A stretch of DNA of 64,000 bases, taken from the NCBI RefSeq assembly GCF_000027125.1, contig NC_017626.1. One strand, written 5' to 3'. The translations under genes were made by a program, and so were the position numbers. This stretch comes from Escherichia coli 042. Lineage in GTDB: Bacteria > Pseudomonadota > Gammaproteobacteria > Enterobacterales > Enterobacteriaceae. The notes beneath the pieces are model-generated. The model worked only from the letters and a program-made list of their open reading frames with translations. It had not been told where the DNA came from and did not search any database. Within the stretch, counting starts at the first letter, position 1; the number at the start of each line of letters is the position of its first letter. Of the stretch, positions 1 to 64,000 are shown in pieces.

Positions 1-11746: not shown

Positions 11747-14700
11747 TCAGCTAATCGTGATGCCTGCAGTGGCTTTCTTCATCACAACAACCAGCAAATC
11801 GCTGATACTTGCTGTGGGATACCAGCCATTTACCAGCCATGCTGACACCGAAAACTCCAGTGTCATGTGACCGTGACCGGCAGGCATATCAATAACGCCA
11901 CTGTAAATCAGCGTATTATCCAGCGCGGTACGGTTATAAATTTCAGCACCGTTTTTCCGCACTATCAGACGGCATGAGGAGTAAATATCAGTATGCTCTC
12001 TCTCATGCTTAGCGCCACTGAATGCCACAGCTGGAATAACAATTTGCCGGTCAAACGGCTGATCGTCATAAACCCTGACGGTAATGGTCCCTGATGGCCA
12101 CCGCTCCGGTGCCCGGGAGTCACGGGGGAAAGCTTTGCCCACTGTTTTAACGAGATCGCCTTCAATCTGGTTCGCGGACAGTTTTCCCAGAACCCGGCAG
12201 TTCTCGTTAATCGTGACGTTGTTGAGCGTCCCGGAGTTCGCATTCACGTTACCGCTGATATCGGCATTTTTCGCCGTCAGCCGCCCGTCCGGTGTCAGGG
12301 AAAATGCCGGAGGATTACCGCCGCTGGTAATGGTGGGGGCCGTCAGGCGCTTCAGGAACACGTCGTTCATGAATATCTGGTTGCCCTGCGCCACAAACAT
12401 CGGCGTTTCATTCCCGTTTGCCGGGTCAATAAACGCGATACGGTTAGCGGCAACCAGGAACTGGCTCAGTTTGCCTTCCTCCGTATCCTCCATGCTGAGG
12501 CCAAGCCCCGCGACATAATGTTTGCCGTCTTTGGTCTGCTCAATTTTGACGCCCCACATGGCATTCCATTTATCGTTGGCGTCCTTCCACTCTTTCGAAA
12601 ACTCCTCCAGTTTGCTGGCGTTATCTTCCGTCAGCTCAAAGTTTTCCAGCAGTTCCTTGCCGAGATGCGTTTTATTGATCAACCCTTTATAAAAATTCAG
12701 ATAACCTTCCGCATCATCGCTCGCCCGACCAACGGCCTCCACAAATGCCGATTTACCAACGGTGTTCACGCTGCGGATATAAAAGTAATAATCATAACCC
12801 GGCTTAATATTGCTACTGGCGGCTATCCAGTACAGCGCCGTACCAAGATAACGCGCGCTGGTTTCAACCTGCCTGATATCGATAATCCGCTTTTCCGAGA
12901 ACCAGAACTCAAACTGCACCGTCGGGTCATATACAGCCAGTTTCGGGACCGCTGTTATCTGAAAATACCCTGGTATCAGTTCAATAGTGACAGGCGCTGC
13001 CGGTGCCGCAATCCGGAACGATACCGATGCCGGATCGCCCTGCTGCCCCCACGCATTTACCGCCCGGACCGTCAGCGTGTAACGCCCCAGCGCCAGTTGC
13101 CTGAAGCGGTATGTGGTTTCCGTCGTCCGGGCCATGCTGACCAGCCGCTCACTGCCGTCGTCCGCTGCCACGGTAAGGCGAAGCAGGAAGCTCACGCCCT
13201 TCACCACCTTCGGCGTGTCCCATCGCGCCAGCACCTGATATTCCCCGCTGTCTGCGGTGACTTCGGCGGTCAGGTGCTGCACCGCTGGCGGCGTGACACC
13301 ATTCACCGTGCCGCTCTGGTCGCCGTCAAAGTGCGCCCCGTTATCCACGATGGCTTCTTTTTCCGGTACATGCTGCACGGCGGTGATGGCATACGTACCG
13401 TCATCGTTCTCCCGGATACTCACACAGCGGAACAGGCGCTGGCGCAGCGTCGGCAGCTTCAGCCCCCATACGCTGTATTCAGCAACACCGTCAGGAACAC
13501 GGCTCACTTTTACCTTCACGCCGTCGGTGACGGACTGAACCTCCACGCTGACCGGATTGCCACTTCCGTCAACCAGGCTTATCAGCGTGGTACCGGAGGA
13601 TGGCAGCGTGATTTCACGGTCGAGCGTCAGCGTCCGGGTCTGGCTGTTCACCGCCAGCACACGACCACCGGTGCTGATACCGGCATAGTCATCATCACAG
13701 ATTTCAATGACATCGCCCGGTACATGGCGAAGCCCTTCTGCGCCCACGCTGAAGTCCACGGTCTGCGTTTCCAGCAGTTCCGTTTTAATCAGCCACAGCC
13801 CGGCGCGGTGTGCCTGCCCCCGGCTGGTACAGCCAAAGGCATCCATCTTCGTGACGTTACGACCGTAACGGGCAATGGCCTGCGTATCTTCAACAAGCTC
13901 TGTCGCCGTCTCCCAGCCGTTGTTCGGGTCAATCCAGTTCACCTCAACGGCATTATGGCGGTCCTTCAGGGCGCTGAAGCTGTAGCGGAACGGCGCGCCA
14001 TCATCCGGCATCACCACATTACTGCGGTTATAGGTCCACACCTTATCTGATGGTCGGTCCTGCACGAACGTCAGCGTCTGCCCGTTCCATACCGGCATAC
14101 AGCGCATCGCCGAGCAGAAATCACTGAGAACATCCCACGCCTTACGCTGTGTGGTCAGCCAGGCATTACAGGTGATGCGCGGCTCCGTGCCACCAAAGCC
14201 ATCCGGCACCGACTGGTCGCAATTCTGGCCGATGACATACAGCGCCCATTTGTCCACATCCGCCGCACCGAGACGCTTCCCCATGCCGTAGCGCGGATGG
14301 GTCAGCATATCCCACAGACACCAGGCCATGTTGTTGCTGTATGCTGGCTTAAACGTTCCGTCCCAGATACCGCTGTATTGCCGCGTCTGCGGGTTATAGT
14401 TCGACGGCACCTGCAGAATGCGCCCGCGAAGATGATAATTACGGCTCACCTGCTGACTGCCGAACTGTTCCGAGTCCACCTGCACGCCGACCAGTGCCGT
14501 GTTCGGGTAGCACTGTTTCACATCGATGATTTCGGTGTATGACGACCAGAGCGTTTTGTTCTGCAGCTGGTCTGTGGTGCTGTCCGGCGTCATCCTGCGC
14601 ATCCGGATATTAAACGGGCGCGGCGGCAGGTTACCCACCACCACCGAGGCCAGATACTGCGAGGTGGTTTTGCCCTTAATGGTGATGTCTTTTTCCGTCA

Positions 14701-15142
14701 CCCAGCCACCGTTACGCTGTATCTGAACCAGCAGGCGGACTTCCGACGGATTCCTGTCCCCCTTTGAGGTGGTTTCCACCAGTGTCTGCACGCCGAAAGT
14801 AAAACGCAGACGGTCAATGTTTGCCGACGTGATGGTCCGGGTGATCGGCGTGTCATATTTCACTTCTGTACCGAGCACCGTCTCGGAGCCGGAGGATTCA
14901 AACCCCTCCGGCGGAGTCTGCTCCTGCTCACCTGCCCGGAACACCACCGTGACGCCGGAGATGTTGGTATTCCCCTCAGTGTCCAGCACTGGCGTACTGT
15001 TCAGCAGCACGCTTTTTAATCCATCCACCGGACCGTCAATCGGCCCTTCGCTGATGGCATCGATCACACTCAGCAACTGCGTGGACTTCAGGTTGTCCTT
15101 CGCTTCGCGCGGGGTATGCCCCTTACTGCTGCCTTTACCCAT
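11747..15142 (-). CDS. J: tail tip host-specificity protein J
   Basis: 1131-aa ORF recognisable as lambda gpJ. Confidence 0.9.
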
Positions 15143-15202
15143 TCTTCACGCTCCATAAACGACAAAACCGCCCGCAGGCGGTTTCACATAAAACATTTTT
15201 CA

Positions 15203-15850
15203 TCAGCGACCAATCACCACAACCTGACCACCATCACCTTCATCTGCCGTGCTGATCTCCTGAGATACCACCCGCGACCCCACACGCATTTCACCGTACA
15301 GAACGGGCAGAACATTGCCCTGGGCAACCATGTTATCCAGTGACGAGAAATACGTGTTCTGTTTGCCGTTATCTGTACTGGCTGCCGTGGGCGTCCGGGC
15401 TTTCGGTGCCAGCATCTGCGCCACACCACCCAGGATCATACTGGCCCCTGCTGCATACATACCCGATACAGCCGCGGCCCCCAGCCAGCCCACAGGGTTC
15501 CACCATGCCACCGCAATCAGCGCCGCACCCAGCACCGCCTGAAACACACCGCCACTTTTGGCCCCCTCCAGACGCGGAACGATGTGGATCACGGCACCAT
15601 TTGCCAGCGGCTCATTAAGACGGGCAGATAATTCGGTTTCACCTGCATCACGCCCGGCAATCCGTACCTGATACCAGCCGTCACTCAGTTTCTGACGAAA
15701 CGCCGGGATCTGCATGGCCAGCGCCCGGATGGCTTCGGCCCCCGTTTTCACACGAAGGTCGATGCGGCGGCCAAATCGTTGTAAATCCCCGTAAAGGCAG
15801 ATGCGTACCATGCCCGGTGACGCCAGAGGGAGTGTGTGCGTCGCTGCCAT
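15203..15850 (-). CDS. I: tail assembly protein I
   Basis: 215-aa ORF following K, lambda gpI-like. Confidence 0.8.
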   Translation of the reverse strand: MAATHTLPLASPGMVRICLYGDLQRFGRRIDLRVKTGAEAIRALAMQIPAFRQKLSDGWYQVRIAGRDAGETELSARLNEPLANGAVIHIVPRLEGAKSGGVFQAVLGAALIAVAWWNPVGWLGAAAVSGMYAAGASMILGGVAQMLAPKARTPTAASTDNGKQNTYFSSLDNMVAQGNVLPVLYGEMRVGSRVVSQEISTADEGDGGQVVVIGR

Positions 15851-16491
15851 TTGTCGGTATACCTCTCTCGTTTGCTCAGTTGTTCAGGAATATGGTGCAG
15901 CAGCTCGCCGTCGCCGCAGTAAATGGCGGCATGATTCGGCACCGATGAACCAAAACAGCACAGCAGCACATCGCCCGGCTGCGCCTCTGTCAGTGCGACA
16001 CGGTAAAAACCAGTCGCCTCCATATTGTCAAGATAGAGATTCTGGCCGTTACGCCACCAGTCATCCCCGCGATAAAAATCCGGCATCTCAATTTCCGCCA
16101 GATGGTATGCATCCCGGAACAGCGTGTAACAGTCCGTCACCCCGTGCTCAAAGCGCCGCCCGGTAAGATGTGGCACACAGCGGAACTTGTGAATCGCCCC
16201 CCGGCAGACCAGCCACCACGGCAAATCACTCTGCACCTGCAGCCGCCTGTCGACCTCACTCAGCCAGGGCAGACCACCGGGGTGGCTGTGGACCAGTGCC
16301 ACAACCTCCCCCTGCATTTGTGCACGCAGCCAGTCCTCCGGCGACATCCGGAAATACGCCTCCGGCTCACCGGAGATATTCACGCAGGGAAAATATCTGT
16401 CCCCCTCCGGCGTTCTCACCACGAAGCCGCACGACTCCGCTGGCGCACATCGCCGGGCGTGCGCCAGAATCGCTGATTCTGTCTCTGTCAT
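15748..16491 (-). CDS. K: tail assembly protein K (MPN/JAB plus NlpC/P60 domains)
   Basis: Start set at MTETESAILAHARRCAPAESCGF..., matching lambda gpK; the longer six-frame ORF start is an upstream extension. Confidence 0.8.
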   Translation of the reverse strand: MTETESAILAHARRCAPAESCGFVVRTPEGDRYFPCVNISGEPEAYFRMSPEDWLRAQMQGEVVALVHSHPGGLPWLSEVDRRLQVQSDLPWWLVCRGAIHKFRCVPHLTGRRFEHGVTDCYTLFRDAYHLAEIEMPDFYRGDDWWRNGQNLYLDNMEATGFYRVALTEAQPGDVLLCCFGSSVPNHAAIYCGDGELLHHIPEQLSKRERYTDKWQRRTHSLWRHRAWYASAFTGIYNDLAAASTFV

Positions 16492-16495
16492 GGGT

Positions 16496-17194
16496 TTACT
16501 GCGAAAGTTTGTTAATGGAAAGGTAGCCGCCAAAATTGCCGACGTTATTGCGGAACTTGCAACCACTCAGGCATTTGCTGCACTTATCCTTCGTGATATC
16601 GGACGTTGGCTGGTCATATTCATCCGCGACCGCCGGGCCATCATAACCGCACTCATCGCCGCGGTAGATCCAGGTGCAGGTGTTGGCCAGCATGATGCGC
16701 CCCGGAAAAACAGCGCCATCCGTTTCCGTCGGTGTGGACAGCACAAAAGAGGCACTGACCGCGCTCAGTTCGCTGCACTGTTCGATGCGCCAGCGGCTGA
16801 TCACCTCCTGCTCCGGATCGGCGTCACTGTTTCCGTTGACGAAGTTCACCGCATCCAGAAAACGGGCGTAAACCTTACGCCGGACCACCGTTCCGCCGAC
16901 CAGACTCTGCAGATCTTCCGCCATCCCGGTGACCATGCCGTACAGGTTAGAGACTTTAAGCGTTGGCCTTGCACTGGCTCCTTTGCCGTTCATCTCAAAT
17001 CCGCTTCCCTGAATGGGATAAGCCTGATACTGCCGCCCCTGCCAGGTGACTGGTTCACCCTTTTCGTTCTGCTCATTACAGAAGAAATAACGATCTCCGC
17101 CGACCTCTGTCAGATCAATTTCCCAGAGCACGACCAGCGCGGATTGCTCCGTTTTAGTGCACTCATTGAGTGTTTCCTGCTGTATATCCTGCAT
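16496..17194 (-). CDS. L: minor tail protein L
   Basis: 232-aa ORF, lambda gpL-like. Confidence 0.9.
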   Translation of the reverse strand: MQDIQQETLNECTKTEQSALVVLWEIDLTEVGGDRYFFCNEQNEKGEPVTWQGRQYQAYPIQGSGFEMNGKGASARPTLKVSNLYGMVTGMAEDLQSLVGGTVVRRKVYARFLDAVNFVNGNSDADPEQEVISRWRIEQCSELSAVSASFVLSTPTETDGAVFPGRIMLANTCTWIYRGDECGYDGPAVADEYDQPTSDITKDKCSKCLSGCKFRNNVGNFGGYLSINKLSQ

Positions 17195-17550
17195 CAGTGA
17201 GTGACCTCTTCAAAGGTACAGTTAAAATCGGTATACATGGCATTATCCGAAATGCTCCACTCCCTGCAGACAACCCGGACAGTCCTGTTGTGTTTTGGCG
17301 GACGCCACAAAAAAGCACGAATCCCGGCATGACGGGATAAAAAACTGTCCAGCGCGGCACGGGAATATTCATCTGTGACACGAAATACCGGTTTAAACGT
17401 TTTCAGATCCGCATTCAGACCACCAGCCCGTCGCTGTTCATATCCGTCACCAAACTTTACCGTAATAACTGATGGCTTTCGTGTCGTCTCCATCCCCTCA
17501 CGGGGGATCCAGTTAAAAACTTCAGGCTCAGGCACTGTACAATCCTCCAT
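17194..17550 (-). CDS. M: minor tail protein M
   Basis: Conserved ...FGDGY... motif and position between H and L; start codon uncertain (17550 or 17493). Confidence 0.65.
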   Translation of the reverse strand: MEDCTVPEPEVFNWIPREGMETTRKPSVITVKFGDGYEQRRAGGLNADLKTFKPVFRVTDEYSRAALDSFLSRHAGIRAFLWRPPKHNRTVRVVCREWSISDNAMYTDFNCTFEEVTH

Positions 17551-20500
17551 CCCGACGCGATGACTGCATAATTGACACAACCCTGCTGTCGATCAGATCC
17601 ACCAGTCCCCTGGCTGAGCGCGCATCTATCTCGCCATTGCTCCCTTGATTCTGAATGCTGATGTGATACACGGGAGAATAAACAAATCCACCGCCACCAT
17701 TCACATTTCCAATGGCCCTGACCCCAAGAGAGCCGTCCGCTGCCCGTGTCAGTGGCATGATTGCTTCAGGCCCGGCCTCGCCCATCAACCCGGCACCTTT
17801 CGCAAAAGCAAAATACGTCGGTGTATCCACAATAGTGTTACTGTAAGCACTCAGATTTGCCGATGTGTAAACACCACCTTTTGCGTTTGCCACTGCCCCC
17901 GAAATCCATCCGCCGACCGTACCAAGCCACCCTCCGGCACCGGAGAGTGATTTCAGTCCGTTAACAATGGCTGCATTCATCAGAATTTTTGAAACTTCCC
18001 GGAGAACTGAACTCCCCCAGTTCCTCCAGTCCACAACATTCCCGGCCAGTGCATCGGAAATATTTGATACCAGCCCGTCCATCGTGGAAACGACAGCATC
18101 TGCCGCCTGTGAAGCATAATCGGTGGCACTGTCTGCCCAGTTGGTCAGTCCCTCCTGGAGTCCGGCATTCCAGTTATTACGTAAAGCATCGGCCTTTGCA
18201 TAATAATCCTGCTGATCACTGAGACGCTCTTCCAGATATTTTTTATTCAGTTCTTTCTCCTGTTTCCACAGGGCTTCTTCAATTTCTCCGGCCTGATACT
18301 GTCTCAGCAGCTCGTTATTTTTCTGCTCAAACGCCTGCCGGATACTCCACATTTCCTGGAGTCGTTCACGCATCCGTGAGCCTTCACCATATCCCAGCAA
18401 CTGCGCTTCGTCAGATGCCCGGGCACTGGCATTACTGTCCGCCAGACTGCTCTCATACGCAGCAAGCTGCTCACGAATCTTTTTCTGGTCGATGAGTGCT
18501 GCATTCTGCAAAAGCGTTTTTTTCTGCGCTTCTGACAGGGTTGATAATTCGCCCTGACTGACCTGATATTTCATCTTAGCCAGTTCAGTATTCTGCCCTG
18601 CCAGTGCTATTTGTTCTTTTTGCTGTTTAATCAGCCGTTTATAAATATCTTCTGTTTTTTCCGCTTCGGTCTTTTTATGCGTTTTGGGTTTATTTGCCTG
18701 GTTATTTCGCCAGGCATCCAGTGAGTTATTGATATAATTCTGCCTGGCTGTCTGATACGCCTCTCCCACAAAGCCGAGATCATCCGCAGCATAACCCAGG
18801 CGGGCACGCTCACGGGCTTCCCCCTTCAGGCGGGACAGAGCCAGTTCGCGCTCGCTGTTATTCAGTGCAGTCTGCTGTTTATCATCCAGGGTTGCCTGTG
18901 GTAGCCGTAACGGTACATTCACCAGCCCCTGTCGCTGCTGAAGTAATTCATTACCGAGCCCGAGAAGGCGATTAAACTCGGTATGCTGCCCATTCATGAT
19001 CAACAGGGACTGATACGCTTTGTTTTGTTCCGCGGCCTGTTGACGGATCAACGCCACCCGTCGCTCCTCCAGCCCGGCAAGCACATCCTGAATGGATTGC
19101 GCTTTGCCCTGCATTTGTGTGAGACGGGACTGTTCAACTGCCAGTTGATTTGTTGCTTCTGCAAGCCCTTCTGTGACAGTTTTTACCGACGTCATGTGGT
19201 TAATCATAAAACCGTTATCGGTTGTCCAGCCCGGGTTTGCCAGCACATACTGATAGCCAGCAATTTTTTCCTGTAAGGATTTAATCTTACTTTTCTGCTC
19301 GTCAATTAACCTGTTTTGCTCATCAAGTGCCTGCCGCGTCTTTTCCTCATTATCTGACGCTTCAGGAAGCGACATTGCCGACGTTTTCTGGCGAATTTCG
19401 TCGATTGTTGCGGCATACTGGCGTGCAGATTCTCTGGCCTGCTCCTGATTCTGATACATCGTGTACCAGGCCGTCGCCCCCAGCATGACGAGTCCCGGCA
19501 CACCACCAACCAACCCCAGCGCACCACTTAACAGACGACTCCCCACTGACGTGACAGTATTCAGCGTTGTCTGTGCCGCTGTTCTGGCCGCAATATTACG
19601 GGTAAGTGACGCCTGGGCAGCTGTCAGCTTCGCTTCTGCTGCGGCCTGCCTTTCGGTACCGCGAGCAGCAACAACCGCCTGTTGCGCACGATAAACCGCC
19701 GCACGCGCCCTGGCGGTTGCTATCTGTGTCCCCCGAAGTTGCGCTTCAGCAAGAGCCACTTCGTTTCTGGCTGCAGTAATTAATCCGGCAGTTGCAGATC
19801 CAGCAGACGACGCCATATTGCCAAAATATCGGGCTACCCCGACGGCAACCAGAGCACCGGCAGCGGTTGCCACGGTGTCAATATTGCCTGCAATACCATT
19901 CAGCACACCGGAGAGCGTCTTCGTCACTCCGCTTGCCTCGTTCGCACCACCAACCCAGGCCATAAAGGCGTTTTCAACTTTGGTTGCAGAGGATGAAACC
20001 GTATCAGGCATTGCCGCATATTCATCACGTAATGCCCCAAGCTGACTAATCAGTGCAGGAACAACCTTATCGGCGGTCAACTTTCCGTTATCCGCCATGG
20101 CCTTCAGATCCTTACGGGCAACTCCCATTCCCGCAGCCAGAGCACGAATAACACGATCGCCGTTCTCATTCACCGAGTTAAACTCTTCACCGCGCAGCAC
20201 TCCCTGCGCCAGAGCCTGACTGAACTGCGTGATCACCGAACTGGCTTCTGCTGTACTGGCACCGGATAATTTCAGGCCCGTGGAGATCGCCTCGGTGACT
20301 TTCAGTACCTCCTCAGAACTGTAACCATACTCCCGCATGGAAGCTGCAGAGCGGGCAAAAAGGCTGGCGTTATCAGAAAAAGCCGTCCCCGTTCTCTGGC
20401 TGATCGCCATTAATTCACGCTGTGATGACTGAAAATCATCACTGGACTGTGAGGCCTGCTTCAGACGGGCATTTACTGAATTCCACTCATCGGCGAGAGA

Positions 20501-20761
20501 AATAAGATGACCGGTAGCAAAAGCCCCGGCAAATGCCCCCGCCATGTTCAGTGCCGAAGATTTAGCTGTATTTATCTGATCCGTCACTTCTGCCAGTGCA
20601 CGCCGCATTTCACGGGATGCAGCAGCGGACTGTCGGCCTCCGTTCTGCATGGTACGGTAGTAATCCTGCCCCATACGCGAAGACCGGGAGATCTCTGACT
20701 GGAATGACCGGGAATTTGCCGAGATTTTAATAATCAGTTCACGTAATGTCGCCACACTCAT
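17528..20761 (-). CDS. H: tail tape measure protein H
   Basis: 1077-aa Ala/Gln-rich coiled-coil ORF upstream of M/L/K/I/J. Confidence 0.85.
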   Translation of the reverse strand: MSVATLRELIIKISANSRSFQSEISRSSRMGQDYYRTMQNGGRQSAAASREMRRALAEVTDQINTAKSSALNMAGAFAGAFATGHLISLADEWNSVNARLKQASQSSDDFQSSQRELMAISQRTGTAFSDNASLFARSAASMREYGYSSEEVLKVTEAISTGLKLSGASTAEASSVITQFSQALAQGVLRGEEFNSVNENGDRVIRALAAGMGVARKDLKAMADNGKLTADKVVPALISQLGALRDEYAAMPDTVSSSATKVENAFMAWVGGANEASGVTKTLSGVLNGIAGNIDTVATAAGALVAVGVARYFGNMASSAGSATAGLITAARNEVALAEAQLRGTQIATARARAAVYRAQQAVVAARGTERQAAAEAKLTAAQASLTRNIAARTAAQTTLNTVTSVGSRLLSGALGLVGGVPGLVMLGATAWYTMYQNQEQARESARQYAATIDEIRQKTSAMSLPEASDNEEKTRQALDEQNRLIDEQKSKIKSLQEKIAGYQYVLANPGWTTDNGFMINHMTSVKTVTEGLAEATNQLAVEQSRLTQMQGKAQSIQDVLAGLEERRVALIRQQAAEQNKAYQSLLIMNGQHTEFNRLLGLGNELLQQRQGLVNVPLRLPQATLDDKQQTALNNSERELALSRLKGEARERARLGYAADDLGFVGEAYQTARQNYINNSLDAWRNNQANKPKTHKKTEAEKTEDIYKRLIKQQKEQIALAGQNTELAKMKYQVSQGELSTLSEAQKKTLLQNAALIDQKKIREQLAAYESSLADSNASARASDEAQLLGYGEGSRMRERLQEMWSIRQAFEQKNNELLRQYQAGEIEEALWKQEKELNKKYLEERLSDQQDYYAKADALRNNWNAGLQEGLTNWADSATDYASQAADAVVSTMDGLVSNISDALAGNVVDWRNWGSSVLREVSKILMNAAIVNGLKSLSGAGGWLGTVGGWISGAVANAKGGVYTSANLSAYSNTIVDTPTYFAFAKGAGLMGEAGPEAIMPLTRAADGSLGVRAIGNVNGGGGFVYSPVYHISIQNQGSNGEIDARSARGLVDLIDSRVVSIMQSSRRDGGLYSA

Positions 20762-20801
20762 TCTCCGGACGAAAAAAAACCGCCGAAGCGGTTATGTTGA
20801 C

Positions 20802-21113
20802 TCACTGAGACACTATTAAAAGCGCGTTTTCCAGTCCAGCAAATGGATCTGATACGCCTTCTGTCTGCTCCTTCTCCCACTGAAGAAGCGCATCATTCAG
20901 TGGCACTTTGACCCCCTGCGCACCGTAAACAGCTGAAACAATCTGGGCAGCCCGGATATCAGCCCGTTCGTCCCCCAGCGGGCTGAACCTGTCAAATTCT
21001 GCCCACATCATGATTTCTGATGCGGACATTTCCCGGCGTAACTCTGACAATGTGCGCCCCATCCTGAGCGCCAGCATCATCAGAAAACGCATCCCCGGAA
21101 GCGCTACTTTTTT
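20802..21113 (-). CDS. T: T segment of tail assembly chaperone GT (expressed by -1 frameshift from G)
   Basis: ORF in the -1 frame relative to G, entered at the A AAA AAG slippery site at the end of G. Confidence 0.7.
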   Translation of the reverse strand, partial: KKVALPGMRFLMMLALRMGRTLSELRREMSASEIMMWAEFDRFSPLGDERADIRAAQIVSAVYGAQGVKVPLNDALLQWEKEQTEGVSDPFAGLENALLIVSQ

Positions 21114-21490
21114 TTAACCTCGCCGGCATCACTGATCAGTTCCAGAGACTGCCGAAGAAGCCGCGCATGCACCGGGCCATACACGGCAATCACCTGTTCA
21201 CGATCATCCACTGAAAATACAGGTTGCAGTCCGGTATCACACAGAACATCGATGAACAGTTCAACATCCGCTTCCAGATTTCGGCGGGCGCGCTCCGCAA
21301 CGGATAACGGTGTCTCATCATCTTTTGCTTTAACGATCTCCTGCCAGCGCAACCAGGCTTCTGCAGAAGGTTCCCGTAATACAACCGTTGCCCCTTCCCA
21401 TTCAGGCACATCAACAGTTTTATGGCGAAACCCCGACATCGTTGCCAGTGCCAGATTACGGATATTTTTAGTCATCACATCTATCCTCAT
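21104..21490 (-). CDS. G: tail assembly chaperone G
   Basis: 128-aa ORF ending ...GEVKKK, directly upstream of tape measure. Confidence 0.8.
   Translation of the reverse strand: MRIDVMTKNIRNLALATMSGFRHKTVDVPEWEGATVVLREPSAEAWLRWQEIVKAKDDETPLSVAERARRNLEADVELFIDVLCDTGLQPVFSVDDREQVIAVYGPVHARLLRQSLELISDAGEVKKK
21105..21113 (-). promoter_or_regulatory. programmed -1 ribosomal frameshift slippery site (A-run) for G/GT
   Basis: Minus-strand sequence GTT AAA AAA AAG TAG; the -1 frame continues into the T ORF. Confidence 0.6.
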
Positions 21491-22194
21491 TAACTGACGG
21501 TAACAGTGCAGGAAGTAGAGGTCACCTTGTTAACAGGACTTGCTGAATCAGAAATCTCGCAGGTATATGCACCCGCATCACCGGATACTGCCGATGCCTT
21601 ACTGAACGTTGCCGCCGTCTGTCCGGAAACAGGAGAACCACCTTTCTTCCAGACATAAGAATAAGGCGGCACACCACCCGCAGCCTCAACCGCCATTTCA
21701 AGTTTCGCTCCGGAAGCAACCCGCAGCGTGCTTTTTAAATCGGCCTTCACTTTCAGCGGCTCTGTCGTCAGCACAGGTTTACCTTTCAGGCGCAAGGAAA
21801 ACGTTGCAGCCACAACACCATTGGTTCCTGCAGACCAGGTATGCTGACGCACCTCTGCCATAAAGGTAAATCCGTTGCCTGACGGAAAAATAACTTTAAA
21901 GCCATACGTGGTGTCATTGTCATAGGCACTGCGCAACGCGTTCTGGGCAGCATTCAGATAAAAGTTGCCTGACATGGAAATCTCTGAAGCAGCCCCAAGG
22001 CCGTTAATATTTTCCTGCTCAACAGAACACAGCGTGGTGACATCAATATCCTGCTTTTGTCCTGCGGTAAACTGCACCTCTTTGATTGTACAGCTCAGGC
22101 CAAGATAGCTGGCAGAATCCAGGGTTTCTGCTGTTACCGGTGCAGACGAAATCATAATTTTCGTCAGTTGCGAACGCTCAAAATTAGAGGACAT
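21490..22194 (-). CDS. V: major tail protein V (with C-terminal Ig-like domain)
   Basis: 234-aa ORF; GGAG Shine-Dalgarno; C-terminal region looks Ig-like. Confidence 0.8.
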   Translation of the reverse strand: MSSNFERSQLTKIMISSAPVTAETLDSASYLGLSCTIKEVQFTAGQKQDIDVTTLCSVEQENINGLGAASEISMSGNFYLNAAQNALRSAYDNDTTYGFKVIFPSGNGFTFMAEVRQHTWSAGTNGVVAATFSLRLKGKPVLTTEPLKVKADLKSTLRVASGAKLEMAVEAAGGVPPYSYVWKKGGSPVSGQTAATFSKASAVSGDAGAYTCEISDSASPVNKVTSTSCTVTVS

Positions 22195-22254
22195 ACTCGT
22201 CTCCTGAAAATAAAAAAACCCGCCAGCGGCGGGTGGGTAAAATCATTAATGACC

Positions 22255-22599
22255 TCAGGCTATTACTTGGAATTCAAGCGTGGCTCTGCTCAGACGGGAG
22301 TCAGGATCATAACCCTGCGTTTTAGAAATAACGGAGGGTGCCAGTTTTCTTACCACATCAAGCGCCTGCTCACGAATATTATCTGCGTCATCAGGTACTG
22401 TCGCCCAGACATCGATCTGCACGGTAATTCTGGATTCAGCCTGCCCATCAAGCACATCAGATGCCGTGTCAGACACCACAGAAAACACCAGCCACGGCGG
22501 AGATACCGCAGGCTTTCCATCCGTCAGTGGGACCACATAAGGATAAACCTGTCCTCCGGCCAGCTGAGACAACAGGGAATACAGTGTGGCCTCTCTCAT
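22255..22599 (-). CDS. putative tail terminator / tail component protein
   Basis: 114-aa ORF between head-tail genes and V. Confidence 0.5.
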   Translation of the reverse strand: MREATLYSLLSQLAGGQVYPYVVPLTDGKPAVSPPWLVFSVVSDTASDVLDGQAESRITVQIDVWATVPDDADNIREQALDVVRKLAPSVISKTQGYDPDSRLSRATLEFQVIA

Positions 22600-23045
22600 T
22601 TACTTAAGACCTCATCAATAGCCTGATTCATTCGCTGTATGGCAATCCGTGCTGCCAGTTCCTCTGTCGTATCGAAAGCCGGGCGAATGAATGGATGCGC
22701 GGGCATGTTTATCGTTCCCAGCTCCACAAAGCGCCAGTAAAATGCATTTCGGGGATCGCTGGCTTTCATGCTGTTATCACTGTTTCCGGTTCGCAGGTTC
22801 CGTCCGCGAATGTGGACACCCGAGATAATTTCCCCCCGACGCTTTGAACGCTGAGTGAGAACAACCACATTTTTCTTCAGTTTCCCGGTTCGCTCCGGCG
22901 CACGTTCAACAACTGCATCCCGCATAACTTCAGCACCGGCACGGGTGGCATCGCGCAGAACCTTATTGTTTTCTGCCCTGCTGAGCGTCTCCAAATCCCG
23001 TGCAATATCCGCCAGGCCGGAAAAATCAAGACTGAAATCCATCAC
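22596..23045 (-). CDS. HK97 gp10-like tail completion protein
   Basis: 149-aa ORF, translationally coupled in the head-tail joining cluster. Confidence 0.55.
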   Translation of the reverse strand: MMDFSLDFSGLADIARDLETLSRAENNKVLRDATRAGAEVMRDAVVERAPERTGKLKKNVVVLTQRSKRRGEIISGVHIRGRNLRTGNSDNSMKASDPRNAFYWRFVELGTINMPAHPFIRPAFDTTEELAARIAIQRMNQAIDEVLSK

Positions 23046-23380
23046 ACATTCCCCTTCAGGCTGCAGAGTATTTCAAGCCGGGTAGCGCGTGCATCCGGTA
23101 TTGGTGGACCTTCTATACCCAGAATGGCCCCTTTAAATGCACCGGTCAGCACTTTCAGACGTGAAGTCGCTGTCACATCGCGCCGGAATCTCATCCAGAC
23201 TCTGACCGTAGCCTGAGCGGTTTCTGCTCCGCCTGAGATTATCTCCCTCCCGCTGATACCCTTAACTTCTGCCCATACGGTAGCTCCCTCCGTCACCGTC
23301 TCCACCGGATGCCCTGACGGAGAGCGGGCGGTGGTGACATTCAGAATAATTACGCGATCACGTAATCTGCCCGCCTGCAT
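23042..23380 (-). CDS. head closure / head-tail adaptor protein
   Basis: 112-aa ORF in the head-tail joining cluster. Confidence 0.55.
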   Translation of the reverse strand: MQAGRLRDRVIILNVTTARSPSGHPVETVTEGATVWAEVKGISGREIISGGAETAQATVRVWMRFRRDVTATSRLKVLTGAFKGAILGIEGPPIPDARATRLEILCSLKGNV

Positions 23381-23388
23381 GTCTCCTC

Positions 23389-23706
23389 CTACAAAGGAAT
23401 AAAACGATAAGGCTCCAGCAGAGAAGAAAAACCAAACGGGACTGGTGCCTTGCTGACATCTGAGGAATTTTCCCGGTTTTCGTACCAGTGCCCGACCAGC
23501 AACATGAGCGCCAGCAAAACATCATCAGCTATAAGCACCCCTTCAGGATCACCTTCCGGCACCGTCTCCTCATAAAGCTTACGGTTGATAAAATTTTCTG
23601 CCTTGCGGCAGGCAGCCCGGAAATACAGCATCAGTAACTCATCATCAGTTGCATCATCTGTATCAATACGGCACTGCGCCCTGAGTTTTTCCACTATTGC
23701 TGCCAT
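23389..23706 (-). CDS. gp6-like head-tail connector protein
   Basis: Start placed at MAAIVEKLRAQ...; downstream of major capsid gene; the longer six-frame ORF start is an upstream extension. Confidence 0.55.
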   Translation of the reverse strand: MAAIVEKLRAQCRIDTDDATDDELLMLYFRAACRKAENFINRKLYEETVPEGDPEGVLIADDVLLALMLLVGHWYENRENSSDVSKAPVPFGFSSLLEPYRFIPL

Positions 23707-23782
23707 CAGAAACTCCTGCCCGCAACACTGTGCGGGCATAAAAAAACCGCGTCGGCGCGGTCTGTAACTGAACAACGAGTGG

Positions 23783-25000
23783 TTATTTGCCAGTGAGCGC
23801 CTTGATGGCTGCCACATCTTCCAGCACACAGTCAAAACGATGGAAAGCCAGAAATGCCACCTGATCAAACTCAGCATAACGCTCAACCAGACGTTTCAGT
23901 TCCATATAAGTAACGCGGCGAATGATAAAGCGGTTGAAATCCCCCAGGAAAATGAATTTTTTTCCGGTACCAATCCCGTCAATAGCCTGATCAATAACAT
24001 AAGGGATCCCCAGCACAGTAGCCGGCGTACCGCCTGCAATATCCGGCAGCCATAACGGGCGTTTCTGTCCATCCTCCATCTCTTCAATAGTCTGCAATGT
24101 GGCATCATTGAATGCCCAGCGGTATTTCGGCCCACCACGATATGCCGGATCAATGGCATGTTTCAGGGCATTCATTTCTTTCCAGGTGAAAGCGGCAGAG
24201 GCTGCAGTCTGGATGATTCCCGTCACCGACGCTGCCAGCCCTTTTGGCTGTAACGGTGATCCCGTTCCGGTCCCCTGAACCAGATATTTCGCCTCTCCAC
24301 GACCAATACGCTGGGCAATACGGTTTGCCAGATAAGATTCAATATCCACCCCACTGTCCTGGAGCAGCTCATTGGACACACGAATTATTTTTGATGACAG
24401 CTTTTTAGCCCCCAGAATAGCGGTCCCGAACGTCACATCCTGTTCCGTTGCGGCTGTATTTTCCGCCAGCAGTTCGCCCTCTTCAGTCGTGCCATCAGAC
24501 GTTGACCAGGTGATATCCTGCCCGGTTGATGTGGTCAGAAGTTGCGCAACACTGGCAATCCCGCCATAAGCCTTCATGGTGTCAATGATTTTGTTACGCA
24601 TCTGCGTGGGCACCGTATATCCGCCCTGAGAATCCGTTGTTACACTCTGAGCCCGCAGTTCACGCATCAGATTACGCTCTTCAGCATTCAGTTCTGCAAA
24701 TCCGGCACGCAGAAAACGGTTAAATGCCGCAGCGCGCTTCTCTTCCACCGCCTTTTTCCCGTTCTCCGCCTCATTATTCTGGCGCTCTTCCGGCCCGGAC
24801 TCATCCACATATGCCTGATCCTGACGGCGCAACTCTTCTTCACGGGCGATTTGCTCATCCAGCGCATCCAGCTCAGCTTTCGCCCTGTTCCACTCTGCCC
24901 GTTGCTCATCAGTCCATGCGTTATCACCAATTTTTTCATGCAGTGCACGCATATCCTTTGCAATGGTGTTTCGTTTTTGCTTCATCTCATGAAGTTTCAT
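23783..25000 (-). CDS. major capsid protein, HK97 family
   Basis: 405-aa ORF with N-terminal coiled-coil delta-like region. Confidence 0.85.
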   Translation of the reverse strand: MKLHEMKQKRNTIAKDMRALHEKIGDNAWTDEQRAEWNRAKAELDALDEQIAREEELRRQDQAYVDESGPEERQNNEAENGKKAVEEKRAAAFNRFLRAGFAELNAEERNLMRELRAQSVTTDSQGGYTVPTQMRNKIIDTMKAYGGIASVAQLLTTSTGQDITWSTSDGTTEEGELLAENTAATEQDVTFGTAILGAKKLSSKIIRVSNELLQDSGVDIESYLANRIAQRIGRGEAKYLVQGTGTGSPLQPKGLAASVTGIIQTAASAAFTWKEMNALKHAIDPAYRGGPKYRWAFNDATLQTIEEMEDGQKRPLWLPDIAGGTPATVLGIPYVIDQAIDGIGTGKKFIFLGDFNRFIIRRVTYMELKRLVERYAEFDQVAFLAFHRFDCVLEDVAAIKALTGK

Positions 25001-25014
25001 CGTCAGTAGTATCC

Positions 25015-25614
25015 TTATGCATTAAGAAGGGTCAAAAGACGCTCACGCGCCATTCGTTCGTTAACAGCTTTCTTCAGCGCACCACTCGCCCGCGCTTCCT
25101 GCCAGGCTTTCATTGAGCGGACACCAGAGTCTGCGTCCTGATAGGCCGGATATGTCACCGGGCTGACGTCATACAGACGAGAAATGCGCGTGATTTCCCG
25201 GATAACAATCCCCTCGTCGTCTTCATACCAGCTCTCTCCATCACGAGCGACGCGAAACGCGAACGAGGACTGATTAATGTCACCACGCAACATTGGTGAC
25301 AGCACCAGGTCACAAATCGTCGGCGTATCCGGTGCAACAATGTCGTAACGCAAACCACGTTCATCCACTGATAATGACAACGTGCCGGCAGAACTTCGTC
25401 CGAGAATGAAATTAGGATCATGATTAAACAATCCACGTACATCATCATTCAGCACGTCGTCAAAAGCCCCCGGCTTGATGATTTCACGAAATCCCCACAG
25501 AGGTTCTGAACGACTGTTAAATACCGAGCCATACCCCAAAATATGAGTCGGGGCATTATCATATTGTTCTGCCCGCACTTCCCCGCTGTAACAGCGCGTT
25601 TCACGGTCATTCAT
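25015..25614 (-). CDS. prohead maturation protease (HK97 S78 family)
   Basis: Between portal and capsid genes; start set at MNDRETR... so it does not overlap the portal gene. Confidence 0.8.
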   Translation of the reverse strand: MNDRETRCYSGEVRAEQYDNAPTHILGYGSVFNSRSEPLWGFREIIKPGAFDDVLNDDVRGLFNHDPNFILGRSSAGTLSLSVDERGLRYDIVAPDTPTICDLVLSPMLRGDINQSSFAFRVARDGESWYEDDEGIVIREITRISRLYDVSPVTYPAYQDADSGVRSMKAWQEARASGALKKAVNERMARERLLTLLNA

Positions 25615-26833
25615 CGTTCTTTTCCTCTTTGCCTTTCGTATCTTTAAAATCATTCAACGGATTTGCTGCATTTACGCTGACCAGCATTTCATCCAGACCA
25701 TCAACCGGGTTCATGTCCTCAAATGCCCTCGCTTCATTCCGGCTCATCCAGCCATCTGTAATGGCAAAGTGATAAAACTGCGCACGCTCCTGTGGAGTCC
25801 CGCGGAGCAATCCTGTAAGGTTGAAACGAACGTAATACCCGGCAGCCCGTTCTGTGCGGGTAAACAGGCGACGGTTAAGCTCCTGCTCCCAGTTCGCAAC
25901 CCAGGGCATCATCGTGTAGCGAACAAACTGAATCGCCTGCTGTGTAATATTCGAAAATGTGGCTTTTTCCAGGTCATTAATCATGTGCGCCGGGACATTA
26001 AAAATTCCGGCAATCATCGACCGGTTCAGCTTGGTCATATCAATGATCTGAGCATCCACCGGAGAAACTGTCAGGGCACGGTAATCCAGTTGCGCAGGCA
26101 GCAGCATGGTTTTATTTTCCTGACTGCGAAGCTCTGTCACCGCCCGCTGCCACATATTCTTGAGCCTGCTCCAACTCTGTTCGTTCAGTTCATTTTTCAC
26201 AGAAATAATCCCGGCAGGACGGGCATTACCGTTAAAAAAAGCACTGGTATACTGCTGACCACTCATTCCCATACCAATGGTTTCAGCATGCTGCATGATC
26301 GGACTCAGTCCCATTTTCTGATTGTTTCCCAGCGCCCTGATATGGATCATGTCGTCCGGACTTACCGCAAATGCACCCTCTTCGTTATACACACCGTAGG
26401 TATGACGCCCTCCAGTGTTAAGTAACGTGGTTTCCCATGGCATACAGCATTCAAGACTGGTAACCTCGCCACGACGATTACGTTTCACCCACGTATAACC
26501 ATTGCCCCACCCCAGCACATGACGCTGCTTCAGTTCCCGCCACTTATAGCTGGTCTGCCAGGCATTCGGTTCATCATGAACGAGCCAGAACAACGGGTGA
26601 TCGCGTGCCGGCTGAACATGCTCATTCGTTTTTCGCATCACATGCAGGGGCATCTGAGCCACACTGGATGAAATAACATAAATACAGGCATAGACAGCAG
26701 CCAGCCTCATGGACGTTTCCGGACTGACATACACATCCCGGGCAAAAATATTATCCGTCTCAGCGGCCTCTCCGGTTACCGGAACCGAGGGATTTTCCAG
26801 AGGCTCACTGCGAAACAGAGCATCAAGAAGCAT
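25607..26833 (-). CDS. portal protein, HK97 family
   Basis: 408-aa ORF between terL fragment and protease. Confidence 0.85.
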   Translation of the reverse strand: MLLDALFRSEPLENPSVPVTGEAAETDNIFARDVYVSPETSMRLAAVYACIYVISSSVAQMPLHVMRKTNEHVQPARDHPLFWLVHDEPNAWQTSYKWRELKQRHVLGWGNGYTWVKRNRRGEVTSLECCMPWETTLLNTGGRHTYGVYNEEGAFAVSPDDMIHIRALGNNQKMGLSPIMQHAETIGMGMSGQQYTSAFFNGNARPAGIISVKNELNEQSWSRLKNMWQRAVTELRSQENKTMLLPAQLDYRALTVSPVDAQIIDMTKLNRSMIAGIFNVPAHMINDLEKATFSNITQQAIQFVRYTMMPWVANWEQELNRRLFTRTERAAGYYVRFNLTGLLRGTPQERAQFYHFAITDGWMSRNEARAFEDMNPVDGLDEMLVSVNAANPLNDFKDTKGKEEKNDE

Positions 26834-26963
26834 GTTTTCTCCTCATGGACACCACCAGTGCATAAAGCAGCAACAAACAGCCAGACAGCATCAGAGACGC
26901 TGGCAGACCTGCATACAGATAAACGCCAGCAGTGAGCAGACCGAAACCGATCAGCCCGGTCAT
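26820..26963 (-). CDS. possible small membrane protein between terL and portal
   Basis: 47-codon ATG ORF (MTGLIGFGLLTAGVYLYAGLP...) overlapping portal start; weak Shine-Dalgarno. Confidence 0.3.
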
Positions 26964-26980
26964 ATCAGTAATAAGCTGTT

Positions 26981-27706
26981 TCACAGAATTAACAGGTCCT
27001 CATCAGGATCAAGCGTGGACAGAAAGTCATTCACGCCCCCGCCATTTACCAGAAAGCGGCTCATGGCTGTAAAAAGCGCAACAGGGCCGTCGATTTTGGC
27101 TTCCGGCGTGGATTTATTCGGGAAGATGTTGTCGTTTTTGTCCGGTTTTACAGTAACGTTAGACATCATCCAGTTCATGACCGGATGATTGCTGTGATGG
27201 AAACGCCCGGCATAAACCAGTGATTCCGTTTCCTTCATGGCCTCTGACAGATTGCGGACCGTCTGCGGAACCTCCACCAGCGGTATCCCTTCTTCAGCCA
27301 GTGCCAGACTGAACTGCATTGCGCTCCACGGGTCAAATCCCAGTTCCCTGAGGTTTTCACCGCCAATCCATTCCAGTAAGTCACTTTTTATCTGAGCATG
27401 ATCGATAACATCACCATCCGTCAGGATGAGCTTATCCATCTCCGCCCACTTCCGGTAAAGTTCTGCCTGCTGCCGCGAGCATCGTTCCAGCCGTCCTTCC
27501 GGAAGCCAGAATTTAAAATCAGCATGAACATGTCCGTTATCGGTTCGCCAGAGTTTTGCCGCCGCACAGATATCAATCTTATGAGCAAGGTCGACGCCGA
27601 CCCACATGGGATATGTTTTCAGCTCATGTTGTGGAGCAATGTATTCGCACTTCTCCCACTTAATCATATCCATCCAGGCAGATTCGGCAGTGACCCACAC
27701 ATTCAT
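26981..27706 (-). pseudogene. terminase large subunit, C-terminal fragment (gene interrupted by satellite insertion)
   Basis: 241-aa ORF is TerL nuclease-domain region; its first codons continue the reading frame of the N-terminal fragment at 42956-43983 across the insertion. Confidence 0.8.
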
Positions 27707-27710
27707 GTGT

Positions 27711-27717
27711 TTGGTAA
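27711..27717. repeat. left copy of 7-bp direct repeat TTGGTAA (att core) at satellite-prophage junction
   Basis: Identical heptamer at both junctions; joining the flanks restores a continuous terL frame (...VNFFTKHMNVWV...). Confidence 0.7.
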
Positions 27718-27792
27718 GAATATTTCAAGTTTTTTAAAATTGACTGTATATCAATCGTTTAACATGAAAAAACAGTCTTTATAAATCATCGA

Positions 27793-27813
27793 GCAATACA
27801 CAGCGCAATACAC
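27793..27813. repeat. tandem GCAATACAC repeats (putative integrase arm-type sites), left end
   Basis: Two copies here and two at 42804-42824. Confidence 0.5.
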
Positions 27814-27997
27814 GTATCTGTATTGTTTTAATGCTGATACACACCGTTTTTTGATACAGTGATTCGACCTACCATCGCGAAGCATTTTTTATTTCTTGTG
27901 TGTAACAATCTGACGAGGTGAGCACTCAAAGAGATAAGAGGCAGTAGAAATTTCGATCCCCCCTGAATGCAATTTTTCGTATATATATACAAAACAG

Positions 27998-28153
27998 TGC
28001 GGGTTATGCGGGTTAGCGGGTTATCTTCGCGTGCTAATTATCTTTTACTCTTTAATATCAATATGTTAAAAAACAACGCATTTAAATATCAGCCAGAATG
28101 TAACCCGCAAGACATTCAAAATAACCCGCAAACACCCCTCAAATAACCCGCAA
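27998..28153. repeat. iteron-like cluster: 3 direct and 3 inverted copies of TGCGGGTTAT
   Basis: Repeats read directly; same motif recurs at 36165-36291 next to the primase gene. Confidence 0.7.
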
Positions 28154-28232
28154 AAACATCCCTGAAAGTAGGTGCCGGTAATACTGAAAATTTATTCCAT
28201 TAAATGAGCATTGTCCTCTCTCATCCATTCCG

Positions 28233-29894
28233 TTACACACCATCAAACGCCGCAAGCCGCTCTTTGTGGCTGTCGCTCATATCGAATGCAAATTCCTCAT
28301 GCTCTGCCTGGAATGTGCCAAACGCCATCAGCGCCGCAACGCTCGGGTCTATCTTGTTGGATGATTTTTTCTTGTTCGGCTTGATATTGGCGTTCGCGTC
28401 ACTCTGCATCACAACATTACTCATTGACCAGGCCAGCACCGGATCACCACGATGCACAATCACCTTCCGGTTAACAAAAACTTCGAACGATTTCGCCGCC
28501 GGACTGAAACGAAGGTATGTTTGCGGGAACGGCTCCACCTCAAATCCTGCGCCCTGTAGCTGCGTCCTCAGGTGCGTGGCGTTCCATGTATCGAAGCCCA
28601 CCAGCCTGATATTGAAATTTTCTGCATCTGCCATGATGTCATCACGGATACGGTCATAATCAATGCAGTCACCCGGTGTTGTGCGTATCCAGCCCGCCTT
28701 TACCCACTGGCGATAGATGGCGCGGTTTTTATTGGCGGGGTTCTGTAGCTGAAATTCCGGCAGATAGTGACGGGAAACCAGCATAATCTTTTTACCGACC
28801 GGAAAGGCATAGCACACGCTGGAAATATCGCTGGTTGATGATAAGTCCAGCCCCGCGTAGCACTCCTGCCCGTATAAATCCGCCTCCGCGAACGTTCCGG
28901 CGCACTCCGCCCATGCACCGTTACCCATCCACGGCGTAGCCCCCTGACACCAGATATTGAATCGCTTGGTGAGCATTTCCACCCACTGCGACGGAATACC
29001 CCGCGCTTTCTGGATGGTTGAGGCCAGTTTTTCACGATCGACGGAAACATCGATATTGGGATTCGCCTTTATCCACATCGCCGGATCGTCAACCTCGCTT
29101 TCATCATCCAGCTCGTAAATCAGCACGAACATGGATTCGTTCACCTCTTCACCATCCAGTATCTGGCAGCAATAGTCGTAGTGTTGTTTACAGGCTGAAA
29201 CAACGTTGCTCCCCGATGTGGTGATGGCAAATAATAACCCCTCCGGACGCGCCCCCATTCCCAGTTCAAGCGCGGAATAAACCCCGTTGTCAGGGTGCAG
29301 GTGATATTCATCCACAATGGCAAGACTCGGGTTTGTACCTTCAATGGTTGCCGCTTTTGCTGCCAGTGGTTTTAACAGGCTGTTGGTTTTCGGGTGTATC
29401 ACCTTGTGTGCCTGAATATTTACCCGCTTTCGTAACGGTCGGGATAAAAGGCACATCTGACGCGCATCATCAAACACGATCCGCGCCTGATCACGACTCA
29501 CGGCGGCGGTGTAAATATCCTGCTGCCCGTTTTCCATAACCAGAAACCAGTTAGCCAGGATAGCGGCGACCGTGGATTTGGCATTTTTTCGCGGTACTTC
29601 AATGAATGCGCTGGTGTATTTGCGCCGCCCGGTGGCCTTAACCTTAAAGCCCAGGATGCACGCAAAGGCGAACTGCTGCCACGGCTCCAGCTCAATGGGG
29701 CTACCGCGCATTGCGCCTTTTACGTGCGGGCACACCCTGGAAAAGGCAATAAACCGCTCCACGACCTCCGGATCGAACGTGTAAAGGGGGTTTTCAAGGT
29801 CAGAAAAATACCGTTTAACGGCCTGTTTCAGTCGTTTACAGGCCGTAATTTTGCCGTTTTTTACGCCTTCTGCGTACTCATGCCAGGCGGTCAA
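28233..29894 (-). CDS. terminase large subunit (satellite-encoded)
   Basis: 553-aa complete ORF; same family as but divergent from the split prophage TerL. Confidence 0.85.
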   Translation of the reverse strand: MTAWHEYAEGVKNGKITACKRLKQAVKRYFSDLENPLYTFDPEVVERFIAFSRVCPHVKGAMRGSPIELEPWQQFAFACILGFKVKATGRRKYTSAFIEVPRKNAKSTVAAILANWFLVMENGQQDIYTAAVSRDQARIVFDDARQMCLLSRPLRKRVNIQAHKVIHPKTNSLLKPLAAKAATIEGTNPSLAIVDEYHLHPDNGVYSALELGMGARPEGLLFAITTSGSNVVSACKQHYDYCCQILDGEEVNESMFVLIYELDDESEVDDPAMWIKANPNIDVSVDREKLASTIQKARGIPSQWVEMLTKRFNIWCQGATPWMGNGAWAECAGTFAEADLYGQECYAGLDLSSTSDISSVCYAFPVGKKIMLVSRHYLPEFQLQNPANKNRAIYRQWVKAGWIRTTPGDCIDYDRIRDDIMADAENFNIRLVGFDTWNATHLRTQLQGAGFEVEPFPQTYLRFSPAAKSFEVFVNRKVIVHRGDPVLAWSMSNVVMQSDANANIKPNKKKSSNKIDPSVAALMAFGTFQAEHEEFAFDMSDSHKERLAAFDGV

Positions 29895-30234
29895 GCTCGT
29901 CCTCTTCCTCTGTTTCCGGTGGATTTCTGCGGCGGCTTACCGGGTCAAAACCCAGCAAAGAAGCCATTTTGATCATTATTCTTTCTGCGTCAGCCTTTGC
30001 GCTCAGGGCGGGGTTTCTGCTCTCACTGCCCTGACTGTTAACAATGCTGAATCCGCGCGTCGCAAGGTCTTCGACGGCTTTGCGGTATATGGAGTAGTTA
30101 ACGCAATACAGCTCCAGATTGCTCCAGTCGGCGGGGGTAAGGTCTTCCCGCCCGGAAAGCTGGCGCGATTTTTCCTTCCACTGCCTGACCGCGATTTCAT
30201 CCAGGTAAGCGGGGGCTTTTGGTGGTCTTGCCAT
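29878..30234 (-). CDS. terminase small subunit, P27 family (satellite)
   Basis: Start set at MARPPKAPAYL...; directly upstream of terL; the longer six-frame ORF start is an upstream extension. Confidence 0.75.
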   Translation of the reverse strand: MARPPKAPAYLDEIAVRQWKEKSRQLSGREDLTPADWSNLELYCVNYSIYRKAVEDLATRGFSIVNSQGSESRNPALSAKADAERIMIKMASLLGFDPVSRRRNPPETEEEDELDRLA

Positions 30235-30522
30235 GTTCTTTTTTCGCCCAATTATTTTCAAAAAAATTCCCGTGCACAAAAATTTGAGGAGGCGGTCGGT
30301 GTCCGGCAGGGACGGTTTCGTCCTGAAAACCTCCCCCACCCCCTCTGACAGCCTCACCAGCGATTGCGAAAACATTCCATGACCTCGCGGTCACGGTCGG
30401 TTAATCGCTTCGGTGTGGTGCGTTCTGTGCGCCCTGTCCTGTTGACTTTGTGCCCTGTCTCCTGTGTCTTCCATAAGTCACGCTGCCTTATCAGTCCACG
30501 TATCAGCCTGTTTTGCTCCTGT

Positions 30523-30963
30523 TCAGTCATCATCGCCATACATCCAGTCGTTACGATGTGCCGCCCGTTCTTCCTGCTCGCGATACATGCCCGCCTTACG
30601 GTTCGCTTTCGTGGCTGGATCTTCCCGTGTCGTCTTACGGTTGTGGCACGTCTGGCACAATGCCTGGTGGTTCCACTCAGGCCAGAAGAGAACATCACCG
30701 CCGCCATTGATGGGAATGATGTGATCCACCACAAGAGCTGGCGTATAAATCCCCTTAGCCAGACAACGCACGCATAACGGGTTTTTGCTCAGGTACAGGG
30801 CGCGGTATTTGTCCCACTGCCGGGAATACCCACGCGCGCGGCGGTGCCCCCGTCTGGCATCCTCTGCACGCCATGCAGCCCGCCTGTGCTCTTCACACTT
30901 GCCGGACTTCACGCGCTTATTACAGCCCGGCTCAGTGCATCGCCTTAATGGTTGCCACGGCAT
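30523..30963 (-). CDS. HNH endonuclease (packaging-associated)
   Basis: 146-aa ORF with Cys/His HNH motifs, upstream of terS. Confidence 0.8.
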   Translation of the reverse strand: MPWQPLRRCTEPGCNKRVKSGKCEEHRRAAWRAEDARRGHRRARGYSRQWDKYRALYLSKNPLCVRCLAKGIYTPALVVDHIIPINGGGDVLFWPEWNHQALCQTCHNRKTTREDPATKANRKAGMYREQEERAAHRNDWMYGDDD

Positions 30964-31262
30964 CAGTACACCCCCACATCACGATAAACCGACCAGAGCG
31001 CAGAAATAGCCATAGGCAGTTCAGACTGTTCCACAGGTGAAACCGCTTCCCTGTTCTCGTACAGGAAAGCGATGTACATCAGGCAACCAACACGTATTGC
31101 CGGGGTAAATTCCAGCCCGTCTTCAAAACGTTTCCCGATATGCTTCTGGCAGGCTTCCAGCGCCGCATCGGTATACATTTTCAGAAGTTCGCCTTCTCCG
31201 GAAAAGTCATCAAGGCGAAGATGTGCCCTGACTTCATCAGGTGTAATTTTGTCTTCACTCAT
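30963..31262 (-). CDS. head-tail connector (gp6-like) protein (satellite)
   Basis: Start set at MSEDKITPDEVR... to limit overlap with the portal gene. Confidence 0.55.
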   Translation of the reverse strand: MSEDKITPDEVRAHLRLDDFSGEGELLKMYTDAALEACQKHIGKRFEDGLEFTPAIRVGCLMYIAFLYENREAVSPVEQSELPMAISALWSVYRDVGVY

Positions 31263-32469
31263 CTTTTTCACCTTTAATTTCCACAGTCTGCTTCCATGCC
31301 TGGCTGAACTCGTCGCCACCTTCACGCGGCGGCATTCCCTCACGCTCACGGGCTTCGTTCGGATTCATGATCCCGTTCTTAATCCCTTTCTCATACGTGG
31401 CGTAACGTTCGGTAGGGGTGGCGCGCAGTAAATCGGCTGAATCAAACTCAACCAGATAACGGGTACCAGGTACGGGAGAAGCCACCAGCAAAGCGGCCTT
31501 GATTTGCTGTTCGAAGTTCGCCAGCCACGGACGCATTGTCATAGTCAGAAACGCGCGGCTTGCCTCACTGAAATTGCTGTAGGTGCTGTTGCTGTATTCC
31601 TGAAGAAAAATCGGCGACACGTTGAACATACGGGCAATGTCTTCAATGGAGAAGCGACGGGAGGCCAGCCATTCAGCATCCTGGTTACTCATTCCCAGTT
31701 GCTTGTAATCCATGCCCCCTTCAAGGATTGGCGTTTTTCCGGCATTTTTCGCCCCCTTGTAGCGTTCCAGTGCGTCTAATGCCTGTTTACCTTTCACGCC
31801 GTCCAGCCATTCGCCTGACGTGATAATCCCTGCCGCCATCATGCCATCTTTCATAATGCTGGCTCCGTGGCGCTGTTGAGCAAGGCCAAGCCCCAGCGCC
31901 TCACGGCAAATCGTGACAGGGGAGCGCCCCAGAAAGCCATCATCCGAGGCATAGCGGAGATGCAGAACTTCTTCCTGTAAATACGTGCGCACCGTTCCTG
32001 TACAGGGTTCGGTGATGGTATAGCGGTATTTGTGTGCGCCTGTGCGTTCCGGTACAACACACCCCGGCGCATAAGGATGAAGTGATTTTGGCTGCCCGTC
32101 CTGCCCCCACTCAATAACCGCATAGGCGTTACCGTTCAGCAGACAGTGACGCATCATTGTGCGTTTAAACTGGTAAGGTGTCTGGCACGAATTAGGCTGC
32201 TCATTCAGCAGAATATCTACCGGATGACTGTCCAGCCATTCCCGCGCCTCCCTGCCCTTGTCATTACGTACCAGATACAGATAACACGGCATCGTGGCCA
32301 CCGCCTCAGCGATGACAGAAACCGCGTTCATCACAGCAGGCAATGATTCAGCCGTCCCGGCAGAAACATATTCTCCGGATCCGGTATTCGGTACGCCGGA
32401 CAGCGCCAGAAAATCATCAATGGACAGGTTACGTTGCTCGCTTTTTTTACGACTAAAAGGCCACCACAT
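31255..32469 (-). CDS. portal protein, HK97 family (satellite)
   Basis: Start set at internal Met (MWWPFSRKK...) just after the protease stop. Confidence 0.8.
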   Translation of the reverse strand: MWWPFSRKKSEQRNLSIDDFLALSGVPNTGSGEYVSAGTAESLPAVMNAVSVIAEAVATMPCYLYLVRNDKGREAREWLDSHPVDILLNEQPNSCQTPYQFKRTMMRHCLLNGNAYAVIEWGQDGQPKSLHPYAPGCVVPERTGAHKYRYTITEPCTGTVRTYLQEEVLHLRYASDDGFLGRSPVTICREALGLGLAQQRHGASIMKDGMMAAGIITSGEWLDGVKGKQALDALERYKGAKNAGKTPILEGGMDYKQLGMSNQDAEWLASRRFSIEDIARMFNVSPIFLQEYSNSTYSNFSEASRAFLTMTMRPWLANFEQQIKAALLVASPVPGTRYLVEFDSADLLRATPTERYATYEKGIKNGIMNPNEAREREGMPPREGGDEFSQAWKQTVEIKGEKDE

Positions 32470-32470
32470 A

Positions 32471-33031
32471 TCACAACCCCGCCAGTTCAGCCCAGCGATG
32501 ACGATTATTTCCTGCCGGGCGTAATTCAGGGTGCTGTGCAAACAACGAACGGTGGGCAATCTCCACGCCAGATTCTGGATAAGCAGGCATCGACGTTATT
32601 GTGATTTCTCGGAGTTCAGCGGCGGTTACGGTACGCAAATACGGTTTTTGCGCGATATTCCATTCTTCGCATAATGCGCGAAAGCCAAAGCTCATTCCTG
32701 TAATGTCGCCACGCGACACCAGCGTGAGCACATCTTTTCCAAGCTGGGTATCAGGCGGTGTCAGTTCAAAACGTAGCCCGGTGTTGTCCCCAGTCAGTAC
32801 CAGAGTGCCGGATTTGGTGCGCCCCAGCAGTTGGGTATAGTCATGCTCATACAGGCAGCGCACATCATTACCCGCCGCCAGATAGTCAGCAAAAGCCCCC
32901 GGCGTGAACTGTTCGCGGAATTCGTCCCAGATAATTTCTGAAAGGCTGTTCCAGCGAACGGCATACCCCACCAGCTTTTTATTGCTGGCGGTCAGTTCAG
33001 ATGTGCGGATTTCAAAATCGGTGTTTTTCAT
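32471..33031 (-). CDS. prohead protease, HK97 S78 family (satellite)
   Basis: 186-aa ORF with conserved protease motifs. Confidence 0.8.
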   Translation of the reverse strand: MKNTDFEIRTSELTASNKKLVGYAVRWNSLSEIIWDEFREQFTPGAFADYLAAGNDVRCLYEHDYTQLLGRTKSGTLVLTGDNTGLRFELTPPDTQLGKDVLTLVSRGDITGMSFGFRALCEEWNIAQKPYLRTVTAAELREITITSMPAYPESGVEIAHRSLFAQHPELRPAGNNRHRWAELAGL

Positions 33032-33085
33032 CGGTGTACTCCATAAAGCTGAAAAAGGAGGCCGCAGCCTCCTCCTTACTCATGA

Positions 33086-41582: not shown

Positions 41583-42783
41583 TACTGTCACCACTAATTT
41601 GCTTATTCAGATAGTCGTACCACCAGTTCATAGCTTCTTTTTTTCTGTCCATATACTGGCTTCTGTTATAAACCCCGGCAACACCGCCTAATGTGTGCCC
41701 AAGCAACTGTTCAACCACATTATGTTCAAAACCATGATCACTTAGTTTTGTGGCAAACACTCTTCGCATATCATGCGCCGTCCATTTCTCCGAGTGTTTC
41801 ATCCTTTTCCATGTCTTACCGATAGTTACGCTTGCCGTACACTGACGCATATCAAACCCAATCACATTTTCTTTGTTACCTGTTATTTTTTTTAACGTAA
41901 CTAACCAGTTAAACATGCCATCAGGAATCGGTCTGATTATTTCCCTGCCATTTTTGCTATGATCAGCGGGAACGCGCCATAATTTCTTATCAAAATCCCA
42001 CTCTACCCAGGACGACAGTAATACTTCTGACAGTCGACAACCAAAAACTACCAGGAAACGTAAAATAATTCGGTTTTCATATGATAATTCGTGATTGTCA
42101 TAATCAGTATTAATACTTCGCCATAAATCTCTGATTTCATCATCTGTTAAAACCCTGCTTCTTCGCGCAGACTTTTTTCCCACATCACAGACCTCAAGAT
42201 CATCAATTTCATGACTAATCGCGTATTTTCTTACCCTACAAAATTTAAGCGCCTGTTTTGATATACGCAACAAAGCTCCGGCCTGTACAGGTGCTACTTT
42301 TTTTATTTTGTCAAAACACTTAATCCACATAGATATAGAGCAATCACTAAGTGGTACATGACCAATCACCGGATAAATATGTTTACCAAAGCACTGCCTG
42401 ATATGTTCTGCTCCCCTACGCTTATCCATTGCATAATTATCAAGCCAGTATTCAAGTGCCTCACGAACGGTAACAGGTTGCAAGGTGGCTTCCCGTTCAA
42501 TTTTTATCTGAATCCGTGGATCTCTGCCCTCCGCAAGCCAAGTTCGACACTGATCGCGCATCTCTCTCGCTGATTTGAGACTCAGATCAGGATATTTTCC
42601 AAGTGTCAGCCAGATGGGCGCGGTTTCCCTTCCCGCCAGTCTGTAAAAGAAAACAAAACTAACACATCCGTATTTACTGACCCGTACCGAAAGCCCGTTA
42701 CCATCAGCGATGGTTTCCTGCCTCTCACTCCTGCGTCCAAGCAGGGAACGAAGTTTTTTATCGCTCAGTTTGTTTAGCGCCAT
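41560..42783 (-). CDS. tyrosine integrase (P4-like)
   Basis: 407-aa segment beginning MALNKLSDKKLRSL...; catalytic region HDMRR...LLGH...VY; upstream part of the 807-aa ORF is read-through from terL. Confidence 0.85.
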   Translation of the reverse strand: MALNKLSDKKLRSLLGRRSERQETIADGNGLSVRVSKYGCVSFVFFYRLAGRETAPIWLTLGKYPDLSLKSAREMRDQCRTWLAEGRDPRIQIKIEREATLQPVTVREALEYWLDNYAMDKRRGAEHIRQCFGKHIYPVIGHVPLSDCSISMWIKCFDKIKKVAPVQAGALLRISKQALKFCRVRKYAISHEIDDLEVCDVGKKSARRSRVLTDDEIRDLWRSINTDYDNHELSYENRIILRFLVVFGCRLSEVLLSSWVEWDFDKKLWRVPADHSKNGREIIRPIPDGMFNWLVTLKKITGNKENVIGFDMRQCTASVTIGKTWKRMKHSEKWTAHDMRRVFATKLSDHGFEHNVVEQLLGHTLGGVAGVYNRSQYMDRKKEAMNWWYDYLNKQISGDSNDSNSYA

Positions 42784-42803
42784 GTGATTTATAACCCGTT
42801 TTT

Positions 42804-42824
42804 GCAATACACAGTGCAATACAC
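42804..42824. repeat. tandem GCAATACAC repeats (putative integrase arm-type sites), right end
   Basis: Same 9-mer pair as at 27793-27813, same orientation. Confidence 0.5.
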
Positions 42825-42955
42825 AAATGATGAAAACAGCCAGAACCTTCCAGAAAAAACAAAAACGACGAACAAGAAAAAAATCTTTTTCTTTCATTTG
42901 GTTACTAAAAAAATCAGGACAGGTCGCACTGTTGTTACGGCGTGATGTTACTTTC

Positions 42956-42962
42956 TTGGTAA
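42956..42962. repeat. right copy of 7-bp direct repeat TTGGTAA (att core)
   Basis: See left copy. Confidence 0.7.
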
Positions 42963-43983
42963 AAAAATTCACCCGCGCAGAGACCTGCTCCTTCGCTTTT
43001 TTCGCCAGACGACGCAGATCATCCCAGCGTTTACAGATGCCCAGGCCAGGATTCGCTTTCTGCCAGACCGTTTCATCAAACGGATCATCTCCCTCATCGA
43101 GCGTGTAAATGATCGCAAAGTAAGAGTCGTCTTTTACAGCGCCCTCCACGTCGCTGTTATAGCCTCGCAATACCTTGATGGCGTAATCACGCTGCTCGTA
43201 ACAAATCCCTTCCTTGTTAAAGCCAGCCGTGGTGATACCAAATAACAAGGACTGCAGACGGGCACCGGTTGCCGTTTCCAGAACGTCCCACACGTCGCGG
43301 GTTTTATGTGCATGCAGCTCATCAATAATGGCGCAGTGGATGTTCAGACCGTCCAGGTTGTTTGCATCCGAGGAAAGCGGTTCAAATTTTGATGCGCTCT
43401 GCTCCTGGTAAATCGCCAGCTTGTTGAAATCAAACAACCGCCCGAGTGTCGACCGGGCTTTTCTGACCATATTTTTGGCGTCTTCAAACACGATTCTGGC
43501 CTGGTCACGCGTGGTTGCGGCTGAATACACCTCAGCTCCGCCTTCACTATCTGCCCCCGTCATATACAGGCCGATACCCGATGACAGGGTTGATTTTGCG
43601 TTTTTACGGGCGACTTCGTTGTACGCCGTCCGGAACCGGCGCACCATCACCGGACGTCCGCTGCCATCGCTGCGCATGACAACTTCCCCGGTTTCTTCAT
43701 TGACCAGCGGAATGACAAAACCAAAAATATTAATGAGGATAAATACATGCCAGTCCATCAACTCAATGGGCTGGCCTGCCAGTGCCCCTTTTACATGAGG
43801 CACAAATTTGTAGAAATTCAGGATGTGCTGCGCACGGGGTTCACTGAAATAAATCCCCCGCTTTTCGCCGTACTTCAGATCATCAAGAAAACGCTGGCAG
43901 GCCAGGCGGACAAATTCGCCAGCAACAATTTCTCCTGCAACAACACGTTCGGCGTAGCGGATCCCGTCAGCCACTTTTGCCAT
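42956..43983 (-). pseudogene. terminase large subunit, N-terminal fragment (interrupted by satellite insertion)
   Basis: First 340-345 residues of the 807-aa ORF are TerL ATPase-domain sequence; the frame then runs through satellite DNA into the integrase. Confidence 0.8.
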
Positions 43984-44465
43984 CAGTCTCTCGCTTTTAA
44001 AAGCTCTGCCAGCGGATCAACATTATCCGGTCCGGCGGTATTTACTTTTGCCCGGCTTGCCGGTGACATACCAAATTCTGCAAGCATCGCCCGGATCCGC
44101 TTCCAGGCATCAGCCTTCATCGCAGCAGCCGGGTGTGCCTTGATCAGCACATCGCCATTCTGCGTTTTCGTGCGGTAGGTATAACCCTCAACATCGAGTA
44201 TTTCGCAGTGATGCCGGTATTCGGTGTAGGCTTCCACCAGTAACTCGAGCGCACGTGCATCGAGCTGAGAAATGATCCCTTCCGCATTCAGCTCTTCCGC
44301 CATTCGCCTGAACCAGTACTTCCCCTGAGCCCCTAAATGCTGCGGAATTTTAGGAAGACCTTTTTCATCCTTTTTAGCGGTTTTTTTGTGGTCTTTAACG
44401 GGGCGCTTTGAGGGGTTGCCTCGAATCAAATGCAGGCGTGGCGGGGTTTTCGGAGGTCCTGACAT
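43983..44465 (-). CDS. terminase small subunit, P27 family (prophage)
   Basis: 160-aa ORF overlapping terL start by 1 nt. Confidence 0.75.
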   Translation of the reverse strand: MSGPPKTPPRLHLIRGNPSKRPVKDHKKTAKKDEKGLPKIPQHLGAQGKYWFRRMAEELNAEGIISQLDARALELLVEAYTEYRHHCEILDVEGYTYRTKTQNGDVLIKAHPAAAMKADAWKRIRAMLAEFGMSPASRAKVNTAGPDNVDPLAELLKARD

Positions 44466-44613
44466 AATCGGTCTTACCTATCAATCGTTTGTTCACATTT
44501 CCAAAAAAAAGTTTTCGAACCTGCGGCGATGTGAGGAAGGGTCAGGCGGCGGTACTGAGCAGCCAGGGTTGCAGAGATTTGACCCGCCCCTCCCCTACAG
44601 ATGGGAACTGTTA

Positions 44614-44964
44614 TCAATTGATGCGTTCGCGCGCTGTTTTTGCTTTATGACAGGGCCAGCACAGACTCTGCAGGTTACTGTCTGCATCTGTGCCACCATG
44701 AGCTTTCGGAATGATGTGGTCCACAGTTCTGGCTTCAACGGCTCTCCCATTGCGCAGGCAGTTCTGACACAGATGATTATCACGCTTCAGTATGCGCGCA
44801 CGTATGGCATCCCATTTCGAACCATAGCCACGCTGGTGGCGACTCAGTCCTCGTTGATGCTGTACCCATCCTTCGCCACGATGTTTATCGCAGTAACCAG
44901 AACTGTCTGTGGTTGTTCCTGCACATCCACGCTTACGGCAGGCACGTGGGATTAGTGATGGCAT
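44614..44964 (-). CDS. HNH endonuclease (packaging-associated, prophage)
   Basis: 116-aa ORF with Cys/His HNH motifs. Confidence 0.8.
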   Translation of the reverse strand: MPSLIPRACRKRGCAGTTTDSSGYCDKHRGEGWVQHQRGLSRHQRGYGSKWDAIRARILKRDNHLCQNCLRNGRAVEARTVDHIIPKAHGGTDADSNLQSLCWPCHKAKTARERIN

Positions 44965-45006
44965 AAATACCTCATACCCTGCGAAATGTTTACCACGATA
45001 AAAAGG

Positions 45007-45486
45007 CTACTTAATGCACTGAGTGCGGATATACTCCTGTGCCCCTTCCAGTTGCATCTGCATCGTCATCAGCCGCTCTCTGAGGGTGAAATAATCCCGT
45101 TCAGCGGTGTCTTCCAGTCGGGGGCTGGTTGCATTATCCACGCCGGAGGCGGTGGTGGCTTCACGCACTGACTGACAGACTGCTTTGATGTGCAACCGAC
45201 GACGACCAGCGGCAACATCAGCGCGCAGAGTTTCATTTTCAGCTTTCGCATTGGCTAATTCTCTCGAGTACTTTGCATCGAGCGCAGCAACATCACGCTG
45301 ACGCTGCTGCATGTCAGCGATGGTGGCGATCGCCAGCTTCAGCTCACTGACTTTTTTATCACGCTGTTCTTTGTAGGCGATGGCGTTATCACGGTAATGA
45401 TTGACCGCCCACGACAGGCAGACGATGATGCAGATAACCAGAGCATAAATAATCGCGGCGACTCTGCTCACTGATCTATCCCCCAA
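45007..45486 (-). CDS. Rz: i-spanin Rz
   Basis: 159-aa ORF, N-terminal TM segment and coiled coil, downstream of endolysin. Confidence 0.8.
45069..45251 (-). CDS. Rz1: o-spanin Rz1 (lipoprotein embedded in Rz, +1 frame)
   Basis: 60-aa ORF with lipobox VVGC and Pro-rich region, fully inside Rz. Confidence 0.7.
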
Positions 45487-46001
45487 CAGGCTAATGCGCT
45501 TTCCTGGTCACGACGAATAACCTGTCCATAGCAGTTATTTGAACGTATGCGGCAATCGCGCCCACCATCTATTATCCACCAGCGAATCGCCTCGCATGCG
45601 CCCTTACGATCACCGGCATTCAGCCGCTTATAAAACGTCGACGGAAAACACTTACCGGGGCCAATGTTATAGGGACAAAATGACGCGATACCCGCTTTTT
45701 GTGGTTCAGTCAGTGGTACTTTAATATTGCGCTCCACCCATGCCAGCGCCTTATCACGCTCAATGGCGTTGACCTGGTCGCATTTTTCCTTCGACAGTTT
45801 CATACCGGGAAAAACGGGTTTTCCATCCACCATCGTGGCACCCCGACAGATGGTCCAGATGCCGGACCCATCGCGGTATGCCGTTGTGTGGTTACCTTCT
45901 TTTTCATCCAGAAACTGGTCGAGAATATCAGGCGCGGGCGCACCGACGGCAATCAGTGCCAGAACGGCAGCCGACAGGCCGTATCTGATTTTTGCGTTCA
46001 T
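45468..46001 (-). CDS. R: SAR-endolysin (lysozyme R, T4-lysozyme-like)
   Basis: 177-aa ORF with N-terminal signal-anchor-release segment and lysozyme region. Confidence 0.85.
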
Positions 46002-46064
46002 GGATATTTATCAGGATTTATCGGTTTCTGCCCACGGACAGGTTTATCTGTTCCGGTCAGTGAC

Positions 46065-46415
46065 TTAAGGTTGTGATTCCGGAGGAGTCTTCAGAGAACC
46101 AGTAATTCTTCCTGGTAGCTTTCCTTTGTAGGTTATCCACACATTCTGCGCATCTAAAATTACGGGGCGCTTTTCCGGCGGCTGCTCATCCCTTTCACAT
46201 AACCCGGCAGCAACATCCAGGAAGACCTGTCTGATGCTCCTTCTGGCTGCTGCCTCATAAAACTCCAGCGCGGCACCTTCAACACGGTCCAGCGAGATGT
46301 CCAGGTCAAAAATTTCACCGTCAAAGCGTTTTTTGTCCCGTAACGCTAAAGTTACCGTAACTTTATTCTCAAAATTGCGGATCCCTTTCACAATCAGTTC
46401 ATAGTTTTGAGTCAT
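46065..46415 (-). CDS. hypothetical protein inside lysis cassette
   Basis: 116-aa ORF between holin and endolysin; no family recognised. Confidence 0.5.
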   Translation of the reverse strand: MTQNYELIVKGIRNFENKVTVTLALRDKKRFDGEIFDLDISLDRVEGAALEFYEAAARRSIRQVFLDVAAGLCERDEQPPEKRPVILDAQNVWITYKGKLPGRITGSLKTPPESQP

Positions 46416-46419
46416 TGAA

Positions 46420-46635
46420 TTACTCTCCCCGTGCCGCCTTACGACGGTCCTCTCTGATTTTGAAATACAGGTTAGTCAGATATGTCAGCAGCCCAAACAG
46501 CAGACTCCCCAGCACGCCTATTGCCGCCCACTGAGACGGGGAAACCCTGTCCAGCAACTGCAGGAACCAGTAGCCCGTTCCCACCGCTGACGTGGTGTAT
46601 GACACACCTGTTGTGATTTTTTCCATCTGGTCCAT
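46420..46635 (-). CDS. S: class II holin / pinholin (S21-like)
   Basis: Start set at [10 protein letters not shown]...; 71 aa; two TM segments and charged C-terminus ...[13 protein letters not shown]. Confidence 0.75.
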
Positions 46636-46942
46636 ACCCCGTCTCCCGTTATCCGGAAGCTGACAACAATAAAAAAGCCACCAGTTAACTACTGATGGCT
46701 CTGATAACTCATGCAAGCGTCTCAGACGATCCACTGACACTACCGGTGAGTTTAACGATACCTTCCATTTGACTGGCTCACTTTTTATGATGATGCCGGT
46801 GCATTTATCTCCAGCACCAGACTTTCTATCTCAACGCCATACGTTGCATTTTTGGTAATATCCGTCAGCGTCAGTGCATTTAGTCCCACTGCCAGACTGT
46901 CCTTTATGGCCTGGAATGCCGGGCCAGTACGATGACGTAGTA

Positions 46943-47131
46943 TCACTCCGGCTCAGTTGCACCACTGACCACCACATCACCTTCTGCTGCAATCGCCTGC
47001 ATCAGGGTATAAGGGGTTATGGCCACCGGACTACCAAACGGCTGCCAGCCCTCTTTCAGTTTATGTGTCAGCTTTTCCGCAAGATCTGACGGCGGCGCCG
47101 CCCTGACAACATCATAGTGTTTAAATGCCAT
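46943..47131 (-). CDS. hypothetical protein (DUF1737-like) upstream of lysis genes
   Basis: Small ORF at the conserved position upstream of S; assignment from memory. Confidence 0.4.
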   Translation of the reverse strand: MAFKHYDVVRAAPPSDLAEKLTHKLKEGWQPFGSPVAITPYTLMQAIAAEGDVVVSGATEPE

Positions 47132-47391
47132 GGTTCTTTCCACCATCTGAAAAATAACTCTTTAAAATACCTGACATGTAATACAGAAAAAACACAAAAC
47201 CATACCTTAAATAAAAACCTGATTATCAAGCAGATATGCATGGATAAACTACAAGACGAGATATAAACCACCCTGCATTTAAATAAACAATAAACAACAT
47301 CAGAAAAATAATTCTGCTCTATGGTTTACATTCAAAAATATCATTTATACTTTTCAGAACATCACCAGCAAGGCATAAACAAGGAAACTAA

Positions 47392-47727
47392 ATGAAGTGG
47401 ATTGTGATTGATACAGTTATCCAGCCATCATGCGGAATATCTTTTTCAGTCATATGGAGTAAAATAAAATTAATAATCTGGTATCAATCGGATGCTTTCT
47501 TACCTCCTGAAAGTATATTTACACTGACTCACACAGGCATCATGCTCAATAACAAAGTGCTACCTGTAACCATTTACAACGTAGTACCATTCAATAAAAC
47601 ATTCTGGAATTTAATCAAAAACAGCCAGGAATGCCCTACAAATACAGATAACGTATTGAATGAATGCTTTAATAACCGTTGCACTCTGCAAATATGTCCT
47701 TATGGACTAAAACAACAAAGTCCATAA
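47392..47727 (+). CDS. hypothetical AT-rich moron protein
   Basis: 111-aa ORF with AAGGA Shine-Dalgarno, opposite strand to the late operon, strongly AT-rich. Confidence 0.4.
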
Positions 47728-48174
47728 GGAGTTTACTCACATCTGACAAAATCAATATAAACAGCCCCTCCGGAGAGGGGCTGGAGAGTGGCGCTATGTG
47801 CCATTGCATGGTGCCGGGTGCCTCCCGGTGAATTCAGTACCAGCACCTGAATCCGCGATTATCCCATATACCTACTCGCTGATTGCCCCTCCGCACAGGG
47901 GGATTCACCATGCCAGTTTCTTTTAACAAACTCCCCGCAAACCAGACAACAGTCAACCGCCTGAATTGTGAAGTATTTAAAAATTTCTCCCGCTAACTGA
48001 TACCCGGCTAACAGTCTGGCGTTTTCTTTTTCAGCAACGGGAAAGCAACAACCACCACACCCGCCACCAGCACACCGTCAGCCAGCACTGACATTATCCG
48101 GCTGCTGCAATGCCATTCACAAAAACAGTAAGCAATCACTTTTTACCGTAACAGGTGATAATCCAGATATGTAT

Positions 48175-48528
48175 CTACCCCAGATGAGTAATCCGAAGTT
48201 CATCCATACCACAGGTCCTGGCTATTCTGTTGTACTCCTGAACAAGAGCAAATAATTCTGAATTAGCAACCATGAACTCATCGCTAACCCTTTGTATAGC
48301 ATCACTATTCAGAATAATAACGTCTCTTCCCGAAAGACGATCAGGAGTACAAAACAAAACTGTCAAACGGCTGAAGGCCTTTGCTCGTGCTGCATTGACT
48401 ATATCAATACGCTGCCTAAGGATGAAACACCCCGACGCCTCATCAATATTCACTCTACCCACACCATATGAATGATAAATATTTAATGCTGAAAAAACCA
48501 TTAGACCGTATAACAAACACTCAATCAA
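48175..48528 (-). CDS. hypothetical protein (possible gene remnant)
   Basis: 117-codon ORF with non-ATG (TTG) first codon; AT-rich; no family recognised. Confidence 0.3.
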   Translation of the reverse strand: MIECLLYGLMVFSALNIYHSYGVGRVNIDEASGCFILRQRIDIVNAARAKAFSRLTVLFCTPDRLSGRDVIILNSDAIQRVSDEFMVANSELFALVQEYNRIARTCGMDELRITHLG

Positions 48529-48636
48529 TACTTAACAGAACTTTTATTTTTGACAAACATATAATATTTTCAACAATATCCTGAGCCAGGTATATTTCAG
48601 TATAAGGCTCTGCCGGAAGGAATCTGGAAGAATGAA

Positions 48637-48713
48637 TATGGCGCGCTGTACTGGATTCGAACCAGTGACCGATTGCTTAGAAGGCAATTGCTCTGTCCGG
48701 CTGAGCTAACAAC
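48637..48713 (-). tRNA. tRNA-Arg (anticodon UCU)
   Basis: Manually folded cloverleaf: acceptor GCGTTGT/ACAGCGC, anticodon stem ATTGC/GCAAT, loop CTTCTAA, T-loop GGTTCGAATCC, encoded CCA. Confidence 0.8.
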
Positions 48714-48815
48714 GCTGAATACCGATAATGGACCGCCATCGGGGACCCGCCCCCGCACCAACAACCCTGTTATCGTGTCGTCTGCTCTTCCTGATAAGCT
48801 AATGGCGGTTTGTGA

Positions 48816-48891
48816 TGGTGGCCCTTGCTGGATTTGAACCAGCGACCTGGCGATTATGAGTCGCTCGCTCTCACCACTGAGCTAAAGGGCC
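48816..48891 (-). tRNA. tRNA with CAU anticodon (Ile2/Met type)
   Basis: Acceptor GGCCCTT/AAGGGCC, anticodon loop CTCATAA, T-loop GGTTCAAATCC, encoded CCA. Confidence 0.8.
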
Positions 48892-49034
48892 GGGAGCAGA
48901 ATAATAACGGTCCGTAATTAATTCCGCAATAAAAAACCCGCTCGGCGGCGGGTTGTAGAAACTCTTCTAACGTCAGGCATAAAAAGCCCATCGTTATGAC
49001 GAATTTACCACAGATTCCGGAAAAATCAACCTTG

Positions 49035-49856
49035 TTACCTAGTTACCTTTTTTAACTGCCGCTCAGCCCATGCTTCTTCAATATCAAACCGGGTCACCAG
49101 CGCATCATAGAATTTCTTAACTGTTTTTTCCCATGACGCGCGTGTTATCTGGTTTGTCACCTCGCATATAGCATTAAATACCTCCGTTGATGGTAGTCTT
49201 TCATAGCCACGACCACCACAACGCTGGCAGTCTCTGATAACAGGCATACCACGTTTTACCGACTCTTCACGGTGAATGGCGACACCACGCCCACGGCAAT
49301 CCTTACAGGCGGTGGAAACCTCACCCCTTCCGCCACACTCCGGACAGGCAACTTTTACCACCTCCCTGACTTTTTTCCATTCTTCCCAGTAAGACGGATA
49401 CACACCTTTCGTACACTTTGCCCATACCGGCGGCTTACCATCCGGATACTGGACCTTGTTTGTAAAAACTACGCTTTCAATAAATTTTTCCCCATAGCAA
49501 CAAGGGCACTGCTTTTTACTCGCTGCGCTGCGGGCATAATCCTCAAAAGCGTACGAAGCCATAATGCGCATCACTACCGGTTTTATTTCTGCCGGAAGTT
49601 TTCTCAACGCCGCCACACGATCGCACCGACTGAGTGCATAATCTGCCAGTAATTCTGTTGCCCGCGCCCTGTCATTCATACTGATGCCCATTTTCCCCAG
49701 GAACGCAGAAAAACCCATCTCAGCCCGATTCTGTGTCATGCCCTGCGCGGCCATCACATCAGTGATACTCAGCGCATCTTTTGACGTTGAGGCCGATGCA
49801 TCGGTCAGGCCAGGGGATTTTGGGGAGTAGTATTTCGGTAAATCTTCCAGTTTCAT
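49035..49856 (-). CDS. putative late-gene antiterminator (Q-like, zinc-finger rich)
   Basis: 273-aa ORF with four CxxC motifs, immediately upstream of the tRNAs and lysis genes. Confidence 0.5.
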   Translation of the reverse strand: MKLEDLPKYYSPKSPGLTDASASTSKDALSITDVMAAQGMTQNRAEMGFSAFLGKMGISMNDRARATELLADYALSRCDRVAALRKLPAEIKPVVMRIMASYAFEDYARSAASKKQCPCCYGEKFIESVVFTNKVQYPDGKPPVWAKCTKGVYPSYWEEWKKVREVVKVACPECGGRGEVSTACKDCRGRGVAIHREESVKRGMPVIRDCQRCGGRGYERLPSTEVFNAICEVTNQITRASWEKTVKKFYDALVTRFDIEEAWAERQLKKVTR

Positions 49857-49870
49857 TTTTTGACCTGCTC

Positions 49871-50227
49871 TTAATGCATTATGGGGTAAATCTTCACCCC
49901 CAGACGTCCACCAGATACTGGCTGACCACGAACGATATTGATTTCATCAAACTGCTCATCGTCCATTAACACTCCCGCATGCGTCAGCGCATCCAGCGGT
50001 GCTTTCAGGATATTGTCCAGGTCGCGACGACGCTTATCCGGTGGCTCTGCAATCACCTTTATCGCCAGCCTTCCGGACAGGCTTAATTTCAGCCGCTGCT
50101 GGCGAACAATAAGCGCCACAGCCCGGCGATAACGCTTTCCCTCCTCCGAGATAAAATATGTGCTGCCACGGCGTCGCCAGTAAGTGTTCACCGTCGGCGG
50201 GTAAGGTAAAACCAAATCTATGAGCAT
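49871..50227 (-). CDS. rusA: Holliday-junction resolvase RusA
   Basis: 118-aa ORF with RusA-like sequence. Confidence 0.8.
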   Translation of the reverse strand: MLIDLVLPYPPTVNTYWRRRGSTYFISEEGKRYRRAVALIVRQQRLKLSLSGRLAIKVIAEPPDKRRRDLDNILKAPLDALTHAGVLMDDEQFDEINIVRGQPVSGGRLGVKIYPIMH

Positions 50228-50239
50228 CAGTCACCTCTT

Positions 50240-51289
50240 TTACCCAAGCACGCCAGTTGCAAAGGCGTGATCAAGAAAACGAAAAATTAAATCAACCTGA
50301 GAACCATGCTTTTCTTCGAACGCCAGCGGATCCGCATGAAGCTCGTTGTGATGCTCCCGACACAGCGGTAGCGTGAAAATATCGTGAGATTTTGTCCCCA
50401 TTCCGCCCTGACCATGACCAATCAGGTGATGGGGATCGTCGGCTGGCTTACCACAACACGCACACGGCTGTGTCTTCACCCAGCGTGTGTATTTCTCGTT
50501 AACCCAGCGGCGACGTTTAGGTCGTTTCATGAAAGATTCCGGAGACTCAGGATCAACGGCAATGCTGACCACCGTCTTTTCCTGTGGTGGGTTCTGTTGC
50601 TGGTGGGCGTGAGGCAGCGGCGCAAGATTTTTTGTGCGCTGTTTCAGTATGCTGGTGGCGGTCTGCTCTCCCGGTACGATGTCGCTTTCACGGTACATTG
50701 AGCGGATTTTTTCCGCACGCAACCCCAGCGAACGACGTAATACCGCTTCCGGTAGCGCGTCCGCCACCTGATTGCGGACCGCCCACCAGGATAATTCAGC
50801 CAGAGATAATTCACGCTCCTGCGTACCGCTTATTGCGTGACCGATGACGTCAATCATCCATGCTGACAGGTTTTGATGAGCAAGTTGCTCGAGTGATTCG
50901 GATGTCTGGTCACGCAGCTGGTTGTCGCAGTGCCAGCACAACACCATTGCGCCGGTACCATAACGGTGAATGACGGTTTCGCTGTGATGATAATCGCCGT
51001 GTGGCCACTGGCAGGATTTAATATGGCGCAACAGCCAGTCAGACAATGCACCAGCACCACCAGCAGCACGAATCACCCGTGCGTTACTGAAAAACGGCAG
51101 CAATGTTTTGTCTTCCACCAGCGGCTGGCGAGCGGCAGGAACGACCCCGGACGGCAGATTACGCATGCTTTTCGGTTCCGGCTCCACCAGTAACCGGGTA
51201 TTGTGGAATACCGGCATGGATTCACGGCCCGGCTTAACGATCACCAGCCCGAGTTCCGGTACCAGAACAGGTCGAAGTAATACCCGCAC
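50240..51289 (-). CDS. DUF968-type phage protein (YdfU-like)
   Basis: 349-aa ORF with C-terminal Cys/His cluster; family assignment from memory. Confidence 0.6.
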   Translation of the reverse strand: MRVLLRPVLVPELGLVIVKPGRESMPVFHNTRLLVEPEPKSMRNLPSGVVPAARQPLVEDKTLLPFFSNARVIRAAGGAGALSDWLLRHIKSCQWPHGDYHHSETVIHRYGTGAMVLCWHCDNQLRDQTSESLEQLAHQNLSAWMIDVIGHAISGTQERELSLAELSWWAVRNQVADALPEAVLRRSLGLRAEKIRSMYRESDIVPGEQTATSILKQRTKNLAPLPHAHQQQNPPQEKTVVSIAVDPESPESFMKRPKRRRWVNEKYTRWVKTQPCACCGKPADDPHHLIGHGQGGMGTKSHDIFTLPLCREHHNELHADPLAFEEKHGSQVDLIFRFLDHAFATGVLG

Positions 51290-51290
51290 G

Positions 51291-51650
51291 TTACCTCCAG
51301 ATGCGTTGCTGGAATGTGCGGGACGGACGCGGTGGGCGTTCGGAGTGAGGCAATCTGACTGAGATTATCCAGTGACGGTAGTCGAGGCTAAGGGCTTTTT
51401 TAACCTCGTATCCGCGCCTGCGGTAACACTGAATTATCCATTCAGCCTGCTCTTCAGTGCATGGTGGATGCTGGAACCAGTCCGATTTGAATGCATGAAA
51501 ACGCCGTCCGCACCTGCTGGCAAAGACGGCAGAATCATCAGAATTGTGTAATTTGGTATCGTGCGCCATCGGTTGTCTCTGCTGGCGCAGCAGGTGCCAG
51601 TTGTTCAGGCTGGCGTGCGAATTGTAAACCAGAATGCCAGGAAAAAACAA
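51291..51650 (-). CDS. hypothetical phage protein
   Basis: 119-aa ORF; start may be the internal Met. Confidence 0.4.
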   Translation of the reverse strand: MFFPGILVYNSHASLNNWHLLRQQRQPMAHDTKLHNSDDSAVFASRCGRRFHAFKSDWFQHPPCTEEQAEWIIQCYRRRGYEVKKALSLDYRHWIISVRLPHSERPPRPSRTFQQRIWR

Positions 51651-51865
51651 AACCCGCCGAAGCGGGTATGCTAAAACAAACTGAAAGTAATATACCGGAC
51701 TTGTAAAGGAACGATAGAATAATTATTGGATTAAACCCTGACTCAATCCAGATTTCATAGGCAACAACTACGGACTAATCATCACAGTCATGTTTGATAG
51801 GCTTAGTCCACATTGGGTGAGGGTTTACGGCGTTTTCACTAATAATTTATCGTCCAAGCTATACA

Positions 51866-52258
51866 CTACTGCCCTGTTTTAACGAAGTTTTTAAAGGAAA
51901 CAACTGCCTGATAGGGGTTTGGTTGACAGCCAAACATATTATCGCAAAAAGGCTTGATGAAAATTCTTGAGGATCCATCTTCATTTGGCATTTTACTCAC
52001 TTGATAAGCGAGGAATGGACTATTTGGAGAGGGATTATAAGTGGAAATTAGCGTGTCTGTCGCCGTTTGAATTTTCCATGAGGAATTATTAGCCAACCAG
52101 AATTGCGCTCGTTTCCAATAAAAGTCACATTGCTTTTCATCATTACATGTTAGTGGCTTCATTGCTTCTGCTTTCAACGCTGGATCGACCTTTGCTGCAC
52201 ACCCTCCCAACATTACTGTTGCAATCATTACACCTGCGACTAAAACAAGTTTCTTCAT
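51866..52258 (-). CDS. putative lipoprotein (moron)
   Basis: 130-aa ORF with signal peptide and lipobox LGGC; AT-rich. Confidence 0.6.
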   Translation of the reverse strand: MKKLVLVAGVMIATVMLGGCAAKVDPALKAEAMKPLTCNDEKQCDFYWKRAQFWLANNSSWKIQTATDTLISTYNPSPNSPFLAYQVSKMPNEDGSSRIFIKPFCDNMFGCQPNPYQAVVSFKNFVKTGQ

Positions 52259-52401
52259 CTCCCTGCCCCATCAATAAAAGTTCGGTTCTCTAATAACTAG
52301 AGTTAATCAACGGAAAAAACGCCGAAGCGGGTTAAGTGCGGGTGCGTTGAGGATGCCTGACACATCAGAGGTGGCGAGGGATTTCTCCCCCGCCAGGTCT
52401 C

Positions 52402-52557
52402 TTACTCCTCAGGTTCGTAAGCTGTGAAGACAGCGACCTCCGTCTGGCCGGTTCGGATTCGTACCTCGCAGAGGTCTTTCCTCGTTACCAGTGCCGTCAC
52501 AATGACGGTTAAACAGATGACGATCAGGGCGATTAGCATCGCCTTTTGCTGCTTCAT
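52402..52557 (-). CDS. hok: Hok/Gef-family type I toxin
   Basis: 51-aa segment MKQQKAMLIALIVICLTVIVTALVTRKDLCEVRIRTGQTEVAVFTAYEPEE matches Hok-family toxins; the longer 70-aa ORF is the overlapping mok-like frame. Confidence 0.85.
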   Translation of the reverse strand: MKQQKAMLIALIVICLTVIVTALVTRKDLCEVRIRTGQTEVAVFTAYEPEE

Positions 52558-52848
52558 AGCCTGCTTCTCCTTGCCTTTCGGCGCGTAAGAGGCTAACCTA
52601 GATTTGCCGTTCATAGATTGAGCCTCAGATTAATGTTAAGCGTCTTGCAGGACGCGTAATGTTAACTGGGGCTTTTCTCTATCTGCCTTTTGGTGTTCAT
52701 GCCTGAGACAGATAGCCTCAAGCACCCGCTGCAATTCTACTTAACTCTCCTTTTCCCGCAAACCGTTTTTATCCCCAGCGGCAAATCGAATACACCACCA
52801 GCGCCACCGCCATCGCAATTCCTACCGTTGTTAATGCTTCAGGCCAGC

Positions 52849-53751
52849 TCATTGATTCACCTCCTGCGGCGGTTCTGGTAGCGGCATCCAGTGTGACGGT
52901 TTCCACGACGCACCAGGAATTATCCACCCATCATTAGCGTCAGGATGCCCGGGGATGTAAGTAGCCCATTTCATTCGCCAGTCACCTTTCCTGTCAAACT
53001 CCACGGCAACAAGAACGGCTGTTTTGGTATTCGGCATTCGCTCACTACAGCTTATCCAACCATCCGGAGTTGCCGGAGAGTTGCCCGATAGTGCATTCTG
53101 CTCCAGTGATGCTTTTACAAACCACGCTGCCTGAACTATAACGCCATGAATCCAGCGCAAATCAGCATCGCGATCTTTCTTTTTCATCTTTTCGCCACTT
53201 AAGGCCTTGCTTATGTGGCTGCGTACCAGGTCTTCATGTAATTCCTTCGCCTCCTCAATGGTGAAACCACCAGGCAGAAGAGCCGGAGTTACCGGAGAGC
53301 TGGTTGACGCTTCCGGGATTTCCCGAAAATTATTGGTTGACGAATTCTTGCTTTCCCGAAAGTTTCCGGACTGAAGCATGGCGGTGCGGCAGGCGTTCCA
53401 TATTTCGGCAGCAATATCGCGCTCGCTATCGGTTAATTTGTACGTGGAAACATAGCCAGAGAGCATTTCTACGTTTTCCGGAGTTGCTTCTTCCGGCACT
53501 ACCGGCGCTGGCGGGGCGATGCGTCCAAGCAACTTATTTACCTCTTTCGCCATCGCGTCATATTTATCTAAATGGCGATTAGCTTCTAAGCAGACTCGGC
53601 GCATCTGATCTGAGTTAACTCGTTTAACTGGATCTGCTTCCAGCGATGCCAGCGCAATCCGTGCCAGTTCCATTTGTTCACCACGGGTAAGCCCGTTTTC
53701 AAGCGGATTTTTAATGAACAATTCAATACGTTCTTTGGTAATAGTGGTCAT
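52849..53751 (-). CDS. hypothetical phage protein with DUF551-like C-terminus
   Basis: 300-aa ORF; C-terminal Trp/Pro-rich ...HWMPLPEPP. Confidence 0.5.
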   Translation of the reverse strand: MTTITKERIELFIKNPLENGLTRGEQMELARIALASLEADPVKRVNSDQMRRVCLEANRHLDKYDAMAKEVNKLLGRIAPPAPVVPEEATPENVEMLSGYVSTYKLTDSERDIAAEIWNACRTAMLQSGNFRESKNSSTNNFREIPEASTSSPVTPALLPGGFTIEEAKELHEDLVRSHISKALSGEKMKKKDRDADLRWIHGVIVQAAWFVKASLEQNALSGNSPATPDGWISCSERMPNTKTAVLVAVEFDRKGDWRMKWATYIPGHPDANDGWIIPGASWKPSHWMPLPEPPQEVNQ

Positions 53752-53761
53752 GTGTTACTCC

Positions 53762-54025
53762 TTAACCCGCAGTGCTTTCAACTGATGAGGGGAACAAAAT
53801 CTTTTCATCAAACCCTGCATTCATATCATGAACAGCAACACACCAATCCATCGACGAACGATTATCAAGAGCCTCCATGATTTCATCCATGCGGCGTAGG
53901 TCATACAGGTAAATGCTTTTATCGCCAATGGTGTAAAAACCAATTTTTTTCGGTGATGGGCAGCGATCAAGAACGTCCTGTAATTCGTTCAACCATGCCC
54001 GTTCTTTTTTTGTCAAAGTTGCCAT
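53762..54025 (-). CDS. hypothetical protein
   Basis: 87-aa ORF. Confidence 0.4.
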   Translation of the reverse strand: MATLTKKERAWLNELQDVLDRCPSPKKIGFYTIGDKSIYLYDLRRMDEIMEALDNRSSMDWCVAVHDMNAGFDEKILFPSSVESTAG

Positions 54026-54026
54026 A

Positions 54027-54557
54027 TCACTCTCCTTTGATGCGAATACCAGTGGTACTCATTATCCTGATTTCCCAGAGCACACGAGGAACACCACCGT
54101 TTCCGACTGGATCGCGTTTACTCCGCAGGGCGACGCTTGATTCCGCCCAGCTTTTTCTTGGAGGAAGCTCTTTCACACGAACAAAACCAGCTGCGCGAAG
54201 AGATGCTCCTGATTCATCTGCCCGGGTGTACGTAATACAACGTTGATAACCCATAGCTTTTGCTGCCCGCCAGACAGCACCATAAAGCGCGCTGTTAGCG
54301 TTGCGTTCTCCTGTGGTACATGTGCGATTTACTTCAAGCGTTAATCCATCGTCCAAATGTCGTGCAACAGGTCTACCGGCTGTCGCCACACCTATCAATT
54401 CTCCGGCATCATTTCTCAGACCAATGCTGAATTTATGCCCCACCGGGGGTTTATTGTGTCGGTGATGTCTGGATATAAACGCCTTCGCAACACGAAGAGT
54501 AACCGGTGAAATTTGCATTCTCACTCTCCTTTGATGCCAATGTTTACAGACTGGCAA
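54027..54557 (-). CDS. hypothetical protein
   Basis: 176-aa ORF. Confidence 0.45.
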   Translation of the reverse strand: MPVCKHWHQRRVRMQISPVTLRVAKAFISRHHRHNKPPVGHKFSIGLRNDAGELIGVATAGRPVARHLDDGLTLEVNRTCTTGERNANSALYGAVWRAAKAMGYQRCITYTRADESGASLRAAGFVRVKELPPRKSWAESSVALRSKRDPVGNGGVPRVLWEIRIMSTTGIRIKGE

Positions 54558-54880
54558 GCCTCTTTGAGCACCCAGTCAACAGCGTCTTTCCATGCTCCGG
54601 TTTCGACTGGCGGATTCTCACGCTTTACCTGTTCATAGAAACGCACTGCTTTAATCAATCCTTCTGGTGTCAGTGGCACAGGCGGGGCAGTGAATAACGC
54701 CTGAATTTCATAGTTCGGTCTGTCGTTGCAATCCTCTTTTGTCGGTACATATTTCCAGTCACCAACCCACTGCTTCCCCTGAAAGTCTGTAACGCCTTTT
54801 TTCACGTAGCGATATCGCCATGCCACTGGTTTTGCCTGCCCTGCCTTTTCATGCCCTTCCTGATAATTAATCTCGCTCAT
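54521..54880 (-). CDS. hypothetical protein
   Basis: 119-aa ORF. Confidence 0.4.
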   Translation of the reverse strand: MSEINYQEGHEKAGQAKPVAWRYRYVKKGVTDFQGKQWVGDWKYVPTKEDCNDRPNYEIQALFTAPPVPLTPEGLIKAVRFYEQVKRENPPVETGAWKDAVDWVLKEACQSVNIGIKGE

Positions 54881-55045
54881 TCATCGCCCCACTCATCACA
54901 ATATGCTTCGACCGGTGTTTTCCCTGCTTCATAATCATCACGCCATGCTTCAGCATCAGCGGCACTTCCACCGCGTAACTCTGCATAATCCATTAACAGT
55001 TCATGCCATTCTTCAAAACTGGCGTTATATTTAGTTGAACCAAAA

Positions 55046-55228
55046 TCAGCCATTTTGTTCTTCCTCTTCGTCTTTTATTTCGTGGTATGAGTAATTGCAG
55101 TAGTTAAAGAAAATATCTTTAGCTTCATCCTGTATTTCATCTGGTGTTGCATCATCATCCACTTCGAATTCATCCTCGAAATCTCCACCGGCTATTCCCG
55201 TTTCAATAATTATTTTGAATTTTCGCAT
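55046..55228 (-). CDS. hypothetical acidic protein
   Basis: 60-aa ORF. Confidence 0.3.
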   Translation of the reverse strand: MRKFKIIIETGIAGGDFEDEFEVDDDATPDEIQDEAKDIFFNYCNYSYHEIKDEEEEQNG

Positions 55229-55356
55229 TTCACTACCGCCCTTTCGGACGGCCTCCTGATGTTCTGAGGGTGCAGGAATCCCTCCGGTTAAGGATTTAAT
55301 AAAAATCGTTTCTGATTTAAATCTTCGGTATTTAGTTGTTAGTCGGTTTATAGCCT

Positions 55357-55668
55357 TTATGCTTCGGCCTTATTTCTCAGCCATACACAAACCGGGCCAT
55401 CTTCGGTGTCATGTATTGAACCAATAAACCATCCATTGCCCTCTGGTCGTTCCGGTTCCCATGCAGAAATATCAGCATCACACGCATCAAGGTCAGCACA
55501 TCCTTCATCTCTGAAGCAGAGGACGTATTGAAGATTATTTTCCTCCATCCAGGCGTTAAACTCTTCCGTTGAAATATATTCCCGACCGTCACAGAATTTT
55601 TCATATTCAGGATGCGTCCAGCAGCCATATTCATCACGTACTACTGGTATTTCTTTAATTTCATTCAT
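55357..55668 (-). CDS. hypothetical protein
   Basis: 103-aa ORF. Confidence 0.4.
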   Translation of the reverse strand: MNEIKEIPVVRDEYGCWTHPEYEKFCDGREYISTEEFNAWMEENNLQYVLCFRDEGCADLDACDADISAWEPERPEGNGWFIGSIHDTEDGPVCVWLRNKAEA

Positions 55669-55915
55669 TTCTGTTCTCCCACGTTTTCAGACTTTCACCA
55701 CAGAACGGACAAAATGAAACCCGAACTGGTAATTTAGAAAATTCACCGGAACGCAACATCACAAAATCAGGACCGCGAGTTAAACTCTCATTCCAGATTT
55801 TGTATATCAGCAGACCTTTTCGCATCGTGTATTCAGCATCACGCTCAAGGGACTTTGCCAGTGCTGCACATGGTTCTATCTTGTTGCCATTAACCTGGCA
55901 TTTTGATTCACTCAC
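55661..55915 (-). CDS. hypothetical zinc-ribbon protein
   Basis: 84-aa ORF with CxxC pair. Confidence 0.4.
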   Translation of the reverse strand: MSESKCQVNGNKIEPCAALAKSLERDAEYTMRKGLLIYKIWNESLTRGPDFVMLRSGEFSKLPVRVSFCPFCGESLKTWENRNE

Positions 55916-56334
55916 CGCACCACCTCCTCAAAATTCCCCTGATAAAACGCCAGTACACGCTGCATAGCTTCACTCTTCCGGCACTCGCGACAGATTATGT
56001 TTAGGCGCCTGTCGTAGCGGCGTATTTCGCCGTCTGGTAATAGCCAGATAAGGTCCGGATCAACCACAGATGGTTTCTTCAGCTTTGCCCTTGAGAGTTT
56101 TTTGCGGGCGTTTTGCCAGTCCTTGCGCGCCTGCTCAGACGGGAATACTCCGTAACCGGAATTGTAAACATCACCACTGGCGGCCAGCTCCATGCATAAA
56201 CGACCGACAGACGTATGACTGACACCAATTTCATCCGATAACTGCCGAATCGTGCCTCGTCCGTTAAGGCGTACGAATTCCACGATCAGCCCTTTAATTT
56301 TTTCCCGCTCTTCTTGTGTAAAAACTTTTGCCAC
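55912..56334 (-). CDS. hypothetical HTH-containing protein (replication region)
   Basis: 140-aa ORF downstream of the replication gene. Confidence 0.45.
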   Translation of the reverse strand: MAKVFTQEEREKIKGLIVEFVRLNGRGTIRQLSDEIGVSHTSVGRLCMELAASGDVYNSGYGVFPSEQARKDWQNARKKLSRAKLKKPSVVDPDLIWLLPDGEIRRYDRRLNIICRECRKSEAMQRVLAFYQGNFEEVVR

Positions 56335-56374
56335 AAGCCCTCCTGAAAATTACCTCATGACCAGAAATTAACAC

Positions 56375-57352
56375 TTACCCCCTGAAGCCCGGCGGAATTT
56401 CAGTGTCCGGTTCAGAAATGTGATTCACGCAACGCTGCGCAGGCGAACGCCCCAGGCGGATAACCAGTTCATCCCATTTTTCCCGGAGTTTTGCCGGACT
56501 CATGATGTTTTTTACCCAGAACGAATCCCGCTGGAGACGCCCAAACATTTCACAAATTTGTCTGTGAGTTCTGCCATCCAGCATCCGCATTGTGCGAACG
56601 TCATTGGCCCATGCTGTCCAGTTGGGTTCTTTCGGTCTAGTGATCTCGCCATCATCGCTGGCCGCCTGCTCGTAAAGACTCACGATTCGTCCCCAGATCC
56701 ACTGTGCGCACACCAAATCTTCCTGACTTCCCCACTGGCGTTTTTTCGCACTGAACACAACCGCGTCAGGGTGTCGGGTTAAAAAATCCTGTTCAGCCGT
56801 CTGCGGGTCCGGTTGCGAAGCGTCCGGACAAGAAGATCTTTTATCTGACGGATCAGGTTTTAATACTGACGGATCGGGGTCAATCATCGCCCCCCTAATC
56901 GGCAGTTTTTTATCAACGGTTGATCCATCAAAATTTGACGGGTCAACCGTTGAGGGGTCAATATTTGACGGGTCAACTGTTAACGGGTCATTTTTTGCCG
57001 GGCTAATTTTTCTTTTCGGTTTATATGACTCACGCGCCGCCGCCGCAGCTGCTTCGAGTTTTTCCACATTAAGCCGATAGATATTGCTTACATTACGCCC
57101 ACCGACCTTACGCTCTTCCTTCGTCAGCCAGCCCTCTTTCGCCAGTTCTGCAATAGCCGATTTCACTGTGGATTCACTTCTTGCACCGATCTGACGCCGG
57201 ATAGTTTCAATGGCAGGCCATGACACGCCCTCGTCATTGCTGTAGTCTGCAAGACGGGCCATAACCGCCACCCTGGATAAGATCATGCCGGTGAAGGCGC
57301 ACCCTTCCCAGACAAGACCATGAAGCTTGCTGCTCATAAAACCCCCGAACAC
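56375..57352 (-). CDS. phage replication initiation protein (YdaU/O-like, N-terminal winged helix)
   Basis: 325-aa ORF with N-terminal HTH, Pro/Asp-rich linker repeats and C-terminal domain. Confidence 0.55.
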   Translation of the reverse strand: MFGGFMSSKLHGLVWEGCAFTGMILSRVAVMARLADYSNDEGVSWPAIETIRRQIGARSESTVKSAIAELAKEGWLTKEERKVGGRNVSNIYRLNVEKLEAAAAAARESYKPKRKISPAKNDPLTVDPSNIDPSTVDPSNFDGSTVDKKLPIRGAMIDPDPSVLKPDPSDKRSSCPDASQPDPQTAEQDFLTRHPDAVVFSAKKRQWGSQEDLVCAQWIWGRIVSLYEQAASDDGEITRPKEPNWTAWANDVRTMRMLDGRTHRQICEMFGRLQRDSFWVKNIMSPAKLREKWDELVIRLGRSPAQRCVNHISEPDTEIPPGFRG

Positions 57353-57359
57353 CGTGCTT

Positions 57360-57785
57360 TTAGTGCATCACCACAGCATTCCCTGCCGGGCCGCCGCGAT
57401 TCATCTGGTCATACAAAACAACCGCTGACGCAACAAAATCATCGACATCCTTCACCAGCCGATCCCTCCGTTCGACGATCTCACGGTAATATTCAGAACT
57501 GTGGCTGCGCATACGGGCCACCAGCAAAGGCGGCATCGCCTTTTCGATCGCCGGTAACAGAGCCTGCATTTTTTCAACAGCATCAGGGGTGTCTTTATCC
57601 AGCCAACGGAAAATTTTCTGGGTATTACGGGCCAGGGCTTCCGGATGGCTGTCGTCATACAGTTCCGGGAACGTCATTCCCAGCTCGAAATACGCTTTGG
57701 TAATTTTCGCAGCCGGTACTTTTTCGCCGTCCGGATGCGCCCAGGCATTCATCGCCATGCGGATGTGTTCATGCTTGATTTTCAT
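57360..57785 (-). CDS. YdaT-like regulator (CII-analogue family)
   Basis: Start set at MKIKHEHI...; N-terminus matches the Rac YdaT family. Confidence 0.65.
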   Translation of the reverse strand: MKIKHEHIRMAMNAWAHPDGEKVPAAKITKAYFELGMTFPELYDDSHPEALARNTQKIFRWLDKDTPDAVEKMQALLPAIEKAMPPLLVARMRSHSSEYYREIVERRDRLVKDVDDFVASAVVLYDQMNRGGPAGNAVVMH

Positions 57786-58011
57786 GAATCCCCCCTTGGT
57801 TAGAAGGCGGATTATGATCAGAACCGGGAATGACAACCGTCGGTATGTGTAACTCATATTTGAGCGCCCCGGCAGTGACTGCCTGAATTAGCAACGCCCA
57901 TTTCCACGGAACCTCTTCCCCCCACATGCTGACTGTGGTTTTTGACGTTCCTAGAGCTGCGGCTGTTTTAACAACTCCGCCAAAATAGCCTAATACTTCT
58001 GATTTTTTCAT
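57769..58011 (-). CDS. Cro-like HTH regulator (YdaS-like)
   Basis: Small HTH ORF divergent from the repressor gene; start uncertain. Confidence 0.55.
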   Translation of the reverse strand: MKKSEVLGYFGGVVKTAAALGTSKTTVSMWGEEVPWKWALLIQAVTAGALKYELHIPTVVIPGSDHNPPSNQGGIHENQA

Positions 58012-58102
58012 GAGTCGCTCCATAAAACTGAACGTCAAAAGTTTAATAATCAAAACCAAAGAAAGTCAAGAAACAAAACCATCTGTGTTTTAAAATCAAA
58101 AC

Positions 58103-58741
58103 ATGAGCAAGCAAACTATATCTGAACGCATAACCCAACGTATGCATGCGCTAAACCTGAAAGGCAAAGACCTTGTCAATGGCACTGGCGCATCAAAAGG
58201 CTCCGTAAGTCAATGGATGAACGGTGGAGGAGCGCCGTCCTCGCGTTACATAAGTTCCCTGGCAAAAATATTGAAAGTAAACGAAAATTGGCTTCTTAAT
58301 GGAGGAGAGTTAAATACAGGTGATTCGCTTGATCTATCTTTACCGCCGATAAAAACGGTTCCGCTACTATCACTTCAGCAGGCAGCAAGCTGGAGTGATT
58401 ATATGAAAAATTCCTCAATAACCTCTTGTGTGCAGCTTGTCGGAGAAATCCCGGTCAATACCTTTGCAGTTGTTCTAGAGAGTGACAGTATGTCAACATC
58501 TGGTGGGGGAGTTTCCATCCCAAATGGTTCAACAGTTTTTGTTGATCCCGATCGAACCGTACAACCAGGAAATATTGTCCTTGCCTTACCCAAAGGGACC
58601 ACAACACCTGTCATTCGTAAACTGGAGATAGAAGGGCCGGATATTCTTTTAGTCCCCACGAATCCTCGCTACCCTTCAATTATGCTGGATGATCTATCTT
58701 GCATATTGGGCGTATGCTTTAAAATTCAACAAGATATTTAA
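58103..58741 (+). CDS. CI-like repressor (XRE HTH plus S24 LexA-like peptidase domain)
   Basis: 212-aa ORF divergent from the cro-like gene. Confidence 0.8.
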   Translation: MSKQTISERITQRMHALNLKGKDLVNGTGASKGSVSQWMNGGGAPSSRYISSLAKILKVNENWLLNGGELNTGDSLDLSLPPIKTVPLLSLQQAASWSDYMKNSSITSCVQLVGEIPVNTFAVVLESDSMSTSGGGVSIPNGSTVFVDPDRTVQPGNIVLALPKGTTTPVIRKLEIEGPDILLVPTNPRYPSIMLDDLSCILGVCFKIQQDI

Positions 58742-59033
58742 CCAACCTCATCTATTTGATTAACTGTATGCCATCGTGGTGATGGCTTAACAGCTGCCTG
58801 CTTAAAATGTTTTGATAAAAAAACATTGACCTGAAAAGTTCGTTTTTCTAAACTTCATTCATTCCCTCACCCCATCCTACAGAATGCAGGGCAATACTTC
58901 GAGTTACCAGGCAGTGGTCAGGGGTTAAGTAGCCAGCCCGAGGCGTAAGAACATGACGGCAGGGTTCAACTTTAATAACTATGCAGCAGGTTTTTGTTCC
59001 GCTACCCCGGCGTTAAGGGGAAATGAGGTCAGC

Positions 59034-59189
59034 ATGGATACTATCGATCTTGGCAACAACGAATCTCTGGTGTACGGCGTGTTTCCCAACCAGGACGGCA
59101 CGTTCACCGCGATGACGTATACCAAAAGCAAAACGTTTAAAACCGAAAATGGTGCCCGTCGCTGGCTGGAAAGAAACTCAGGTGAGTGA
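59034..59189 (+). CDS. YdfA-like protein
   Basis: Start set at MDTIDLGNNESLVYGV...; 51 aa; Qin-like ydfABC context. Confidence 0.55.
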   Translation: MDTIDLGNNESLVYGVFPNQDGTFTAMTYTKSKTFKTENGARRWLERNSGE

Positions 59190-59190
59190 T

Positions 59191-59319
59191 ATGGATTTCG
59201 ACACAATCATGGAAAAGGCTTACGAAGAATACTTCGAAGACCTTGCCGAAGGCGAAGAAGCTCTCAGCTTCAGTGAGTTTAAACAGGCGCTTTCCAGCTC
59301 GGCAAAATCTAACGGCTGA
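59191..59319 (+). CDS. YdfB-like small protein
   Basis: 42-codon ORF (MDFDTIMEKAYEEYFEDLAEG...) overlapping the ydfA stop. Confidence 0.45.
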   Translation: MDFDTIMEKAYEEYFEDLAEGEEALSFSEFKQALSSSAKSNG

Positions 59320-59348
59320 TAAGCGAAGTAGCACCGCGAGGAATCAGT

Positions 59349-59567
59349 ATGCAGAAACGAGAACCCGTCATAATCGCGCCAGACTATACCGATGATGAAC
59401 TTTATGAGTGGATGCGCCAGAAAATTAATGCAGCGCAGGATCTGAAATGGGCTAATGAAGCCAGGGCTAAGCAGGCTGAAAATCTGTCCGCTCTGGAGCA
59501 GGATATCACCAATCTGGAAAAAGCAGCGGCATTAAGCATTGCCAGAATGATTACATACCCGCGTTAA
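59349..59567 (+). CDS. YdfC-like protein
   Basis: 72-aa ORF. Confidence 0.55.
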   Translation: MQKREPVIIAPDYTDDELYEWMRQKINAAQDLKWANEARAKQAENLSALEQDITNLEKAAALSIARMITYPR

Positions 59568-59907
59568 TAGCTAACCAACGAAGCTAAGGTTGGTAATTAA
59601 GGAGTTCTCCACGGGTGAGGTGGAGTGCGTGCGCCGGACACGGGTGAGCATCCGGCACTGACAGTTTACTGAAAGGATATTTCCCTGAAAAGTCAGACCA
59701 TAACGCGAAAGCGCACGGCGAGGTAGCTGGTTCATAGATAGCCTGTCGTTAAATTTTCGTCGACCGTGCGCTTCCGGTTGTGGCAATCCGCGAAATGGCG
59801 CGGCGGTAAGTATGGCGGGGTTATTCCTTCCCCGTTGAGGACACCGGGTTGTCAGGTTGACCATACGCTTAAGTGACAACCCCGCTGCAACGCCCTCTGT
59901 TATCAAT

Positions 59908-59960
59908 TTTCTGGTGACGTTTGGCGGTATCAGTTTTACTCCGTGACTGCTCTGCCGCCC
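59908..59960 (+). ncRNA. dicF: DicF small regulatory RNA
   Basis: 53-nt sequence TTTCTGGTGACGTTTGGCGGTATCAGTTTTACTCCGTGACTGCTCTGCCGCCC followed by T-run terminator, upstream of dicB. Confidence 0.8.
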
Positions 59961-60134
59961 TTTTTAAAGTGAATTTTGTGATGCGGTGAATGCGGCTAAG
60001 CGCACGCGGAACAGTTAAAACCAAAAACAGTGTTATGGGTGGATTCTCTGTATCCGGCGTTAATTGTTAACTGGTTAACGTCACCTGGAGGCACCAGGCA
60101 CCGCATCACAAAACTCATTGTTGAGGGCGCGATA

Positions 60135-60323
60135 ATGAAAACGTTATTACCAAACGTTAATACGTCTGAAGGTTGTTTTGAAATTGGTGTCACTATCAGT
60201 AATCCTGTATTTACTGAAGATGCCATTAACAAAAGAAAACACGAACGGGAGTTATTAAATAAAGTATGCATTGTTTCAATGCTGGCCCGTTTACGTCTGA
60301 TGCCAAAAGGATGTGCACAATGA
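60135..60323 (+). CDS. dicB: cell-division inhibitor DicB
   Basis: 62-aa segment MKTLLPNVNTSEGCFEIGVTISNPVFTEDAINKRK... matches DicB. Confidence 0.85.
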   Translation: MKTLLPNVNTSEGCFEIGVTISNPVFTEDAINKRKHERELLNKVCIVSMLARLRLMPKGCAQ

Positions 60324-60511
60324 ATCCAGTATTTGCACTTATTCTGACGGTTTTTCTTGTTTCCGGAGAGCCAGTTGATATTGCAGTCAGTGTTCACAGA
60401 ACAATGCAGGAATGTATGGCAGCAGCAACCGAACAGAAAATTCCAGGCAACTGTTATCCGGTCGATAAAGTTATTCACCAGGATAATAACGAAATCCCGG
60501 CAGGATTTTAA
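60320..60511 (+). CDS. ydfD: YdfD-like small membrane protein
   Basis: 63-aa ORF (MNPVFALILTVFLVSGEP...) with ATGA overlap to dicB. Confidence 0.7.
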   Translation: MNPVFALILTVFLVSGEPVDIAVSVHRTMQECMAAATEQKIPGNCYPVDKVIHQDNNEIPAGF

Positions 60512-60604
60512 AACAGCACCGTAATAAATATCCAGTTTCATTCTTATATGTCAGCAATGGCAGAGATTTGTTCACCCTTAAATCTGTGATGAGGTTTACC
60601 AATA

Positions 60605-63046
60605 ATGAGCACTGATAAAGAAGAATTTGCACTATATTGCGAAGCAAAAAATGACAAAGTAAGAAAACGCCTGGGAATTAAAGGTGGTTTTTACTGGACT
60701 ACAGCAAAAAAATTATCTGTTGCAATCTCCCGCTGCATTACCGCAATGGATGACAACGATTATGATGAAGACGACTTTAAAAAACCCGTCCGCGTCAATT
60801 TGCCCGTTGTTGACGACCTTCCGCCAGAAGGCGTGTTTGATACTGAATTCTGCAACCGCTATGAAAAAGGCGGGAAAGATGGCATCACAATGACATTTAT
60901 CGGCCCTTCCCCCTCTGTTCAGGACAAACCAGCCAGCACTGACAATACCAACATCAACGGCGAAGACATGACTGAGATTGAGGAGAGCATGCTTCTGCCT
61001 GTCTCCGGTCAGGAACTGCCCATTCGTTGGCTTGCTCAACACGGCAGCGAAAAACCAGTAACGCACGTTTCACGCGACGAACTCCAGGCATTACACATTG
61101 CACGGGCTGAAGAACTACCGGCTGTTACTGCCCTGGCTATTTCGCATAAAACCAGTCTGCTCGACTCGCTGGAGATTCGCGACCTCCACAAACTGGTTCG
61201 TGACACTGACAAAGTTTTCCCTAATCCTGGTAATTCAGACCTGGGACTAATAACTGCTTTTTTCGAAGCATACCTGGACGCTGACTACACTGATCGGGGT
61301 CTGCTGACAAAAGAGTGGATGAAAGGAAATCGTGTTTCACGCATCACCCGCACGGCTTCCGGTGCTAATGCTGGCGGTGGGAACAAAACCGATCGCAATC
61401 CGAATTTAGTACACACCCTCGACACACTGGATGTGGAGATTGCAGCAGCCACACTTCCGATGGATTTTAATATTTATGAAATTCCGGGCAGCATTTATCG
61501 TCGCGCAAAAGAAGTAGTCCTGAACAAAGAAAGTCCGTTCAAAGAATGGTCCGCAGCACTTCGTGCAACCCCGGGTATTCTGGACTATTCCCGCGCCGCT
61601 ATTTTTGCACTTATCCGAAGCGCACACCCTGAATTTTATCACTACCCGGGACGCCTTCAGGGGTATATCAACGCCTATTTGACGGAAACTGATCACGAGA
61701 ACCCCAGCAAGGAAACTCTCACAGCTGCCCGGCATACGCCGGAAAAAGATATCCTGGAAGAAATTAACCGCGAGGTGGTTACTGAGCGTGAAACAGAAGA
61801 AGAAAAACCACAACCATCTGACGCAATGGCAGGTGAACAGGCAACAACTGAAACAATGGAACCGGATACAACTGAACATGGCCAGAACGCGCAGTCGCTG
61901 GATGCTCAGTCGCAGGTGAGTTCCGCTAACCAAGTAAAAGTCACCGCTGACGAAGTAAACAAAATTATGCAGGCAGCCAATATCAGCCAGCCTGACGCCG
62001 ATAAGTTACTTGCTGTATCGCGTGGTGAATTTGTTGAGGGGATTAGCGACCCTAATGATCCGAAATGGGTCAAGGGGATCCAGACTCGCGATTCTGTGAA
62101 CCAGAACCAGCATGAATCGGAACGGAACGACCAAAAAGCGGAACAAAACAGCCCAAATGCGTTACAAAACGAGCCAGAAACGAAACAATCCGAACCAGTA
62201 GCGCAACAGGAACCGGAAAAAGTCTGCACCGCCTGCGGTCAGAGCGGTGGCGGCAACTGCCCTGATTGTGGCGCGGTGATGGGCGACGCAACATACCAGG
62301 AAACATTCGATGAAGAGAATCAGGTTGAAGTTCAGGAAAATGATCCGGAGGAAATGGAAGGCGCTGAACATCCACACAAGGAGAACCCTGGCGGCAATCA
62401 GCATCACGCCAGCGATAATAAAACTGGCGAGACGGCAGATCGCTCAATTAAGGTGAACGGTCATCACGAAATCACATCCACCAGCAGGACGTGTGACCAT
62501 CTAATGATCGACCTTGAAACCATGGGAAAAAATCCTGATGCCCCGATCATCTCAATAGGTGCAATATTTTTCGATCCGCAAACCGGAGATATGGGACCGG
62601 AATTTAGTAAGACTATCGATCTGGAAACTGCTGGCGGAGTCATTGATCGGGACACCATTAAATGGTGGCTTAAGCAATCACGCGAAGCGCAATCTGCCAT
62701 TATGACCGATGAAATCCCGTTAGATGATGCACTGTTACAATTGCGGGAATTTATCGACGAAAACTCCGGTGAATTTTTTGTTCAGGTCTGGGGAAATGGA
62801 GCCAACTTCGACAACACGATTTTGCGCCGTTCATACGAACGGCAGGGGATCCCCTGCCCGTGGCGTTACTACAACGATCGCGATGTACGCACAATCGTTG
62901 AGCTGGGGAAAGCCATAGACTTCGATGCCAGAACGGCTATTCCATTCGAAGGTGAGCGCCATAATGCACTTGATGACGCTCGTTACCAGGCAAAATACGT
63001 TTCAGCTATCTGGCAAAAACTGATCCCGAGTCAGGCTGATTTTTAA
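60605..63046 (+). CDS. putative exonuclease (C-terminal DEDD-type 3'-5' exonuclease domain, central Zn-ribbon)
   Basis: 813-aa ORF; C-terminal ...DLETMG...WGNGANFD...HNALDDA... motifs. Confidence 0.55.
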
Positions 63047-63104
63047 TGTTCAACCCTAATTGCCGCTAACCGTATATAGTTAGCGGCGGTTATGAGATAT
63101 AGCT

Positions 63105-63308
63105 ATGAGCAGCTTATTTTTAACCGAAGATGAATTGCTAATATTAACGGGCTGCAAATATGCAAGCCACCAGCGAAAATGGTTAATGGAAAACGGGCTT
63201 CCGTTCTATACCAATCGTAGTGGCAAACCGATTGTCAGCCGGGATCTATTTACCTGCAATAAAACTTTACCACCACGCGAGGTAGAGCCGAATTTTGGTG
63301 CGATCTGA
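63105..63308 (+). CDS. putative excisionase
   Basis: 67-aa ORF immediately upstream of and overlapping the integrase start. Confidence 0.5.
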   Translation: MSSLFLTEDELLILTGCKYASHQRKWLMENGLPFYTNRSGKPIVSRDLFTCNKTLPPREVEPNFGAI

Positions 63309-64000
63309 TGGGAAGACGAAGGAAAAATCCTGAACACGAAAAATTACCTCCAAATGTATACCCAAATAAATATAGTTATGTATGGAAACCAACATCCAGA
63401 GAATCTGTCACACTAACCGCCATCAAGGATGGTTTAGCTGCTTTATGGAAAAAGTATGAGGAAACTGTAAATAATCGCGATCGTGCAATGACATTCGGTC
63501 GCTTGTGGGAAAAATTCCTCGCCAGCGCCTATTACAGTGACCTTAGTCCAAGAACACAAAAAGATTATCTGCAACATCAAAAAAAGTTGCTTGCCGTATT
63601 CGGTAAGGTACCAGCGGATTCCATAAAACCAGAACACATCCGTCGATACATGGACAAAAGAGGGGAGCAGAGTAAAACGCAAGCCAACCATGAAAAAAGC
63701 AGTATGTCCCGTGTTTACAGTTGGGGGTATGAGCGAGGGTACGTGAAGGCTAACCCATGTGCAGGTGTAAGTAAATTCAAGGCCAAAAACCGCGAACGAT
63801 ATGTAACCGACAAAGAATACCAGGCAGTATTAAGCGTTGCACCTCTTCCTGTTTTTATCGCAATGGAAATTGCCTATCTGTGTGCAGCGAGGGTTTCCGA
63901 TGTGTTATCGCTGAAATGGGAACAGATTGGAAACGACGGGATATTCATCCAGCAAGGGAAAACCGGAAAAAAACAGATAAAAGCATGGAGTCCACGATTA
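63308..64000 (+). CDS. prophage tyrosine integrase (5' partial, continues beyond window)
   Basis: Open frame from ATG at 63308 to the window end (MGRRRKNPEHEKLPPNVYPNKY...); not in the ORF track because there is no stop. Confidence 0.8.
   Translation, partial: MGRRRKNPEHEKLPPNVYPNKYSYVWKPTSRESVTLTAIKDGLAALWKKYEETVNNRDRAMTFGRLWEKFLASAYYSDLSPRTQKDYLQHQKKLLAVFGKVPADSIKPEHIRRYMDKRGEQSKTQANHEKSSMSRVYSWGYERGYVKANPCAGVSKFKAKNRERYVTDKEYQAVLSVAPLPVFIAMEIAYLCAARVSDVLSLKWEQIGNDGIFIQQGKTGKKQIKAWSPRL

Follow-up and report, generated by a model that had tools for sequence, protein, structure and literature searches.

How is the T segment of the tail module in this stretch of Escherichia coli 042 DNA translated: from a start codon of its own, or as a continuation of the gene that precedes it? 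RefSeq/PGAP records G and T as two separate genes, without a joined CDS. A sequence-only reading of the window (the whole 64,000-nucleotide stretch analyzed) had proposed that positions 21105-21113 hold a programmed -1 frameshift site for the G/GT tail assembly chaperone, and this interval does correspond to a slippery heptamer plus two bases of the TAG stop codon that follows it. We conclude that the site is very probably a programmed -1 ribosomal frameshift serving the G/GT tail assembly chaperone pair of an HK97/lambda-like siphovirus prophage of E. coli. The proposal is supported by gene order, by Pfam domains, by the -1 frame of T, by the position of the junction in the HK97 fusion protein and by the 7% frameshifting measured for a homolog in a reporter. 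The evidence at the locus itself is computational, and the evidence for the product is borrowed from homologs.

The features of the region are collected in Table 1. On the minus strand the genes are ordered major tail, G, T, tape measure, with the major tail gene adjoining G on its upstream side; farther upstream of the major tail gene lie tail-completion, gp10-like, head-closure, connector and HK97-type capsid genes. Judged by Pfam and RefSeq, the neighboring head and tail genes are all intact. G matches PF06222 (Phage_TAC_1) over its full length, residues 1-123, with E = 5e-58 and 194.8 bits (cutoff 25), and its bounds agree with those of RefSeq WP_000164664.1, 'phage tail assembly chaperone'. 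The start assigned to G is preceded by the Shine-Dalgarno sequence AGGA (dG -6.1), whereas an upstream ATG at 21490 lacks one. The -1-frame part matches PF06223 (Phage_tail_T) at residues 151-219 of the predicted fusion, with E = 1.3e-18 and 67.6 bits (cutoff 25.9). The tape measure gene matches PF06120 (Phage_HK97_TLTM, 1e-93), PF20155 (TMP_3) and PF09718 (Tape_meas_lam_C). Both the order of the genes and the PF06222 and PF06223 domains thus agree with the G/GT arrangement upstream of a tape measure gene that had been recognized from the letters. At the position of the major tail gene, the RefSeq name is 'immunoglobulin domain-containing protein', and phage records use 'putative major tail subunit'. 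A terminator-like hairpin lies between T and the tape measure gene; putative terminators are likewise annotated in the HK97 and HK446 records, in each case shortly before the tape measure gene.

Table 1. Features of the tail module and of the slip site, in window coordinates
Feature	Coordinates	Strand	Basis or remark
Major tail (tube) protein gene, 234 aa, C-terminal Ig-like domain	21490..22194	minus	ORF list; weak tail-tube Pfam matches and Ig_2/Ig_3
Gene G, tail assembly chaperone, 123 aa (MTKN...EVKKK)	21104..21475	minus	zero frame, PF06222
-1-frame TAA	21116..21114	minus	directly 5' of the heptamer; shuts the -1 frame upstream (-1-frame translation, shift-window calculation)
A8 run (T8 on the plus strand)	21115..21108	minus	includes most of the heptamer; length-variable homopolymer, possible secondary RNA-polymerase slippage substrate
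Slippery heptamer A AAA AAG	21113..21107	minus	X XXY YYZ register, zero-frame codons AAA AAG; very probable -1 shift site
G stop TAG	21106..21104	minus	abuts the heptamer directly
T segment, 101 codons (VALPGMRFLMMLALRMGRTL...IVSQ), and stop TGA 20804..20802	20802..21107	minus	-1-frame continuation, PF06223
Predicted GT fusion, 224 aa	join(21475..21107, 21107..20802)	minus	G plus -1-frame T
Predicted GT junction peptide (Glu-C), VKKKVALPGMRFLMMLALRMGRTLSE			spans the G/T junction
T as in RefSeq, WP_000978930.1, 92 aa, starting at the conserved 'FLM' Met	20802..21080	minus	RefSeq, 'phage tail assembly protein T'; coordinates converted for the window from locus L002
Terminator-like hairpin, AACCGCTTCGGCGGTT then T8	20770..20793	minus	between T and the tape measure gene
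Tail tape measure gene, 1077 aa	17528..20761	minus	RefSeq start GTG at 20755

Across the site, the minus strand reads ...GAT GCC GGC GAG GTT AAA AAA AAG TAG CGC TTC CGG GGA TGC GTT TTC TGA TGA... in the frame of G, which therefore ends in the codon string GTT AAA AAA AAG TAG that the sequence-only reading had given. In the -1 frame the same stretch is read as GGT TAA AAA AAA GTA GCG CTT CCG GGG ATG..., and from the first base of the heptamer this frame is open for 103 codons, to the TGA at 20804..20802; the claim that T is open in the -1 frame from the A-run onward is borne out. The -1 shift window before the G stop is 7 nt long, exactly the length of the heptamer, and holds no other in-register heptamer. 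Given the TAA codon immediately before the heptamer, it follows that a productive -1 shift is confined to these 7 nt. The heptamer motif alone is not rare in the 64-kb window: AAAAAAG occurs 33 times when both strands are counted (∼2.6e-4 per position and strand), compared to 17.5 occurrences expected from shuffles. That a conserved heptamer should fall, on the coding strand, at the one position and in the one register that permit a shift, between a Phage_TAC_1 and a Phage_tail_T ORF, is far beyond chance.

To what extent is this arrangement shared? Strain Ecol_448 of E. coli (NZ_CP015076) matches the window at 100% identity across the region, the genomes of the temperate phages PhiR49_2, Evi and phi467 do so at 97-99%, and 901 of the 5426 complete E. 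coli genomes carry the module. A tblastn search of 50,697 phage records with the predicted GT protein matched 226 of them. In every one of the 198 phage records that covered at least 80% of GT, the match fell into two pieces in two frames, at identities from 97% down to ∼36%, and such two-frame matches came from phages of Escherichia, Klebsiella, Cronobacter, Bordetella and Burkholderia. We also compiled the related loci in which both the G and the T motifs could be located, 93 in number, and T lies in the -1 frame at 91 of them. Two loci considered as alternative frame arrangements were rejected as such, one (L024) being an A7 homopolymer variant and the other (L052) carrying a 2-nt deletion inside G. 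The sequence-only reading had named lack of conservation of the T frame as a finding that would speak against it; the frame came out conserved, in the -1 position at nearly all loci and in matches reaching down to 36% identity.

The slippery sequence itself takes several forms in the family. The heptamer A AAA AAG followed by TAG is found in the group to which the window belongs (56 loci, with 7 junction variants that have different flanks) and in BP-4795 and the Stx phages. In Bordetella PHB09 and in Burkholderia phi1026b and Bcep176, A AAA AAG lies 10-11 codons before the G stop. G GGA AAG is seen in mEp390, G GAA AAG in the HK97 group and in Cronobacter ENT39118, A GCA AAG TAA in Klebsiella P7641 and A AAA AAC in Moraxella Mcat9. 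What 11 of the 12 junction types have in common is a zero-frame AAG with an A before it; from this codon the tRNA-Lys(UUU) of E. coli slips to AAA, as it does in lambda (PMC5009743, PMC3296357). Adjacency of the G stop to the slip site varies across the family, and since it is not conserved, an adjacent stop is not essential. Among the close loci scored, the A8 run is kept in 44 of 45, with A7 in L024. One Logan contig (L096) has A9, which brings GT into a single frame and gives exactly the predicted ORF.

Frameshifting has been measured in two homologous cassettes. Antonov et al. (2013) described 41 frameshifted genes that resemble HK97 and form a 'Phage_TAC' cluster; two of these genes were tested in E. 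coli with a GST-MBP reporter (PMC3711429). The BP-4795-type cassette, A AAA AAG TAG (fs-gene 15618692), gave 7 ± 0.8% frameshifting, and a second cassette, G GGA AAG CCG TAA, gave 6 ± 0.61% (PMC3711429 Table S2). We found the first cassette to be identical to the BP-4795 junction (L004) and the second to be mEp390-like, with 70 of 77 positions identical to mEp390. The GT protein of BP-4795 is 64% identical to that of the window, and its gene has the same heptamer, the same adjacent TAG and T in the -1 frame. The window cassette matches the tested BP-4795 cassette at 51 of 75 positions and differs at the remaining 24. The two also differ in run length, A6 in BP-4795 (AGA AAA AAG) versus A8 in the window (AAA AAA AAG), and in the shift window, which is 22 nt in BP-4795 and 7 nt here. 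By analogy with this 64%-identical homolog, we infer that the window cassette shifts at a rate similar to 7%.

A mechanism can be proposed on this basis. Most ribosomes would read ...GTT AAA AAA AAG and stop at TAG, yielding the 123-aa G protein. A small share, probably a few percent, would slip back by one base with tRNA-Lys(UUU) on AAA in the P site and on AAG in the A site of A AAA AAG; alternatively, the slip might occur once AAG is in the P site and TAG, which is decoded slowly, has entered the A site. After the tRNAs have paired anew with AAA AAA, the ribosome would read GTA GCG CTT... and translate 101 more codons in the -1 frame to give the 224-aa GT. In lambda, the binding partner of G is the tape measure protein and that of T is the major tail protein, and virions contain neither G nor T (PMC5009743, PMC3296357). 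If the molecular roles of the window proteins are as in lambda, which the analogy suggests, both proteins would coat the tape measure protein through their G part, and the rare GT would use its T domain to recruit the major tail protein, so that the tube polymerizes around the tape measure. Neither G nor GT would end up in the virion.

In E. coli dnaX, which shares with IS911-type signals and with the window the same slippery heptamer and the same tRNA-Lys slippage on AAA AAG, an upstream Shine-Dalgarno-like element and a downstream hairpin raise frameshifting to ∼50%. In the window and its relatives we found no conserved stimulatory RNA structure or Shine-Dalgarno element, and here a few percent is expected. 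Folding of the 122 nt that follow the heptamer gave z = -3.35 and a stem that starts 6 nt downstream, whereas the first 60 and 90 nt are unexceptional (z of 0 to -1.1). This stem was not reproduced in the folds of the relatives, and the consensus structure of the whole alignment reaches only -4 kcal/mol, with an unfavorable covariation term. The one element that does recur, a hairpin ∼34 nt downstream, GCGCUC...GGGCGC, seen in enteric members, was considered and rejected as a conserved stimulator: the sequence is encoded by the conserved A-L-R-x-G-R, it is broken by synonymous changes in Klebsiella and absent in Burkholderia, and compensatory changes in the hairpin were not seen. A dnaX-type Shine-Dalgarno-like element ∼10 nt upstream of the heptamer is absent from the window. 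The only Shine-Dalgarno-like element there is GAGG, 3 nt upstream, which we rejected as a stimulator; its spacing is wrong for a -1 shift, it is lost in L060 (GAAG) and in L061, and it is absent in BP-4795. The site looks like one of low efficiency, driven by the heptamer and possibly aided by the adjacent stop. Low efficiency would be consistent, by analogy, with the few-percent rates of the homologs and of lambda.

The length of the A run raises the question of whether RNA polymerase, rather than or together with the ribosome, generates the second frame. In one version of this idea, the lineage extended an A6 heptamer to an A8 run abutting TAA and TAG, and GT would result from ribosomal and RNA-polymerase slippage in an additive fashion, with the homopolymer as a possible on/off switch. 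The ribosomal part would then be tandem slippage, or P-site slippage stimulated by the adjacent stop. We hold this to be rather unlikely. Were it true, the GT:G ratio would be higher, or differently regulated, than in HK97 or lambda, and the A7, A8 and A9 variants might serve as a mutational on/off switch of tail assembly in prophage populations.

In a stronger version, to which we assign still less likelihood and which we regard as quite improbable, RNA polymerase adds one A on the A8/T8 run, and the resulting A9 messages encode the same GT, with the ribosomal shift minor or absent. A runs of n>7 have been implicated in programmed transcriptional realignment (PMC3711429), of which the A9 of Thermus dnaX is an example, and the A8 of the window is borderline, at the lower edge of these lengths. 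A8 and not A6 is what the close relatives keep (44 of 45), but what the family as a whole conserves is the heptamer in its register and not a long run: at the homologous site the run is A6 in BP-4795/Stx, Bordetella and Burkholderia, A4 in HK97 and A3 in mEp390. An A6 cassette sufficed for the 7% measured in the reporter (PMC3711429), and the zero-frame register is conserved even though it is irrelevant to polymerase slippage. The A9 DNA of L096 yields exactly the predicted GT ORF, as a polymerase-based model would have it for the message. However, runs of 7 A and of 9-11 A in the magnesium chelatase series gave 10% and 40-63%, respectively (PMC3711429), and a large polymerase share at A8 would put GT:G far above the low level that lambda needs. 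These data argue for ribosomal frameshifting as the main source of GT, while polymerase slippage on A8 may supply part of it. Both ribosomal and transcriptional slippage lead to ...VKKKVALPG..., and mass spectrometry therefore cannot separate them.

A different possibility is that there is no recoding, T being a separate protein whose translation begins at the ATG at 21092 or at 21080, either on its own or by reinitiation after termination at the G stop, with the heptamer incidental. Two CDSs are what PGAP and most submitters annotate. To assess this reading, we considered where homology in the T frame begins. In an alignment of nine GT fusions (alignment A1), it begins at the slip site, with V-x-x-P-G-x-R-F-L-M-x-L-A-L-R-x-G-R-T-L, and it reaches upstream of all annotated T starts; Pro127 is invariant in this alignment, and all T-frame ATGs of the window lie downstream of it. 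The Met encoded at 21080 (M133) is also invariant in the alignment, and in the window a GGGGA lies ∼12 nt upstream of that ATG, with a modest anti-SD dG of -5.7, similar to real starts in the cluster. However, neither the GGGGA nor the ATG at 21092 is conserved. In the 90%-identical L061 group the latter is ATT, and the heptamer and TAG are unaltered there. In the Bordetella and Burkholderia homologs the G stop overlaps the M133 ATG as TGATG, a configuration compatible with reinitiation, but T is in the -1 frame at 91 of 93 loci, with an in-register slippery site.

Substitution patterns were also compared on the two sides of the slip site. Among close variants, 9 of 16 variable sites located 5' of the heptamer fall at third positions of the G frame. 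Between the slip site and the RefSeq T start, third positions of the -1 frame account for 4 of 6 and 1 of 2 variable sites in two groups, and beyond the RefSeq T start they account for 6 of 7 and 9 of 12. A switch in third positions at the slip site is consistent with these counts, which are small. Further against independent initiation as the sole source of T, the curated records of HK97, HK446 and Bcep176 annotate a fusion, the frameshift product was detected for the two homologous cassettes in the reporter (PMC3711429), and in lambda no T sequences are made other than as gpGT (Levin et al. 1993, summarized in PMC5009743 and PMC3296357). Taken together, we judge it very improbable that T is made without recoding; some independent T synthesis could take place alongside that of GT. 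The RefSeq T start at 21080 is probably an annotation artefact of the unrecognized frameshift.

Finally, it is next to inconceivable that the break between G and T arose by a frameshift mutation that became fixed in a formerly uninterrupted gene of a decayed prophage, without programmed function, since for all that the locus sits in a bacterial chromosome and homopolymer variants (A7, A9) exist, the same -1 arrangement recurs in the 901 E. coli genomes, in PhiR49_2, Evi and phi467 and in distant phages of other genera, the break falls on a slippery site each time, A8 is retained in all but one of the 45 close loci, and the neighboring head and tail genes are intact.

With programmed -1 ribosomal frameshifting as the preferred explanation, the chief value of the site lies in annotation. 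T currently receives an arbitrary internal start and the names 'DUF4035' or 'tail assembly protein T'; besides the RefSeq version, other records place its start at 21092, giving 96 aa under the name 'DUF4035'. The sequence-only reading had held that the arrangement would be missed by standard gene callers. For the G-T fusion this is correct, but the T ORF itself is called, as a separate gene of 92 or 96 aa. The 224-aa GT product is absent from protein databases, except for the accidental A9 contig. Recognizing the site would give a tail module that is widespread among E. coli prophages its correct proteome and would extend the list of G/GT shift sites by a further natural example of A AAA AAG next to a stop. 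The phenomenon, the family and the heptamer-stop context have already been described and measured, and the understanding of frameshifting or of tail assembly is unchanged by this site.

The closest described system is that of HK97. Its record (NC_002167) annotates Gp13 together with a joined CDS, Gp14, 'translated due to a -1 frameshift', and joined CDSs are annotated in HK446 and in Burkholderia phage Bcep176 as well, the latter with the labels 'lambda G equivalent' and 'lambda T equivalent'. The HK97 Gp13/Gp14 frameshift is credited in PMC5009743 to Xu, Hendrix & Duda 2004. The window pair is orthologous to Gp13/Gp14: by BLASTP, identity is 65% between window G and HK97 Gp13 over 123 aa (7e-60), and 63% between window T and the T part of Gp14 over 101 aa (2e-46). 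An exact-sequence look-up showed that HK97 Gp14 (NP_037707.1; Gp13 is NP_037708) is the fusion, with its junction at AREK|VSTPG. The AAG Lys codon at this junction aligns with K123 of the window, which places the shift at a homologous position. Both GT proteins are 224 aa long and both combine PF06222 with PF06223 (71.4 bits for PF06223 in HK97), and the HK97 pair, like that of the window, sits between the major tail and tape measure genes. The two systems differ in the heptamer, which is the canonical A AAA AAG in the window and the non-canonical G GAA AAG, with a run of A4, in HK97. They also differ in the shift window, which is 7 nt here, with the G stop abutting the heptamer, and 49 nt in HK97, where G runs 5 codons farther. 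In addition, HK97 has the moron gp15 between T and the tape measure gene, whereas the window has only the terminator-like hairpin in that place.

The relationship to lambda is more remote. Window G and T gave no significant BLASTP match to lambda GT. Lambda G belongs to PF06894 (Phage_TAC_2), and window G matches only PF06222. By analogy, window G would work like lambda G, yet it lies outside the lambda G sequence family. Lambda GT is composed of PF06894 and PF06223, and the T domain family PF06223 is common to lambda, HK97 and the window, so that the relationship of window T to lambda T is visible only at the profile level. Lambda T is also longer, 144 aa compared to 101 in the window, and its heptamer is G GGA AAG rather than A AAA AAG. 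The organization, described by Levin, Hendrix & Casjens 1993 and Xu et al. 2013 and 2014, is nevertheless the same: lambda has the gene order V-G-T-H, and close to where G ends a -1 shift takes place on a heptamer whose final AAG is decoded by tRNA-Lys(UUU). The lambda shift rate is sensitive to modification of tRNA-Lys U34 (PMC5009743, PMC3296357). The ratio of G to GT in lambda is ∼30:1, a high ratio set by the low level of the shift (PMC5009743, PMC3296357).

The slip site, which is A8 in the window, differs in length in two other sequences. One public contig (L096, Logan ERR13763603 contig 2624) carries A9, which joins G and T in one ORF of 224 aa with exactly the sequence of the predicted GT fusion; this is the only database occurrence of the exact predicted protein. 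The A9 run could be genuine variation, or it could have come from misassembly or from reads of RNA origin. A relative with 98% identity to the window (L024, IMGVR_UViG_2531839448_000005) has A7 at this position. Here, the G frame continues into the +1 frame, and a −1 shift can no longer reach T; the missing A is either a sequencing error in the homopolymer or a mutation that inactivates the site. In a Klebsiella-type relative (L052, IMGVR_UViG_2808606809_000008), a 2-nt deletion within G (CGTGAC to C--GAT) cuts the gene short upstream of the slip site. Either the prophage is defective or the sequence was misassembled, probably.

Public annotations differ as to where T begins. Both assigned starts are probably artefacts, arising because the frameshift was left out of the gene models.

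Coordinates of features in and around the G/T region of the window and its relatives
Feature	Location	Strand	Remarks
T, RefSeq 'phage tail assembly protein T'	start 21080	-	92 aa
T, 'DUF4035 domain-containing protein'	start 21092	-	96 aa
A7 run, L024	~1560-1570		counterpart in window 21108-21115
A9 run, L096	955-963		counterpart in window 21108-21115
2-nt deletion in G, L052	~1563
Predicted hairpin 3' of heptamer	21030-21100	-
Terminator-like hairpin AACCGCTTCGGCGGTT + T8	20770-20793	-	between T and tape measure gene
Terminator-like hairpin ACCCGCCGCTGGCGGGT + T7	22208-22234	-	directly upstream of major tail gene
Moron, 113-aa hypothetical protein, L003 (NZ_CP148474.1)	1858-2199		between T and tape measure gene
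Moron, HK97 gp15, L095	1404-1592		between T and tape measure gene

Folding of the window sequence 3' of the heptamer A AAA AAG gave z = −3.35 over 122 nt. A hairpin is predicted to begin 6 nt 3' of the heptamer, with UUCCG...CGGGAA around an 11-bp inner stem. We looked for this hairpin in the relatives and found that it is not conserved but specific to the window; hence any role it may have would be lineage-specific. The sequence AAAAAAG itself occurs 33 times in the whole window (both strands); dinucleotide shuffles give an expectation of 17.5 ± 4.3. Many of the 33 copies are grouped at 40–55 kb on the minus strand.

In some relatives, T is separated from the tape measure gene by an inserted small ORF (moron). 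No such insert is present at the corresponding place in the window (20762–20801). Two intrinsic-terminator-like hairpins with T-runs were also seen in the window, and these may attenuate transcription of the tail genes. In phages HK97 and HK446, the G/T region is likewise flanked by annotated putative terminators.

At the position homologous to the window slip site, HK446 and HK97 have the non-canonical sequence G GAA AAG, on which GAA in the P site would have to re-pair with GGA. Klebsiella phage P7641 has another non-canonical sequence at the homologous position, A GCA AAG TAA. Its shift window spans just 7 nt, which implies that a single Lys tRNA slips, on A AAG beside the stop codon.

Follow-up and report, generated by a model that had tools for sequence, protein, structure and literature searches.

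The 64-kb stretch of Escherichia coli DNA analyzed here (the window) contains a helper prophage whose large-terminase gene (terL) is split by a 15.25-kb island (Table 1). The genes of the island encode a tyrosine integrase (Int), two AlpA-family proteins, Bro-N and Icd-like proteins, a DUF927 primase, SSB and PerC, together with a major capsid protein, a protease, a portal, a connector, HNH, TerS and a TerL of its own. The combination of int, alpA, a primase/replication module, its own capsid genes and an hnh–terS–terL unit, with no tail or lysis genes, is that of the capsid-forming PICIs (cf-PICIs), and the order of the genes is that of EcCIEDL933 and of the published description of the cf-PICI family, which gives these islands a size of 10 to 15 kb. 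The island is a cf-PICI satellite seated inside the terL gene of its helper prophage. It is co-oriented with the gene that it interrupts, with int, alpA and terL all on the minus strand. Genes for tRNA-Arg(TCT) and tRNA-Met(CAT) are found about 5 kb beyond the helper terS/terL (48639–48891, minus strand), presumably within the helper prophage.

Table 1. Coordinates of the satellite, its attachment site and the doubled motifs in the 64-kb window
Feature	Position	Strand	Basis or remark
Helper terL, C-terminal (endonuclease) part	26981..27710	-	
Left att core TTGGTAA	27711..27717	.	TTACCAA on the gene strand, within the F-T-K codons of terL
PICI body	27718..42955	-	Annotation of the near-identical E. 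coli UMNF18 locus and ORF list
Predicted IHF site TATCAATCGTTTA, matching the consensus WATCAANNNNTTR	27749..27761	+	Between core and distal pair; read from sequence
Distal doubled motif GCAATACAC-agc-GCAATACAC	27793..27813	+	attP arm far from int
Second AlpA-family ORF	41019..41327	-	Pfam PF05930, 7.2e-10
AlpA-family gene, candidate excisionase/regulator	41361..41594	-	Pfam PF05930, 1.9e-9; overlaps the end of int
Tyrosine integrase, 407 aa, P4/CP4-57-like	41560..42783	-	Pfam and PDB sequence matches
Int-proximal doubled motif GCAATACAC-agt-GCAATACAC	42804..42824	+	20 nt upstream of the int ATG
Right att core TTGGTAA	42956..42962	.	Junction comparison and att identity 'ttaccaa' in PMC10111431
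Helper terL, N-terminal (ATPase) part	42963..43983	-	

When the two halves of the helper terL are joined through one copy of the core, the resulting 320 bp are 100% identical to uninterrupted terL in about 600 E. coli genomes; the insertion is thus precise, within the F-T-K codons, and excision gives back an intact terL. About 35 of 5426 complete E. coli genomes carry the island, and in each of them it occupies this terL site. At both ends these 35 carriers are at least 97% identical, too close to inform on conservation, for which more distant relatives are used below. An 807-aa ORF (41560–43983, minus strand) runs in frame and without a stop from the N-terminal TerL fragment through the att arm into int. 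We rejected translational coupling of TerL and Int as an explanation of this ORF, which appears incidental: in close relatives belonging to that site group the frame is closed by a stop 117 nt upstream of int, and in other site groups by one 0 to 153 nt upstream.

An exact search of the window finds GCAATACAC four times, starting at 27793, 27805, 42804 and 42816, all on the plus strand, with no further exact copy elsewhere in the 64 kb. In 100 dinucleotide-preserving shuffles the motif occurred 0.53 times on average and three times at most, and no shuffle held four or more copies. One-mismatch copies number 18 across the window against 15.8 expected and were set aside as background; because they are not enriched, only the four exact copies stand out. 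These four form two tandem pairs, each with a start-to-start spacing of 12 bp, and the reverse complement of either pair holds two exact TGTATTGC cores, again 12 bp apart start to start. The first-pass annotation had noticed co-oriented tandem pairs at both ends of the island, one some 80 bp inside the left junction and the other just upstream of the integrase gene, and the exact search places them there: the left pair begins 76 nt past the end of the left core, and the right pair stops 20 nt short of the int ATG (42783, minus strand). Its caveat that the motif might be common genome-wide finds no support in a window holding four copies where 0.53 are expected. The same expectation, together with flanks of the two pairs that are unrelated to each other, speaks against the pairs being a product of chance or a duplicated remnant of the element ends.

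Read along the plus strand, the excised circle runs from int (on the minus strand) through 20 nt to the proximal pair, then 131 nt to the core and 75 nt to the distal pair. Measured from the center of TTGGTAA to the near edges, the proximal pair lies at 135 bp and the distal pair at 79 bp, on opposite sides of the core, and both are co-oriented in this reconstructed attP. The earlier suggestion that the pairs lend support to the proposed boundaries of the element is strengthened by these fixed distances from a 7-bp core whose use in an in silico excision restores an intact terL. A predicted IHF site falls in the stretch that separates the core from the distal pair, and other site groups have A/T-rich ATCAA-like elements at a comparable offset.

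Two further features of the left end are recorded here. Beyond the distal pair, at 27818–27859, there are more degenerate copies (inverted CAATACAG, 27818–27825; CTGATACAC, 27834–27842; TTGATACAG, 27851–27859), which are not kept in other site groups; the GATACAC form among them resembles the arm motif GTGATACAC of a PICI inserted at hpt. Deeper in the island, past the distal arm site but short of the position (28233) at which the satellite's own terL stops, three copies of TGCGGGTTA, 8 to 9 bp apart, face three inverted copies of TAACCCGCAA, 21 to 22 bp apart (27998–28023 and 28101–28153). EcCIEDL933 has a different repeat array at the equivalent place, made of ATCAAC..GTTACCGC-like units (6120–6580 of its extracted locus), and the array in the window may be the cos or terminase recognition region of the satellite.

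The doubled motif is already known, and the present finding is a re-discovery. Tommasini, Mageeney & Williams (2023, NAR Genom Bioinform) described helper-embedded PICIs (HE-PICIs) in 14 sites of prophage late genes, with a doubled motif, tgTGTATTGCantgTGTATTGCa, of which each attP has two co-oriented copies, one 81 ± 2 bp upstream of its center and the other 132 ± 2 bp downstream (PMC10111431). Supplementary File 1 of that paper includes the Eco*.15.A_Terminase_1_246 elements, E. coli islands of about 15 kb with the att identity 'ttaccaa' (PMC10111431). The island in the window has the motif of this group (its pairs are tgTGTATTGCantgTGTATTGCa read on the opposite strand) and its att identity, and like the members of the group it is an island of about 15 kb embedded in co-orientation in the terL gene of an E. 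coli prophage. The near edges of its pairs, at 79 and 135 bp (the latter becoming 133 bp once the published flanks of 1 to 2 nt are counted), agree with the published distances to within a few base pairs, depending on how these are measured. The window holds a member of the published A_Terminase_1_246 group, from which nothing substantive sets it apart. The discoverers left the binder of the motif open, naming the arm domain of Int, AlpA or an unknown protein (PMC10111431). What our analysis adds to that paper is modest, namely that the layout recurs in P4 and in non-embedded PICIs and that the motif tracks the N-terminal domain (N-domain) of Int and not AlpA.

Among more distant relatives, an 11-kb satellite of E. 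coli sits in a lambda-like major capsid gene with the core GCTTGGGTT and encodes an integrase 50% identical to that of the window overall and 72.5% identical in the N-domain, this being an integrase of the capsid-E-gene site group. Its GCAATAC-type pairs lie 84 bp past the left core and 149 bp ahead of the right one, counted from where each core copy begins, compared with 82 and 152 bp in the window on the same measure. The distal arm site of this satellite, in strain LR-29-1 (NZ_AP027515.1), is adjoined by a DUF262 and HEPN gene pair (9103–10819 of the extracted locus), which is likely antiphage defense cargo carried at the satellite end.

A scan of IMG/VR for GCAATACANNNNGCAATACA returned more than 120 stretches, and 40 of the doubled motifs lie 13 to 78 bp upstream of integrases that are 44 to 100% identical to that of the window. 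On more than 20 contigs two co-oriented pairs stand 9.7 to 16 kb apart; in most of these, the longest word common to both ends (the core) precedes the distal pair by 79 to 88 bp and follows the start of the proximal pair by 147 to 153 bp. At least six different cores, located in terL, ClpP-protease and capsid genes, share this geometry, among them TGGATCATCAT (ClpP-type prohead protease), TGCTTCGGCT-like (capsid), (TCG)TGATATT, ATCGCCTT(TA), ATAATCCTTAAT and TTGGTAA. Motif and spacing persist in satellites with integrases no more than 45 to 52% identical. In a second set, of 79 IMG/VR loci picked solely by integrase N-domain similarity through an alignment search that returned only HE-PICI-clade loci, 78 have the doubled motif no more than 120 bp upstream of int, and all 79 do if the single mismatch of the exception is allowed. 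The first-pass annotation had reckoned with related elements lacking the motif near their ends, which is not what these loci show. The distal pair falls within the 10-kb flanks in 4 of 59 N-domain-selected loci, most such pairs being hidden by that limit, and the paired-end geometry rests on the set of more than 20 contigs. HE-PICI integrases are 61 to 76% identical to that of the window in the N-domain and 44 to 52% identical over the whole protein.

Other features of the arms vary among these elements. A third, degenerate half-site, TGCAAC(G/A)C or GTAAC, follows the proximal pair in most HE-PICI site groups, about 27 to 30 bp toward the core from where that pair begins; the terL group of the window is without this half-site. 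Most site groups also have an IHF-like element, ATAATTAnCAAnnnnTTAA / TATCAAnnnnTTR, in the middle of the long arm. In E. coli TUM1881 (NZ_CP128979.1), an IS2 element (IS3 family) flanked by a CAGCG target duplication has entered the spacer between the distal half-sites, at the equivalent of window positions 27802–27804, so that the half-sites are now 1.3 kb apart (160–180 and 1495–1520 of the extracted locus). This natural disruption of an arm site may lock the satellite inside terL.

The HE-PICI paper describes the motif as unique to HE-PICIs, whereas we find the layout, though not the sequence, in P4 and in PICIs inserted at phoQ, clpS and hpt as well. The comparison with the att regions of P4-like integrases that the first-pass annotation had proposed brings out the same arrangement: in P4 (GenBank X51522), which has an integrase of the same family, features annotated as 'attP arm sequence repeat' have the motif (A/G)TGCCCCC in place of GCAATACAC and form two co-oriented, 12-bp-spaced pairs, the first of which (3942–3965) begins 16 bp ahead of the int start codon, with the other (4151–4174) on the far side of the core (4078–4097). 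These P4 arm repeats go back to Pierson & Kahn 1987 (cited in PMC7286903). P4 differs from the window in its shorter distances, about 122 and 63 bp from the center of the annotated 20-bp core, in its target, which is a tRNA-Leu gene and not a prophage late gene, and in extra single repeats annotated within int. In the phoQ-site PICIs EcCIEDL933 and EcCICFT073, T(A/G)ACTACAC pairs follow the left core by 86 bp and precede the right core by 147 bp, start to start. The same TRACTACAC pairs recur in a clpS/cspD PICI at 79 and 132 bp from the core center, and a cf-PICI at hpt has GTGATACAC pairs in the same layout. TACAC is common to TRACTACAC, GTGATACAC and GCAATACAC.

These motif classes bear directly on the idea that the pairs are sites of a host architectural protein, IHF or Fis. 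Such an origin would be in keeping with att arms in general, which normally hold host-factor sites, and with the A/T-rich surroundings of the pairs. The GCAATACAC, TRACTACAC, GTGATACAC and TGCCCCC classes, however, coexist in E. coli at the same positions of their elements, so that a host protein is not the reader, and clade-specific motifs of this kind effectively refute IHF or Fis in that role. A host-factor origin of the pairs, taken together with the chance or remnant origin considered above, strikes us as extremely improbable.

The remaining candidates are products of the satellite itself. Its integrase has an N-terminal arm-DNA-binding domain at residues 6–92 (Pfam PF13356, Arm-DNA-bind_3; E = 5.7e-18, above the gathering score) and a catalytic domain at residues 211–377 (PF00589, Phage_integrase; 1.4e-18), and its sequence matches in the PDB are the N-domains of CP4-like integrases 3JU0 and 3JTZ. 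An AlpA homologue is encoded downstream of the integrase in every related locus with a readable region; this tells against Int as the reader insofar as AlpA can never be struck out by its absence, and it leaves room for the doubled motifs to be sites of an AlpA-family recombination directionality factor (RDF) or transcription factor that bends both arms for excision, with the arm-binding domains of Int bound elsewhere or nowhere. The original paper names this alternative (PMC10111431), and TorI (PMC2951348) and Vis (PMC7286903), RDFs of P4-family elements, repress int and have direct repeats of the att arms as their binding sites.

To place the two proteins side by side, we compared five elements that represent three motif classes. 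Int N-domains of elements with the same motif are 72.5% (window and capsid-site element) and 80% (phoQ and clpS) identical, compared with 45 to 61% for elements with different motifs. The remainder of Int is 43% identical between the window and the capsid-site element, which is within the between-class range of 40 to 47%, and AlpA, at 51%, is likewise within its between-class range of 40 to 52%. The site sequence thus does not follow the RDF protein, as the sites of an RDF should, a result that five elements make indicative only. The co-variation of the motif with the arm domain that is expected of arm-type sites is present among these five elements as a graded relation, in that the Int N-domain of the hpt element is 61.5% identical to that of the window and overlaps the lowest HE-PICI values (61 to 63%). 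The predicted β2 and β3 strands, VSFVFFYR and IWLTLG, are nearly invariant among users of GCAATACAC, and the phoQ integrase has LTWYFTYR and ERIKLG at the same predicted strands. The comparison, small in sample and graded in outcome, favors a motif class that follows the N-domain of Int rather than AlpA. Three other observations tell against AlpA as the reader: no further exact copy of the motif stands at island promoters, where a transcription factor would be expected to have one; the four half-sites, arranged 2+2 across the core, match four protomers of Int; and in P4 the annotation gives the tandem repeats as attP arm repeats. On balance we regard AlpA as an unlikely reader of the pairs.

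The position of the proximal pair, which ends 20 nt before the int ATG, also invites a purely transcriptional explanation, in which the pairs would be operators for int autoregulation or for blocking read-through of helper late transcription and have no role in synapsis. Precedents are at hand in the Int of P4 (PMC7286903) and the IntS of KplE1 (PMC2951348), which repress their own promoters through sites in the att region. As operators, though, the pairs would be hard to account for at the distal end, which no gene start adjoins, and in their fixed distance from the core across at least six unrelated target sequences; nor is there a promoter-like site near either pair on the relevant strand. 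We regard an exclusively regulatory role as very unlikely. On the int strand, promoter and terminator scans of both arms found nothing: the interval from the core to int has neither a sigma-70-like promoter nor a terminator, in keeping with the published suggestion that late transcription of the helper runs on into the satellite.

Binding by Int itself is the reading that we prefer: the four GCAATACAC copies are likely to be arm-type binding sites of the heterobivalent tyrosine integrase of the satellite, as the first-pass annotation had proposed. The repeats lie in both arms of attP, off the core and unlike it in sequence, at a core spacing that is conserved in relatives, and the Arm-DNA-bind_3 domain of Int, the annotated repeats of P4 and the way the motif follows the Int N-domain all point in this direction. 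The arm-type sites of lambda Int (P1, P2, P'1–P'3) are the classic parallel, lambda Int being, like that of the window, a heterobivalent integrase with an N-terminal arm-binding domain; they differ from the core sites, flank the core on either side and include tandem copies about one helical turn apart (PMC2951348). The two systems differ in the fold family of the arm domain (PF13356 in the window Int) and in the arrangement of the arms, which is 2+3 in lambda and, as read from the sequence, a symmetric, co-oriented 2+2 in the window.

On this model, excision of the satellite would join its ends into an attP with one pair about 135 bp away from the core toward int and the other about 79 bp away in the opposite direction. 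Four Int protomers would then bind, each with its C-terminal domains on a core half-site and its N-terminal Arm-DNA-bind_3 domain on a single arm half-site, and the arms would be bent back, probably by IHF, and by AlpA in addition for excision. The lambda-like intasome formed in this way would carry out integration into, and excision from, the terL gene of the helper prophage. Because the proximal pair ends so close to the int start codon, its occupancy probably also represses int. KplE1 (CPS-53) offers an experimental parallel: in its IntS/TorI attL, studied by Panis et al. 2010, arm and RDF sites of a heterobivalent integrase overlap the int promoter (PMC2951348), and the overlap of the IntS arm sites with PintS gives autoregulation, binding and regulation both having been shown experimentally (PMC2951348). 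P4 Int, too, is reported to repress its own promoter (PMC7286903). The arm consensus of KplE1 contains TAAA, unlike the motif of the window, where the proximal pair stands just ahead of the int ATG. Since the scans map no promoter here, the idea that int is autoregulated is one of analogy with these two systems.

More broadly, we lean toward the view that the 2+2 layout represents a common attP ground plan of the P4/PICI integrase clade, combined with a clade-specific arm code that would be read by Arm-DNA-bind_3, and that HE-PICIs have been retargeted with this code frozen. The plan would comprise a 12-bp spacing, a pair just upstream of int some 125 to 140 bp from the core and another pair some 65 to 80 bp beyond it. 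The code would be TGCCCCC in P4, TRACTACAC at phoQ and clpS, GTGATACAC at hpt and GCAATACAC in HE-PICIs, whose integrases would have reached their many late genes by changing only the core-binding and catalytic domains. If true, this would settle the Int-versus-AlpA question of the 2023 paper (PMC10111431).

With the underlying biology already in the literature, little is gained on that side. For the locus itself, the motif pins the boundaries of the satellite to the base pair and marks the window as a helper prophage with an embedded satellite, whose excision must come before terL is expressed. For the family, the evidence on the arm domain and the recurrence of the layout in P4 and ordinary PICIs provide a simple rule for finding satellite ends, and the same results offer a handle for engineering or disabling satellite excision.

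Follow-up and report, generated by a model that had tools for sequence, protein, structure and literature searches.

The cluster of repeats at the left end of a phage satellite in Escherichia coli 042 is almost certainly one half of a phage-satellite replication origin. Judged by its homology, it is the second unit (hereafter half II) of a composite origin, moved to the far end of the element, while the first unit (half I) lies directly 3′ of the rep gene. An 8-kb block extending from the SSB gene to terL separates the two halves. Half II is probably a complete origin unit of an iteron-type PICI origin, which would be recognised by the satellite's own DUF927 initiator-helicase (Rep) and would serve in cis as a second Rep-loading unit. 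Descriptions of PICI and SaPI origins give a single compact block directly downstream of rep. In the present case this block is made up of two complete units, and a widespread lineage of E. coli has them working, or at least retained, 8-11 kb apart. In the accessible parts of the PICI literature, a single origin is given, downstream of rep or pri, and a split origin was not found described. The split arrangement is a layout, not found in that literature, of a known type of PICI origin.

The window, that is the whole stretch of 64,000 nucleotides that was analysed, contains the satellite as a 15.2-kb insert (27711-42969) with every gene on the - strand. Alignment to phage Evi indicates that the terL gene of an HK97-like prophage is broken between 27724 and 42956, with duplication of a 14-bp core. 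The satellite encodes, in this order, an integrase, an alpA-like regulator, Bro-N, a 706-aa DUF927 Rep, SSB, PerC, a major capsid protein (MCP), a protease, a portal protein, HNH, TerS of the P27 family and TerL. It thus combines int, an alpA-like gene and rep/ori with its own MCP, protease, portal, HNH, TerS and TerL genes in about 15 kb, co-oriented within a prophage late gene. From this gene set and from the insertion in prophage terL, it follows that the host element is a capsid-forming, helper-embedded PICI. The prototype of the capsid-forming class is EcCIEDL933 (Alqurainy et al., bioRxiv 10.1101/2022.09.08.507074), and the helper-embedded configuration is that of Tommasini, Mageeney and Williams (2023, PMC10111431). 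Relatives of the satellite TerL are present in 525 IMG/VR stretches.

The left cluster (27998-28152) is made of six exact copies of the 8-bp core GCGGGTTA, with a spacing of 8-9 bp between the three + strand copies (Table 1). The longer 10-mer TGCGGGTTAT matches three of the six copies exactly and the three others with one mismatch. This 10-mer is found 8 times in the window where 0.14 occurrences are expected, and none of 100 shuffles reached 8 or more; the core itself is found 17 times against 1.5 expected. The first-pass annotation had described three direct and three inverted copies in an AT-rich non-coding region by the 3′ end of terL, as well as a second cluster about 8 kb away beside the primase gene. 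Both descriptions hold. The six exact cores lie in a non-coding region of 508 bp (27725-28232; 36.6% GC vs 49% for the window), between the terL stop codon (28233) and the att core, from which the cluster is 275-430 bp distant. Six further copies directly follow rep. The repeat had also been suspected to be limited to these two loci and, within the satellite, this is the case: its 12 core copies are all inside the two clusters, and the remaining 5 copies of the window are singletons in the surrounding prophage. Two short ORFs cover the left region (27828..27992 on the - strand and 27967..28146 on the + strand). They are not credible as genes because relatives differ there by 1-nt indels and because conservation tracks the repeats instead of codons. 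A search for Rfam families over 27000-43500 gave none at E <= 1, and a promoter and terminator search gave no terminator-like site and a single weak promoter-like match, located at the att core, outside the cluster. A small RNA, a promoter or a terminator was discarded on these grounds as a reading of the left cluster.

Table 1. Features of the satellite that bear on its replication origin. Positions are those of the window.
Feature	Position	Strand	Remarks
att core, left copy	27711..27724		Junction of satellite and prophage terL; 14-bp overlap of two phage Evi alignments
GCAATACAC tandem pair, left arm; candidate integrase arm-type sites	27793..27813		Matching pair at 42804-42824, between core and int
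Block of ~90-110 bp distal to the cassette	27880..27969		Kept in far-end copies from three satellite architectures; absent as a conserved block from composite origins
CAATTTTTCG(TA)5CAAAACAG block adjoining packed iterons; candidate DNA-unwinding element	27970..27997		Invariant bar TA copy number; identical in the L087 composite origin
Half II, three packed iterons: TGCGGGTTAT GCGGGTTA GCGGGTTAT; starts 27998, 28007, 28015	27998..28024	+	27-mer invariant in 39 IMG/VR contigs and nearly so in 26 far-end variants
Half II, AT-rich spacer; 75 bp, 28% GC	28025..28099		Contains the start (28034) of the region's least stable 25-mer
IHF consensus TATCAATATGTTA, here WATCAANNNNTTR, within half II spacer	28056..28068	+	Perfect match, consensus TATCAANNNNTTR; predicted site
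Half II, three phased iterons; starts 28100, 28121, 28143	28100..28152	-	Steps of 21-22 bp, two helical turns
Satellite terL, final gene before half II	28233..29894	-	
Satellite SSB gene, first one past half I	35677..36102	-	
Half I: four phased iterons (36166, 36187, 36208, 36219; +), 43-bp AT-rich spacer, two packed iterons (36272, 36281; -)	36166..36290		Directly 3′ of rep ORF
rep C-terminal ~85 codons; putative winged-helix iteron-binding domain	36316..36576	-	Segment switches with iteron sequence among relatives; winged helix by analogy to SaPI Reps (PMC9371898)
rep: 706-aa DUF927 initiator-helicase; PHROGs label 'primase'	36313..38433	-	Pfam DUF927 E 3e-46; phrog_1139; homologous to SaPI Rep 8TCH and SCCmec Cch 5DGK
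att core, right copy	42956..42969		From phage Evi alignments

The two clusters are mirror images of each other. Following the direction of transcription, one meets phased iterons, AT spacer and packed iterons in the left cluster, and packed iterons, AT spacer and phased iterons in the rep-proximal cluster. The published definition of SaPI and PICI origins is that of at least two opposed iterons on either side of an AT-rich region (PMC9371898, PMC6092414). Half II has three iterons on the + strand and three on the - strand around its spacer, and half I has four and two, respectively, around a spacer of 30% GC. By the SaPI definition, each unit has therefore the sequence of a complete origin. 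Besides the spacer itself, one of the three next-least-stable 25-mers of the left region starts at 27971, within the (TA)5 block. Half I occupies the canonical place of PICI origins, immediately 3′ of rep (PMC6092414). Half II is 8.1 kb from rep instead of immediately 3′ of it, but its homologue sits canonically in the PICI L087 and in EcCIEDL933-type elements. As a side observation, a perfect DnaA box (TGTGGATAA) is present about 45-55 bp 3′ of rep in L122-L124, inside the AT-rich spacer of their half I variant; the window variant has none.

The link between the repeats and the Rep protein comes from comparative data. SaPI Reps use a C-terminal winged-helix domain to bind 6-12 iterons, opposed around an AT-rich centre (PMC9371898). 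The window Rep is homologous to such a protein (8TCH, E 4.5e-14) and has the features of a self-loading helicase with a C-terminal DNA-binding domain, in which the C-terminal segment covaries with the iteron. Indeed, in 80 homologues of the window Rep, iterons are always found directly 3′ of rep and their sequence (GCGGGTTA, GTGGGTTA, GGGACAAC, GAACCAAC or TGGGATAA) switches with the C-terminal ~70 aa of the protein: GCGGGTTA and GTGGGTTA pair with one C-terminal type, and GGGACAAC, TGGGATAA and GAACCAAC with others. The Rep of L139 illustrates this rule, as it is 89% identical over residues 1-672, yet has another C-terminus and another iteron. Sibling satellites with the same packaging genes but with a RepA-type or P4-alpha-like Rep have still other iterons in the corresponding place, AAAGTGGGG, CTGTTCACC, CCCTCTACC and GGTAGACA. 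Because the iteron changes both with the Rep C-terminus and with the Rep type, GCGGGTTA is, as far as covariation of sequences can tell, the cognate iteron of the window's DUF927 Rep, which would bind it. The replication reading proposed in the first-pass annotation is thus largely borne out, the repeats being iterons of the Rep encoded 8 kb away and the left cluster being derived from an origin and under selection (see below). The three unrelated Rep types (DUF927, RepA-helicase and P4-alpha-like) share just an N-terminal domain of about 130 aa (phrog_2850; 63% and 39% identity), encoded at 38040-38433 in the window, at 29800-30210 in L001 and at 11190-11680 in L193. Iteron binding through this common domain is unlikely, considering that the iteron follows the C-terminus and that many satellites have the domain without the cassette.

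The identity of the left cluster as a displaced unit is given by comparison with about 200 related loci (designated by L numbers). In L087, a classical PICI, and in the EcCIEDL933-type capsid-forming PICI of O157:H7 (L196, L201), the two units directly adjoin each other 3′ of rep and together count 11-12 iterons in about 320-350 bp. This composite origin is mirror-symmetric. Over 149 bp, half I of the window shows 96% identity with the first, rep-proximal part of the L087 origin. Another part of that origin, beginning 55 bp farther along, aligns ungapped with half II over 164 bp at 83% identity, and the final 70 bp of this match, GATAACCCGCTAACCCGCATAACCCGCACTGTTTTG(TA)5CGAAAAATTG, are the same in both. 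Because of this homology, the left cluster is regarded as the displaced second origin unit. The idea that it would be an inverted duplicate of the origin is superseded by the composite origin of L087. Compared with known SaPI and PICI origins (PMC9371898), the window origin shares the Rep family (DUF927), the opposed iterons round an AT-rich spacer and an iteron specific to the Rep C-terminal domain. It differs in that it is made of two units, the second one being located past the packaging genes, at the other end of the element and 8.1 kb away from rep. In the accessible part of the study of helper-embedded PICIs (PMC10111431), an origin is mentioned solely in the position downstream of pri, and no second iteron cluster was found there.

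The split layout is not restricted to the window. With half I joined to half II as a query, matches were obtained in 298 of 5426 complete E. coli genomes, with contiguous halves in 128. Of 60 records sampled at even spacing, about 28 were composite, about 24 had the halves in two separate places and 8 had half II only; no case of half I alone was left in this sample, the lone candidate (H109) having proved composite. Hence, half II was found in all the examined complete E. coli genomes having half I, whether next to it or 8-11 kb off, at the far end. The bipartite arrangement, for which a search in related satellites had been suggested, was confirmed at the sequence level in five records, in each of which half I adjoins a DUF927 rep and the element has half II at its far end. 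In these five cases the halves are 7.9-10.9 kb apart and have a constant relative orientation, although the elements occupy three integration sites (prophage terL, gcd-hpt and next to dinD) and have two architectures (capsid-forming PICI and an element with three large unknown proteins). Three further split records agree on coordinates alone. Some loci deserve comment. L136-L138 look as if they had half I only, but their type of element carries half II 10.5-11 kb downstream, past the retrieved flank. The IMG/VR contigs L122-L124 and L142 also show half I only, which counts against the explanation preferred here, though contigs may be incomplete; in complete genomes, the L122-type variant of half I goes together with a half II at the far end.

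A distant second site is not a general feature of these replication modules. No second cluster of own iterons was found in the other DUF927 lineages, nor in the RepA, Rep8 or P4-alpha-like types, which have one contiguous cluster each. A second site for every Rep type, on the model of the P4 crr site, was therefore dismissed. Since other lineages of the same Rep family, RepA and Rep8 manage with one cluster, a distant second site is not a general requirement. Mimicry of a helper-phage origin was likewise rejected, as no phage record has the Rep or the cassette, the sole matches being satellite fragments filed as phages.

Half II is also found in elements where its cognate Rep is missing. Intact orphan copies of half II are present at the far end of at least nine satellites whose Rep is non-cognate. 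They include RepA types (L001, L003, L011, L031, L043) and P4-alpha-like types (L035/L037, L046, L052 and the cspD-clpS PICI L193/L195), and in several of these genomes no other GCGGGTTA origin is present. Such orphans weigh against the explanation of half II as an origin unit. Their formation can be traced, however. The breakpoints of homology between the window and L001 are at 36135 and 38393, so that the swapped segment contains rep and half I only. Sequence comparison thus shows how orphans are created, by exchange of rep together with half I, in a recombination aided by the N-terminal ~130-aa domain common to the three Rep types. This domain may be the site of recombination for swaps of rep and origin modules. 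The orphan cassettes are mostly 96-100% identical to the cassette linked to a cognate Rep, that of L011 being identical to that of L010, and because of this identity they appear to have been left behind by recent swaps. The L037 orphan is about 89% identical to the nearest sampled cognate-linked cassette and is fully intact. One may imagine the far-end unit as a portable, self-sufficient origin fired by Rep in trans: satellites with a swapped replication module would keep it in order to be replicated also by the DUF927 Reps of co-infecting or co-resident satellites. We give little credence to this idea. If true, it would mean that satellites share origins or parasitize each other, and the unit, always located at the edge of the variable 'late zone', would indicate the point where blocks of late genes are captured.

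Persistence of the orphans with non-cognate Reps, together with their high identity to cognate-linked cassettes, could also be taken to mean that half II is a non-functional relic, a fragment displaced from an ancestral composite origin and kept because it is linked to terL and att. The pattern of conservation speaks against this. The far-end cassette is a discrete block, located 81 to ~1260 bp after terL in lineages that are 82-90% identical. In 26 unique far-end variants (82-100% identical), 4 of 48 iteron columns vary, as compared with 113 of 197 other columns (Fisher p = 1.5e-10), and variation affects 1 of the 9 columns of the IHF consensus. When composite origins are included, the IHF consensus positions are kept in 32 of 32 unique cassette variants, although the N4 positions vary and 11 distinct 13-mers occur. 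The (TA)5-7 block beside the packed iterons is invariant in all variants except for its copy number. The iterons and IHF consensus of far-end copies are thus, from these alignments, under purifying selection. They are strongly conserved across lineages just 82% identical, and at 15% divergence a neutral set of 48 bases would seldom stay intact. Moreover, half II accompanies half I in every genome checked. We consider it improbable, for these reasons, that the cluster is a mere relic. As the halves co-occur constantly and selection is purifying, a real function of half II is supported, whose sign may be positive or negative.

A positive role would be the following. After induction, Rep hexamers would bind both units through their C-terminal winged-helix domain, and IHF would bend the AT-rich spacer of half II. 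The duplex would open in this spacer or in the (TA)5 block next to it, and loading of the self-loading helicase would take place at the opened site. Through these steps half II would act in cis, whether as an additional site of initiation or by forming a loop with half I, and would be the functional equivalent of the P4 crr site. Indirect support for a role in cis comes from the presence of half II in all the checked genomes that have half I. A negative role may also be considered, in which half II would be a Rep-titrating or handcuffing array of iterons, comparable to P1 incA or to the extra iterons of plasmids. It would bind Rep without initiating and restrain replication, for instance by blocking in situ firing from leaky Rep while the satellite is integrated. 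The finding of the origin's own iterons, under selection, outside the rep-proximal origin is in line with this proposal, and sequence alone cannot tell positive from negative action. However, the unit has all the features of an initiating origin (opposed iterons, AT-rich spacer, IHF site and (TA)5 block) and it is homologous to an integral part of the contiguous origins of relatives. In addition, the satellite requires burst replication on induction, so that negative control would be of less obvious value. Titration is accordingly held to be unlikely, and a second Rep-loading unit is preferred.

The first-pass annotation had offered a packaging site as an alternative. The cluster could be taken for cos or for TerS binding sites used by the terminase of the satellite, given its location in a non-coding region adjoining terL and its repeated sites, typical of cosB. 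A cos or pac site would be present wherever the same terminase packages. Yet the cluster is missing, and a small ORF is present in its stead, in at least 15 satellites whose TerL is 99-100% identical and whose HNH-terS region is 97-99% identical. Conversely, the same sequence is beside rep, far from terL, in L087-type PICIs without terminase genes. A cos site of the HK97 type would in any case be expected to lie between HNH and terS. As the cluster is missing from satellites that share the terminase, the packaging alternative was abandoned, the probability left to it being very small. The proximity to the att core raised still another alternative, that of arm-type sites of attP for the integrase or the excisionase. 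Here again, the distribution is not the expected one. Only one of the two arms has the GCGGGTTA repeat. The cassette is associated with at least four different integration sites and integrases, and it is also found beside rep, far from att. A different repeat, GCAATACAC, is paired on both arms, 70-150 bp from the core, and these pairs are, from their arrangement, the likely arm-type sites of the integrase. Hence, assigning the left cluster to such sites is hardly credible.

The preferred reading of half II as a second origin unit invites comparison with phage P4. The crr site of P4 consists of two direct repeats of 120 bp and is needed in cis; the alpha protein binds to crr as well as to ori. 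In P4, two clusters of the iteron TGTTCACC are 4.5 kb apart; in the window, two clusters of one iteron are 8.1 kb apart. In both cases, one cluster is near the att core: crr in P4, about 200 bp from attP, and half II in the window, at 275 bp. The likeness to P4 ori and crr put forward in the first-pass annotation is therefore valid for the layout, two separated clusters of one iteron, but not for homology. Indeed, the window Rep is not homologous to P4 alpha (best BLASTP E 0.011 over 54 aa), and the window cassette is a single unit of about 230 bp without the two 120-bp direct repeats, as seen from the sequence and the alignment of variants. Besides, it is crr, and not ori, that lies 3′ of the rep gene (alpha) in P4. 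Sibling satellites encoding an alpha homologue (41% identity to alpha) have, unlike P4, one cluster only. In L019, L022, L028 and others, 8-9 copies of CTGTTCAC(C), the same as the type I iteron TGTTCACC of P4 (L197), are grouped in one cluster 3′ of a Rep of about 600 aa, with no crr-like second site.

Another comparison, in gene content, is with EcCIEDL933. It has int, an alpA-like gene, DUF4222, DUF927 rep, SSB, PerC, MCP, protease, portal, HNH, TerS-P27 and TerL in the same order as the window satellite, as well as the GCGGGTTA iteron and the same sequence type of the Rep C-terminus. It differs by its contiguous halves (11 iterons in 315 bp) and by another repeat family at the far end, where the window satellite, embedded in prophage terL, has half II. 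In L196, of the EcCIEDL933 type, four repeats of ~17 bp (GCGGTAACTKRYTGAKA), 100-140 bp apart, are found at 20583-20980, downstream of a small post-terL ORF; they are absent from the window. Absence of the cluster from close relatives that still replicate had been named beforehand as an argument against a replication role. EcCIEDL933-type elements do lack it at their far end, but they carry the same sequence contiguous with the rep-proximal cluster, so that this absence changes the interpretation of the claim without refuting it.

These data have several consequences. The window and its relatives offer a natural split-origin system for the recruitment of a self-loading Rep helicase, in which one unit may be enough or two may cooperate by DNA looping, and the contiguous and split forms of the same origin provide a ready-made comparison. 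Exchange of modules made of rep and half I leaves orphan origin units behind. Prediction of origins in satellites should look past the first iteron cluster. Finally, engineered PICI vectors using the window's Rep may need both units.

Some minor observations concern the satellite and its surroundings. An ORF of 807 aa (41560-43983, - strand) joins the N-terminal fragment of the prophage terL to the satellite integrase, the reading frame being kept across the att core. This fusion is probably a chance event because the terL fragment of the related locus L001 ends after 397 aa. The 'Bro zone' of the satellite (39165-40238, about 1 kb) is probably non-coding or degenerate; its sole ORF is an implausible TTG ORF of 357 aa, and it has no Rfam match. 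In the surrounding prophage, genes for tRNA-Arg(TCT) and tRNA-Met are located at 48639-48891 on the - strand.

Follow-up and report, generated by a model that had tools for sequence, protein, structure and literature searches.

The window analysed here, a stretch of 64 kb from Escherichia coli 042, carries a phage lysis region on its minus strand. On this strand a split DUF1737 gene is followed by an S21-type holin gene, a ydfR-family gene, the lysozyme gene, Rz/Rz1, an HNH endonuclease gene and the terminase genes. The earlier note had placed an extra ORF, on the same strand, between the genes of a pinholin and a SAR endolysin. This description is exact, and both neighbours are identified by Pfam matches (Table 1). 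The lysozyme translation has a Gly/Ala-rich, hydrophobic, SAR-like N-terminus and the E35-D44-T50 spacing. The lysis region as a whole (2.2 kb) is 100% identical to several E. coli chromosomes.

Table 1. Features of the ydfR-family gene and of the surrounding lysis cassette. Coordinates refer to the 64-kb window.
Feature	Coordinates	Strand	Evidence and remarks
ydfR-family (DUF1327) gene	46065..46415	-	ATG start, 116 aa, 13.2 kDa, soluble; ORF listing, Pfam, RefSeq
Conserved core domain, codons 1-77	46185..46415	-	acidic (pI 5.0), strand-strand-strand-helix; alignments, AlphaFold2
Variable C-terminal tail, codons 78-116 and stop	46065..46184	-	basic (pI 9.8), predicted disordered
Segment of 51 nt found only in the short-tail allele	46029..46079	-	last 4 codons, stop and start of the spacer; blastn vs L096
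S21-type class II holin (pinholin), 71 aa	46420..46635	-	M1/M4 dual start; PF04971 E=9e-33; phrog_9876, phrog_20
Shine-Dalgarno sequence GGGGAGAG within the 3' end of the holin gene, serving ydfR	46423..46430	-	anti-SD duplex -8.5 kcal/mol
AT-rich leader GATAAATCCTGATAAATATCC without Shine-Dalgarno sequence, directly before the endolysin ATG	46002..46022	-	21 nt, near-identical in the window, H-19B, Evi and L096
SAR endolysin (R21-type lysozyme), 177 aa	45468..46001	-	PF00959 E=1e-23; phrog_7
Rz i-spanin	45007..45486 (RefSeq start 45471)	-	PF03245 E=7e-49; RefSeq 'lysis protein'
Rz1 o-spanin, embedded in Rz	45069-45251	-	PF06085 E=2e-19

Several features of the surrounding region were recorded along with the cassette. 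The N-terminus of the holin (46624-46635, minus strand) reads MDQM in the window, MYQM in Sakai and Evi, and MKSM in SfI and Qin; the last of these is presumably the start of phage 21 S. According to the S21 antiholin model, a lysine at position 2 delays the longer form of the protein. In the holin described here this position is occupied by aspartate in place of lysine. About 40 nt 5' of the holin start lies a terminator-like hairpin (46674-46702, minus strand) of 12 pairs followed by TTTATTGTTG. Since this hairpin is located inside the late transcript, Q-modified polymerase would need to pass it. The DUF1737 gene (46785-47146, minus strand), 5' of the holin gene, appears to be split into ORFs of 67 and 53 aa, the first of which is an incomplete pseudogene according to RefSeq.

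Between the late leader and the lysis genes, an ORF of 111 aa is encoded on the opposite strand (47392-47727, plus strand). It is a classic opposite-strand moron in the late region and is named anti-adapter protein IraM in RefSeq; its equivalent in locus L096 matches the PmrD family, and for the ORF of the window no Pfam match was found at E<0.01. An Rfam match to the STnc100 sRNA (132 bits, E=7e-30) covers 47753-47942 of the minus strand and ends in a strong GC hairpin (47783-47762) with a T-run. It is probably the short leader RNA of the late operon extending from pR' to tR'; the late promoter would then lie about 1.3 kb 5' of the holin gene. Also 5' of the late region are a tRNA-Arg(tct) at 48639-48715 and a tRNA with a CAT anticodon at 48816-48891, both on the minus strand. 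The latter is called Met by ARAGORN, and its equivalent is Ile in RefSeq. For an identical genome RefSeq lists a third tRNA (Arg) that ARAGORN did not call here. At the other end of the region, the HNH endonuclease gene (44614-44964, minus strand) directly precedes the gene for a P27-family small terminase subunit, which is the usual HK97-like arrangement of HNH and terminase genes.

The 116-aa product matches the Pfam family DUF1327 (PF07041) with 143.6 bits against a cut-off of 25 (E=2.2e-42). The match spans residues 1-112 and profile positions 1-92 of 93. An identical protein (100%) is named 'YdfR family protein' in RefSeq (WP_000193274.1), and the founding member ydfR occupies the same slot in the Qin prophage of K-12 (essQ-ydfR-rrrQ-rzpQ). 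Five PHROG families were matched, including 406, 2091, 1085 and 2735, all of them of unknown function. Neither the NCBIfam search nor the PADLOC defence-system models gave a match to the 116-aa protein, no Rfam RNA family lies inside the gene or its spacers, and a second copy of DUF1327 was not found within the window. The ORF is a genuine gene rather than a chance reading frame, because the DUF1327 match is accompanied by dN/dS values of 0.25 against Qin, 0.28 against the core of H-19B and 0.41 against Evi, and by a pN/pS of about 0.3 in a set of 32 close alleles. Since the YdfR/DUF1327 family to which it belongs has been named before, the gene is not new. Literature searches on b1555/Qin and on essQ/rrrQ retrieved nothing relevant, and in the searched passages of a survey of Stx-phage lysis cassettes (PMC8136144) the extra ORF is not mentioned.

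The family is narrow in sequence space and very common in E. coli. In a collection of 1.84 billion proteins, a family profile matches only 112 cluster representatives. Of 5426 complete E. coli genomes, 4348 (about 80%) contain DNA resembling ydfR, at up to 10 places per genome, and at least 586 IMG/VR stretches encode a relative. Among 50,697 deposited phage records, 101 contain DUF1327 and 427 an S21-type holin. When Stx-converting phages are classed by record name, DUF1327 occurs in 41 Stx1a records (S21 holin in 47) and in 15 Stx2c records (S21 holin in 17), but in only 2 Stx2a records (S21 holin in 124). This contrast probably reflects lineage linkage. In Stx phages, ydfR and stx lie on the same late transcript. 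The earlier note had regarded the gene as unknown and its insertion as unusual, which does not agree with these counts. The profile search it had called for led to a known and common accessory of lysis cassettes, the very outcome that it had named as speaking against its reading.

Some predicted proteins deviate from the usual layout. In seven of them (P0016, P0032, P0040, P0083, P0092, P0107 and P0113) the holin domain PF04971 is fused to DUF1327. The holin and ydfR genes are separated by 4 nt and read in different frames, so that such fusions most likely represent pseudogenes or artefacts of frameshift or assembly. A protein of 170 aa from Salmonella enterica (P0223) appears to consist of two tandem DUF1327 cores. 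Its first ~70 residues are core-like by eye, and the second copy remains just under the Pfam gathering cut-off (E=5e-5, 24.0 vs 25 bits).

No hydrophobic segment is present in the YdfR-family protein of the window. The maximum Kyte-Doolittle mean over 19 residues is 0.69, whereas the holin reaches 1.70 and the SAR segment of the endolysin 1.87. The product is therefore called soluble, and the statement in the earlier note that it has neither signal peptide nor transmembrane segment holds. The sequence comprises a conserved core and a variable tail (Table 1). Throughout the family a core of ~72 residues is conserved and followed by exchangeable tails, giving homologue lengths of 72, 103, 114-116, 176-183 and 287 aa. 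Tyr53 and Glu54 are invariant in 28 sequences, which share as little as 23% identity (23-38%) with the core of the window protein. Both the YEL..VK start and the Y53-E54 motif of the DUF1327 core are found in the window protein, and in the alignment core conservation extends down to 25-35% identity across genera. Computed from a diverse alignment, the AlphaFold2 model of the core has a mean pLDDT of 86.7 and consists of antiparallel strands 5-14, 18-27 and 34-43 and a helix 50-74. For residues 75-116 the pLDDT is below 50. A Foldseek search of the PDB with the full-length model yielded nothing at E<=0.001, the top hits being de novo beta-sheet designs and tyrosine phosphatases. With the core model, nothing was found in BFVD at E<=0.001. 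The best hit of a profile search of PDB sequences had an E value of 0.14, and Pfam scans of the long or fused alleles (176, 196, 206 and 287 aa) revealed no informative second domain.

Core and tail have separate histories. Compared with H-19B, dS is 1.50 in the core and only 0.24 in the tail, which points to a mosaic joint. The same conclusion follows from alleles of 176-183 aa in E. coli and Shigella prophages (e.g. P0021 and L096). These are 96% identical to the window at the DNA level from the holin gene through codon 112 of ydfR and have the same endolysin leader, but they encode an additional charged, helix-prone extension of ~64 residues that is overlapped by a convergent ORF of 86 aa. 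The window contains neither. According to the blastn comparison with L096, 51 nt in the window stand for 489 nt of the 176-aa allele, and homology resumes 27 nt before the endolysin gene. The comparison with YdfR from K-12 Qin (P76160) agrees with this picture. There, the gene likewise starts 4 nt past the holin stop codon, and residues 1-77 are 79% identical and 95% similar to the core of the window protein; beyond that the sequences are unrelated, and the Qin tail comprises 26 residues instead of 39. The stop codon of the Qin gene overlaps the start of rrrQ, whereas a spacer of 63 nt separates ydfR from the endolysin gene in the window.

The gene is strictly placed in E. coli. In all 85 loci that were fetched, as in K-12 Qin, the holin gene lies directly upstream and the lysozyme gene downstream. 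Nevertheless, ydfR is not tied to particular alleles of its neighbours: a single ydfR allele is found with holin alleles that are 76-100% identical and with Rz alleles that are 55-100% identical. Comparison with VT2-Sakai is particularly instructive. In this phage S is 97% and R 91% identical to the window, but ydfR is missing and R itself starts 4 nt past S. The limits of the indel are located 4 nt past the S stop codon and at about codon 5 of R. Since phages with S and R 91-97% identical to those of the window do without ydfR, the gene is dispensable for the S/R/Rz lysis pathway. Its GC content is 0.47 (GC3 0.46), as compared with 0.52-0.54 in the holin, lysozyme and Rz genes. Its behaviour is that of a late-operon accessory of the moron type rather than of core lysis machinery. 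Two of the properties by which Hendrix defined morons, presence or absence between adjacent genes and a distinct base composition, are found in ydfR; the third, a promoter and terminator of its own, is not.

The ATG of ydfR is located 4 nt past the holin stop codon (TAA at 46420-46422, spacer 46416-46419), a distance that is the same in 85 of 85 related loci examined. No promoter-like or terminator-like site was found between 46001 and 46635. Since no such site separates S, ydfR and R, ydfR is co-transcribed with the lysis genes. The position of its start would permit translational coupling to the pinholin gene S, and we infer such coupling from this arrangement. Since its expression relies on the late transcript and on the ribosome-binding site inside S, the gene is probably silent in the lysogen.

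A consequence for the endolysin gene becomes apparent when loci with and without ydfR are compared. In VT2-Sakai, the Shine-Dalgarno sequence embedded in S serves R, whereas it serves ydfR in the window. For R genes without an upstream ydfR, the anti-SD duplex amounts to -8.5 kcal/mol in VT2-Sakai and -7.1 kcal/mol in SfI. In loci that contain ydfR, the leader of R reaches +0.3 kcal/mol (window, H-19B, Evi and L096) or -2.8 kcal/mol (Qin). The presence of ydfR is thus always accompanied by an endolysin leader without Shine-Dalgarno sequence, which is one of two contextual findings of the present analysis. The insertion, as far as can be read from the sequence, diverts the strong S-embedded ribosome-binding site from the endolysin to ydfR. 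This probably shifts the dosage of the endolysin relative to that of the holin. In the predicted fold, the endolysin leader without Shine-Dalgarno sequence is unpaired. A hairpin in the spacer between ydfR and R is weak and no better than in shuffled sequence (z=-0.11).

The second contextual finding concerns the distribution of DUF1327, which, to judge from sequence comparisons, extends beyond lysis cassettes. Standalone members of 72-76 aa, annotated as DUF1327 and giving weak but full-length profile matches, occur in Yersinia, Serratia, Sodalis, Pantoea and Salmonella. Reciprocal tblastn searches between these members and the E. coli clade gave 30-35% identity over all 72 residues. Several of the distant genes are found in lambda-like tail clusters, namely in the M-L slot (L087, L092, L094 and L095), in the T-H slot, flanked by the genes for the T-like chaperone and the tape measure protein (L088 and L089), and after tail gene I (L093). 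In Cronobacter, a member of 71 aa is encoded behind an Rz-like gene, in a cassette whose endolysin is of the GH108 type. All of these distant members, in the tail slots and in Cronobacter, are encoded on the late-gene strand. The use of multiple slots in late operons fits a moron-like passenger and weakens the case for a regulator specific for holin or endolysin. Among known morons of lambdoid phages are lambda bor, lom and HK97 gp15, the last of which presumably occupies the T-H slot, as do some DUF1327 members. The ydfR family resembles these morons in its presence in several late-operon slots including T-H, but ydfR differs in having neither promoter nor terminator of its own. Taking the clean indel, the lower GC content, the lack of own promoter and terminator and the tail slots elsewhere together, a moron riding the late transcript, which the earlier note had also considered, fits best.

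Small convergent ORFs were found 3' of DUF1327 in L086, L087, L088, L092, L093, Evi, PhiR12_2_star, L096 and L100. One partner family, A (phrog_25324), is represented in L086 (693-992, minus strand), L092 (696-1001, minus strand), L005 (2744-3040, minus strand) and L100 (2501-2797, plus strand), and another (phrog_10490) in L088 (4244-4519, minus strand) and L093 (1879-2160, minus strand). The phrog_25324 partners of the tail slots in L086 and L092 are 61-75% identical to the partner in the S-R slot of Evi, which indicates that DUF1327 and phrog_25324 moved as a unit. Such pairs may therefore be mobile two-gene cassettes. Family A is also found opposite unrelated genes of 94-95 aa (L102 and L103), and the partners fall into at least four unrelated families. 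Since the convergent partner pairs with unrelated genes as well and is absent from the window, it was rejected as an obligate companion of DUF1327. PADLOC models gave no match to the partners; a weak match to PDC-S11 (E=0.003) was obtained for the DUF1327 protein of PhiR12_2_star only.

A lead to the function comes from the K-12 paralogue. In a bacterial two-hybrid screen, residues 1-72 of K-12 YdfR were recovered three times (PMC13232886). The full-length protein gave a two-hybrid signal with Rne1-597, but not with full-length Rne, Rne1-498 or Rne1-415, and Rne1-598 eluted together with Strep-YdfR from a crude lysate that had received no nuclease treatment (PMC13232886). DNase-resistant nucleic acid was co-purified with K-12 YdfR, and its overproduction was non-toxic and changed few transcripts (PMC13232886). 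K-12 YdfR shares with RapZ its binding to the catalytic half of Rne (PMC13232886). With T7 gp0.7, T4 Srd, phiKZ Dip, RraA/RraB and RapZ it would share the property of a small protein that contacts RNase E and alters RNA decay (PMC13232886 and general knowledge). No homology in sequence or fold between the window protein and a known RNase E modulator was found.

Based on these data, we tentatively propose that the window protein is a late-expressed cytoplasmic accessory that modulates RNA decay through contacts of its core with RNase E and/or RNA, and we consider this possible rather than probable. The target of the protein would be host RNA metabolism in the cytoplasm, at a late stage of infection. 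Its core most likely binds the catalytic half of RNase E like the K-12 paralogue, because it is 79% identical (95% similar) over the region by which K-12 YdfR binds. Binding would modulate the decay or processing of transcripts, for example of the long late mRNA or of host mRNAs, and the rewiring of endolysin translation would be a by-product of the insertion. The combination of an acidic core with a basic tail would be in keeping with contacts to an RNA-binding enzyme and/or to RNA. It should be kept in mind that the interaction data belong to the paralogue and not to the window protein. Furthermore, the strict link of the E. coli gene to the holin-endolysin junction fits a role in lysis equally well.

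Other explanations have to be weighed against this proposal. The contact between YdfR and Rne may be bridged by RNA. In that case the protein could bind structured RNA or ribosomes at a late stage of infection and independently of RNase E, as a dsRBD-like protein or one resembling Rv1738 or hibernation factors, with RNase E co-purifying only through the bridging RNA; we regard this as improbable. A dedicated regulator of lysis timing could bind the cytoplasmic C-terminal tail of the pinholin or the tethered SAR endolysin and delay or sharpen triggering, comparable to a soluble antiholin. The invariable position in front of a SAR lysozyme and 4 nt behind an S21-type holin in the loci examined from E. 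coli, Shigella and phages (85 of 85 loci) is in line with such a role, and placement for coupling to S would favour a matched output of holin and YdfR. Like the antiholins and lysis regulators S21-71, lambda S107, T4 RI and P1 LydB, ydfR adjoins the holin gene in the lysis cassette. In contrast to these, its product has no transmembrane segment or periplasmic domain and matches no lysis-category PHROG or Pfam family, and the holin encoded here already has a dual start. In addition, about three quarters of the phages with an S21 holin lack ydfR, the occurrence of one ydfR allele with holin alleles that are only 76-80% identical gives no sign of co-evolution, and distant members reside in tail clusters or beside another type of endolysin, away from any S21 holin. 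A CPRG screen for envelope integrity listed the Keio ydfR mutant among its hits (PMC3879167, supplement), which would agree with a function in lysis; this hit could be due to polarity of the kan cassette on rrrQ, the endolysin gene downstream. The suggestion of a lysis regulator in the earlier note has thus found no direct support and survives only through the loss of the endolysin Shine-Dalgarno sequence, and we consider a dedicated regulator unlikely.

This loss could itself have been selected. If so, the inserted DNA would act in cis by uncoupling the endolysin from the ribosome-binding site in S, so that translation of R is lowered or retimed, and the protein would matter little. The difference in anti-SD duplex energies between R genes without and with ydfR, and indel limits that coincide with the S-R junction, speak in favour of such an effect. 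On the other hand, purifying selection on the core and its conservation across genera are not expected of a pure spacer. Unstructured AU-rich leaders can initiate well via ribosomal protein S1, and the leader of R is unpaired in the predicted fold. An effect in cis as the reason for selection is accordingly hard to favour, and we judge it improbable as well. Finally, the gene could be the orphaned half of a two-gene moron made up of DUF1327 on the late strand and a convergent gene expressed in the lysogen, acting for example as a late antagonist of a prophage exclusion or defence protein. Convergent ORFs follow DUF1327 in the nine named loci or phages, the phrog_25324 pair moved together, and the 489 nt of the 176-aa allele that are replaced by 51 nt in the window contain such an ORF. 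Against this stand the lack of a partner in the window copy and in most E. coli copies, the variety of the partners and their occurrence with unrelated genes, and the absence of credible PADLOC matches; an orphaned half is for these reasons quite unlikely. A modulator of RNA decay that contacts RNase E and/or RNA therefore remains our working proposal.

The proposal can be taken a step further, although with considerably more doubt. The YdfR family might do in temperate phages what T7 gp0.7, T4 Srd and phiKZ Dip do in theirs, as a late-expressed protein in translational coupling with the holin that attaches to RNA and/or the catalytic half of RNase E, reprogrammes RNA decay during the final minutes of infection and thereby determines how stable the long late transcript is; we consider this rather doubtful. 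If it were true, the toxin genes of Stx1a and Stx2c phages would share the transcript concerned, and with a presence in about 80% of complete E. coli genomes the family would be among the most widespread phage-encoded modulators of RNA decay known. The gene as such belongs to an ordinary and very common prophage family, and its interest rests on its function and on the two contextual findings. Should the removal of the ribosome-binding site from the endolysin be what matters, pinholin/SAR systems would have in this family a natural means of adjusting endolysin dosage. Should the lead from the K-12 paralogue to RNase E prove right, the family would connect prophage induction with host RNA decay.

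Follow-up and report, generated by a model that had tools for sequence, protein, structure and literature searches.

The AT-rich locus that lies between the Q antiterminator and tRNA genes and the lysis genes of a lambdoid prophage carries, as judged from its sequence, the gene iraL, whose product belongs to the IraM/IraL/RssC family of anti-adaptors. It is very probable that this gene acts as a moron that blocks RssB and that it converges with three features of the prophage late leader, orf92, a DUF3927 ORF, and the sRNA gene STnc100. The prophage is contained in the window, by which we mean the whole 64-kb stretch of DNA that was analyzed. iraL is a characterized prophage-borne gene, and the locus is real cargo whose content was already known. 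The preliminary description of this DNA had assigned the cargo an unknown function, and this assignment falls because the 111-aa product has the same sequence as IraL, which has been characterized experimentally (PMC4045071).

Identity and boundaries of the iraL cassette

The iraL coding sequence (47392-47727, plus strand, ATG start) encodes an RssB anti-adaptor of 111 amino acids that is identical at 111 of 111 residues to IraL of CFT073 (WP_000871291.1), the product of the gene (c1429) that was named iraL by Hryckowian et al. (2014, mBio; PMC4045071) and that is annotated in CFT073 as "anti-adapter protein IraM." The same protein has 62% amino acid identity to K-12 IraM over 107 residues. 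The NCBIfam model for IraM (NF007393), whose cut-off is 121, scored it at 162 bits (E 4.7e-48, residues 1-110 of 111), and the sequence of the crystallized fragment IraM(1-78) (PDB 8twd) matched IraL residues 1-78 with an E value of 9e-32. The homology search that had been proposed for this ORF thus returns a known function, that of IraL/IraM. IraL is predicted to contain the N-terminal β-barrel domain (residues 1-78) with its clusters of RssB contacts. Fourteen residues of IraM have been listed as RssB contacts (PMC10844676), and IraL has the identical residue at 10 of these positions and a substitution at each of the other four (T13S, H63N, I64V, and L75I). The Cys-rich C terminus noted earlier is also present, as there are four Cys residues among the last 31 (C81, C92, C97, and C102), all of which are conserved in K-12 IraM. 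A Pfam scan of the 111-aa protein gave no match even at E≤10, Pfam being without an IraM model, and scans against NCBIfam and PHROG identified no family other than IraM.

In CFT073, deletion of iraL shortened the half-life of σS in log phase from ∼5 to ∼2.5 min, iraL under its native promoter increased σS in K-12, and an interaction between IraL and RssB was reported (PMC4045071). From this literature on an identical protein, the IraL encoded in the window is expected to bind RssB and to stabilize σS against ClpXP (PMC4045071). In the proposed mechanism, the adaptor RssB, once bound by IraL, would no longer hand σS (RpoS) to the ClpXP protease, and this sequestration of RssB would stabilize σS in log phase.

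The gene lies in an AT-rich insert of ∼630 bp with ∼32% GC (47135-47762), which extends from the nanS-p start codon to the STnc100 terminator. The strong AT richness in the preliminary description is borne out by measurement: positions 47147-47727 have 32.2% GC versus a window mean of 49.1%, which is the lowest value of all 581-bp segments in the 64 kb, with 0 of ∼2,500 sliding segments being as low. A profile by codon position, which had been suggested as a check, gave an equally clear result, with ∼35% GC at all three positions of iraL (0.35, 0.35, and 0.34) versus 47-65% in the neighboring phage genes (for example, 0.53, 0.47, and 0.48 in Q). Second only to the iraL cassette in low GC content are segments of the window at ∼5000-6500, 27500, and 34000. 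Another AT-rich patch (38-41% GC) holds a 130-aa ORF whose product has a signal peptide of the lipoprotein type (…LGGC…) at 51866-52258 (minus strand), just upstream of the DUF968, RusA, and Q genes, and this ORF may be a second moron.

The ends of the insert were located by comparison with phage phi296, in which nanS-p, STnc100, and the tRNAs are present and iraL is absent. In the alignment, homology is lost a few bases past the nanS-p ATG (∼47134) and is regained at the hairpin (47763), so these break points set the limits of the iraL cassette at the start codon of nanS-p and at the terminator of STnc100. Based on these results, iraL is a horizontally acquired moron on the strand opposite the late operon, in agreement with the acquired cargo and the strand switch that had been proposed for this segment.

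Megablast matches to the complete 1.5-kb locus, with 99.4-99.9% identity, were found in numerous E. coli chromosomes, that of CFT073 among them, and 862 of 5,426 complete E. coli genomes contain at least 80% of the locus. iraL-type sequences (≥90% nucleotide identity) occur in ∼1,440 of these 5,426 genomes, and an iraM-type sequence (60-80% identity) is the best match in ∼3,330. iraL is enriched in uropathogenic E. coli and Shigella.

Next to the cassette is a remnant of nanS-p, a sialate O-acetylesterase gene (46782-47146, minus strand), in which the DUF1737 N terminus is fused to the C-terminal end. The 67-aa DUF1737 ORF (46943-47146) aligns with positions 1-58 of the 634 positions of phrog_143, and a 53-aa ORF (46785-46946) aligns with positions 582-632. 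E2348/69 has the same iraL locus adjoining an intact esterase gene, and in a blastn comparison only the two ends of that gene were matched, ∼1.48 kb being missing in the window. An intact NanS-p (DUF1737 plus SASA, ∼620-635 aa, with the catalytic SASA domain) is therefore not encoded at this site. From these results, we conclude that the DUF1737 ORF and the 53-aa ORF correspond to opposite ends of one nanS-p gene that has lost its middle. The possibility had been raised that both ORFs of the locus itself were fragments of a decayed gene; neither is, and the decayed gene is the adjacent nanS-p.

The late leader, orf92, and the DUF3927 ORF

The late genes of the prophage are on the minus strand, where the order is Q (49035-49856), a tRNA with a CAT anticodon (48816-48891), tRNA-Arg, the iraL/STnc100 locus, the DUF1737 ORF, the holin (ORF 46420-46740), a YdfR-like ORF, lysozyme, and Rz/Rz1. 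The CAT-anticodon tRNA, which is called Met by ARAGORN and Ile by PGAP in matching genomes, is probably a lysidine-modified, ileZ-like tRNA; such a tRNA is carried by Stx phages. The tRNA-Arg (TCT, 48639-48715, minus strand) was found both by ARAGORN and by the Rfam tRNA model. This gene order confirms that the locus lies in the stx slot, between Q and the tRNAs and the holin and lysis genes, as had been proposed, and the stx2B-STnc100 arrangement of other phages (PMC12370729) agrees with this placement. The locus is very likely an accessory-gene slot in the late leader of the lambdoid prophage, which extends from Q, pR', and the tRNAs to the lysis genes.

Directly past Q, the minus strand has a terminator (48935-48954), made up of a 7-bp stem and then TTTTATTG, whose position suggests the role of tR'. 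The segment from 48928 to 49034 (minus strand) is a short leader that runs from the Q stop codon to this strong terminator. In Stx phages, the pR'/tR' position is the site where the StxS sRNA is produced. The sole Rfam signal in this segment, a Trp_leader match to 48928-49034, reached 25 bits, below the threshold of 41, and was rejected as a leader-plus-terminator shape. Farther away, a sok antitoxin RNA (52552-52727, minus strand, 111 bits) implies a hok/sok module, and this RNA and the DicF sRNA (59909-59960, plus strand, 77 bits) mark the early region of the prophage as Qin/DLP12-like. An HNH endonuclease ORF (44614-44964, minus strand) lies immediately upstream of the small terminase subunit (43983-44465, minus strand), an arrangement typical of HNH-dependent cos packaging, so the packaging region is unlike the lambda-like one of L010, the closest iraL-locus genome.

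A second ORF, at 48175-48528, had been listed as doubtful. This ORF exists, on the minus strand and with a TTG start (117 aa), and the doubt is probably unfounded, as its last 92 codons form a conserved core with a dN/dS of ∼0.27; the N-terminal 25 codons are not conserved. In two homologues with 59-63% amino acid identity, the reading frame is exactly 92 codons long and is closed by stops just upstream of the GTG-encoded "VNID(D/E)," so the conserved gene consists of the 92 codons at 48175-48453 (minus strand, GTG start). We refer to this conserved hypothetical phage gene as orf92. Its 92-codon core is open in three lineages that have 67-72% nucleotide identity, and pairwise Nei-Gojobori comparisons with two diverged homologues gave dN/dS values of 0.26-0.29. 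The differences are distributed over the three codon positions as ∼20/19/39, the third position having about twice as many as the first or second, and the two alternative frames contain 4-13 stops and have pN ∼ pS. These data demonstrate that orf92 is under purifying selection.

The ORF at 48175-48528 matched phrog_2873 with an E value of 4e-69, and orf92 homologues with 54-63% amino acid identity are present in other E. coli prophages, where they have Q or methyltransferase genes on one side and the holin or esterase on the other. Among 1.84 billion representative proteins, a profile search recovered only a small family of ∼90-106 aa, in which a distant relative has the neighborhood Q ... orf95 - TerB-like - DUF3927 - holin. 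A homologue located beside Mu-like baseplate genes is a weak match (E 3e-5), and a 696-aa match (P0034) was discarded as a repeat-protein artefact. AlphaFold2 modeled the orf92 product as a two-helix hairpin (pLDDT 89). No Pfam match was obtained for orf92, its best match among PDB sequences had an E value of 0.11, and a Foldseek search of the model against PDB and BFVD returned generic helical hairpins only, for example prefoldin, BAR, and EmrA, with E>0.1 in every case.

It is unlikely that the ORF at 48175-48528 is a chance reading frame in an AT-rich spacer, as might be supposed from the unconserved N-terminal 25 codons, from the absence of a Pfam family, and from the fact that PGAP annotates no gene here in CFT073, E2348/69, or the closest genome. 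Such a frame would not be expected to have a core that is open in three lineages, the above dN/dS values and codon-position bias, and other frames that are interrupted by stops; in addition, the diverged homologue WP_001017777.1 is annotated by PGAP, the neighborhood is kept in distant homologues, and the predicted fold has the high pLDDT given above. We consider that orf92 is probably a real gene that RefSeq annotation has missed in this lineage.

Upstream of STnc100 and on the same strand is an ORF for a small hydrophobic protein of 43 aa, DUF3927 or TciB-like (48008-48139, minus strand), which matched Pfam PF13064 over residues 2-43 (E 1.8e-27) and the TciB-like phrog_1470 (E 8e-13) and which is annotated as DUF3927 in CFT073. 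The interval between the two ORFs had been described as ∼450 bp of noncoding DNA, but it contains the STnc100 sRNA gene (47753-47942) and the DUF3927 ORF; when these are accounted for, only ∼125 of the 447 bp is left.

Predicted iraL expression and the STnc100 sRNA

A σ70 promoter has been placed upstream of the iraL start determined by 5'-RACE (PMC4045071). In the window, this promoter lies at 47325-47351 (plus strand), where the probable -35 (TTTACA, 47325-47330) and -10 (TATACT, 47346-47351) hexamers have bases identical to those of CFT073. The published 5'-RACE sequence, ACATCACCAGCAAGGCATAAACAAGGAAACCA (PMC4045071), positions the transcription start at 47359 and defines a 33-nt 5'UTR (47359-47391, plus strand). 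ACATCACCAGCAAGGCATAAACAAGGAAACCA is exact in CFT073 DNA and has one change in the window, at +31. From -100 to +33, the window and CFT073 are identical at 131 of 133 nt, the two changes being -1 G>A and +31 C>T, of which the latter is located past the Shine-Dalgarno sequence and before the ATG. No base is altered in the -35 hexamer, in the -10 hexamer, or in the Shine-Dalgarno sequence, and E2348/69 has the same two variants, -1 A and +31 T. Inspection by eye of the region upstream of iraL for a PhoP box revealed one half-site only (GGTTTA, 47323-47328).

As a self-contained moron with its own σ70 promoter and 33-nt leader, iraL would be transcribed against the late operon, and we infer that it is expressed in this strain, in the lysogen during ordinary growth. 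The opposite reading, that iraL is silent or nonfunctional here and is a relic without effect on σS, is very unlikely. It could appeal to the two SNPs near the start site, to the decay of the neighboring nanS-p, and to the very AT-rich DNA, which is typical of H-NS targets, and silencing of the promoter region by H-NS could occur in some backgrounds. However, the ORF is intact and its product is 100% identical to CFT073 IraL, the hexamers and the Shine-Dalgarno sequence are unaltered, both SNP variants are shared with E2348/69, and iraL-type sequences are kept in ∼1,440 of the 5,426 genomes.

The STnc100-family sRNA gene (Rfam RF02076) was identified by cmscan at 47753-47942 on the minus strand, with a score of 132.4 bits versus a gathering score of 47 and a match to model positions 1-206 of 206 that includes the conserved helices and the terminator. 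Both of the published STnc_100 qPCR primers (PMC12370729) were found in the window sequence. The strong GC hairpin that had been noticed near 47763-47780 is present at 47762-47783 as the intrinsic terminator of this gene on the minus strand, with a 9-bp stem containing 7 G-C pairs, a 4-nt loop, and then TTTATATTGA. This hairpin is the 3' terminal stem of the Rfam STnc100 model and has the features of a Rho-independent terminator. It lies 35 nt past the iraL stop codon and is the shared end point of the convergent iraL and STnc100 genes. Since no T-run is present after the hairpin except on the minus strand, it is late-strand transcription, not that of iraL, that is terminated, and the plus strand past the shared hairpin has no T-tract to end iraL transcripts. 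In the proposed layout, orf92, DUF3927, and STnc100 would be late-leader, late-strand genes that converge on iraL and end at this shared terminator.

The MFE z-score of this STnc100 copy is only -1.8, and a consensus promoter scan, which found 6 sites versus 5.8 expected from shuffles, gave no support for a promoter of STnc100 or of orf92. STnc100 may arise by processing from the 3' end of a longer transcript of the late strand, and its 5' end and any promoter of its own are putative. STnc100 has 11 copies in O157 EDL933; these are transcribed, Northern blotting has confirmed one of them, and members of the family have been detected as discrete RNAs that have little ribosome coverage (PMC5331693). 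Just past stx2B, STnc100 overlaps EcOnc27, an sRNA that is bound by Hfq (PMC12711010; PMC12370729), and in Stx2 phages STnc100 is 75 nt downstream of stx2B (PMC12370729). By analogy with these other O157 copies, for which a discrete, Hfq-associated RNA has been described (PMC5331693; PMC12711010, citing Tree 2014), the copy in the window may also produce such an RNA. STnc100 is structurally related to EPEC PasD (bioRxiv 10.64898/2026.05.13.724894). Identity with PasD was rejected, as its probe/seed CCTTGTGAGTTCTGGCTGCGCATG is absent from the entire window when up to 3 mismatches are allowed, and identity with PasA was rejected on the same grounds, its probe being likewise absent. The EPEC RIL-seq candidate 'E2348C_2757.EST5UTR' (prophage PP10) is not the iraL leader, as it lies elsewhere, beside portal and terminase genes.

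Annotators have placed CDSs in this interval, so the segment 47750-48140 might be read as protein-coding rather than as an sRNA gene, either through a plus-strand 42-aa ORF (47798-47926) or through a longer TciB as in phage JLK-2012. This reading is scarcely credible in view of the full-length covariance match of 132 bits, with conserved helices and terminator, and of the family members that are discrete RNAs with low ribosome coverage (PMC5331693), and neither PHROG nor NCBIfam has a match for the plus-strand ORF, which PGAP flags as an incomplete, partial pseudogene. The 42-aa ORF lies wholly antisense within the STnc100 gene and appears as a partial 'hypothetical protein' in several genomes. 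Several CDSs that have been annotated across 47798-47926 probably reflect miscalling of an sRNA gene.

Comparison with other loci and implications

The iraL locus of CFT073 resembles that of the window, as it has the DUF1737 remnant, the DUF3927 ORF, and tRNA-Arg as flanks and is 99.3% identical over 2.3 kb. It differs in having three tRNAs and an IS200 upstream, compared with two tRNAs in the window, and the rest of the prophage is mosaic. In the CFT073 work, the site is called the 'potB genomic island,' and the late-operon context and the adjacent sRNA are not described (PMC4045071). K-12 IraM (YcgW) resembles IraL in most of its RssB-contact residues and in the four C-terminal Cys residues, and iraM also adjoins prophage DNA (e14). 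In contrast, the DNA that flanks iraM, including its promoter, is unrelated to that of iraL, and there is no STnc100 beside iraM; common ancestry of the iraL and iraM flanks was rejected, as the alignments are noise. The unrelated promoters agree with the different regulation of the two genes, IraM being induced by PhoP and stress (Mg2+ starvation) and IraL acting in unstressed log phase, with different RssB contacts reported (PMC4045071).

The STnc100/EcOnc27 of O157 Stx2 phages lies, as in the window, downstream of Q, the tRNAs, and cargo and upstream of nanS-p and the holin (PMC12370729; PMC12711010), but it follows stx2B, whereas the STnc100 in the window follows the DUF3927 ORF. The stx operon occupies the same slot, from Q, pR', and the tRNAs to nanS-p and the lysis genes, and the occupant is accessory cargo in both cases, with no sequence relationship between the two. 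The stx genes are on the late strand and depend largely on Q-antiterminated transcription from pR'. iraL, unlike stx, is on the opposite strand, has its own promoter, and would be expressed in the uninduced lysogen. No toxin homology (stx or other) was detected in the slot, as NCBIfam and PHROG scans of its six ORFs identified IraM, DUF3927/TciB-like, and unknown-function families. The view that the stx slot here holds an uncharacterized, possibly toxin-like cargo gene, which was correct about the slot and its anomalous composition and could point to the missing Pfam model, is practically untenable for a protein that is identical to a characterized IraL, passes the NCBIfam IraM cut-off, matches the IraM structure, and falls in no other NCBIfam or PHROG family.

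What is new is limited to the 92-aa gene, which had escaped annotation, and to the arrangement in which iraL and STnc100 converge, and current understanding is unchanged. The analysis makes modest additions, namely the exact site of the cassette in a lambdoid late leader, the 92-aa gene, and the probable miscalls over 47798-47926. It is unlikely, when taken as a whole, that the convergent layout is functional, with an antisense switch of iraL by Q-modified RNA polymerase and iraL RNA antisense to STnc100, and that the probable gene orf92 also encodes a late-leader protein that belongs, with DUF3927/TerB-like genes, to a conserved module of the stx slot. If this were true, at induction the Q-modified RNA polymerase would pass the hairpin and transcribe antisense over iraL, which would turn off σS stabilization as lysis begins, and in the lysogen, iraL transcripts that escape termination would run antisense to STnc100. 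The cargo of this prophage can now be labeled, which removes a false lead to an unknown gene in the toxin slot, and iraL is an example of a prophage moron that can rewire a core regulator of its host, the level of RpoS.

What the first reader, a model, noticed from the sequence alone, without database searches (positions are those of the whole stretch)
51866..52258. Prophage lipoprotein moron next to the hok toxin
The 130-aa ORF has a signal peptide and LGGC lipobox, is AT-rich relative to flanking genes, and sits in the nin-like region. Prophage lipoproteins of this kind are often superinfection-exclusion or envelope-modifying factors.
Basis: inference. Interest (0 to 1): 0.45.

Follow-up and report, generated by a model that had tools for sequence, protein, structure and literature searches.

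The report
Uncharacterised prophage outer-membrane lipoprotein cassette
A real 130-residue lipoprotein gene sits as a separate AT-rich cassette just after the hok toxin gene of an E. coli prophage; it belongs to a large, unnamed family that phages and tiny plasmids carry, probably to alter the cell envelope against incoming phages, but its function has never been tested.

Summary
Window 51866-52258 (-) encodes a 130-aa protein with a signal peptide, an LGGC lipobox and Ala at +2, which predicts an outer-membrane lipoprotein. Its GC is 0.40 against about 0.54 in the flanks.

- **Cassette:** it is a 665-bp unit flanked by two copies of the hok terminator. The upstream copy has lost its stem and the downstream copy is intact. 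K-12 Qin has rem in this slot.
- **Distribution:** the gene is in 254 of 5426 complete E. coli genomes, always annotated "hypothetical protein".
- **Known families:** it is not related to Cor or Llp; only the signal peptides align. It has no Pfam, NCBIfam or PADLOC match.
- **Family:** it belongs to phrog_16082, an unnamed family of at least 1153 clusters. Nearly all members are lipoproteins with four further conserved cysteines. The AlphaFold model (pLDDT 94.8) shows a generic helix-grip/TBP-like fold (Flpp3, KA1, BamC-N).
- **Homolog contexts:** directly after the CI repressor, inside tail-tip modules next to J in at least four phage lineages (one fused to PDZ), on 2.5-8.6 kb ColE1 plasmids, and on Burkholderiales-type chromosomal contigs.

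Best reading, by inference: a lysogen-expressed envelope factor that blocks phage entry at the outer membrane. It works like Cor or Llp but is not a member of either family. Function is unproven.

The parts
51866..52258 (-). 130-aa prolipoprotein ORF (RefSeq WP_000737636.1, 'hypothetical protein'; phrog_16082). The mature protein is about 111 aa with four conserved Cys (C38, C44, C105, C111).
52199..52258 (-). Signal peptide (residues 1-19) and lipobox L17-G-G-C20. Ala at +2 predicts Lol sorting to the outer membrane.
   Evidence: Sequence. Of 154 family representatives, 143 have a lipobox; +2 is Ala in 111 and Asp in 1.
52259..52269 (-). Purine-rich ribosome-binding stretch (GGGGCAGGGAG) directly before the ATG.
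   Evidence: read from the sequence
52314..52332 (-). Upstream copy of the 19-nt repeat. It is the hok 3' terminator with its stem truncated (ACCCGCTTCGGCG-TTTTTT), and no hairpin is predicted. It marks the left edge of the cassette.
   Evidence: the same sequence is present in 49 of 50 IMG/VR E. coli loci
51640..51667 (-). Downstream, intact copy: an intrinsic terminator (ACCCGC-TTCG-GCGGGT followed by a T run; -13.1 kcal/mol, z -2.3). It marks the right edge of the cassette.
51668..51865 (-). AT-rich 3' untranslated part of the cassette (GC 0.37, 198 nt). It is 69 nt shorter in 9 of 50 related loci.
52402..52727 (-). Complete hok/mok/sok type I toxin-antitoxin locus immediately upstream. It is the inferred source of read-through transcription.

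Best explanation
The gene encodes a small lipoprotein that is exported, lipidated at Cys20 and sorted to the periplasmic face of the outer membrane. It travels as a single-gene accessory cassette (moron).

In this E. coli prophage lineage the cassette lies inside the terminator of the hok toxin gene. The terminator copy in front of the gene has lost its stem, and no sigma-70 promoter is visible in the 75-nt spacer. The gene is therefore most likely transcribed by read-through from the constitutive hok promoter in lysogens, and from the early rightward transcript during lytic growth. Transcription would stop at the intact terminator copy behind the gene.

Once in the envelope, the two-disulfide helix-grip domain most likely binds an outer-membrane component, or the entering tail-tip/tape-measure complex. 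That would block adsorption or DNA entry of incoming phages, and re-adsorption of progeny to debris. This is the job done by Cor and Llp, here done by an unrelated protein.

Shown: the gene is real and under purifying selection, with lipoprotein features, cassette anatomy, family size, predicted fold and recurrent contexts. Inferred: expression by read-through, outer-membrane location, and the exclusion function and its target.
For: Gene and lipoprotein features.

Cassette: a 19-nt direct repeat 665 bp apart. The upstream copy does not fold and the downstream copy folds at -13.1 kcal/mol. K-12 Qin has an intact terminator followed by rem at the same place. The architecture is kept in 46-49 of 50 viral contigs. 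The 701-bp locus, flanks included, is covered at 80% or more in 253 complete genomes; the gene itself is in 254. No promoter-like site lies in the spacer.

Lysogen-expressed or receptor-linked positions of homologs:
- Immediately downstream of a CI-type repressor (HTH_3 + Peptidase_S24) in four different Citrobacter prophage mosaics.
- Overlapping the stop codon of an HTH_3 repressor gene in L011.
- Between tail genes K/I and the host-specificity gene J in Pantoea-type prophages.
- In the tail-tip module of a GC-rich phage.
- As a PDZ fusion on a Klebsiella phage-plasmid.

An identical homolog is one of very few genes on 2.5-8.6 kb ColE1 plasmids of three genera. That implies a stand-alone selectable function.

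Precedent: lipoprotein genes inside the structural cluster of mEpimmI phages were shown experimentally to exclude phages that use the same receptor (PMC11893012). T5 llp and cor lie next to receptor-binding genes (established knowledge).
Against: - There is no experimental datum for any member of the family.
- There is no sequence or fold relation to any known exclusion protein.
- The family has chromosomal, non-phage members on Burkholderiales-type contigs, and AFDB relatives in many Proteobacteria. Its conserved surface motifs span distant taxa. Both fit a conserved cellular partner better than a variable phage receptor.
- In this window the gene is 36 kb from J, and this J differs at its C-terminus from the J proteins next to the close homologs.
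- Read-through from hok is inferred only from a lost hairpin and the lack of a consensus promoter.
Confidence: 0.4

Rival explanations
1. It is an envelope fitness or protection factor unrelated to phage entry. For example, it could protect against bacteriocins, type VI effectors, lysozyme-like muramidases or serum. It would do so by binding a periplasmic enzyme or an outer-membrane protein (a Bor/Iss-like or orphan-immunity-like role).
For: Carriage on tiny ColE1-type plasmids, the classic home of bacteriocin and immunity genes. Two disulfide-closed C-x5-C loops are conserved family-wide, a design seen in periplasmic inhibitors (my own knowledge, used as a lead only). Fusions to HtrA-type PDZ and to LysM point to envelope protein or peptidoglycan contacts. 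Chromosomal members exist outside phages.
Confidence: 0.27
2. It is a co-opted cellular envelope adaptor. The domain has a housekeeping-type role (binding an outer-membrane protein, the Bam/Lpt machinery or peptidoglycan). Phage copies would tune envelope physiology of the lysogen, for example vesiculation, permeability or stress signalling.
Confidence: 0.15
3. It is a lytic-cycle helper rather than a lysogenic-conversion gene. It would be made late with the tail genes to inactivate receptors on the dying cell so that progeny are not lost on debris, or it would affect lysis timing.
For: Position inside late tail operons in several phages. T5 Llp has this documented second role (established knowledge).
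Against: The post-CI position and plasmid carriage require a function outside the lytic cycle. In the window the gene is not in the lysis or tail module. The Rz-like spanin PHROG matches only the signal peptide (E 0.21).
Confidence: 0.12
4. It is an inert passenger: a decaying or unexpressed remnant with no current function in E. coli.
For: No recognisable promoter of its own. Occasional disrupted alleles occur: a frameshift variant P0012, one nonsense allele, and an IS end 5 nt before the ATG in L013.
Against: Strong purifying selection. 231 of 254 genomes carry a copy at least 99% identical, and 49 of 50 viral-contig copies are intact. The gene is present in sequenced induced phages.
Confidence: 0.06

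Closest known systems
Cor (phi80/N15/T1/HK022 superinfection-exclusion lipoprotein; phrog_1119)
   Same: A small phage-encoded outer-membrane lipoprotein carried as an accessory gene. Homologs of the present protein occupy the same kind of place, beside tail or host-specificity genes.
   Different: No homology. The PHROG match has E 0.007 and covers only residues 1-44, the signal peptide. The mature protein is larger (about 111 aa), with two conserved disulfide loops and a helix-grip fold. The target is unknown, and FhuA dependence is untested.
Llp (T5 lytic-conversion lipoprotein that inactivates FhuA)
   Same: Lipoprotein with a disulfide. Its gene is adjacent to the receptor-binding gene, as are the tail-module homologs here. 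It is the working model for how this protein might act from the periplasmic face.
Lpp021 / Lpp010 of mEpimmI coliphages (PMC11893012)
   Same: Lipoprotein genes inside the structural gene cluster of temperate coliphages. Expression was shown to exclude phages that use OmpA or LamB. This is the same genomic logic as the tail-module homologs here.
   Different: No detectable similarity. tblastn of the window protein against 50,697 phage records finds only two E. coli phages that carry the gene itself.
Flpp3 (Francisella DUF3568 lipoprotein), BamC N-terminal domain, KA1 / TBP-like / Bet v 1 helix-grip folds
   Different: Identity is 5-14%, and there is no Pfam or PDB sequence match. None has the four-cysteine pattern. 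The functions of Flpp3 and BamC-N are themselves unclear, so no mechanism transfers.
Lambdoid morons such as bor, lom and rem
   Same: A single gene with deviant GC and its own terminator, present or absent between otherwise similar prophages. It occupies the slot that holds rem in K-12 Qin.
   Different: No sequence relation to Bor, Lom or Rem. No promoter of its own was found. It is flanked by a duplicated terminator, which is not a described feature of those morons.

Membership tests
Bacterial lipoprotein (Lgt/Lsp/Lnt substrate) | N-terminal signal peptide ending in a lipobox [LVI][ASTVIG][GAS]C | tested here: met
   MKK, hydrophobic core, L17-G-G-C20. 143 of 154 family representatives have a lipobox.
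Bacterial lipoprotein (Lgt/Lsp/Lnt substrate) | Outer-membrane sorting: no Asp at +2 (E. coli Lol rule) | tested here: met
   +2 and +3 are Ala-Ala. Across the family, +2 is Ala in 111 of 143 and Asp in 1. This is a prediction only.
Bacterial lipoprotein (Lgt/Lsp/Lnt substrate) | Acylation and globomycin-sensitive processing | not testable with these tools
   Needs labelling or mass spectrometry.
phrog_16082 / unnamed four-cysteine lipoprotein family | Full-length profile match | tested here: met
   E 2.6e-84 over residues 1-130 of 130. 1153 cluster representatives at E<=1e-3 with a profile of the protein and its ten closest homologs.
phrog_16082 / unnamed four-cysteine lipoprotein family | Conserved C-x5-C ... 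C-x5-C pattern and the W48/W54 helix | tested here: met
   C44 and C105 are invariant. C38, C111, W48 and W54 are conserved in at least 90% of 112 sequences.
Cor superinfection-exclusion proteins | Sequence homology of the mature protein | tested here: not met
   phrog_1119 E 0.007, residues 1-44 only.
Cor superinfection-exclusion proteins | Exclusion of FhuA-dependent phages | not testable with these tools
   Needs plating assays.
T5 Llp | Sequence homology of the mature protein | tested here: not met
   hhalign aligns 20 signal-peptide columns only. The Llp sequence used was verified as 100% identical to the T5 records.
T5 Llp | Gene adjacent to the receptor-binding protein gene | tested here: not met
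   In the window the gene lies next to hok, 36 kb from J. The feature is met for homologs in L009, L063-L066, L127 and L132.
Moron (accessory transcription unit in a prophage) | Present or absent between otherwise homologous phage genomes | tested here: met
   K-12 Qin has rem at the same junctions. Flank sequence is in 4507 genomes but the gene in only 254 of 5426.
Moron (accessory transcription unit in a prophage) | Base composition different from neighbours | tested here: met
   GC 0.40 against 0.51-0.54.
Moron (accessory transcription unit in a prophage) | Own terminator | tested here: met
   Terminator at 51640-51667: -13.1 kcal/mol, z -2.3.
Moron (accessory transcription unit in a prophage) | Own promoter active in the lysogen | tested here: inconclusive
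   No consensus sigma-70 site lies between 52259 and 52400. Read-through from hok is inferred. Needs RNA data.
Known anti-phage defence systems (PADLOC) | Match to any model | tested here: not met
   0 families at E<=10.
Bor/Iss, o-spanin Rz1 | Sequence homology or lysis-cassette position | tested here: not met
   No NCBIfam or Pfam match. The Rz-like PHROG has E 0.21 over the signal peptide only. The lysis genes lie elsewhere, at about 45-46.4 kb.
DUF3568 (Flpp3) / BamC | Family-level sequence match | tested here: not met

The most novel reading that the evidence does not exclude
The protein is the E. coli representative of a new, widespread family of stand-alone superinfection-exclusion lipoproteins, structurally unrelated to Cor and Llp. 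Temperate phages, phage-plasmids and miniature ColE1 plasmids pass the family around. It acts from the periplasmic face of the outer membrane on a conserved step of siphophage entry (tail tip or tape measure passage, or a conserved receptor feature), sometimes helped by a fused PDZ domain. In E. coli it is expressed by capturing the constitutive hok promoter through decay of the hok terminator.
Probability: 0.3. Interest if true: 0.65.

Novelty: new variant of a known kind. Interest (0 to 1): 0.4.

Why it matters
If the exclusion role is confirmed, it would add a third, structurally distinct class of outer-membrane exclusion lipoproteins. It would also give a function to more than a thousand unnamed protein clusters found in prophages, phage-plasmids and small plasmids of Enterobacterales and other Proteobacteria.

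About 5% of complete E. coli genomes carry the gene, so it could affect phage host-range predictions and phage-therapy cocktails.

The duplicated and decayed hok terminator is a concrete, testable example of how a moron can acquire expression in the lysogen without a promoter of its own. If instead the protein protects against bacteriocins or alters the envelope, it is still a clean single-gene handle on an unknown envelope function.

Tried and rejected
- **Cor/Llp homology:** rejected. Only the signal peptides align.
- **Family libraries:** Pfam, NCBIfam, PADLOC and PDB sequence searches gave nothing. NCBIfam and PHROGs on ten distant members gave only PDZ hits and the same two unnamed PHROGs.
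- **Word-indexed protein search with the family profile:** returned few hits and no names.
- **The search for related loci with the 112-sequence alignment:** failed for lack of a conserved stretch. Narrower alignments mostly re-found the E. coli copies.
- **Link to the prophage's own J:** tested and not found. The J proteins next to tail-module homologs form one family (52-94% identity). The window's J matches them only over the N-terminal two thirds or so, with weak or no match at the C-terminus.
- **Own promoter:** none in the spacer. The single promoter-like site, 52063-52034 (-), lies inside the ORF and is within chance expectation.
- **Literature:** no paper mentions WP_000737636 or WP_032201349. 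Phrase searches for phage- or prophage-encoded lipoproteins found nothing on this family.
- **Chromosomal neighbourhoods of Burkholderiales-type members:** no conserved partner gene.

Full report
**Observation**

Window 51866-52258 (-) is an ATG-initiated ORF of 130 codons. The product starts with MKK, a hydrophobic core and L-G-G-C20, followed by Ala-Ala. This is a standard prolipoprotein signal with no Asp at +2, so by the E. coli Lol rule it is predicted to go to the outer membrane. A purine-rich ribosome-binding stretch precedes the ATG.

The ORF has GC 0.40 and GC3 0.37. The hok/sok locus has 0.51 and the DUF968 gene 0.54. Upstream lies a complete hok/mok/sok locus. Downstream follow a phrog_1212 ORF, DUF968/HNH, RusA and the Q antiterminator. 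The description "nin-like region next to hok" is therefore correct.

The ORF is a real gene. Against homologs of 73-85% protein identity, non-synonymous differences are 0.11-0.15 per site while synonymous sites are saturated at 0.82-0.95.

**Anatomy of the cassette**

A 19-nt direct repeat flanks the gene, 665 bp apart.

- The downstream copy (51649-51667 plus a T run) is a good intrinsic terminator: ACCCGC-TTCG-GCGGGT, -13.1 kcal/mol, z -2.3.
- The upstream copy (52314-52332) is the 3' terminator of hok with the last Gs of the stem missing. No hairpin is predicted there.

Alignment with the Qin prophage of K-12 shows near-identity through hok up to the middle of this terminator. A window-specific segment of about 690 bp follows, where K-12 has rem. 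Homology resumes just after the second terminator copy.

The same architecture is present in 46-49 of 50 E. coli-type viral contigs. The gene occurs in 254 of 5426 complete E. coli genomes, always chromosomal and always annotated "hypothetical protein" (WP_000737636.1). The flanking sequence occurs in 4507 genomes. The gene is also in two sequenced induced phages.

No sigma-70 consensus lies in the 75 nt between the decayed terminator and the ATG. I therefore infer that the gene is transcribed by read-through from hok. hok mRNA is made constitutively in characterised hok/sok loci (established knowledge). During lytic growth it would be covered by the antiterminated early transcript. This step is inference, not observation.

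**Family**

Pfam, NCBIfam, PADLOC and PDB sequence searches give nothing. PHROGs gives a full-length match to phrog_16082 (E 2.6e-84) and a weaker one to phrog_4186. Both are of unknown function.

An exhaustive profile search finds 1153 cluster representatives at E<=1e-3 and 537 at E<=1e-10.

- Of 154 full-length representatives, 143 have a lipobox. The +2 residue is Ala in 111 and Asp in one.
- Four further cysteines form two C-x5-C pairs (C38/C44 and C105/C111). They are invariant or nearly so, as are W48 and W54. This fits two periplasmic disulfide-closed loops, which is inference.
- About half of the longer members sampled (12 of 25) carry a C-terminal PDZ domain of the DegP/DegS type.
- AlphaFold-database relatives are annotated only "Lipoprotein". 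They come from Burkholderiaceae, Xanthomonadaceae, Vibrio, Shewanella, Pseudomonas, Nitrospira and others, with occasional PDZ or LysM fusions.

**Structure**

With a 112-sequence alignment the model reaches pLDDT 94.8 and pTM 0.82. After the signal peptide the order is: a short helix, a short strand, a long helix, a four- to five-stranded antiparallel sheet, and a C-terminal helix.

Identities are 5-14%. No known exclusion protein, lysozyme inhibitor or immunity protein appears in the top 60. The fold therefore says [quoted passage not shown] and no more.

**Where relatives sit**

This is the most informative evidence.

1. A Citrobacter subfamily (44% identity) lies immediately downstream of, and in the same direction as, a CI-type repressor (HTH_3 + Peptidase_S24; phrog_4/6201). 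This holds in four prophages whose other early genes differ. Another member overlaps the stop codon of an HTH_3 repressor gene. These are positions transcribed in lysogens.
2. The closest non-E. coli relatives (73-85% identity) lie in lambda-like tail-tip modules. Some sit between gpI and gpJ, others between gpK and gpI beside a second lipoprotein.
   - A 38%-identical member in a GC-rich phage lies between small tail genes and a 1313-aa J-like protein.
   - A PDZ-fused member on a 54.5-kb Klebsiella plasmid lies directly before a tail assembly gene and a 4052-aa J-like gene.
3. An identical 126-aa homolog is one of three to five annotated genes on 2.5-4.6 kb ColE1/Rop plasmids of Citrobacter and Salmonella. 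It is also on larger relatives, 5.3-8.6 kb, in Citrobacter and Enterobacter.
4. Members with a disordered C-terminal tail lie among ordinary chromosomal genes on metagenomic contigs. I call these Burkholderiales-type by their resemblance to the AFDB Burkholderiaceae members.

The gene is thus a self-sufficient module that mobile elements repeatedly place where it is expressed in the carrier cell, or next to the host-recognition gene.

**Mechanism**

The pattern matches that of receptor- or entry-blocking lipoproteins.

- T5 llp lies beside the pb5 gene, and cor lies beside tail genes (established knowledge).
- Lipoprotein genes in the structural cluster of mEpimmI coliphages were shown to exclude phages using OmpA or LamB (PMC11893012).

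I therefore take the most likely function to be an outer-membrane-anchored periplasmic protein that blocks adsorption or DNA entry (confidence about 0.4).

Points against:

- No homology to any known exclusion protein.
- Conservation across distant taxa and the chromosomal members suggest a conserved partner.
- There is no link to this prophage's own J.

Rivals:

- A protection factor against bacteriocins, muramidases or effectors (0.27).
- A co-opted envelope adaptor (0.15).
- A purely lytic-cycle role (0.12).
- An inert passenger (0.06). This last one is disfavoured by selection and by the intactness of the copies.

**Comparison and verdict**

The protein may work like Cor or Llp but is a member of neither family. 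It fulfils the moron criteria except for a demonstrated promoter. It is best filed as an uncharacterised family (phrog_16082) of a known kind of element, so "new variant of a known kind".

Interest is moderate (0.4). Nothing here overturns expectations. The family is large, structurally well predicted, easy to test with a single clone, and has an unusual duplicated-terminator insertion that suggests how it is expressed.

Noticed in passing
window 52314-52332 and 51649-51667: The lipoprotein cassette is bracketed by a duplicated hok terminator. The upstream copy has lost its stem. It is not resolved whether this reflects insertion with target duplication or recombination between two terminator-bearing loci.
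   Followed up: partly
L129 (NZ_CP141253.1, 2519 bp), L130, L131: An identical 126-aa homolog (WP_032201349.1) is one of very few genes on ColE1/Rop plasmids of 2.5-8.6 kb in Citrobacter, Salmonella Kentucky and Enterobacter. A divergently oriented 69-aa ORF of unknown function lies beside it in L129 and L130.
   Followed up: partly
L132 (K. pneumoniae pSMKP03S, 54.5 kb) 3-662: A PDZ-fused homolog runs across the record start and is unannotated. It lies directly before a tail assembly gene and a 4052-aa J-like 'carbohydrate binding' protein, so this plasmid looks like a phage-plasmid.
   Followed up: partly
L006 7662-7997 and L063 6374-6784: In two prophage types the homolog is paired with a second, unrelated lipoprotein gene (phrog_10370 and phrog_890), forming small lipoprotein islands.
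   Followed up: no
window 54027-54557 (-): A 176-aa ORF matches the Mom-like DNA modification protein family (phrog_1384, E 2.9e-42) in the early region of the same prophage.
   Followed up: no
window 47753-47942 (-), 48642-48891 (-), 59909-59960 (+): Rfam matches: STnc100 sRNA (132 bits), two tRNA genes downstream of Q, and DicF antisense RNA (77 bits). These are typical of Qin-like prophages.
   Followed up: no
L013 1-331: In one viral contig an IS629/IS3-family end lies 5 nt upstream of the lipoprotein ATG and replaces the hok side of the cassette. The IS identity is from memory and was not tested.
   Followed up: no
window 51668-51865 (-): The gene has a 198-nt AT-rich 3' untranslated stretch before the terminator. 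Nine of 50 related loci have a version 69 nt shorter. No function was looked for.
   Followed up: no
window 52034-52063 (-): A promoter-like site (GCGACA-18-TATAAT, 10 of 12 matches) lies inside the lipoprotein ORF. The number of such sites in the region is below the shuffle expectation, so it is probably chance.
   Followed up: no
cluster look-up: The 90% cluster that holds this protein also contains many Hok toxins. Its representative is an 87-aa partial sequence, so this is a clustering artefact that can mislead name transfer.
   Followed up: no

Follow-up and report, generated by a model that had tools for sequence, protein, structure and literature searches.

The window, which is the whole stretch of 64,000 nucleotides of Escherichia coli 042 DNA that was analysed, very probably carries a hok/mok/sok locus of the hokD/hokW subgroup, a type I toxin-antitoxin module that is complete and follows the canonical mechanism. 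Its carrier is a lambdoid E. coli prophage of the Qin/DicF type, in which the module occupies the early-right (replication-to-Q) region. A sequence-only reading of the same DNA had already proposed a Hok-family type I toxin module within a prophage at positions 52402-52614. The family assignment is borne out by a 51-aa peptide identical to HokD, a match to the Pfam family HOK_GEF (E=3e-23) and a match to the Rfam family RF01794 (111 bits), and the location by the presence of genes encoding a Q antiterminator, RusA, an O-like replication protein, a CI-like repressor, an endolysin and the DicF RNA. The proposed coordinates correspond to the coding part, but the regulatory RNA elements reach further on both sides, so that the whole module spans ~52314-52763 (Table 1).

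The element is a standard, previously described prophage module of the hokD/hokW type. It is already known, since such loci are common in genomes and phages, hokW-sokW has been characterized and hok genes have been surveyed in prophages. As hokD is annotated by PGAP in thousands of E. coli genomes, the locus has little weight as a discovery. Its value is one of annotation: the window contains the full regulatory version of the textbook K-12 hokD (relF), and the antisense sok gene and the leader elements, which are absent from the annotation of the matching genome records, should be added to them.

Reading frames and prophage surroundings

The list of open reading frames of the window includes a minus-strand ORF of 70 codons starting with ATG (52402-52614). 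An internal ATG at 52557 opens a 51-aa peptide, MKQQKAMLIALIVICLTVIVTALVTRKDLCEVRIRTGQTEVAVFTAYEPEE, encoded on the same strand by 52402-52557. The 70-aa product matches the Pfam family HOK_GEF (PF01848) with E=3e-23 and 81.6 bits (cut-off 22), the match covering residues 25-66 of the product and the full profile (1-42). The 51-aa peptide is identical to HokD (RelF; WP_000813254.1), which is annotated in a K-12 derivative, in E. coli TUM9757 and in other E. coli, and it shares 47 of its 51 residues with HokW. These similarities point to membership of the Hok/Gef family far beyond chance. Two NCBIfam models remained below their cut-offs: NF007279 for the Hok subfamily (48.5 bits, cut-off 73) and NF007290 for the HokA equivalog (40.2 bits, cut-off 89). 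These models represent the R1-type and HokA branches, and the protein encoded here belongs to the HokD branch and is so named by PGAP. HokD has been used as a positive control for toxicity (bioRxiv 10.1101/2025.08.07.668861) and HokW has been located in the inner membrane (PMC8621323).

The 213-nt mok-like ORF is also present in phages VT2-Sakai and PPompW, where it bears the annotation MokW or gef. The distance from the mok start to the hok start is 57 nt here, so that both share one frame and mok is an N-terminal extension of Hok. In-frame mok genes were also found in hokW, in PPompW and in one IncFII hok variant when frames were compared across the family. With an offset of 58 nt, mok lies in the +1 frame in canonical R1 (70 codons) and in P1-like loci (68 codons). 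An out-of-frame mok, as in R1, was the layout expected first; it is that of the canonical R1 and P1-like loci and not that of the window. The proposal made from the sequence alone, a 51-aa Hok embedded in a longer mok-like frame with the usual layout, thus stands as to the embedding (70 codons, preceded by a GAGG Shine-Dalgarno sequence), and the layout departs from the usual one in the frame. More generally, the mok frame is not fixed within the family (52402-52614 of the window compared with loci L085, L086 and L091). The +1 frame across hok is also free of stop codons in the window.

The tetranucleotide UACG at Hok codon 47 (Tyr; 52416-52419) is invariant in the family alignment, where it forms part of UACGAA. 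The mRNAs of hokC, hokD and hokE are reported to undergo A-to-I editing by TadA, with a Tyr to Cys change at such UACG sites (bioRxiv 10.1101/2025.08.07.668861).

The neighbours of the module are lambdoid prophage genes in reverse orientation (Table 1). The DicF antisense RNA was found at full length, and its position adjoining the gene of the CI-like repressor marks a Qin-type immunity region; in the nearly identical region of E. coli TUM9757, the same genes are annotated together with dicB and ydfABC, which flank the position of DicF. The module lies between the replication/ead-like genes and Q, on the same strand as them, at the position held by relB-relE-hokD in the Qin prophage of K-12. 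The STnc100 RNA and two tRNA genes are located between the Q antiterminator gene and the lysis genes. In Stx phages, the Q-to-lysis interval is a slot for tRNAs and stx genes. No ORF of at least 273 aa is listed in this interval of the window and stx2A, whose product is about 319 aa long, therefore appears to be absent.

Directly upstream of the module, a small hydrophobic ORF ends just before the hok promoter, its ATG overlapping the stop codon of the DUF551 gene (ATGA). A start homologous to that of this ORF, ATGACCTGGCCTGAAGC, lies within primer YO-432, which was used in the cloning of hokW-sokW. Directly downstream of hok, a 130-aa ORF encodes a product with a lipoprotein-like signal (…VMLGGC) that matches phrog_16082 (unknown function) and did not match any Pfam, NCBIfam or PADLOC model. 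The gene found at this position varies, being rem in K-12 and PPompW and a gene of the YgiW/YdeI family in Sp5. Among the 60 phage contigs with enough flanking sequence, the nearest ORF of 100 aa or more has the same orientation as hok in 47 cases on the upstream side and in 58 on the downstream side, and a scan of 52200-52900 found no terminator-like site between hok and the upstream genes. Because of this co-orientation and of the lack of a separating terminator-like site, read-through of the early operon across the module, head-on to sok, is plausible.

Table 1. Coordinates of the module elements and of neighbouring features in the window (approximate where marked ~)
Feature	Position	Strand	Basis or remark
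Putative hok promoter -35, TTTGCG	52757..52762	-	Sequence reading; weak consensus match, 17 nt upstream of -10; inferred
Putative hok promoter -10, TAGAAT	52734..52739	-	6 nt before mRNA start; position conserved in family
Predicted full-length hok mRNA, ~410 nt, 5' end GGGUGCUUGAGG	52316..52727	-	Rfam RF01794 start, R1-type alignment and fold
tac (translational activator), mRNA nt 1-12	52716..52727	-	Pairs with fbi (full-length fold) or ucb (3'-shortened fold)
ucb, anti-SD box AAGCCCC, mRNA nt 54-60	52668..52674	-	Pairs with mok SD (full-length) or tac (truncated)
mok Shine-Dalgarno GAGG, mRNA nt 102-105	52623..52626	-	Sequence reading; 8 nt before mok ATG; homologous to R1 GAGG
dcb box AGCCUC, mRNA nt 134-139	52589..52594	-	Pairs with mok SD region only in 3'-shortened fold
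mok-like ORF, 70 codons, in frame with hok (MNGKSRLASYAPKGKEKQA + Hok)	52402..52614	-	ORF list; homologues annotated MokW/gef
hok Shine-Dalgarno GGAG	52566..52569	-	Direct sequence reading; 8 nt before hok ATG; present in K-12 hokD too
hok (hokD-type) toxin ORF, 51 aa	52402..52557	-	HokD identity and Pfam HOK_GEF
fbi (fold-back inhibition), CCUCAACGCACCC	52340..52352	-	Pairing with tac; conserved in relatives
Short hairpin and U6, weak intrinsic terminator of hok mRNA, CCCGCUUCGGCGUUUUUU	52316..52330	-	Fold and family alignment
sok promoter -35, TTGCCT	52571..52576	+	Homologous to R1 TTGCGC and P1-like TTGACC; identical in hokW
sok promoter -10, TAACCT	52594..52599	+	17-nt spacer from -35; identical to hexamer deduced (primer YO-421) to be destroyed in 'pro-less' sokW mutant
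Predicted Sok RNA, ~72-78 nt, ends approximate	~52604..52680	+	Fold; sokW probe position
Hypervariable 12-nt patch (mok codons 2-5, Sok 5' tail, sok start region)	52600..52611	.	Diversity scan
Endolysin	45468-46001		
STnc100 sRNA	47753-47942	-	Rfam 132 bits
tRNA-Arg(tct) and tRNA-Met(cat)	48639-48891	-	
Q antiterminator	49035-49856		
RusA	49871-50227		
DUF968/HNH protein	50240-51289		
130-aa ORF	51866-52258	-	phrog_16082
Small hydrophobic ORF, MSWPEALTTVGIAMAVALVVYSICRWG	52769-52852	-	ATG overlaps DUF551 stop
DUF551 protein	52849-53751		
O-like replication initiator	56375-57352		
CI-like repressor	58103-58741		
DicF antisense sRNA	59909-59960	+	Rfam 76.7 bits, full length
Large exonuclease	60605-63046		

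The predicted hok mRNA, Sok RNA and RNA switch

Generic consensus scans of 52200-52900 called neither a sigma-70 promoter nor a terminator. As this sigma-70 scan was negative, both promoters of the module, those of hok and sok, rest on homology. Across the family alignment, the -10 hexamer of hok reads TAGAAT, TAGGAT, TACAAT, TATAAT or TATGAT. The start of the mRNA was set at 52727 by an R1-type alignment, in which the 5' end is homologous to +1 of the R1 hok mRNA. The R1 reference sequence used is 100% identical over 450 nt to records of the plasmid collection, and its numbering agrees with the G4, C5, T6, A70 and G105/A106 of PMC9841398. In about 60 unique phage-borne copies, homology typically runs from 52747 to ~52314-52320, i.e. 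from promoter to terminator. The terminator has the form CCCGC-UUCG-GCG+U6 with a 3-bp stem, a variant shared with E. coli TUM9757, whereas K-12 and most relatives have CCCGC-UUCG-GCGGG+U5 with a 5-bp stem. The 3-bp stem could change the 3' end of the hok mRNA.

The Rfam family RF01794 ('sok') matches 52552-52727 over the full model (1-157) with 111.1 bits (gathering threshold 59) and E=2e-24. The match is on the hok-sense strand, the model starting with tac at GGGUGCUUGAG and finishing at the hok AUG. Since it spans the region from tac to the hok AUG, the model represents the hok mRNA leader containing the sok gene and not the Sok strand. The strand of an RF01794 match should therefore not be read as that of the antitoxin RNA.

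Sok itself would be transcribed in the opposite direction from a promoter whose two hexamers are identical to those of sokW, the spacer differing at a single base. The counterparts of its -10 hexamer are TATCCT in R1 and TAATCT in P1-like loci. A promoter mutant of sokW, made with primer YO-421, lost antitoxin activity (Takada et al., PMC8621323). Alignment of this primer with the hokW sequence suggests that it changes exactly TAACCT(A). The predicted Sok consists of a single-stranded 5' tail over the mok start codon, a long hairpin and then a U-rich tail (-33 kcal/mol, z = -5.5), and the northern probe YO-592 used for sokW (PMC8621323) corresponds to 52603-52632 of the window. R1 Sok is 64 nt long with an 11-nt 5' tail (PMC1635323), and its architecture of tail and hairpin is matched by the predicted RNA. 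A search by eye for a YUNR U-turn motif in the predicted target loop gave nothing consistent.

The 412-nt RNA from 52727 to 52316 has a minimum free energy of -161 kcal/mol (z = -5.5 compared with shuffles). In this full-length fold, tac and fbi form 12 bp with one bulge and pair probabilities of 0.97-1.0, a duplex equalled by only 1 of 2000 shuffled 3'UTRs; the AGCCCC of ucb (nt 55-60) covers the GAGG of the mok Shine-Dalgarno sequence, and the hok Shine-Dalgarno sequence is paired as well. Without the last 40 nt, the minimum free energy fold has tac paired with ucb, the mok Shine-Dalgarno region paired with dcb and the hok Shine-Dalgarno sequence free. On their own, the first 40 nt fold into a hairpin that pairs tac with the sequence immediately downstream. 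R1 hok mRNA adopts conformations described as metastable, closed and open (PMC9841398, PMC1635323), and the three folds predicted here correspond to these.

The boxes involved are strongly conserved. Nineteen diverse loci were aligned, among them P1-like, PPompW, Enterobacter IncY and R1-type copies; in this alignment tac is nearly invariant, and the switch helices are 94-96% paired (96% for tac/fbi), compared with 30-68% when the partners are slid by 1-3 columns. For dcb, five of the six pairs are invariant in the family alignment (A3). A first protein-based search of IMG/VR gave loci 94-99% identical in protein, which are too close for an analysis of covariation, and more distant loci were therefore added singly. 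No covariation was detected in the tac/fbi, ucb/SD, tac/ucb and SD/dcb helices of the 19 loci, because these boxes are nearly invariant; conservation and the slid-partner controls are thus the only backing of the switch helices. The 5' hairpin (columns 15/63 and 21/57) and that of the 3'UTR do show compensatory changes, and in R1 the pairing of the ends is kept with other bases (GGCGCUU with AAGCGCC). The antisense Sok promoter and RNA, to which the sequence-only reading had pointed as the partner of the toxin, were found to be present and homologous to those of the validated sokW; the fbi/tac fold-back is predicted with a pair probability of ~1 and is conserved, and the intact toxin ORF encodes a peptide identical to HokD.

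The functioning of the module can be pictured in the following way from its homology with R1 hok/sok and Sp5 hokW-sokW. The weak hok promoter would yield a stable mRNA of ~410 nt, whose 5' end (tac) would be clamped to the 3' box fbi while ucb hides the ribosome-binding site of mok, so that the full-length mRNA would be neither translated nor bound by Sok. Slow trimming of the 3' end would then remove fbi, tac would move to ucb, and the mok start region would be presented again in a hairpin; translation of mok would open the way to that of hok. As long as the short-lived Sok is made from the promoter inside the mok-hok leader, its 5' tail would pair with the mok start, blocking translation and triggering cleavage of the duplex. 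Once Sok synthesis stops, the 51-aa membrane peptide would be made and the inner membrane would be depolarised. The reading frames, their homologies, that of the promoters and both RNA conformations predicted above come from the window itself; 3' trimming, Sok instability, duplex cleavage and killing would be expected in this strain by analogy. In R1, the mRNA is known to be processed slowly at its 3' end, Sok to be unstable and the duplex to be cleaved by RNase III (PMC1635323), and sokW is partly dependent on RNase III and Hfq (PMC8621323).

The weakened terminator stem and the weak consensus matches of both promoters would also fit a domesticated or decaying locus, intact in sequence yet functionally silent, that neither kills nor stabilises. 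K-12 offers a truncated hokD and relatives interrupted by IS elements, and the intact chromosomal loci hokA, hokB and hokC are cited in bioRxiv 10.1101/2025.08.07.668861 as giving neither post-segregational killing nor activation by rifampicin; because of these reports, the activity of a killer module should not be assumed. A silent locus is nevertheless improbable: all the elements are intact and conserved in thousands of genomes and in active phages, and hokW-sokW, 92% identical, demonstrably works as a toxin-antitoxin pair and influences the release of phages (PMC8621323).

Biological role and the variable Sok tail

For a complete module acting by the canonical mechanism, the most likely role, by analogy with hokW, is a release of the toxin when prophage induction shuts off Sok, which would aid lysis and phage release. 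The sequence-only reading had suggested maintenance or abortive infection; hokW-sokW, the one nearly identical prophage copy with experimental data, points instead to this aid to lysis. It was found that, upon mitomycin C treatment, sokW RNA disappears and HokW reaches the inner membrane in a RecA-dependent manner, and that deletion halves phage release (PMC8621323). Indirect evidence ranks this aid to lysis ahead of prophage retention, followed by defence against other phages and finally by the lack of any role.

The same data on hokW, by favouring a role linked to induction (PMC8621323), speak against an addiction module that would retain the prophage, although this is the classical function of R1 hok/sok (PMC1635323, PMC9841398). 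Integrated prophages are, moreover, rarely lost by segregation, and the chromosomal loci cited as tested in bioRxiv 10.1101/2025.08.07.668861 failed to give post-segregational killing. The enrichment of hok in prophages, about four-fold (same survey), and the annotation of the PPompW copy as a 'phage maintenance protein' are consistent with retention, a role held here to be unlikely.

Defence by abortive infection, in which a superinfecting lytic phage would shut off host transcription, thereby depleting Sok and allowing Hok to kill early, is rated lower still. Such a reading draws on R1 hok/sok, for which decreases of 42% in T4 plating and of ~85% in plaque size are attributed to Pecota and Wood (1996), as related in PMC8621323 and PMC10305079, but this effect was seen with a high-copy plasmid and not with a single prophage copy. 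In addition, neither the Mok/Hok product nor either of the neighbouring genes is matched by the models of PADLOC-DB, and hok was not enriched beside defence systems in the survey (bioRxiv 10.1101/2025.08.07.668861).

The sole aspect of the module that is possibly worth further work is an allelic patch at the 5' tail of Sok. These 12 nt, the most diverse stretch of that length in the mRNA, have a nucleotide diversity (pi) of 0.227 compared with 0.036 overall, i.e. ~6x, as computed on 55 unique sequences at least 93% identical. A pattern scan that left the patch unconstrained revealed at least 17 alleles among 120 phage contigs, the backbone being otherwise more than 93% identical. The comparison with R1 suggests that about 8 of the 12 nt belong to the Sok 5' tail that makes the first contact with the target. 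The patch may define discrete specificity alleles, in which case the Sok of each prophage would neutralise only its own hok mRNA, and it is a possible handle on cross-talk between the multiple hok/sok copies present in many E. coli. Separately, as the module commonly runs in the direction of its flanking phage ORFs, early phage transcription may collide with the sok promoter at induction, which would explain the RecA-dependent disappearance of sokW RNA. Taken jointly, these two proposals are tentative, and doubtful rather than probable.

Avoidance of a shared Sok-tail allele by co-resident prophage copies was considered and rejected. The patch alleles differ in six of nine genome pairs and are shared in the three others, two of the nine pairs being biased by the way the loci were collected. 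As about 82% of pairs would differ by chance, according to our own estimate from the allele frequencies, six of nine does not exceed the chance expectation and there is no evidence of allele exclusion.

Distribution and relationships with known loci

Of 5426 complete E. coli genomes, 2447 contain the locus in full, with a coverage of at least 80%. If matches of any length are counted, the number of genomes rises to 4946, each with a median of 2 matching places and a maximum of 10. Plasmids (797 records) and phages (110 records) carry the locus too, the phages including VT2-Sakai, Stx phages of the 933W type, P1-like phages and PPompW. A survey reported hok in 3852 prophages and 2501 phages, with a four-fold enrichment in prophages (bioRxiv 10.1101/2025.08.07.668861).

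The archetype, hok/mok/sok (parB) of plasmid R1, agrees with the module of the window in the order of elements, in the tac/fbi and ucb/SD/dcb logic and in where the sok promoter lies; its mRNA is likewise ~400 nt long and its coding region contains the conserved UACGAA. It differs by a nucleotide identity of only ~65%, by a strong terminator hairpin, by a mok of 70 codons in the +1 frame instead of in frame with hok, and by its plasmid location with demonstrated post-segregational killing. The protein identity between HokW and R1 Hok is reported to be 44% (PMC8621323).

The chromosomal hokC/mokC (gef) locus is 82% identical over the coding part and has the same mRNA 5' end, GGGTGCTTGAGG, and the ucb AGCCCC. 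The copy examined is not borne by a prophage and is devoid of fbi, an IS4-like element lying directly after its coding region. An IncHI1B plasmid hokD copy and a chromosomal hokC copy (L087 and L089) are both interrupted by the IS4-like IS421 at one and the same point past the coding region, with loss of fbi.

The closest characterized relative is hokW-sokW of Sakai prophage 5 (Sp5, the Stx2 phage VT2-Sakai), shown by experiment to be a toxin-antitoxin system of type I (Takada et al. 2021, PMC8621323), with 92% nucleotide identity over 93% of the locus. Both have an in-frame mok of 70 codons, the tac, ucb, dcb and fbi boxes do not differ between them, nor do the -35 and -10 hexamers of sok, and both lie in a lambdoid prophage with a DUF551 gene upstream. 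They differ at 7 of the 12 nt that follow the mok ATG (the Sok 5' tail) and at the C-terminus of Hok (TAYEPEE in the window, VDYESEK in HokW), and the sequences after fbi, including the terminator, are unrelated. Their positions also differ, the VT2-Sakai locus being found beside genes encoding Ant, DksA-like, ead-like and LPD5-domain proteins and that of the window between the replication genes and Q.

In K-12, hokD (relF) is the third gene of the relBE operon of the Qin prophage. Its 51-aa protein is identical to that of the window, the prophage neighbourhood is the same (DicF/dicB, the DUF968 gene and Q), and the two nucleotide sequences are 97.7% identical between a point 15 nt before the hok ATG and the end of the stretch formed by fbi and the terminator. 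In K-12, relE takes the place of all that precedes the hok Shine-Dalgarno sequence, including the hok promoter, tac, ucb, sok and the mok start, whereas the window has the complete ancestral layout without relBE. As K-12 matches only from 15 nt upstream of the ATG, the window has the locus in its complete form, and K-12 hokD is what remains of it after truncation at the 5' end.

Follow-up and report, generated by a model that had tools for sequence, protein, structure and literature searches.

The dicF–dicB–ydfD cassette of an Escherichia coli 042 prophage and its structured dicF–dicB leader

Does the prophage at this locus of Escherichia coli 042 carry an intact copy of the dicF–dicB–ydfD cassette, and how would such a copy act on its host? 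The cassette is a division-blocking set made up of a small RNA (sRNA) and two small toxic proteins, and work on it dates from around 1990. The window analysed here, a stretch of 64,000 nucleotides of contig NC_017626.1, had been described in an initial annotation as holding the whole set within a prophage early-left operon.

Identity and integrity of the cassette

Local alignments to the K-12 genome (NC_000913.3) delimit a segment homologous to the dicBF region of the Qin prophage at 58996–60596 (+ strand), which runs from ydfA to ydfD and has mosaic junctions at both ends. Over these 1.6 kb the two sequences are colinear and free of insertions or deletions, identity per feature ranges from 91.7 to 100%, and the alignment reveals no disabling mutation, of the kind that would have refuted the initial annotation, in either dicF or dicB. 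Because the two non-coding spacers are also 97–98% identical to K-12, again without gaps, a chance match is ruled out. Upstream of dicF lie ydfA (59034–59189, +; 51 aa, DUF1391, PF07151 at 98.5 bits, 51/51 residues as in K-12), ydfB (59191–59319, +; 42 aa, 41/42) and ydfC (59349–59567, +; 72 aa, 72/72). The single-strand order ydfA-ydfB-ydfC-dicF-dicB-ydfD is retained downstream of a candidate repressor-controlled promoter, with the gene order and spacing of Qin. Conserved, too, are both RNase III duplexes, the sequence surrounding the RNase E site and the ATGA overlap between the last two genes. Gene order and Pfam matches agree with the original placement of the block downstream of ydfABC homologues and a CI-like repressor.

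The 53-nt DicF sequence (59908–59960, +) is identical to the K-12 annotation at 53 of 53 positions and scores 76.7 bits with Rfam RF00039, for which the gathering score is 48 (model positions 1–52 of 52, 59909–59960, +; E = 3.6e-15). Its 5′ end is the single-stranded seed UUUCUGGUGAC, and the terminator claimed for it is intact, consisting of a hairpin at 59923–59959 (MFE −15.9 kcal/mol, z −2.2) followed by UUUUU at 59961–59965. This terminator was missed by a simple terminator scan, probably because the interrupted DicF stem exceeds the 3–8-nt loop limit of the scan. Complementarity to the ribosome-binding region of ftsZ resides in the hairpin loop; in the duplex predicted for DicF and the K-12 ftsZ leader, CUCCG pairs with CGGAG and AGUUU with AAACU. 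Since RefSeq-style annotation of a near-identical locus gives dicB and a DUF1482 gene and omits dicF, the sRNA is easily overlooked.

The dicB gene (60135–60323, +) lies directly downstream of dicF in the same operon, beyond a 174-nt spacer that is colinear with K-12. Its 62-aa product matches PF05358 along its full length (135.4 bits, gathering score 27; residues 1–62 on profile positions 1–62 of 62) and is identical to K-12 DicB at 60 of 62 residues, the differences being Q36H and I44V. The ydfD homologue (60320–60511, +) starts within a 4-nt ATGA overlap with the dicB stop (60320–60323), as in K-12, and encodes 63 residues that match PF07358 (DUF1482; 87.9 bits, gathering score 25). Both protein-coding genes are thus as first described. 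YdfA and YdfC are identical to their Qin counterparts, whereas YdfD, at 56 of 63 residues, is only 89% identical.

The seven changes in the YdfD allele (S3P, A4V, V6A, V8I, T34A, I57N and L63F) include residues near both ends of the protein. In K-12, lysis via IspG binding requires intact YdfD N- and C-termini; L63A, N-terminal deletions and substitution of an N-terminal residue all weaken lysis, and the L63A and terminal-deletion mutants survive induction (PMC8835842). Because the allele carries L63F at the position where L63A weakened lysis by the K-12 protein, its lytic activity is not guaranteed. It could therefore be argued from L63F and the changes at residues 3, 4, 6 and 8 that, despite the similarity to K-12, at least one gene is functionally dead or an annotation artefact, DicB with Q36H and I44V being a further case to consider. 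This we regard as very unlikely, since the exact DicB protein and the exact YdfD protein each occur on at least 1000 contigs and both are full-length HMM matches. Moreover, dicB differs from its K-12 counterpart by five synonymous and two non-synonymous changes, and both His36 and Val44 are found again in many natural alleles of DicB, Gln36 of K-12 being the rarer state. The DicB frame is constant at 60–62 aa across divergent alleles, and the antisense ORF is not conserved: this 181-aa frame (59996–60541) was rejected as a gene, since in homologous loci the length of its stop-free run ranges between 63 and 126 codons. A 111-aa ORF at 59571–59906 was also rejected, and the ‘hypothetical proteins’ in the spacers of phage records are likely overcalls.

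The window holds, then, an intact and apparently functional dicBF cassette (ydfA-ydfB-ydfC-dicF-dicB-ydfD), and we consider it very probable that this is the promoter-proximal part of the pL-type early operon of a lambdoid prophage and works as set out below. The dicF–dicB–ydfD block is real, and it is a well-studied, ordinary cassette that most E. coli harbour in lambda-like prophages: of 5426 complete E. coli genomes, 3946 contain the K-12 DicF 53-mer, with a maximum of seven copies, and 4746 contain the dicBF block. The closest full-length relatives come from human, animal and environmental isolates not named EHEC or O157, together with sequenced phage records. The ‘EHEC-like’ label first given to the prophage has little bearing on the dicBF block. 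No stx-sized ORF was found in the Q-to-lysis region of the window, although the Q-tRNA-STnc100 arrangement of that region resembles Stx phages (PMC12370729).

The immunity region and the state of the prophage

The order cro(−)/cI(+)/ydfABC-dicF-dicB-ydfD-exonuclease-DUF4224-integrase(+) fits a lambda pL-type operon. The cro-like gene (57769–58011, −; P22_Cro domain, PF14549 at 56.9 bits) is divergent from the repressor gene; its start at 58011 was taken from an annotated identical homologue, and the near-identical locus in RefSeq is a 243-nt gene for a Cro/CI family regulator. The CI-like repressor (58103–58741, +; 212 aa) scores 49.4 bits for Peptidase_S24 and 20.8 bits for HTH_3, the latter being below the Pfam cut-off of 23 bits. 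It aligns to lambda CI (3bdn, E = 7.5e-10) and keeps the catalytic dyad of Ser (SDSM) and Lys (IRKL). Its SOS inducibility is uncertain, however, because Ala-Ala takes the place of the Ala-Gly scissile bond of lambda CI.

Two operator-like 16-bp sites, GTTT-N7-AAAAC, lie between cro and cI at 58041–58056 and 58087–58102 (repeat families D1, I1 and I2). A third, recognized as a repeat of the same operator (58809–58824, +), adjoins the −35 element of a pL-like promoter candidate, TTGACC-17-TAAACT, found by promoter scan at 58826–58854 (+). The pattern has six strand-matches in the window where 1.08 would be expected, and five of the six fall in the immunity region, a comparison to be read with the fact that the pattern was derived post hoc from the same sequence. 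As predictions at the level of consensus matches, these elements suggest promoter and operator function upstream of ydfA.

This control region sets the locus apart from Qin, in which the operon is governed by DicA/DicC and homology to the present prophage begins only at 58996. DicA, part of a P22 C2/Cro-like DicA/DicC pair, lacks a peptidase domain, whereas the repressor here combines HTH and S24 domains and is associated with GTTT-N7-AAAAC sites, so that the control is not of the Qin type. The downstream flank differs too. In Qin the cassette is followed by ydfE; here the next operon gene after the ydfD homologue is an unrelated, intact 813-aa exonuclease (60605–63046, +), in which Pfam recognizes an Exonuc_VIII N-terminal region and an Rv2179c-like 3′-5′ exoribonuclease domain. 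We rejected the idea that ydfE, a pseudogene in K-12, represents this gene in degraded form, as Qin homology stops at 60596 and the translations are dissimilar by eye. A small DUF4224 gene (63105–63308, +; from the ORF list and sequence) and the start of a tyrosine integrase (from 63308 to 64000, where it is cut by the window end; +; from the ORF list) follow, both in agreement with the annotation of a near-identical locus. The prophage is bounded by zinT and, judging from that locus, by a tRNA-Ser gene and mtfA after the integrase.

Within the same prophage, a capsid-forming, satellite-like element of about 15 kb is inserted in the terminase gene terL. A 21-nt direct repeat (27793–27813 and 42804–42824) was rejected as the att core, given that deletion between its copies leaves terL unrestored; joining at a 7-nt microhomology (~27710 and ~42956) gives an open frame of 585 aa.

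Interruption of terL by this element raises the possibility of a defective prophage in which the cassette serves solely as a module retained by the host. On such a reading the cassette would be intact but effectively silent cargo, kept for a low-level or stochastic benefit such as exclusion of ManYZ-dependent phages by DicB, or DicF in stationary phase, and not for a lytic programme. The split terL is joined here by a frameshifted integrase in the nearest relative, and in K-12 the operon itself resides in a cryptic prophage, with DicF accumulating in stationary phase and dicBp firing spontaneously in a subpopulation (PMC10448788); K-12 DicB, moreover, confers ~100-fold resistance to lambda (PMC6832061). 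Set against this, the cassette occurs at 99.4% identity in sequenced phages whose records contain an excisionase, an integrase and a complete early region, and the repressor, unlike DicA, has a full S24 domain with catalytic Ser and Lys. Silent carriage is a possibility that we hold to be real but somewhat doubtful; what separates it from an operon expressed on derepression is the timing of the cassette's action and not its mechanism.

Processing of DicF and the proposed mode of action

The statements on expression, processing and phenotype in this section are extrapolated from experiments in K-12 (PMC5069750, PMC10448788, PMC6832061, PMC8835842). In that strain a 190-nt DicF precursor depends on RNase III (PMC10448788), which also generates the 3′ end of a 72-nt DicF form (PMC5069750). 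By colinearity with K-12 the 5′ end of the precursor maps to 59771, inside a long interrupted duplex of MFE helices at 59698–59718/59764–59783 (+; pair probability 0.98–0.99), and the 72-nt end maps to 59979, within the 5′ arm of the duplex that closes the dicF–dicB leader (59962–59988/60099–60126). Both published RNase III positions therefore sit in strongly predicted long duplexes. The window differs from K-12 in these duplexes at 59716, 59984 and 60102, and since each change converts a G-U into a G-C pair the pairing is kept. The upstream spacer is 97.9% identical, so that the sequence context for DicF processing is conserved. Two further pairings were discarded: an anti-Shine-Dalgarno interaction (59891–59897/60123–60129, predicted P 0.84), for which variants such as GAGGACG are uncompensated in the alignment, and pairing of the terminator 3′ arm with 59797–59815 in the 190-nt fold, which lacks comparative support. 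The latter had been considered along with a put-like (HK022) RNA antiterminator upstream of the DicF terminator, an idea that was likewise dropped.

In the lysogen, the CI-like repressor would hold the operon off via the cro/cI operators and the site at the −35 element upstream of ydfA. As an S24-bearing, CI-like repressor stands here in place of DicA, its release may be triggered by DNA damage instead of by the Rem antirepressor route of Qin. Once repression was lifted, a single polycistronic transcript would be made, in which RNase III would cut the two long duplexes (~59771 and ~59979) and RNase E would cut at 59908. These cuts, combined with termination at the DicF hairpin, release the 53-nt DicF in K-12 and presumably do so here, because every determinant is 97–100% identical to K-12. 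DicF would then act together with Hfq by base-pairing to several mRNAs, among them ftsZ, at its ribosome-binding region, xylR and pykA.

Where transcription runs past the terminator, the mRNA would carry the structured leader, dicB and ydfD. By analogy with K-12, DicB, for which no solved structure was found, is expected to be a MinC-dependent inhibitor of division and of ManYZ: it would bind MinC and bring it to the septum, where Z-rings would be blocked, and ManYZ would be inhibited so that lambda-type phages could not inject their DNA. YdfD, if it behaves as in K-12, would bind IspG and lyse dividing cells, an effect that DicB would mask. The expected outcome of derepression is filamentation, metabolic reprogramming including altered sugar metabolism, and superinfection exclusion directed at ManYZ-dependent phages.

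A parallel in lambda, among the prophage division inhibitors encoded in pL operons, is Kil, like DicB a small toxic protein of the early-left operon that blocks the FtsZ ring on derepression (PMC3961180). Kil has no sequence relation to DicB, however, and targets ZipA and FtsZ directly whereas DicB works via MinC; lambda also differs from the present prophage in having no DicF-type sRNA.

The dicF–dicB leader and its relation to STnc100

The spacer between dicF and dicB folds into a structured leader with an STnc100-like core (59962–60126, +), identified from its predicted fold, a sub-threshold match to RF02076 and covariation. A closing duplex of ~26 bp (59962–59988/60099–60126; core of 15 bp, 59974–59988/60099–60113) encloses several hairpins. 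Its outermost pairs extend to the dicB Shine-Dalgarno sequence, which in this model the base of the duplex could sequester. With Rfam RF02076 (STnc100), whose gathering score is 47 bits, the leader reaches only 38.8 bits (model positions 21–154 of 206; E = 3e-6 over 3 kb), and four other loci of the leader type score 33–39.4 bits.

Shared between the leader and the STnc100 and PasD RNAs are a closing stem flanked by GGUGAAU, a core of several hairpins and, with a compensatory N-N pair, the 22-nt motif UCACCNGGAGGCACCNGGCACC. Across an alignment of 37 leader and STnc100 sequences, 96.5% of the cells in the closing stem and in hairpin 5 are paired, and 51 cells are changed on both sides. Covariation over these elements is 0.300, compared with 0.131 in shuffles (0/500) and at most 0.106 in slid controls, for sequences that were gathered by the exact 22-nt pattern and contain five informative pairs only. 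In other respects the two differ: the leader is sub-threshold at all five loci; it is embedded in an mRNA and devoid of its own promoter and terminator, and its hairpin 1 is in a different register from that of STnc100. One sequence, L043, joins a leader-type hairpin 1 to an STnc100-type hairpin 5. A full STnc100 copy (132 bits) also lies elsewhere in the prophage, at 47753–47942.

The same module is found beyond dicB. In lambdoid prophages its upstream neighbour is always a tL1-like terminator, which may be DicF itself, a shortened DicF or a hairpin resembling it, and it is followed by a variable gene, usually toxic: dicB, kilR or an unnamed ‘MLNVAIENQNG...’ ORF. Early-left regions of the Rac type carry a leader that is ~81% identical (AAAGTGAATTTTGTGATGCGGTGAAT...CACCTGGAGGCACCAGGCACCGCATC), with the same architecture, directly upstream of kilR; this other FtsZ-directed division inhibitor takes the place of dicB as cargo. 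The Rac leader follows a hairpin and U-run to which the DicF model assigns 39.1 bits; neither the 5′ seed of DicF nor its ftsZ-complementary loop is present in that hairpin. Sequences resembling dicF in Rac and other prophages were reportedly first described by Faubladier and Bouché in 1994.

Phage P1 offers a further comparison. Its segment 68739–68833 is 78% identical to ~59788–59884, just upstream of DicF in the window, and overlaps an annotated ‘dicF-like region’, which lies in the leader of the ban operon directly after the C1-controlled ban promoters. The match covers part of the precursor and not the 53-nt DicF, and it is followed by tRNA genes and tciABC, with no dicB. P7 and D6, too, have a leader-type STnc100-like core; in P1-type phage-plasmids tRNA genes surround the module and an SPFH gene lies downstream of it.

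Could the spacer then be a separate sRNA gene, an STnc100 or PasD paralogue with trans targets of its own, beyond its part as processing site and leader? The match to the STnc100 covariance model and the covarying closing stem and hairpin that it has in common with bona fide STnc100 genes are compatible with this, and RNase III cutting in both arms could free a discrete RNA of ~125 nt. That match, however, falls short of the gathering score and is confined to model positions 21–154, no terminator hairpin or promoter belongs to the core itself, and no internal promoter was found in the K-12 operon (PMC10448788). Leader-type copies, moreover, always lie between a terminator directly upstream and an ORF start 25–32 nt downstream, an arrangement that points away from a stand-alone gene. 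We therefore consider a separate sRNA gene unlikely.

A further and more novel reading, which we put forward tentatively as less likely than not, is that the 174-nt spacer is a portable, structured ‘gate’ module evolutionarily related to the STnc100/PasD sRNAs, so that the toxic gene could be translated only after the terminator had been read through and RNase III had cut. The free-standing sRNA and the mRNA leader would then be two states of one RNA family. In the literature that could be searched, no paper connected STnc100 or PasD with the leader of dicB or kilR. The cassette itself being known, it is this relation of the dicB/kilR leader to STnc100 and PasD that has some discovery value, since it may connect an sRNA family and an mRNA leader through one structured core.

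Identity of the dicF-dicB-ydfD block

The Qin region of K-12 MG1655 was used as the reference and was aligned to the window one feature at a time. A whole-window Rfam scan placed DicF (RF00039) at 59909-59960 on the + strand with 76.7 bits (gathering score, 48), the full model being covered with posterior probabilities of 1.00, and the 53-nt K-12 dicF annotation aligned to 59908-59960 with 53/53 identity. The predicted fold (-15.9 kcal/mol, z -2.2) is that expected of DicF, with an interrupted hairpin at 59923-59959 and UUUUU directly after it. The 62-aa product of dicB (60135-60323, +) matches the Pfam DicB family over its whole length (135.4 bits), with Q36H and I44V as its two substitutions relative to K-12 DicB. 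Its stop codon overlaps the following DUF1482 ORF as ATGA, the same as in K-12, and this ydfD homologue (60320-60511, +; 63 aa, 87.9 bits) shares 56 of 63 residues with K-12 YdfD.

The initial annotation, which had placed a DicF with its terminator, a 62-aa DicB and a YdfD-like gene at 59908-60511, is thus confirmed to the base by Rfam, Pfam and the K-12 alignment, and no disabling mutation of dicF or dicB was found in that alignment. The ydfABC homologues proposed to lie upstream of dicF are equally evident (ydfA 51/51, ydfB 41/42 and ydfC 72/72 aa identical to K-12), and both non-coding spacers align to K-12 ungapped, at 97.9% and 97.1% identity. On all sequence criteria open to testing, the cassette belongs with the Qin-type dicBF operons. 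A cassette of this kind is already known and is to be expected by a specialist in lambdoid E. coli prophages.

Prophage setting and control region

The window opens with host genes, hchA to zinT (1-6242). The head and tail genes of the prophage run down to ∼7.3 kb on the - strand, which also carries its YdaT-like gene, replication genes, Q-like antiterminator and lysis genes, together with a P22_Cro-type gene (57769-58011). On the + strand the order is repressor, cassette, exonuclease (813 aa), DUF4224 gene and integrase, the last truncated at the edge of the window; in a genome that is 99.8% identical, tRNA-Ser and mtfA follow the integrase. The CI-like repressor said to precede ydfABC is present as a 212-aa ORF with HTH_3 and Peptidase_S24 domains (58103-58741, +), and because cI followed by the pL operon is the lambda arrangement, the description of the block as part of an early-left operon is apt.

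Alignment to K-12 showed that Qin homology starts at 58996, 38 nt upstream of the ydfA start, and stops at 60596. This makes the cassette a mosaic module of 1.6 kb set in an immunity region other than that of Qin, and only its control region and downstream neighbours differ from those of Qin dicBF. A promoter-like TTGACC-17-TAAACT lies at 58826-58854, abutted by a 16-bp GTTT-N7-AAAAC site with two more copies in the cro-cI interval; the sites are plausible operators, the pattern having been derived post hoc. In alignment with lambda CI, both S24 catalytic residues of the repressor, Ser (SDSM) and Lys (IRKL), are retained. Residues ∼93-97, however, are Gln-Ala-Ala-Ser-Trp, compared with Gln-Ala-Gly-Met-Phe in lambda CI. 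The scissile bond would thus be Ala-Ala instead of Ala-Gly, which makes RecA-stimulated cleavage uncertain. Downstream of the cassette, the 813-aa protein (60605-63046, +), labelled plainly 'exonuclease' in RefSeq, has an N-terminal Exonuc_VIII (RecE-type) region and, at the C terminus, an Rv2179c-like 3'-5' exoribonuclease domain (228 bits); its assignment as ydfE was rejected since Qin homology ends at 60596.

The late region has the Q-tRNA-STnc100 layout that is found beside stx in Stx phages. A full-length, bona fide STnc100 gene (RF02076; 47753-47942, -; 132.4 bits) is found 3' of the Q-like antiterminator (49035-49856) and of two tRNA genes, at the site that in Stx2 phages is occupied by stx and then STnc100; an ORF check found no stx-sized ORF in the late region of the window, from Q to lysis. 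The tRNA genes 3' of Q (48639-48715 and 48816-48891, -) were called as tRNA-Arg (UCU) and a CAU-anticodon tRNA (Met by ARAGORN), the latter of which may be Ile2-type because the homologous locus is annotated tRNA-Ile. Between the replication and Q regions there is a hok/sok-type toxin-antitoxin RNA (52552-52727, -; Rfam sok, 111.1 bits), whose homologous locus is annotated hokD.

Further into the prophage, terL is interrupted by a ∼15-kb element (∼27710-42956), whose genes are on the - strand, at position 64 of the TerL_nuclease profile; the flanking terL pieces are 26984-27706 and 41563-43983. The element carries its own TerL (28236-29894), HNH, portal, S78 protease, HK97-type capsid, DUF927 primase, Bro-N and tyrosine integrase genes, and the integrase and the N-terminal TerL fragment share one frame, forming a single 807-aa ORF. 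By gene content, the layout is that of a capsid-forming, PICI-like satellite. A 21-nt direct repeat (27793-27813 / 42804-42824) was rejected as the excision core, as deletion between the copies leaves terL unrestored. Comparable layouts with two terminase large subunits occur in several E. coli genomes.

Distribution of the cassette

A 1,034-nt query comprising the spacers, dicF, dicB and ydfD found matches in 4746 of 5426 complete E. coli genomes, with at least 80% of its length matched in 3771 and a median of two places per genome. The dicF 53-mer occurs in 3946 of these 5426 genomes, in up to seven copies and nearly always identical, and at least 1000 contigs are recorded for the exact sequence of each of DicB, the YdfD-like protein and the repressor. 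Among phage records, vB_EcoS-640R1 and 813R8 carry the block with the same repressor at 99.4% identity, and the block is also present in Tritos, mEp460 and PPompW/Stx2a; dicBF is reported to be widespread, with several copies in O157:H7 (PMC5069750; PMC6832061). As the block is so common, the term 'EHEC-like', used of the prophage in the initial annotation, does not describe a distinguishing property of it.

RefSeq loci identical to the window, such as NZ_CP113493.1 (6001-6565 of locus L001), have dicB and DUF1482 annotated. Among the 40 RefSeq records listed, none has a dicF ncRNA under the spacer, indicating that dicF is systematically under-annotated outside K-12. In phage records, short 'hypothetical proteins' are called antisense to the spacers.

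DicF processing and the dicF-dicB leader

In K-12 the operon is transcribed from a promoter upstream of ydfA under repressor control, with no internal promoter found, and a 190-nt DicF precursor arises via RNase III and the 53-nt form via RNase E (PMC10448788); a 72-nt DicF with a second 3' end is made by RNase III (PMC5069750). By analogy, the same repressor-controlled transcription and processing by both enzymes would apply in the window. Transfer of the K-12 positions puts the 5' end of the 190-nt form at 59771 and the 3' end of the 72-nt form at 59979. In the predicted fold of 59568-60140 (-219.9 kcal/mol, z -4.8), an interrupted duplex of ∼20 bp (59698-59718 / 59764-59783; pair probability 0.98-0.99) has 59771 in its 3' arm. 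A second predicted duplex, of ∼26 bp (59962-59988 / 60099-60126; 15-bp core at 0.99), has 59979 in its 5' arm. Three of the 12 spacer differences from K-12 (59716, 59984 and 60102) turn G-U into G-C in these RNase III-site stems.

The part of the precursor 5' of DicF (∼59788-59884, +) is 78% identical to P1 NC_005856.1 68739-68833, the ban-operon leader adjoining an annotated 'dicF-like region', and 90% identical to 2501-2623 of L131, an e14/CPS-53-like prophage locus, where it lies 3' of the repressor gene and 5' of yfdP. This segment is a mobile non-coding module. A 'short DicF' was seen at L009 (∼2784-2833, +), before a divergent dicB, and at L123 (- strand, position 6236 of the reverse complement), before kilR. 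It keeps the 5' seed UUUCUGGUGA, followed by a terminator hairpin, GGCGGAAAUGGAUAUCCGCC, without the ftsZ-complementary loop, and might regulate 5'-seed targets but not ftsZ.

At permissive thresholds the dicF-dicB leader (59972-60112, +) matched positions 21-154 of the STnc100 model with 38.8 bits (E 3e-6 over 3 kb), short of the gathering score, 47; by the Rfam criterion it is not an STnc100 member. The sub-threshold match recurs at 33-39.4 bits in four other loci (L007 2508-2694, L008 2501-2621, L009 2815-3032 and L002 4433-4642), the leader scoring 34.4 bits in K-12 Qin, 33 at a divergent dicB locus, 39.4 on a P1-type plasmid and 35.5 in a Rac-type prophage. In the last, the element is directly 5' of kilR, and the hairpin ahead of it scores 39.1 bits on the DicF model.

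Leader and STnc100 have in common a 22-nt motif, TCACCNGGAGGCACCNGGCACC, of which the window has exactly two copies (0.00 expected). A viral-contig scan found it at no fewer than 120 loci in two groups: stand-alone sRNA genes with promoter and terminator, in which N-N is G-C, and leader-type copies, in which N-N is U-A, a terminator always precedes and an ORF always follows. This is dicB (+32 nt) or kilR (+25 nt), or else an unnamed ORF; on plasmids it is an SPFH gene. A single sequence, L043, combines characters of the two groups. In a set of 37 distinct sequences, 96.5% of the cells in the closing stem and hairpin 5 are paired, and 51 show a change on both sides; the covariation score was reached by 0/500 shuffles and slid controls were far lower, only five pairs being informative because the sequences were collected with the exact motif. 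The structured cores are read as real homology.

The published RNase III site lies within the leader closing stem, and the outermost pairs of this predicted stem include the dicB Shine-Dalgarno, which suggests that dicB translation may be coupled to RNase III cleavage. A 2026 preprint on Pas sRNAs links PasD, a related prophage sRNA, to STnc100 and nowhere mentions dicF or dicB. That the leader is a portable, RNase III-gated module related to STnc100/PasD is a tentative proposal, to which we give somewhat less than even weight.

As to function, complementarity between the DicF loop and the ftsZ ribosome-binding region was reproduced computationally, automatically so since DicF is identical to that of K-12, and by extension from K-12 the loop would pair with this region. 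K-12 YdfD binds IspG and causes the lysis of dividing cells, which DicB masks; the protein is weakened by L63A and terminal deletions (PMC8835842). The homologue would act likewise, its activity being the least certain because the allele has L63F and N-terminal changes. In K-12, DicB acts via MinC to block Z-rings and ManYZ, the latter leading to resistance to lambda-type phages (PMC6832061), and the DicB of the window would act through MinC on the same two targets.
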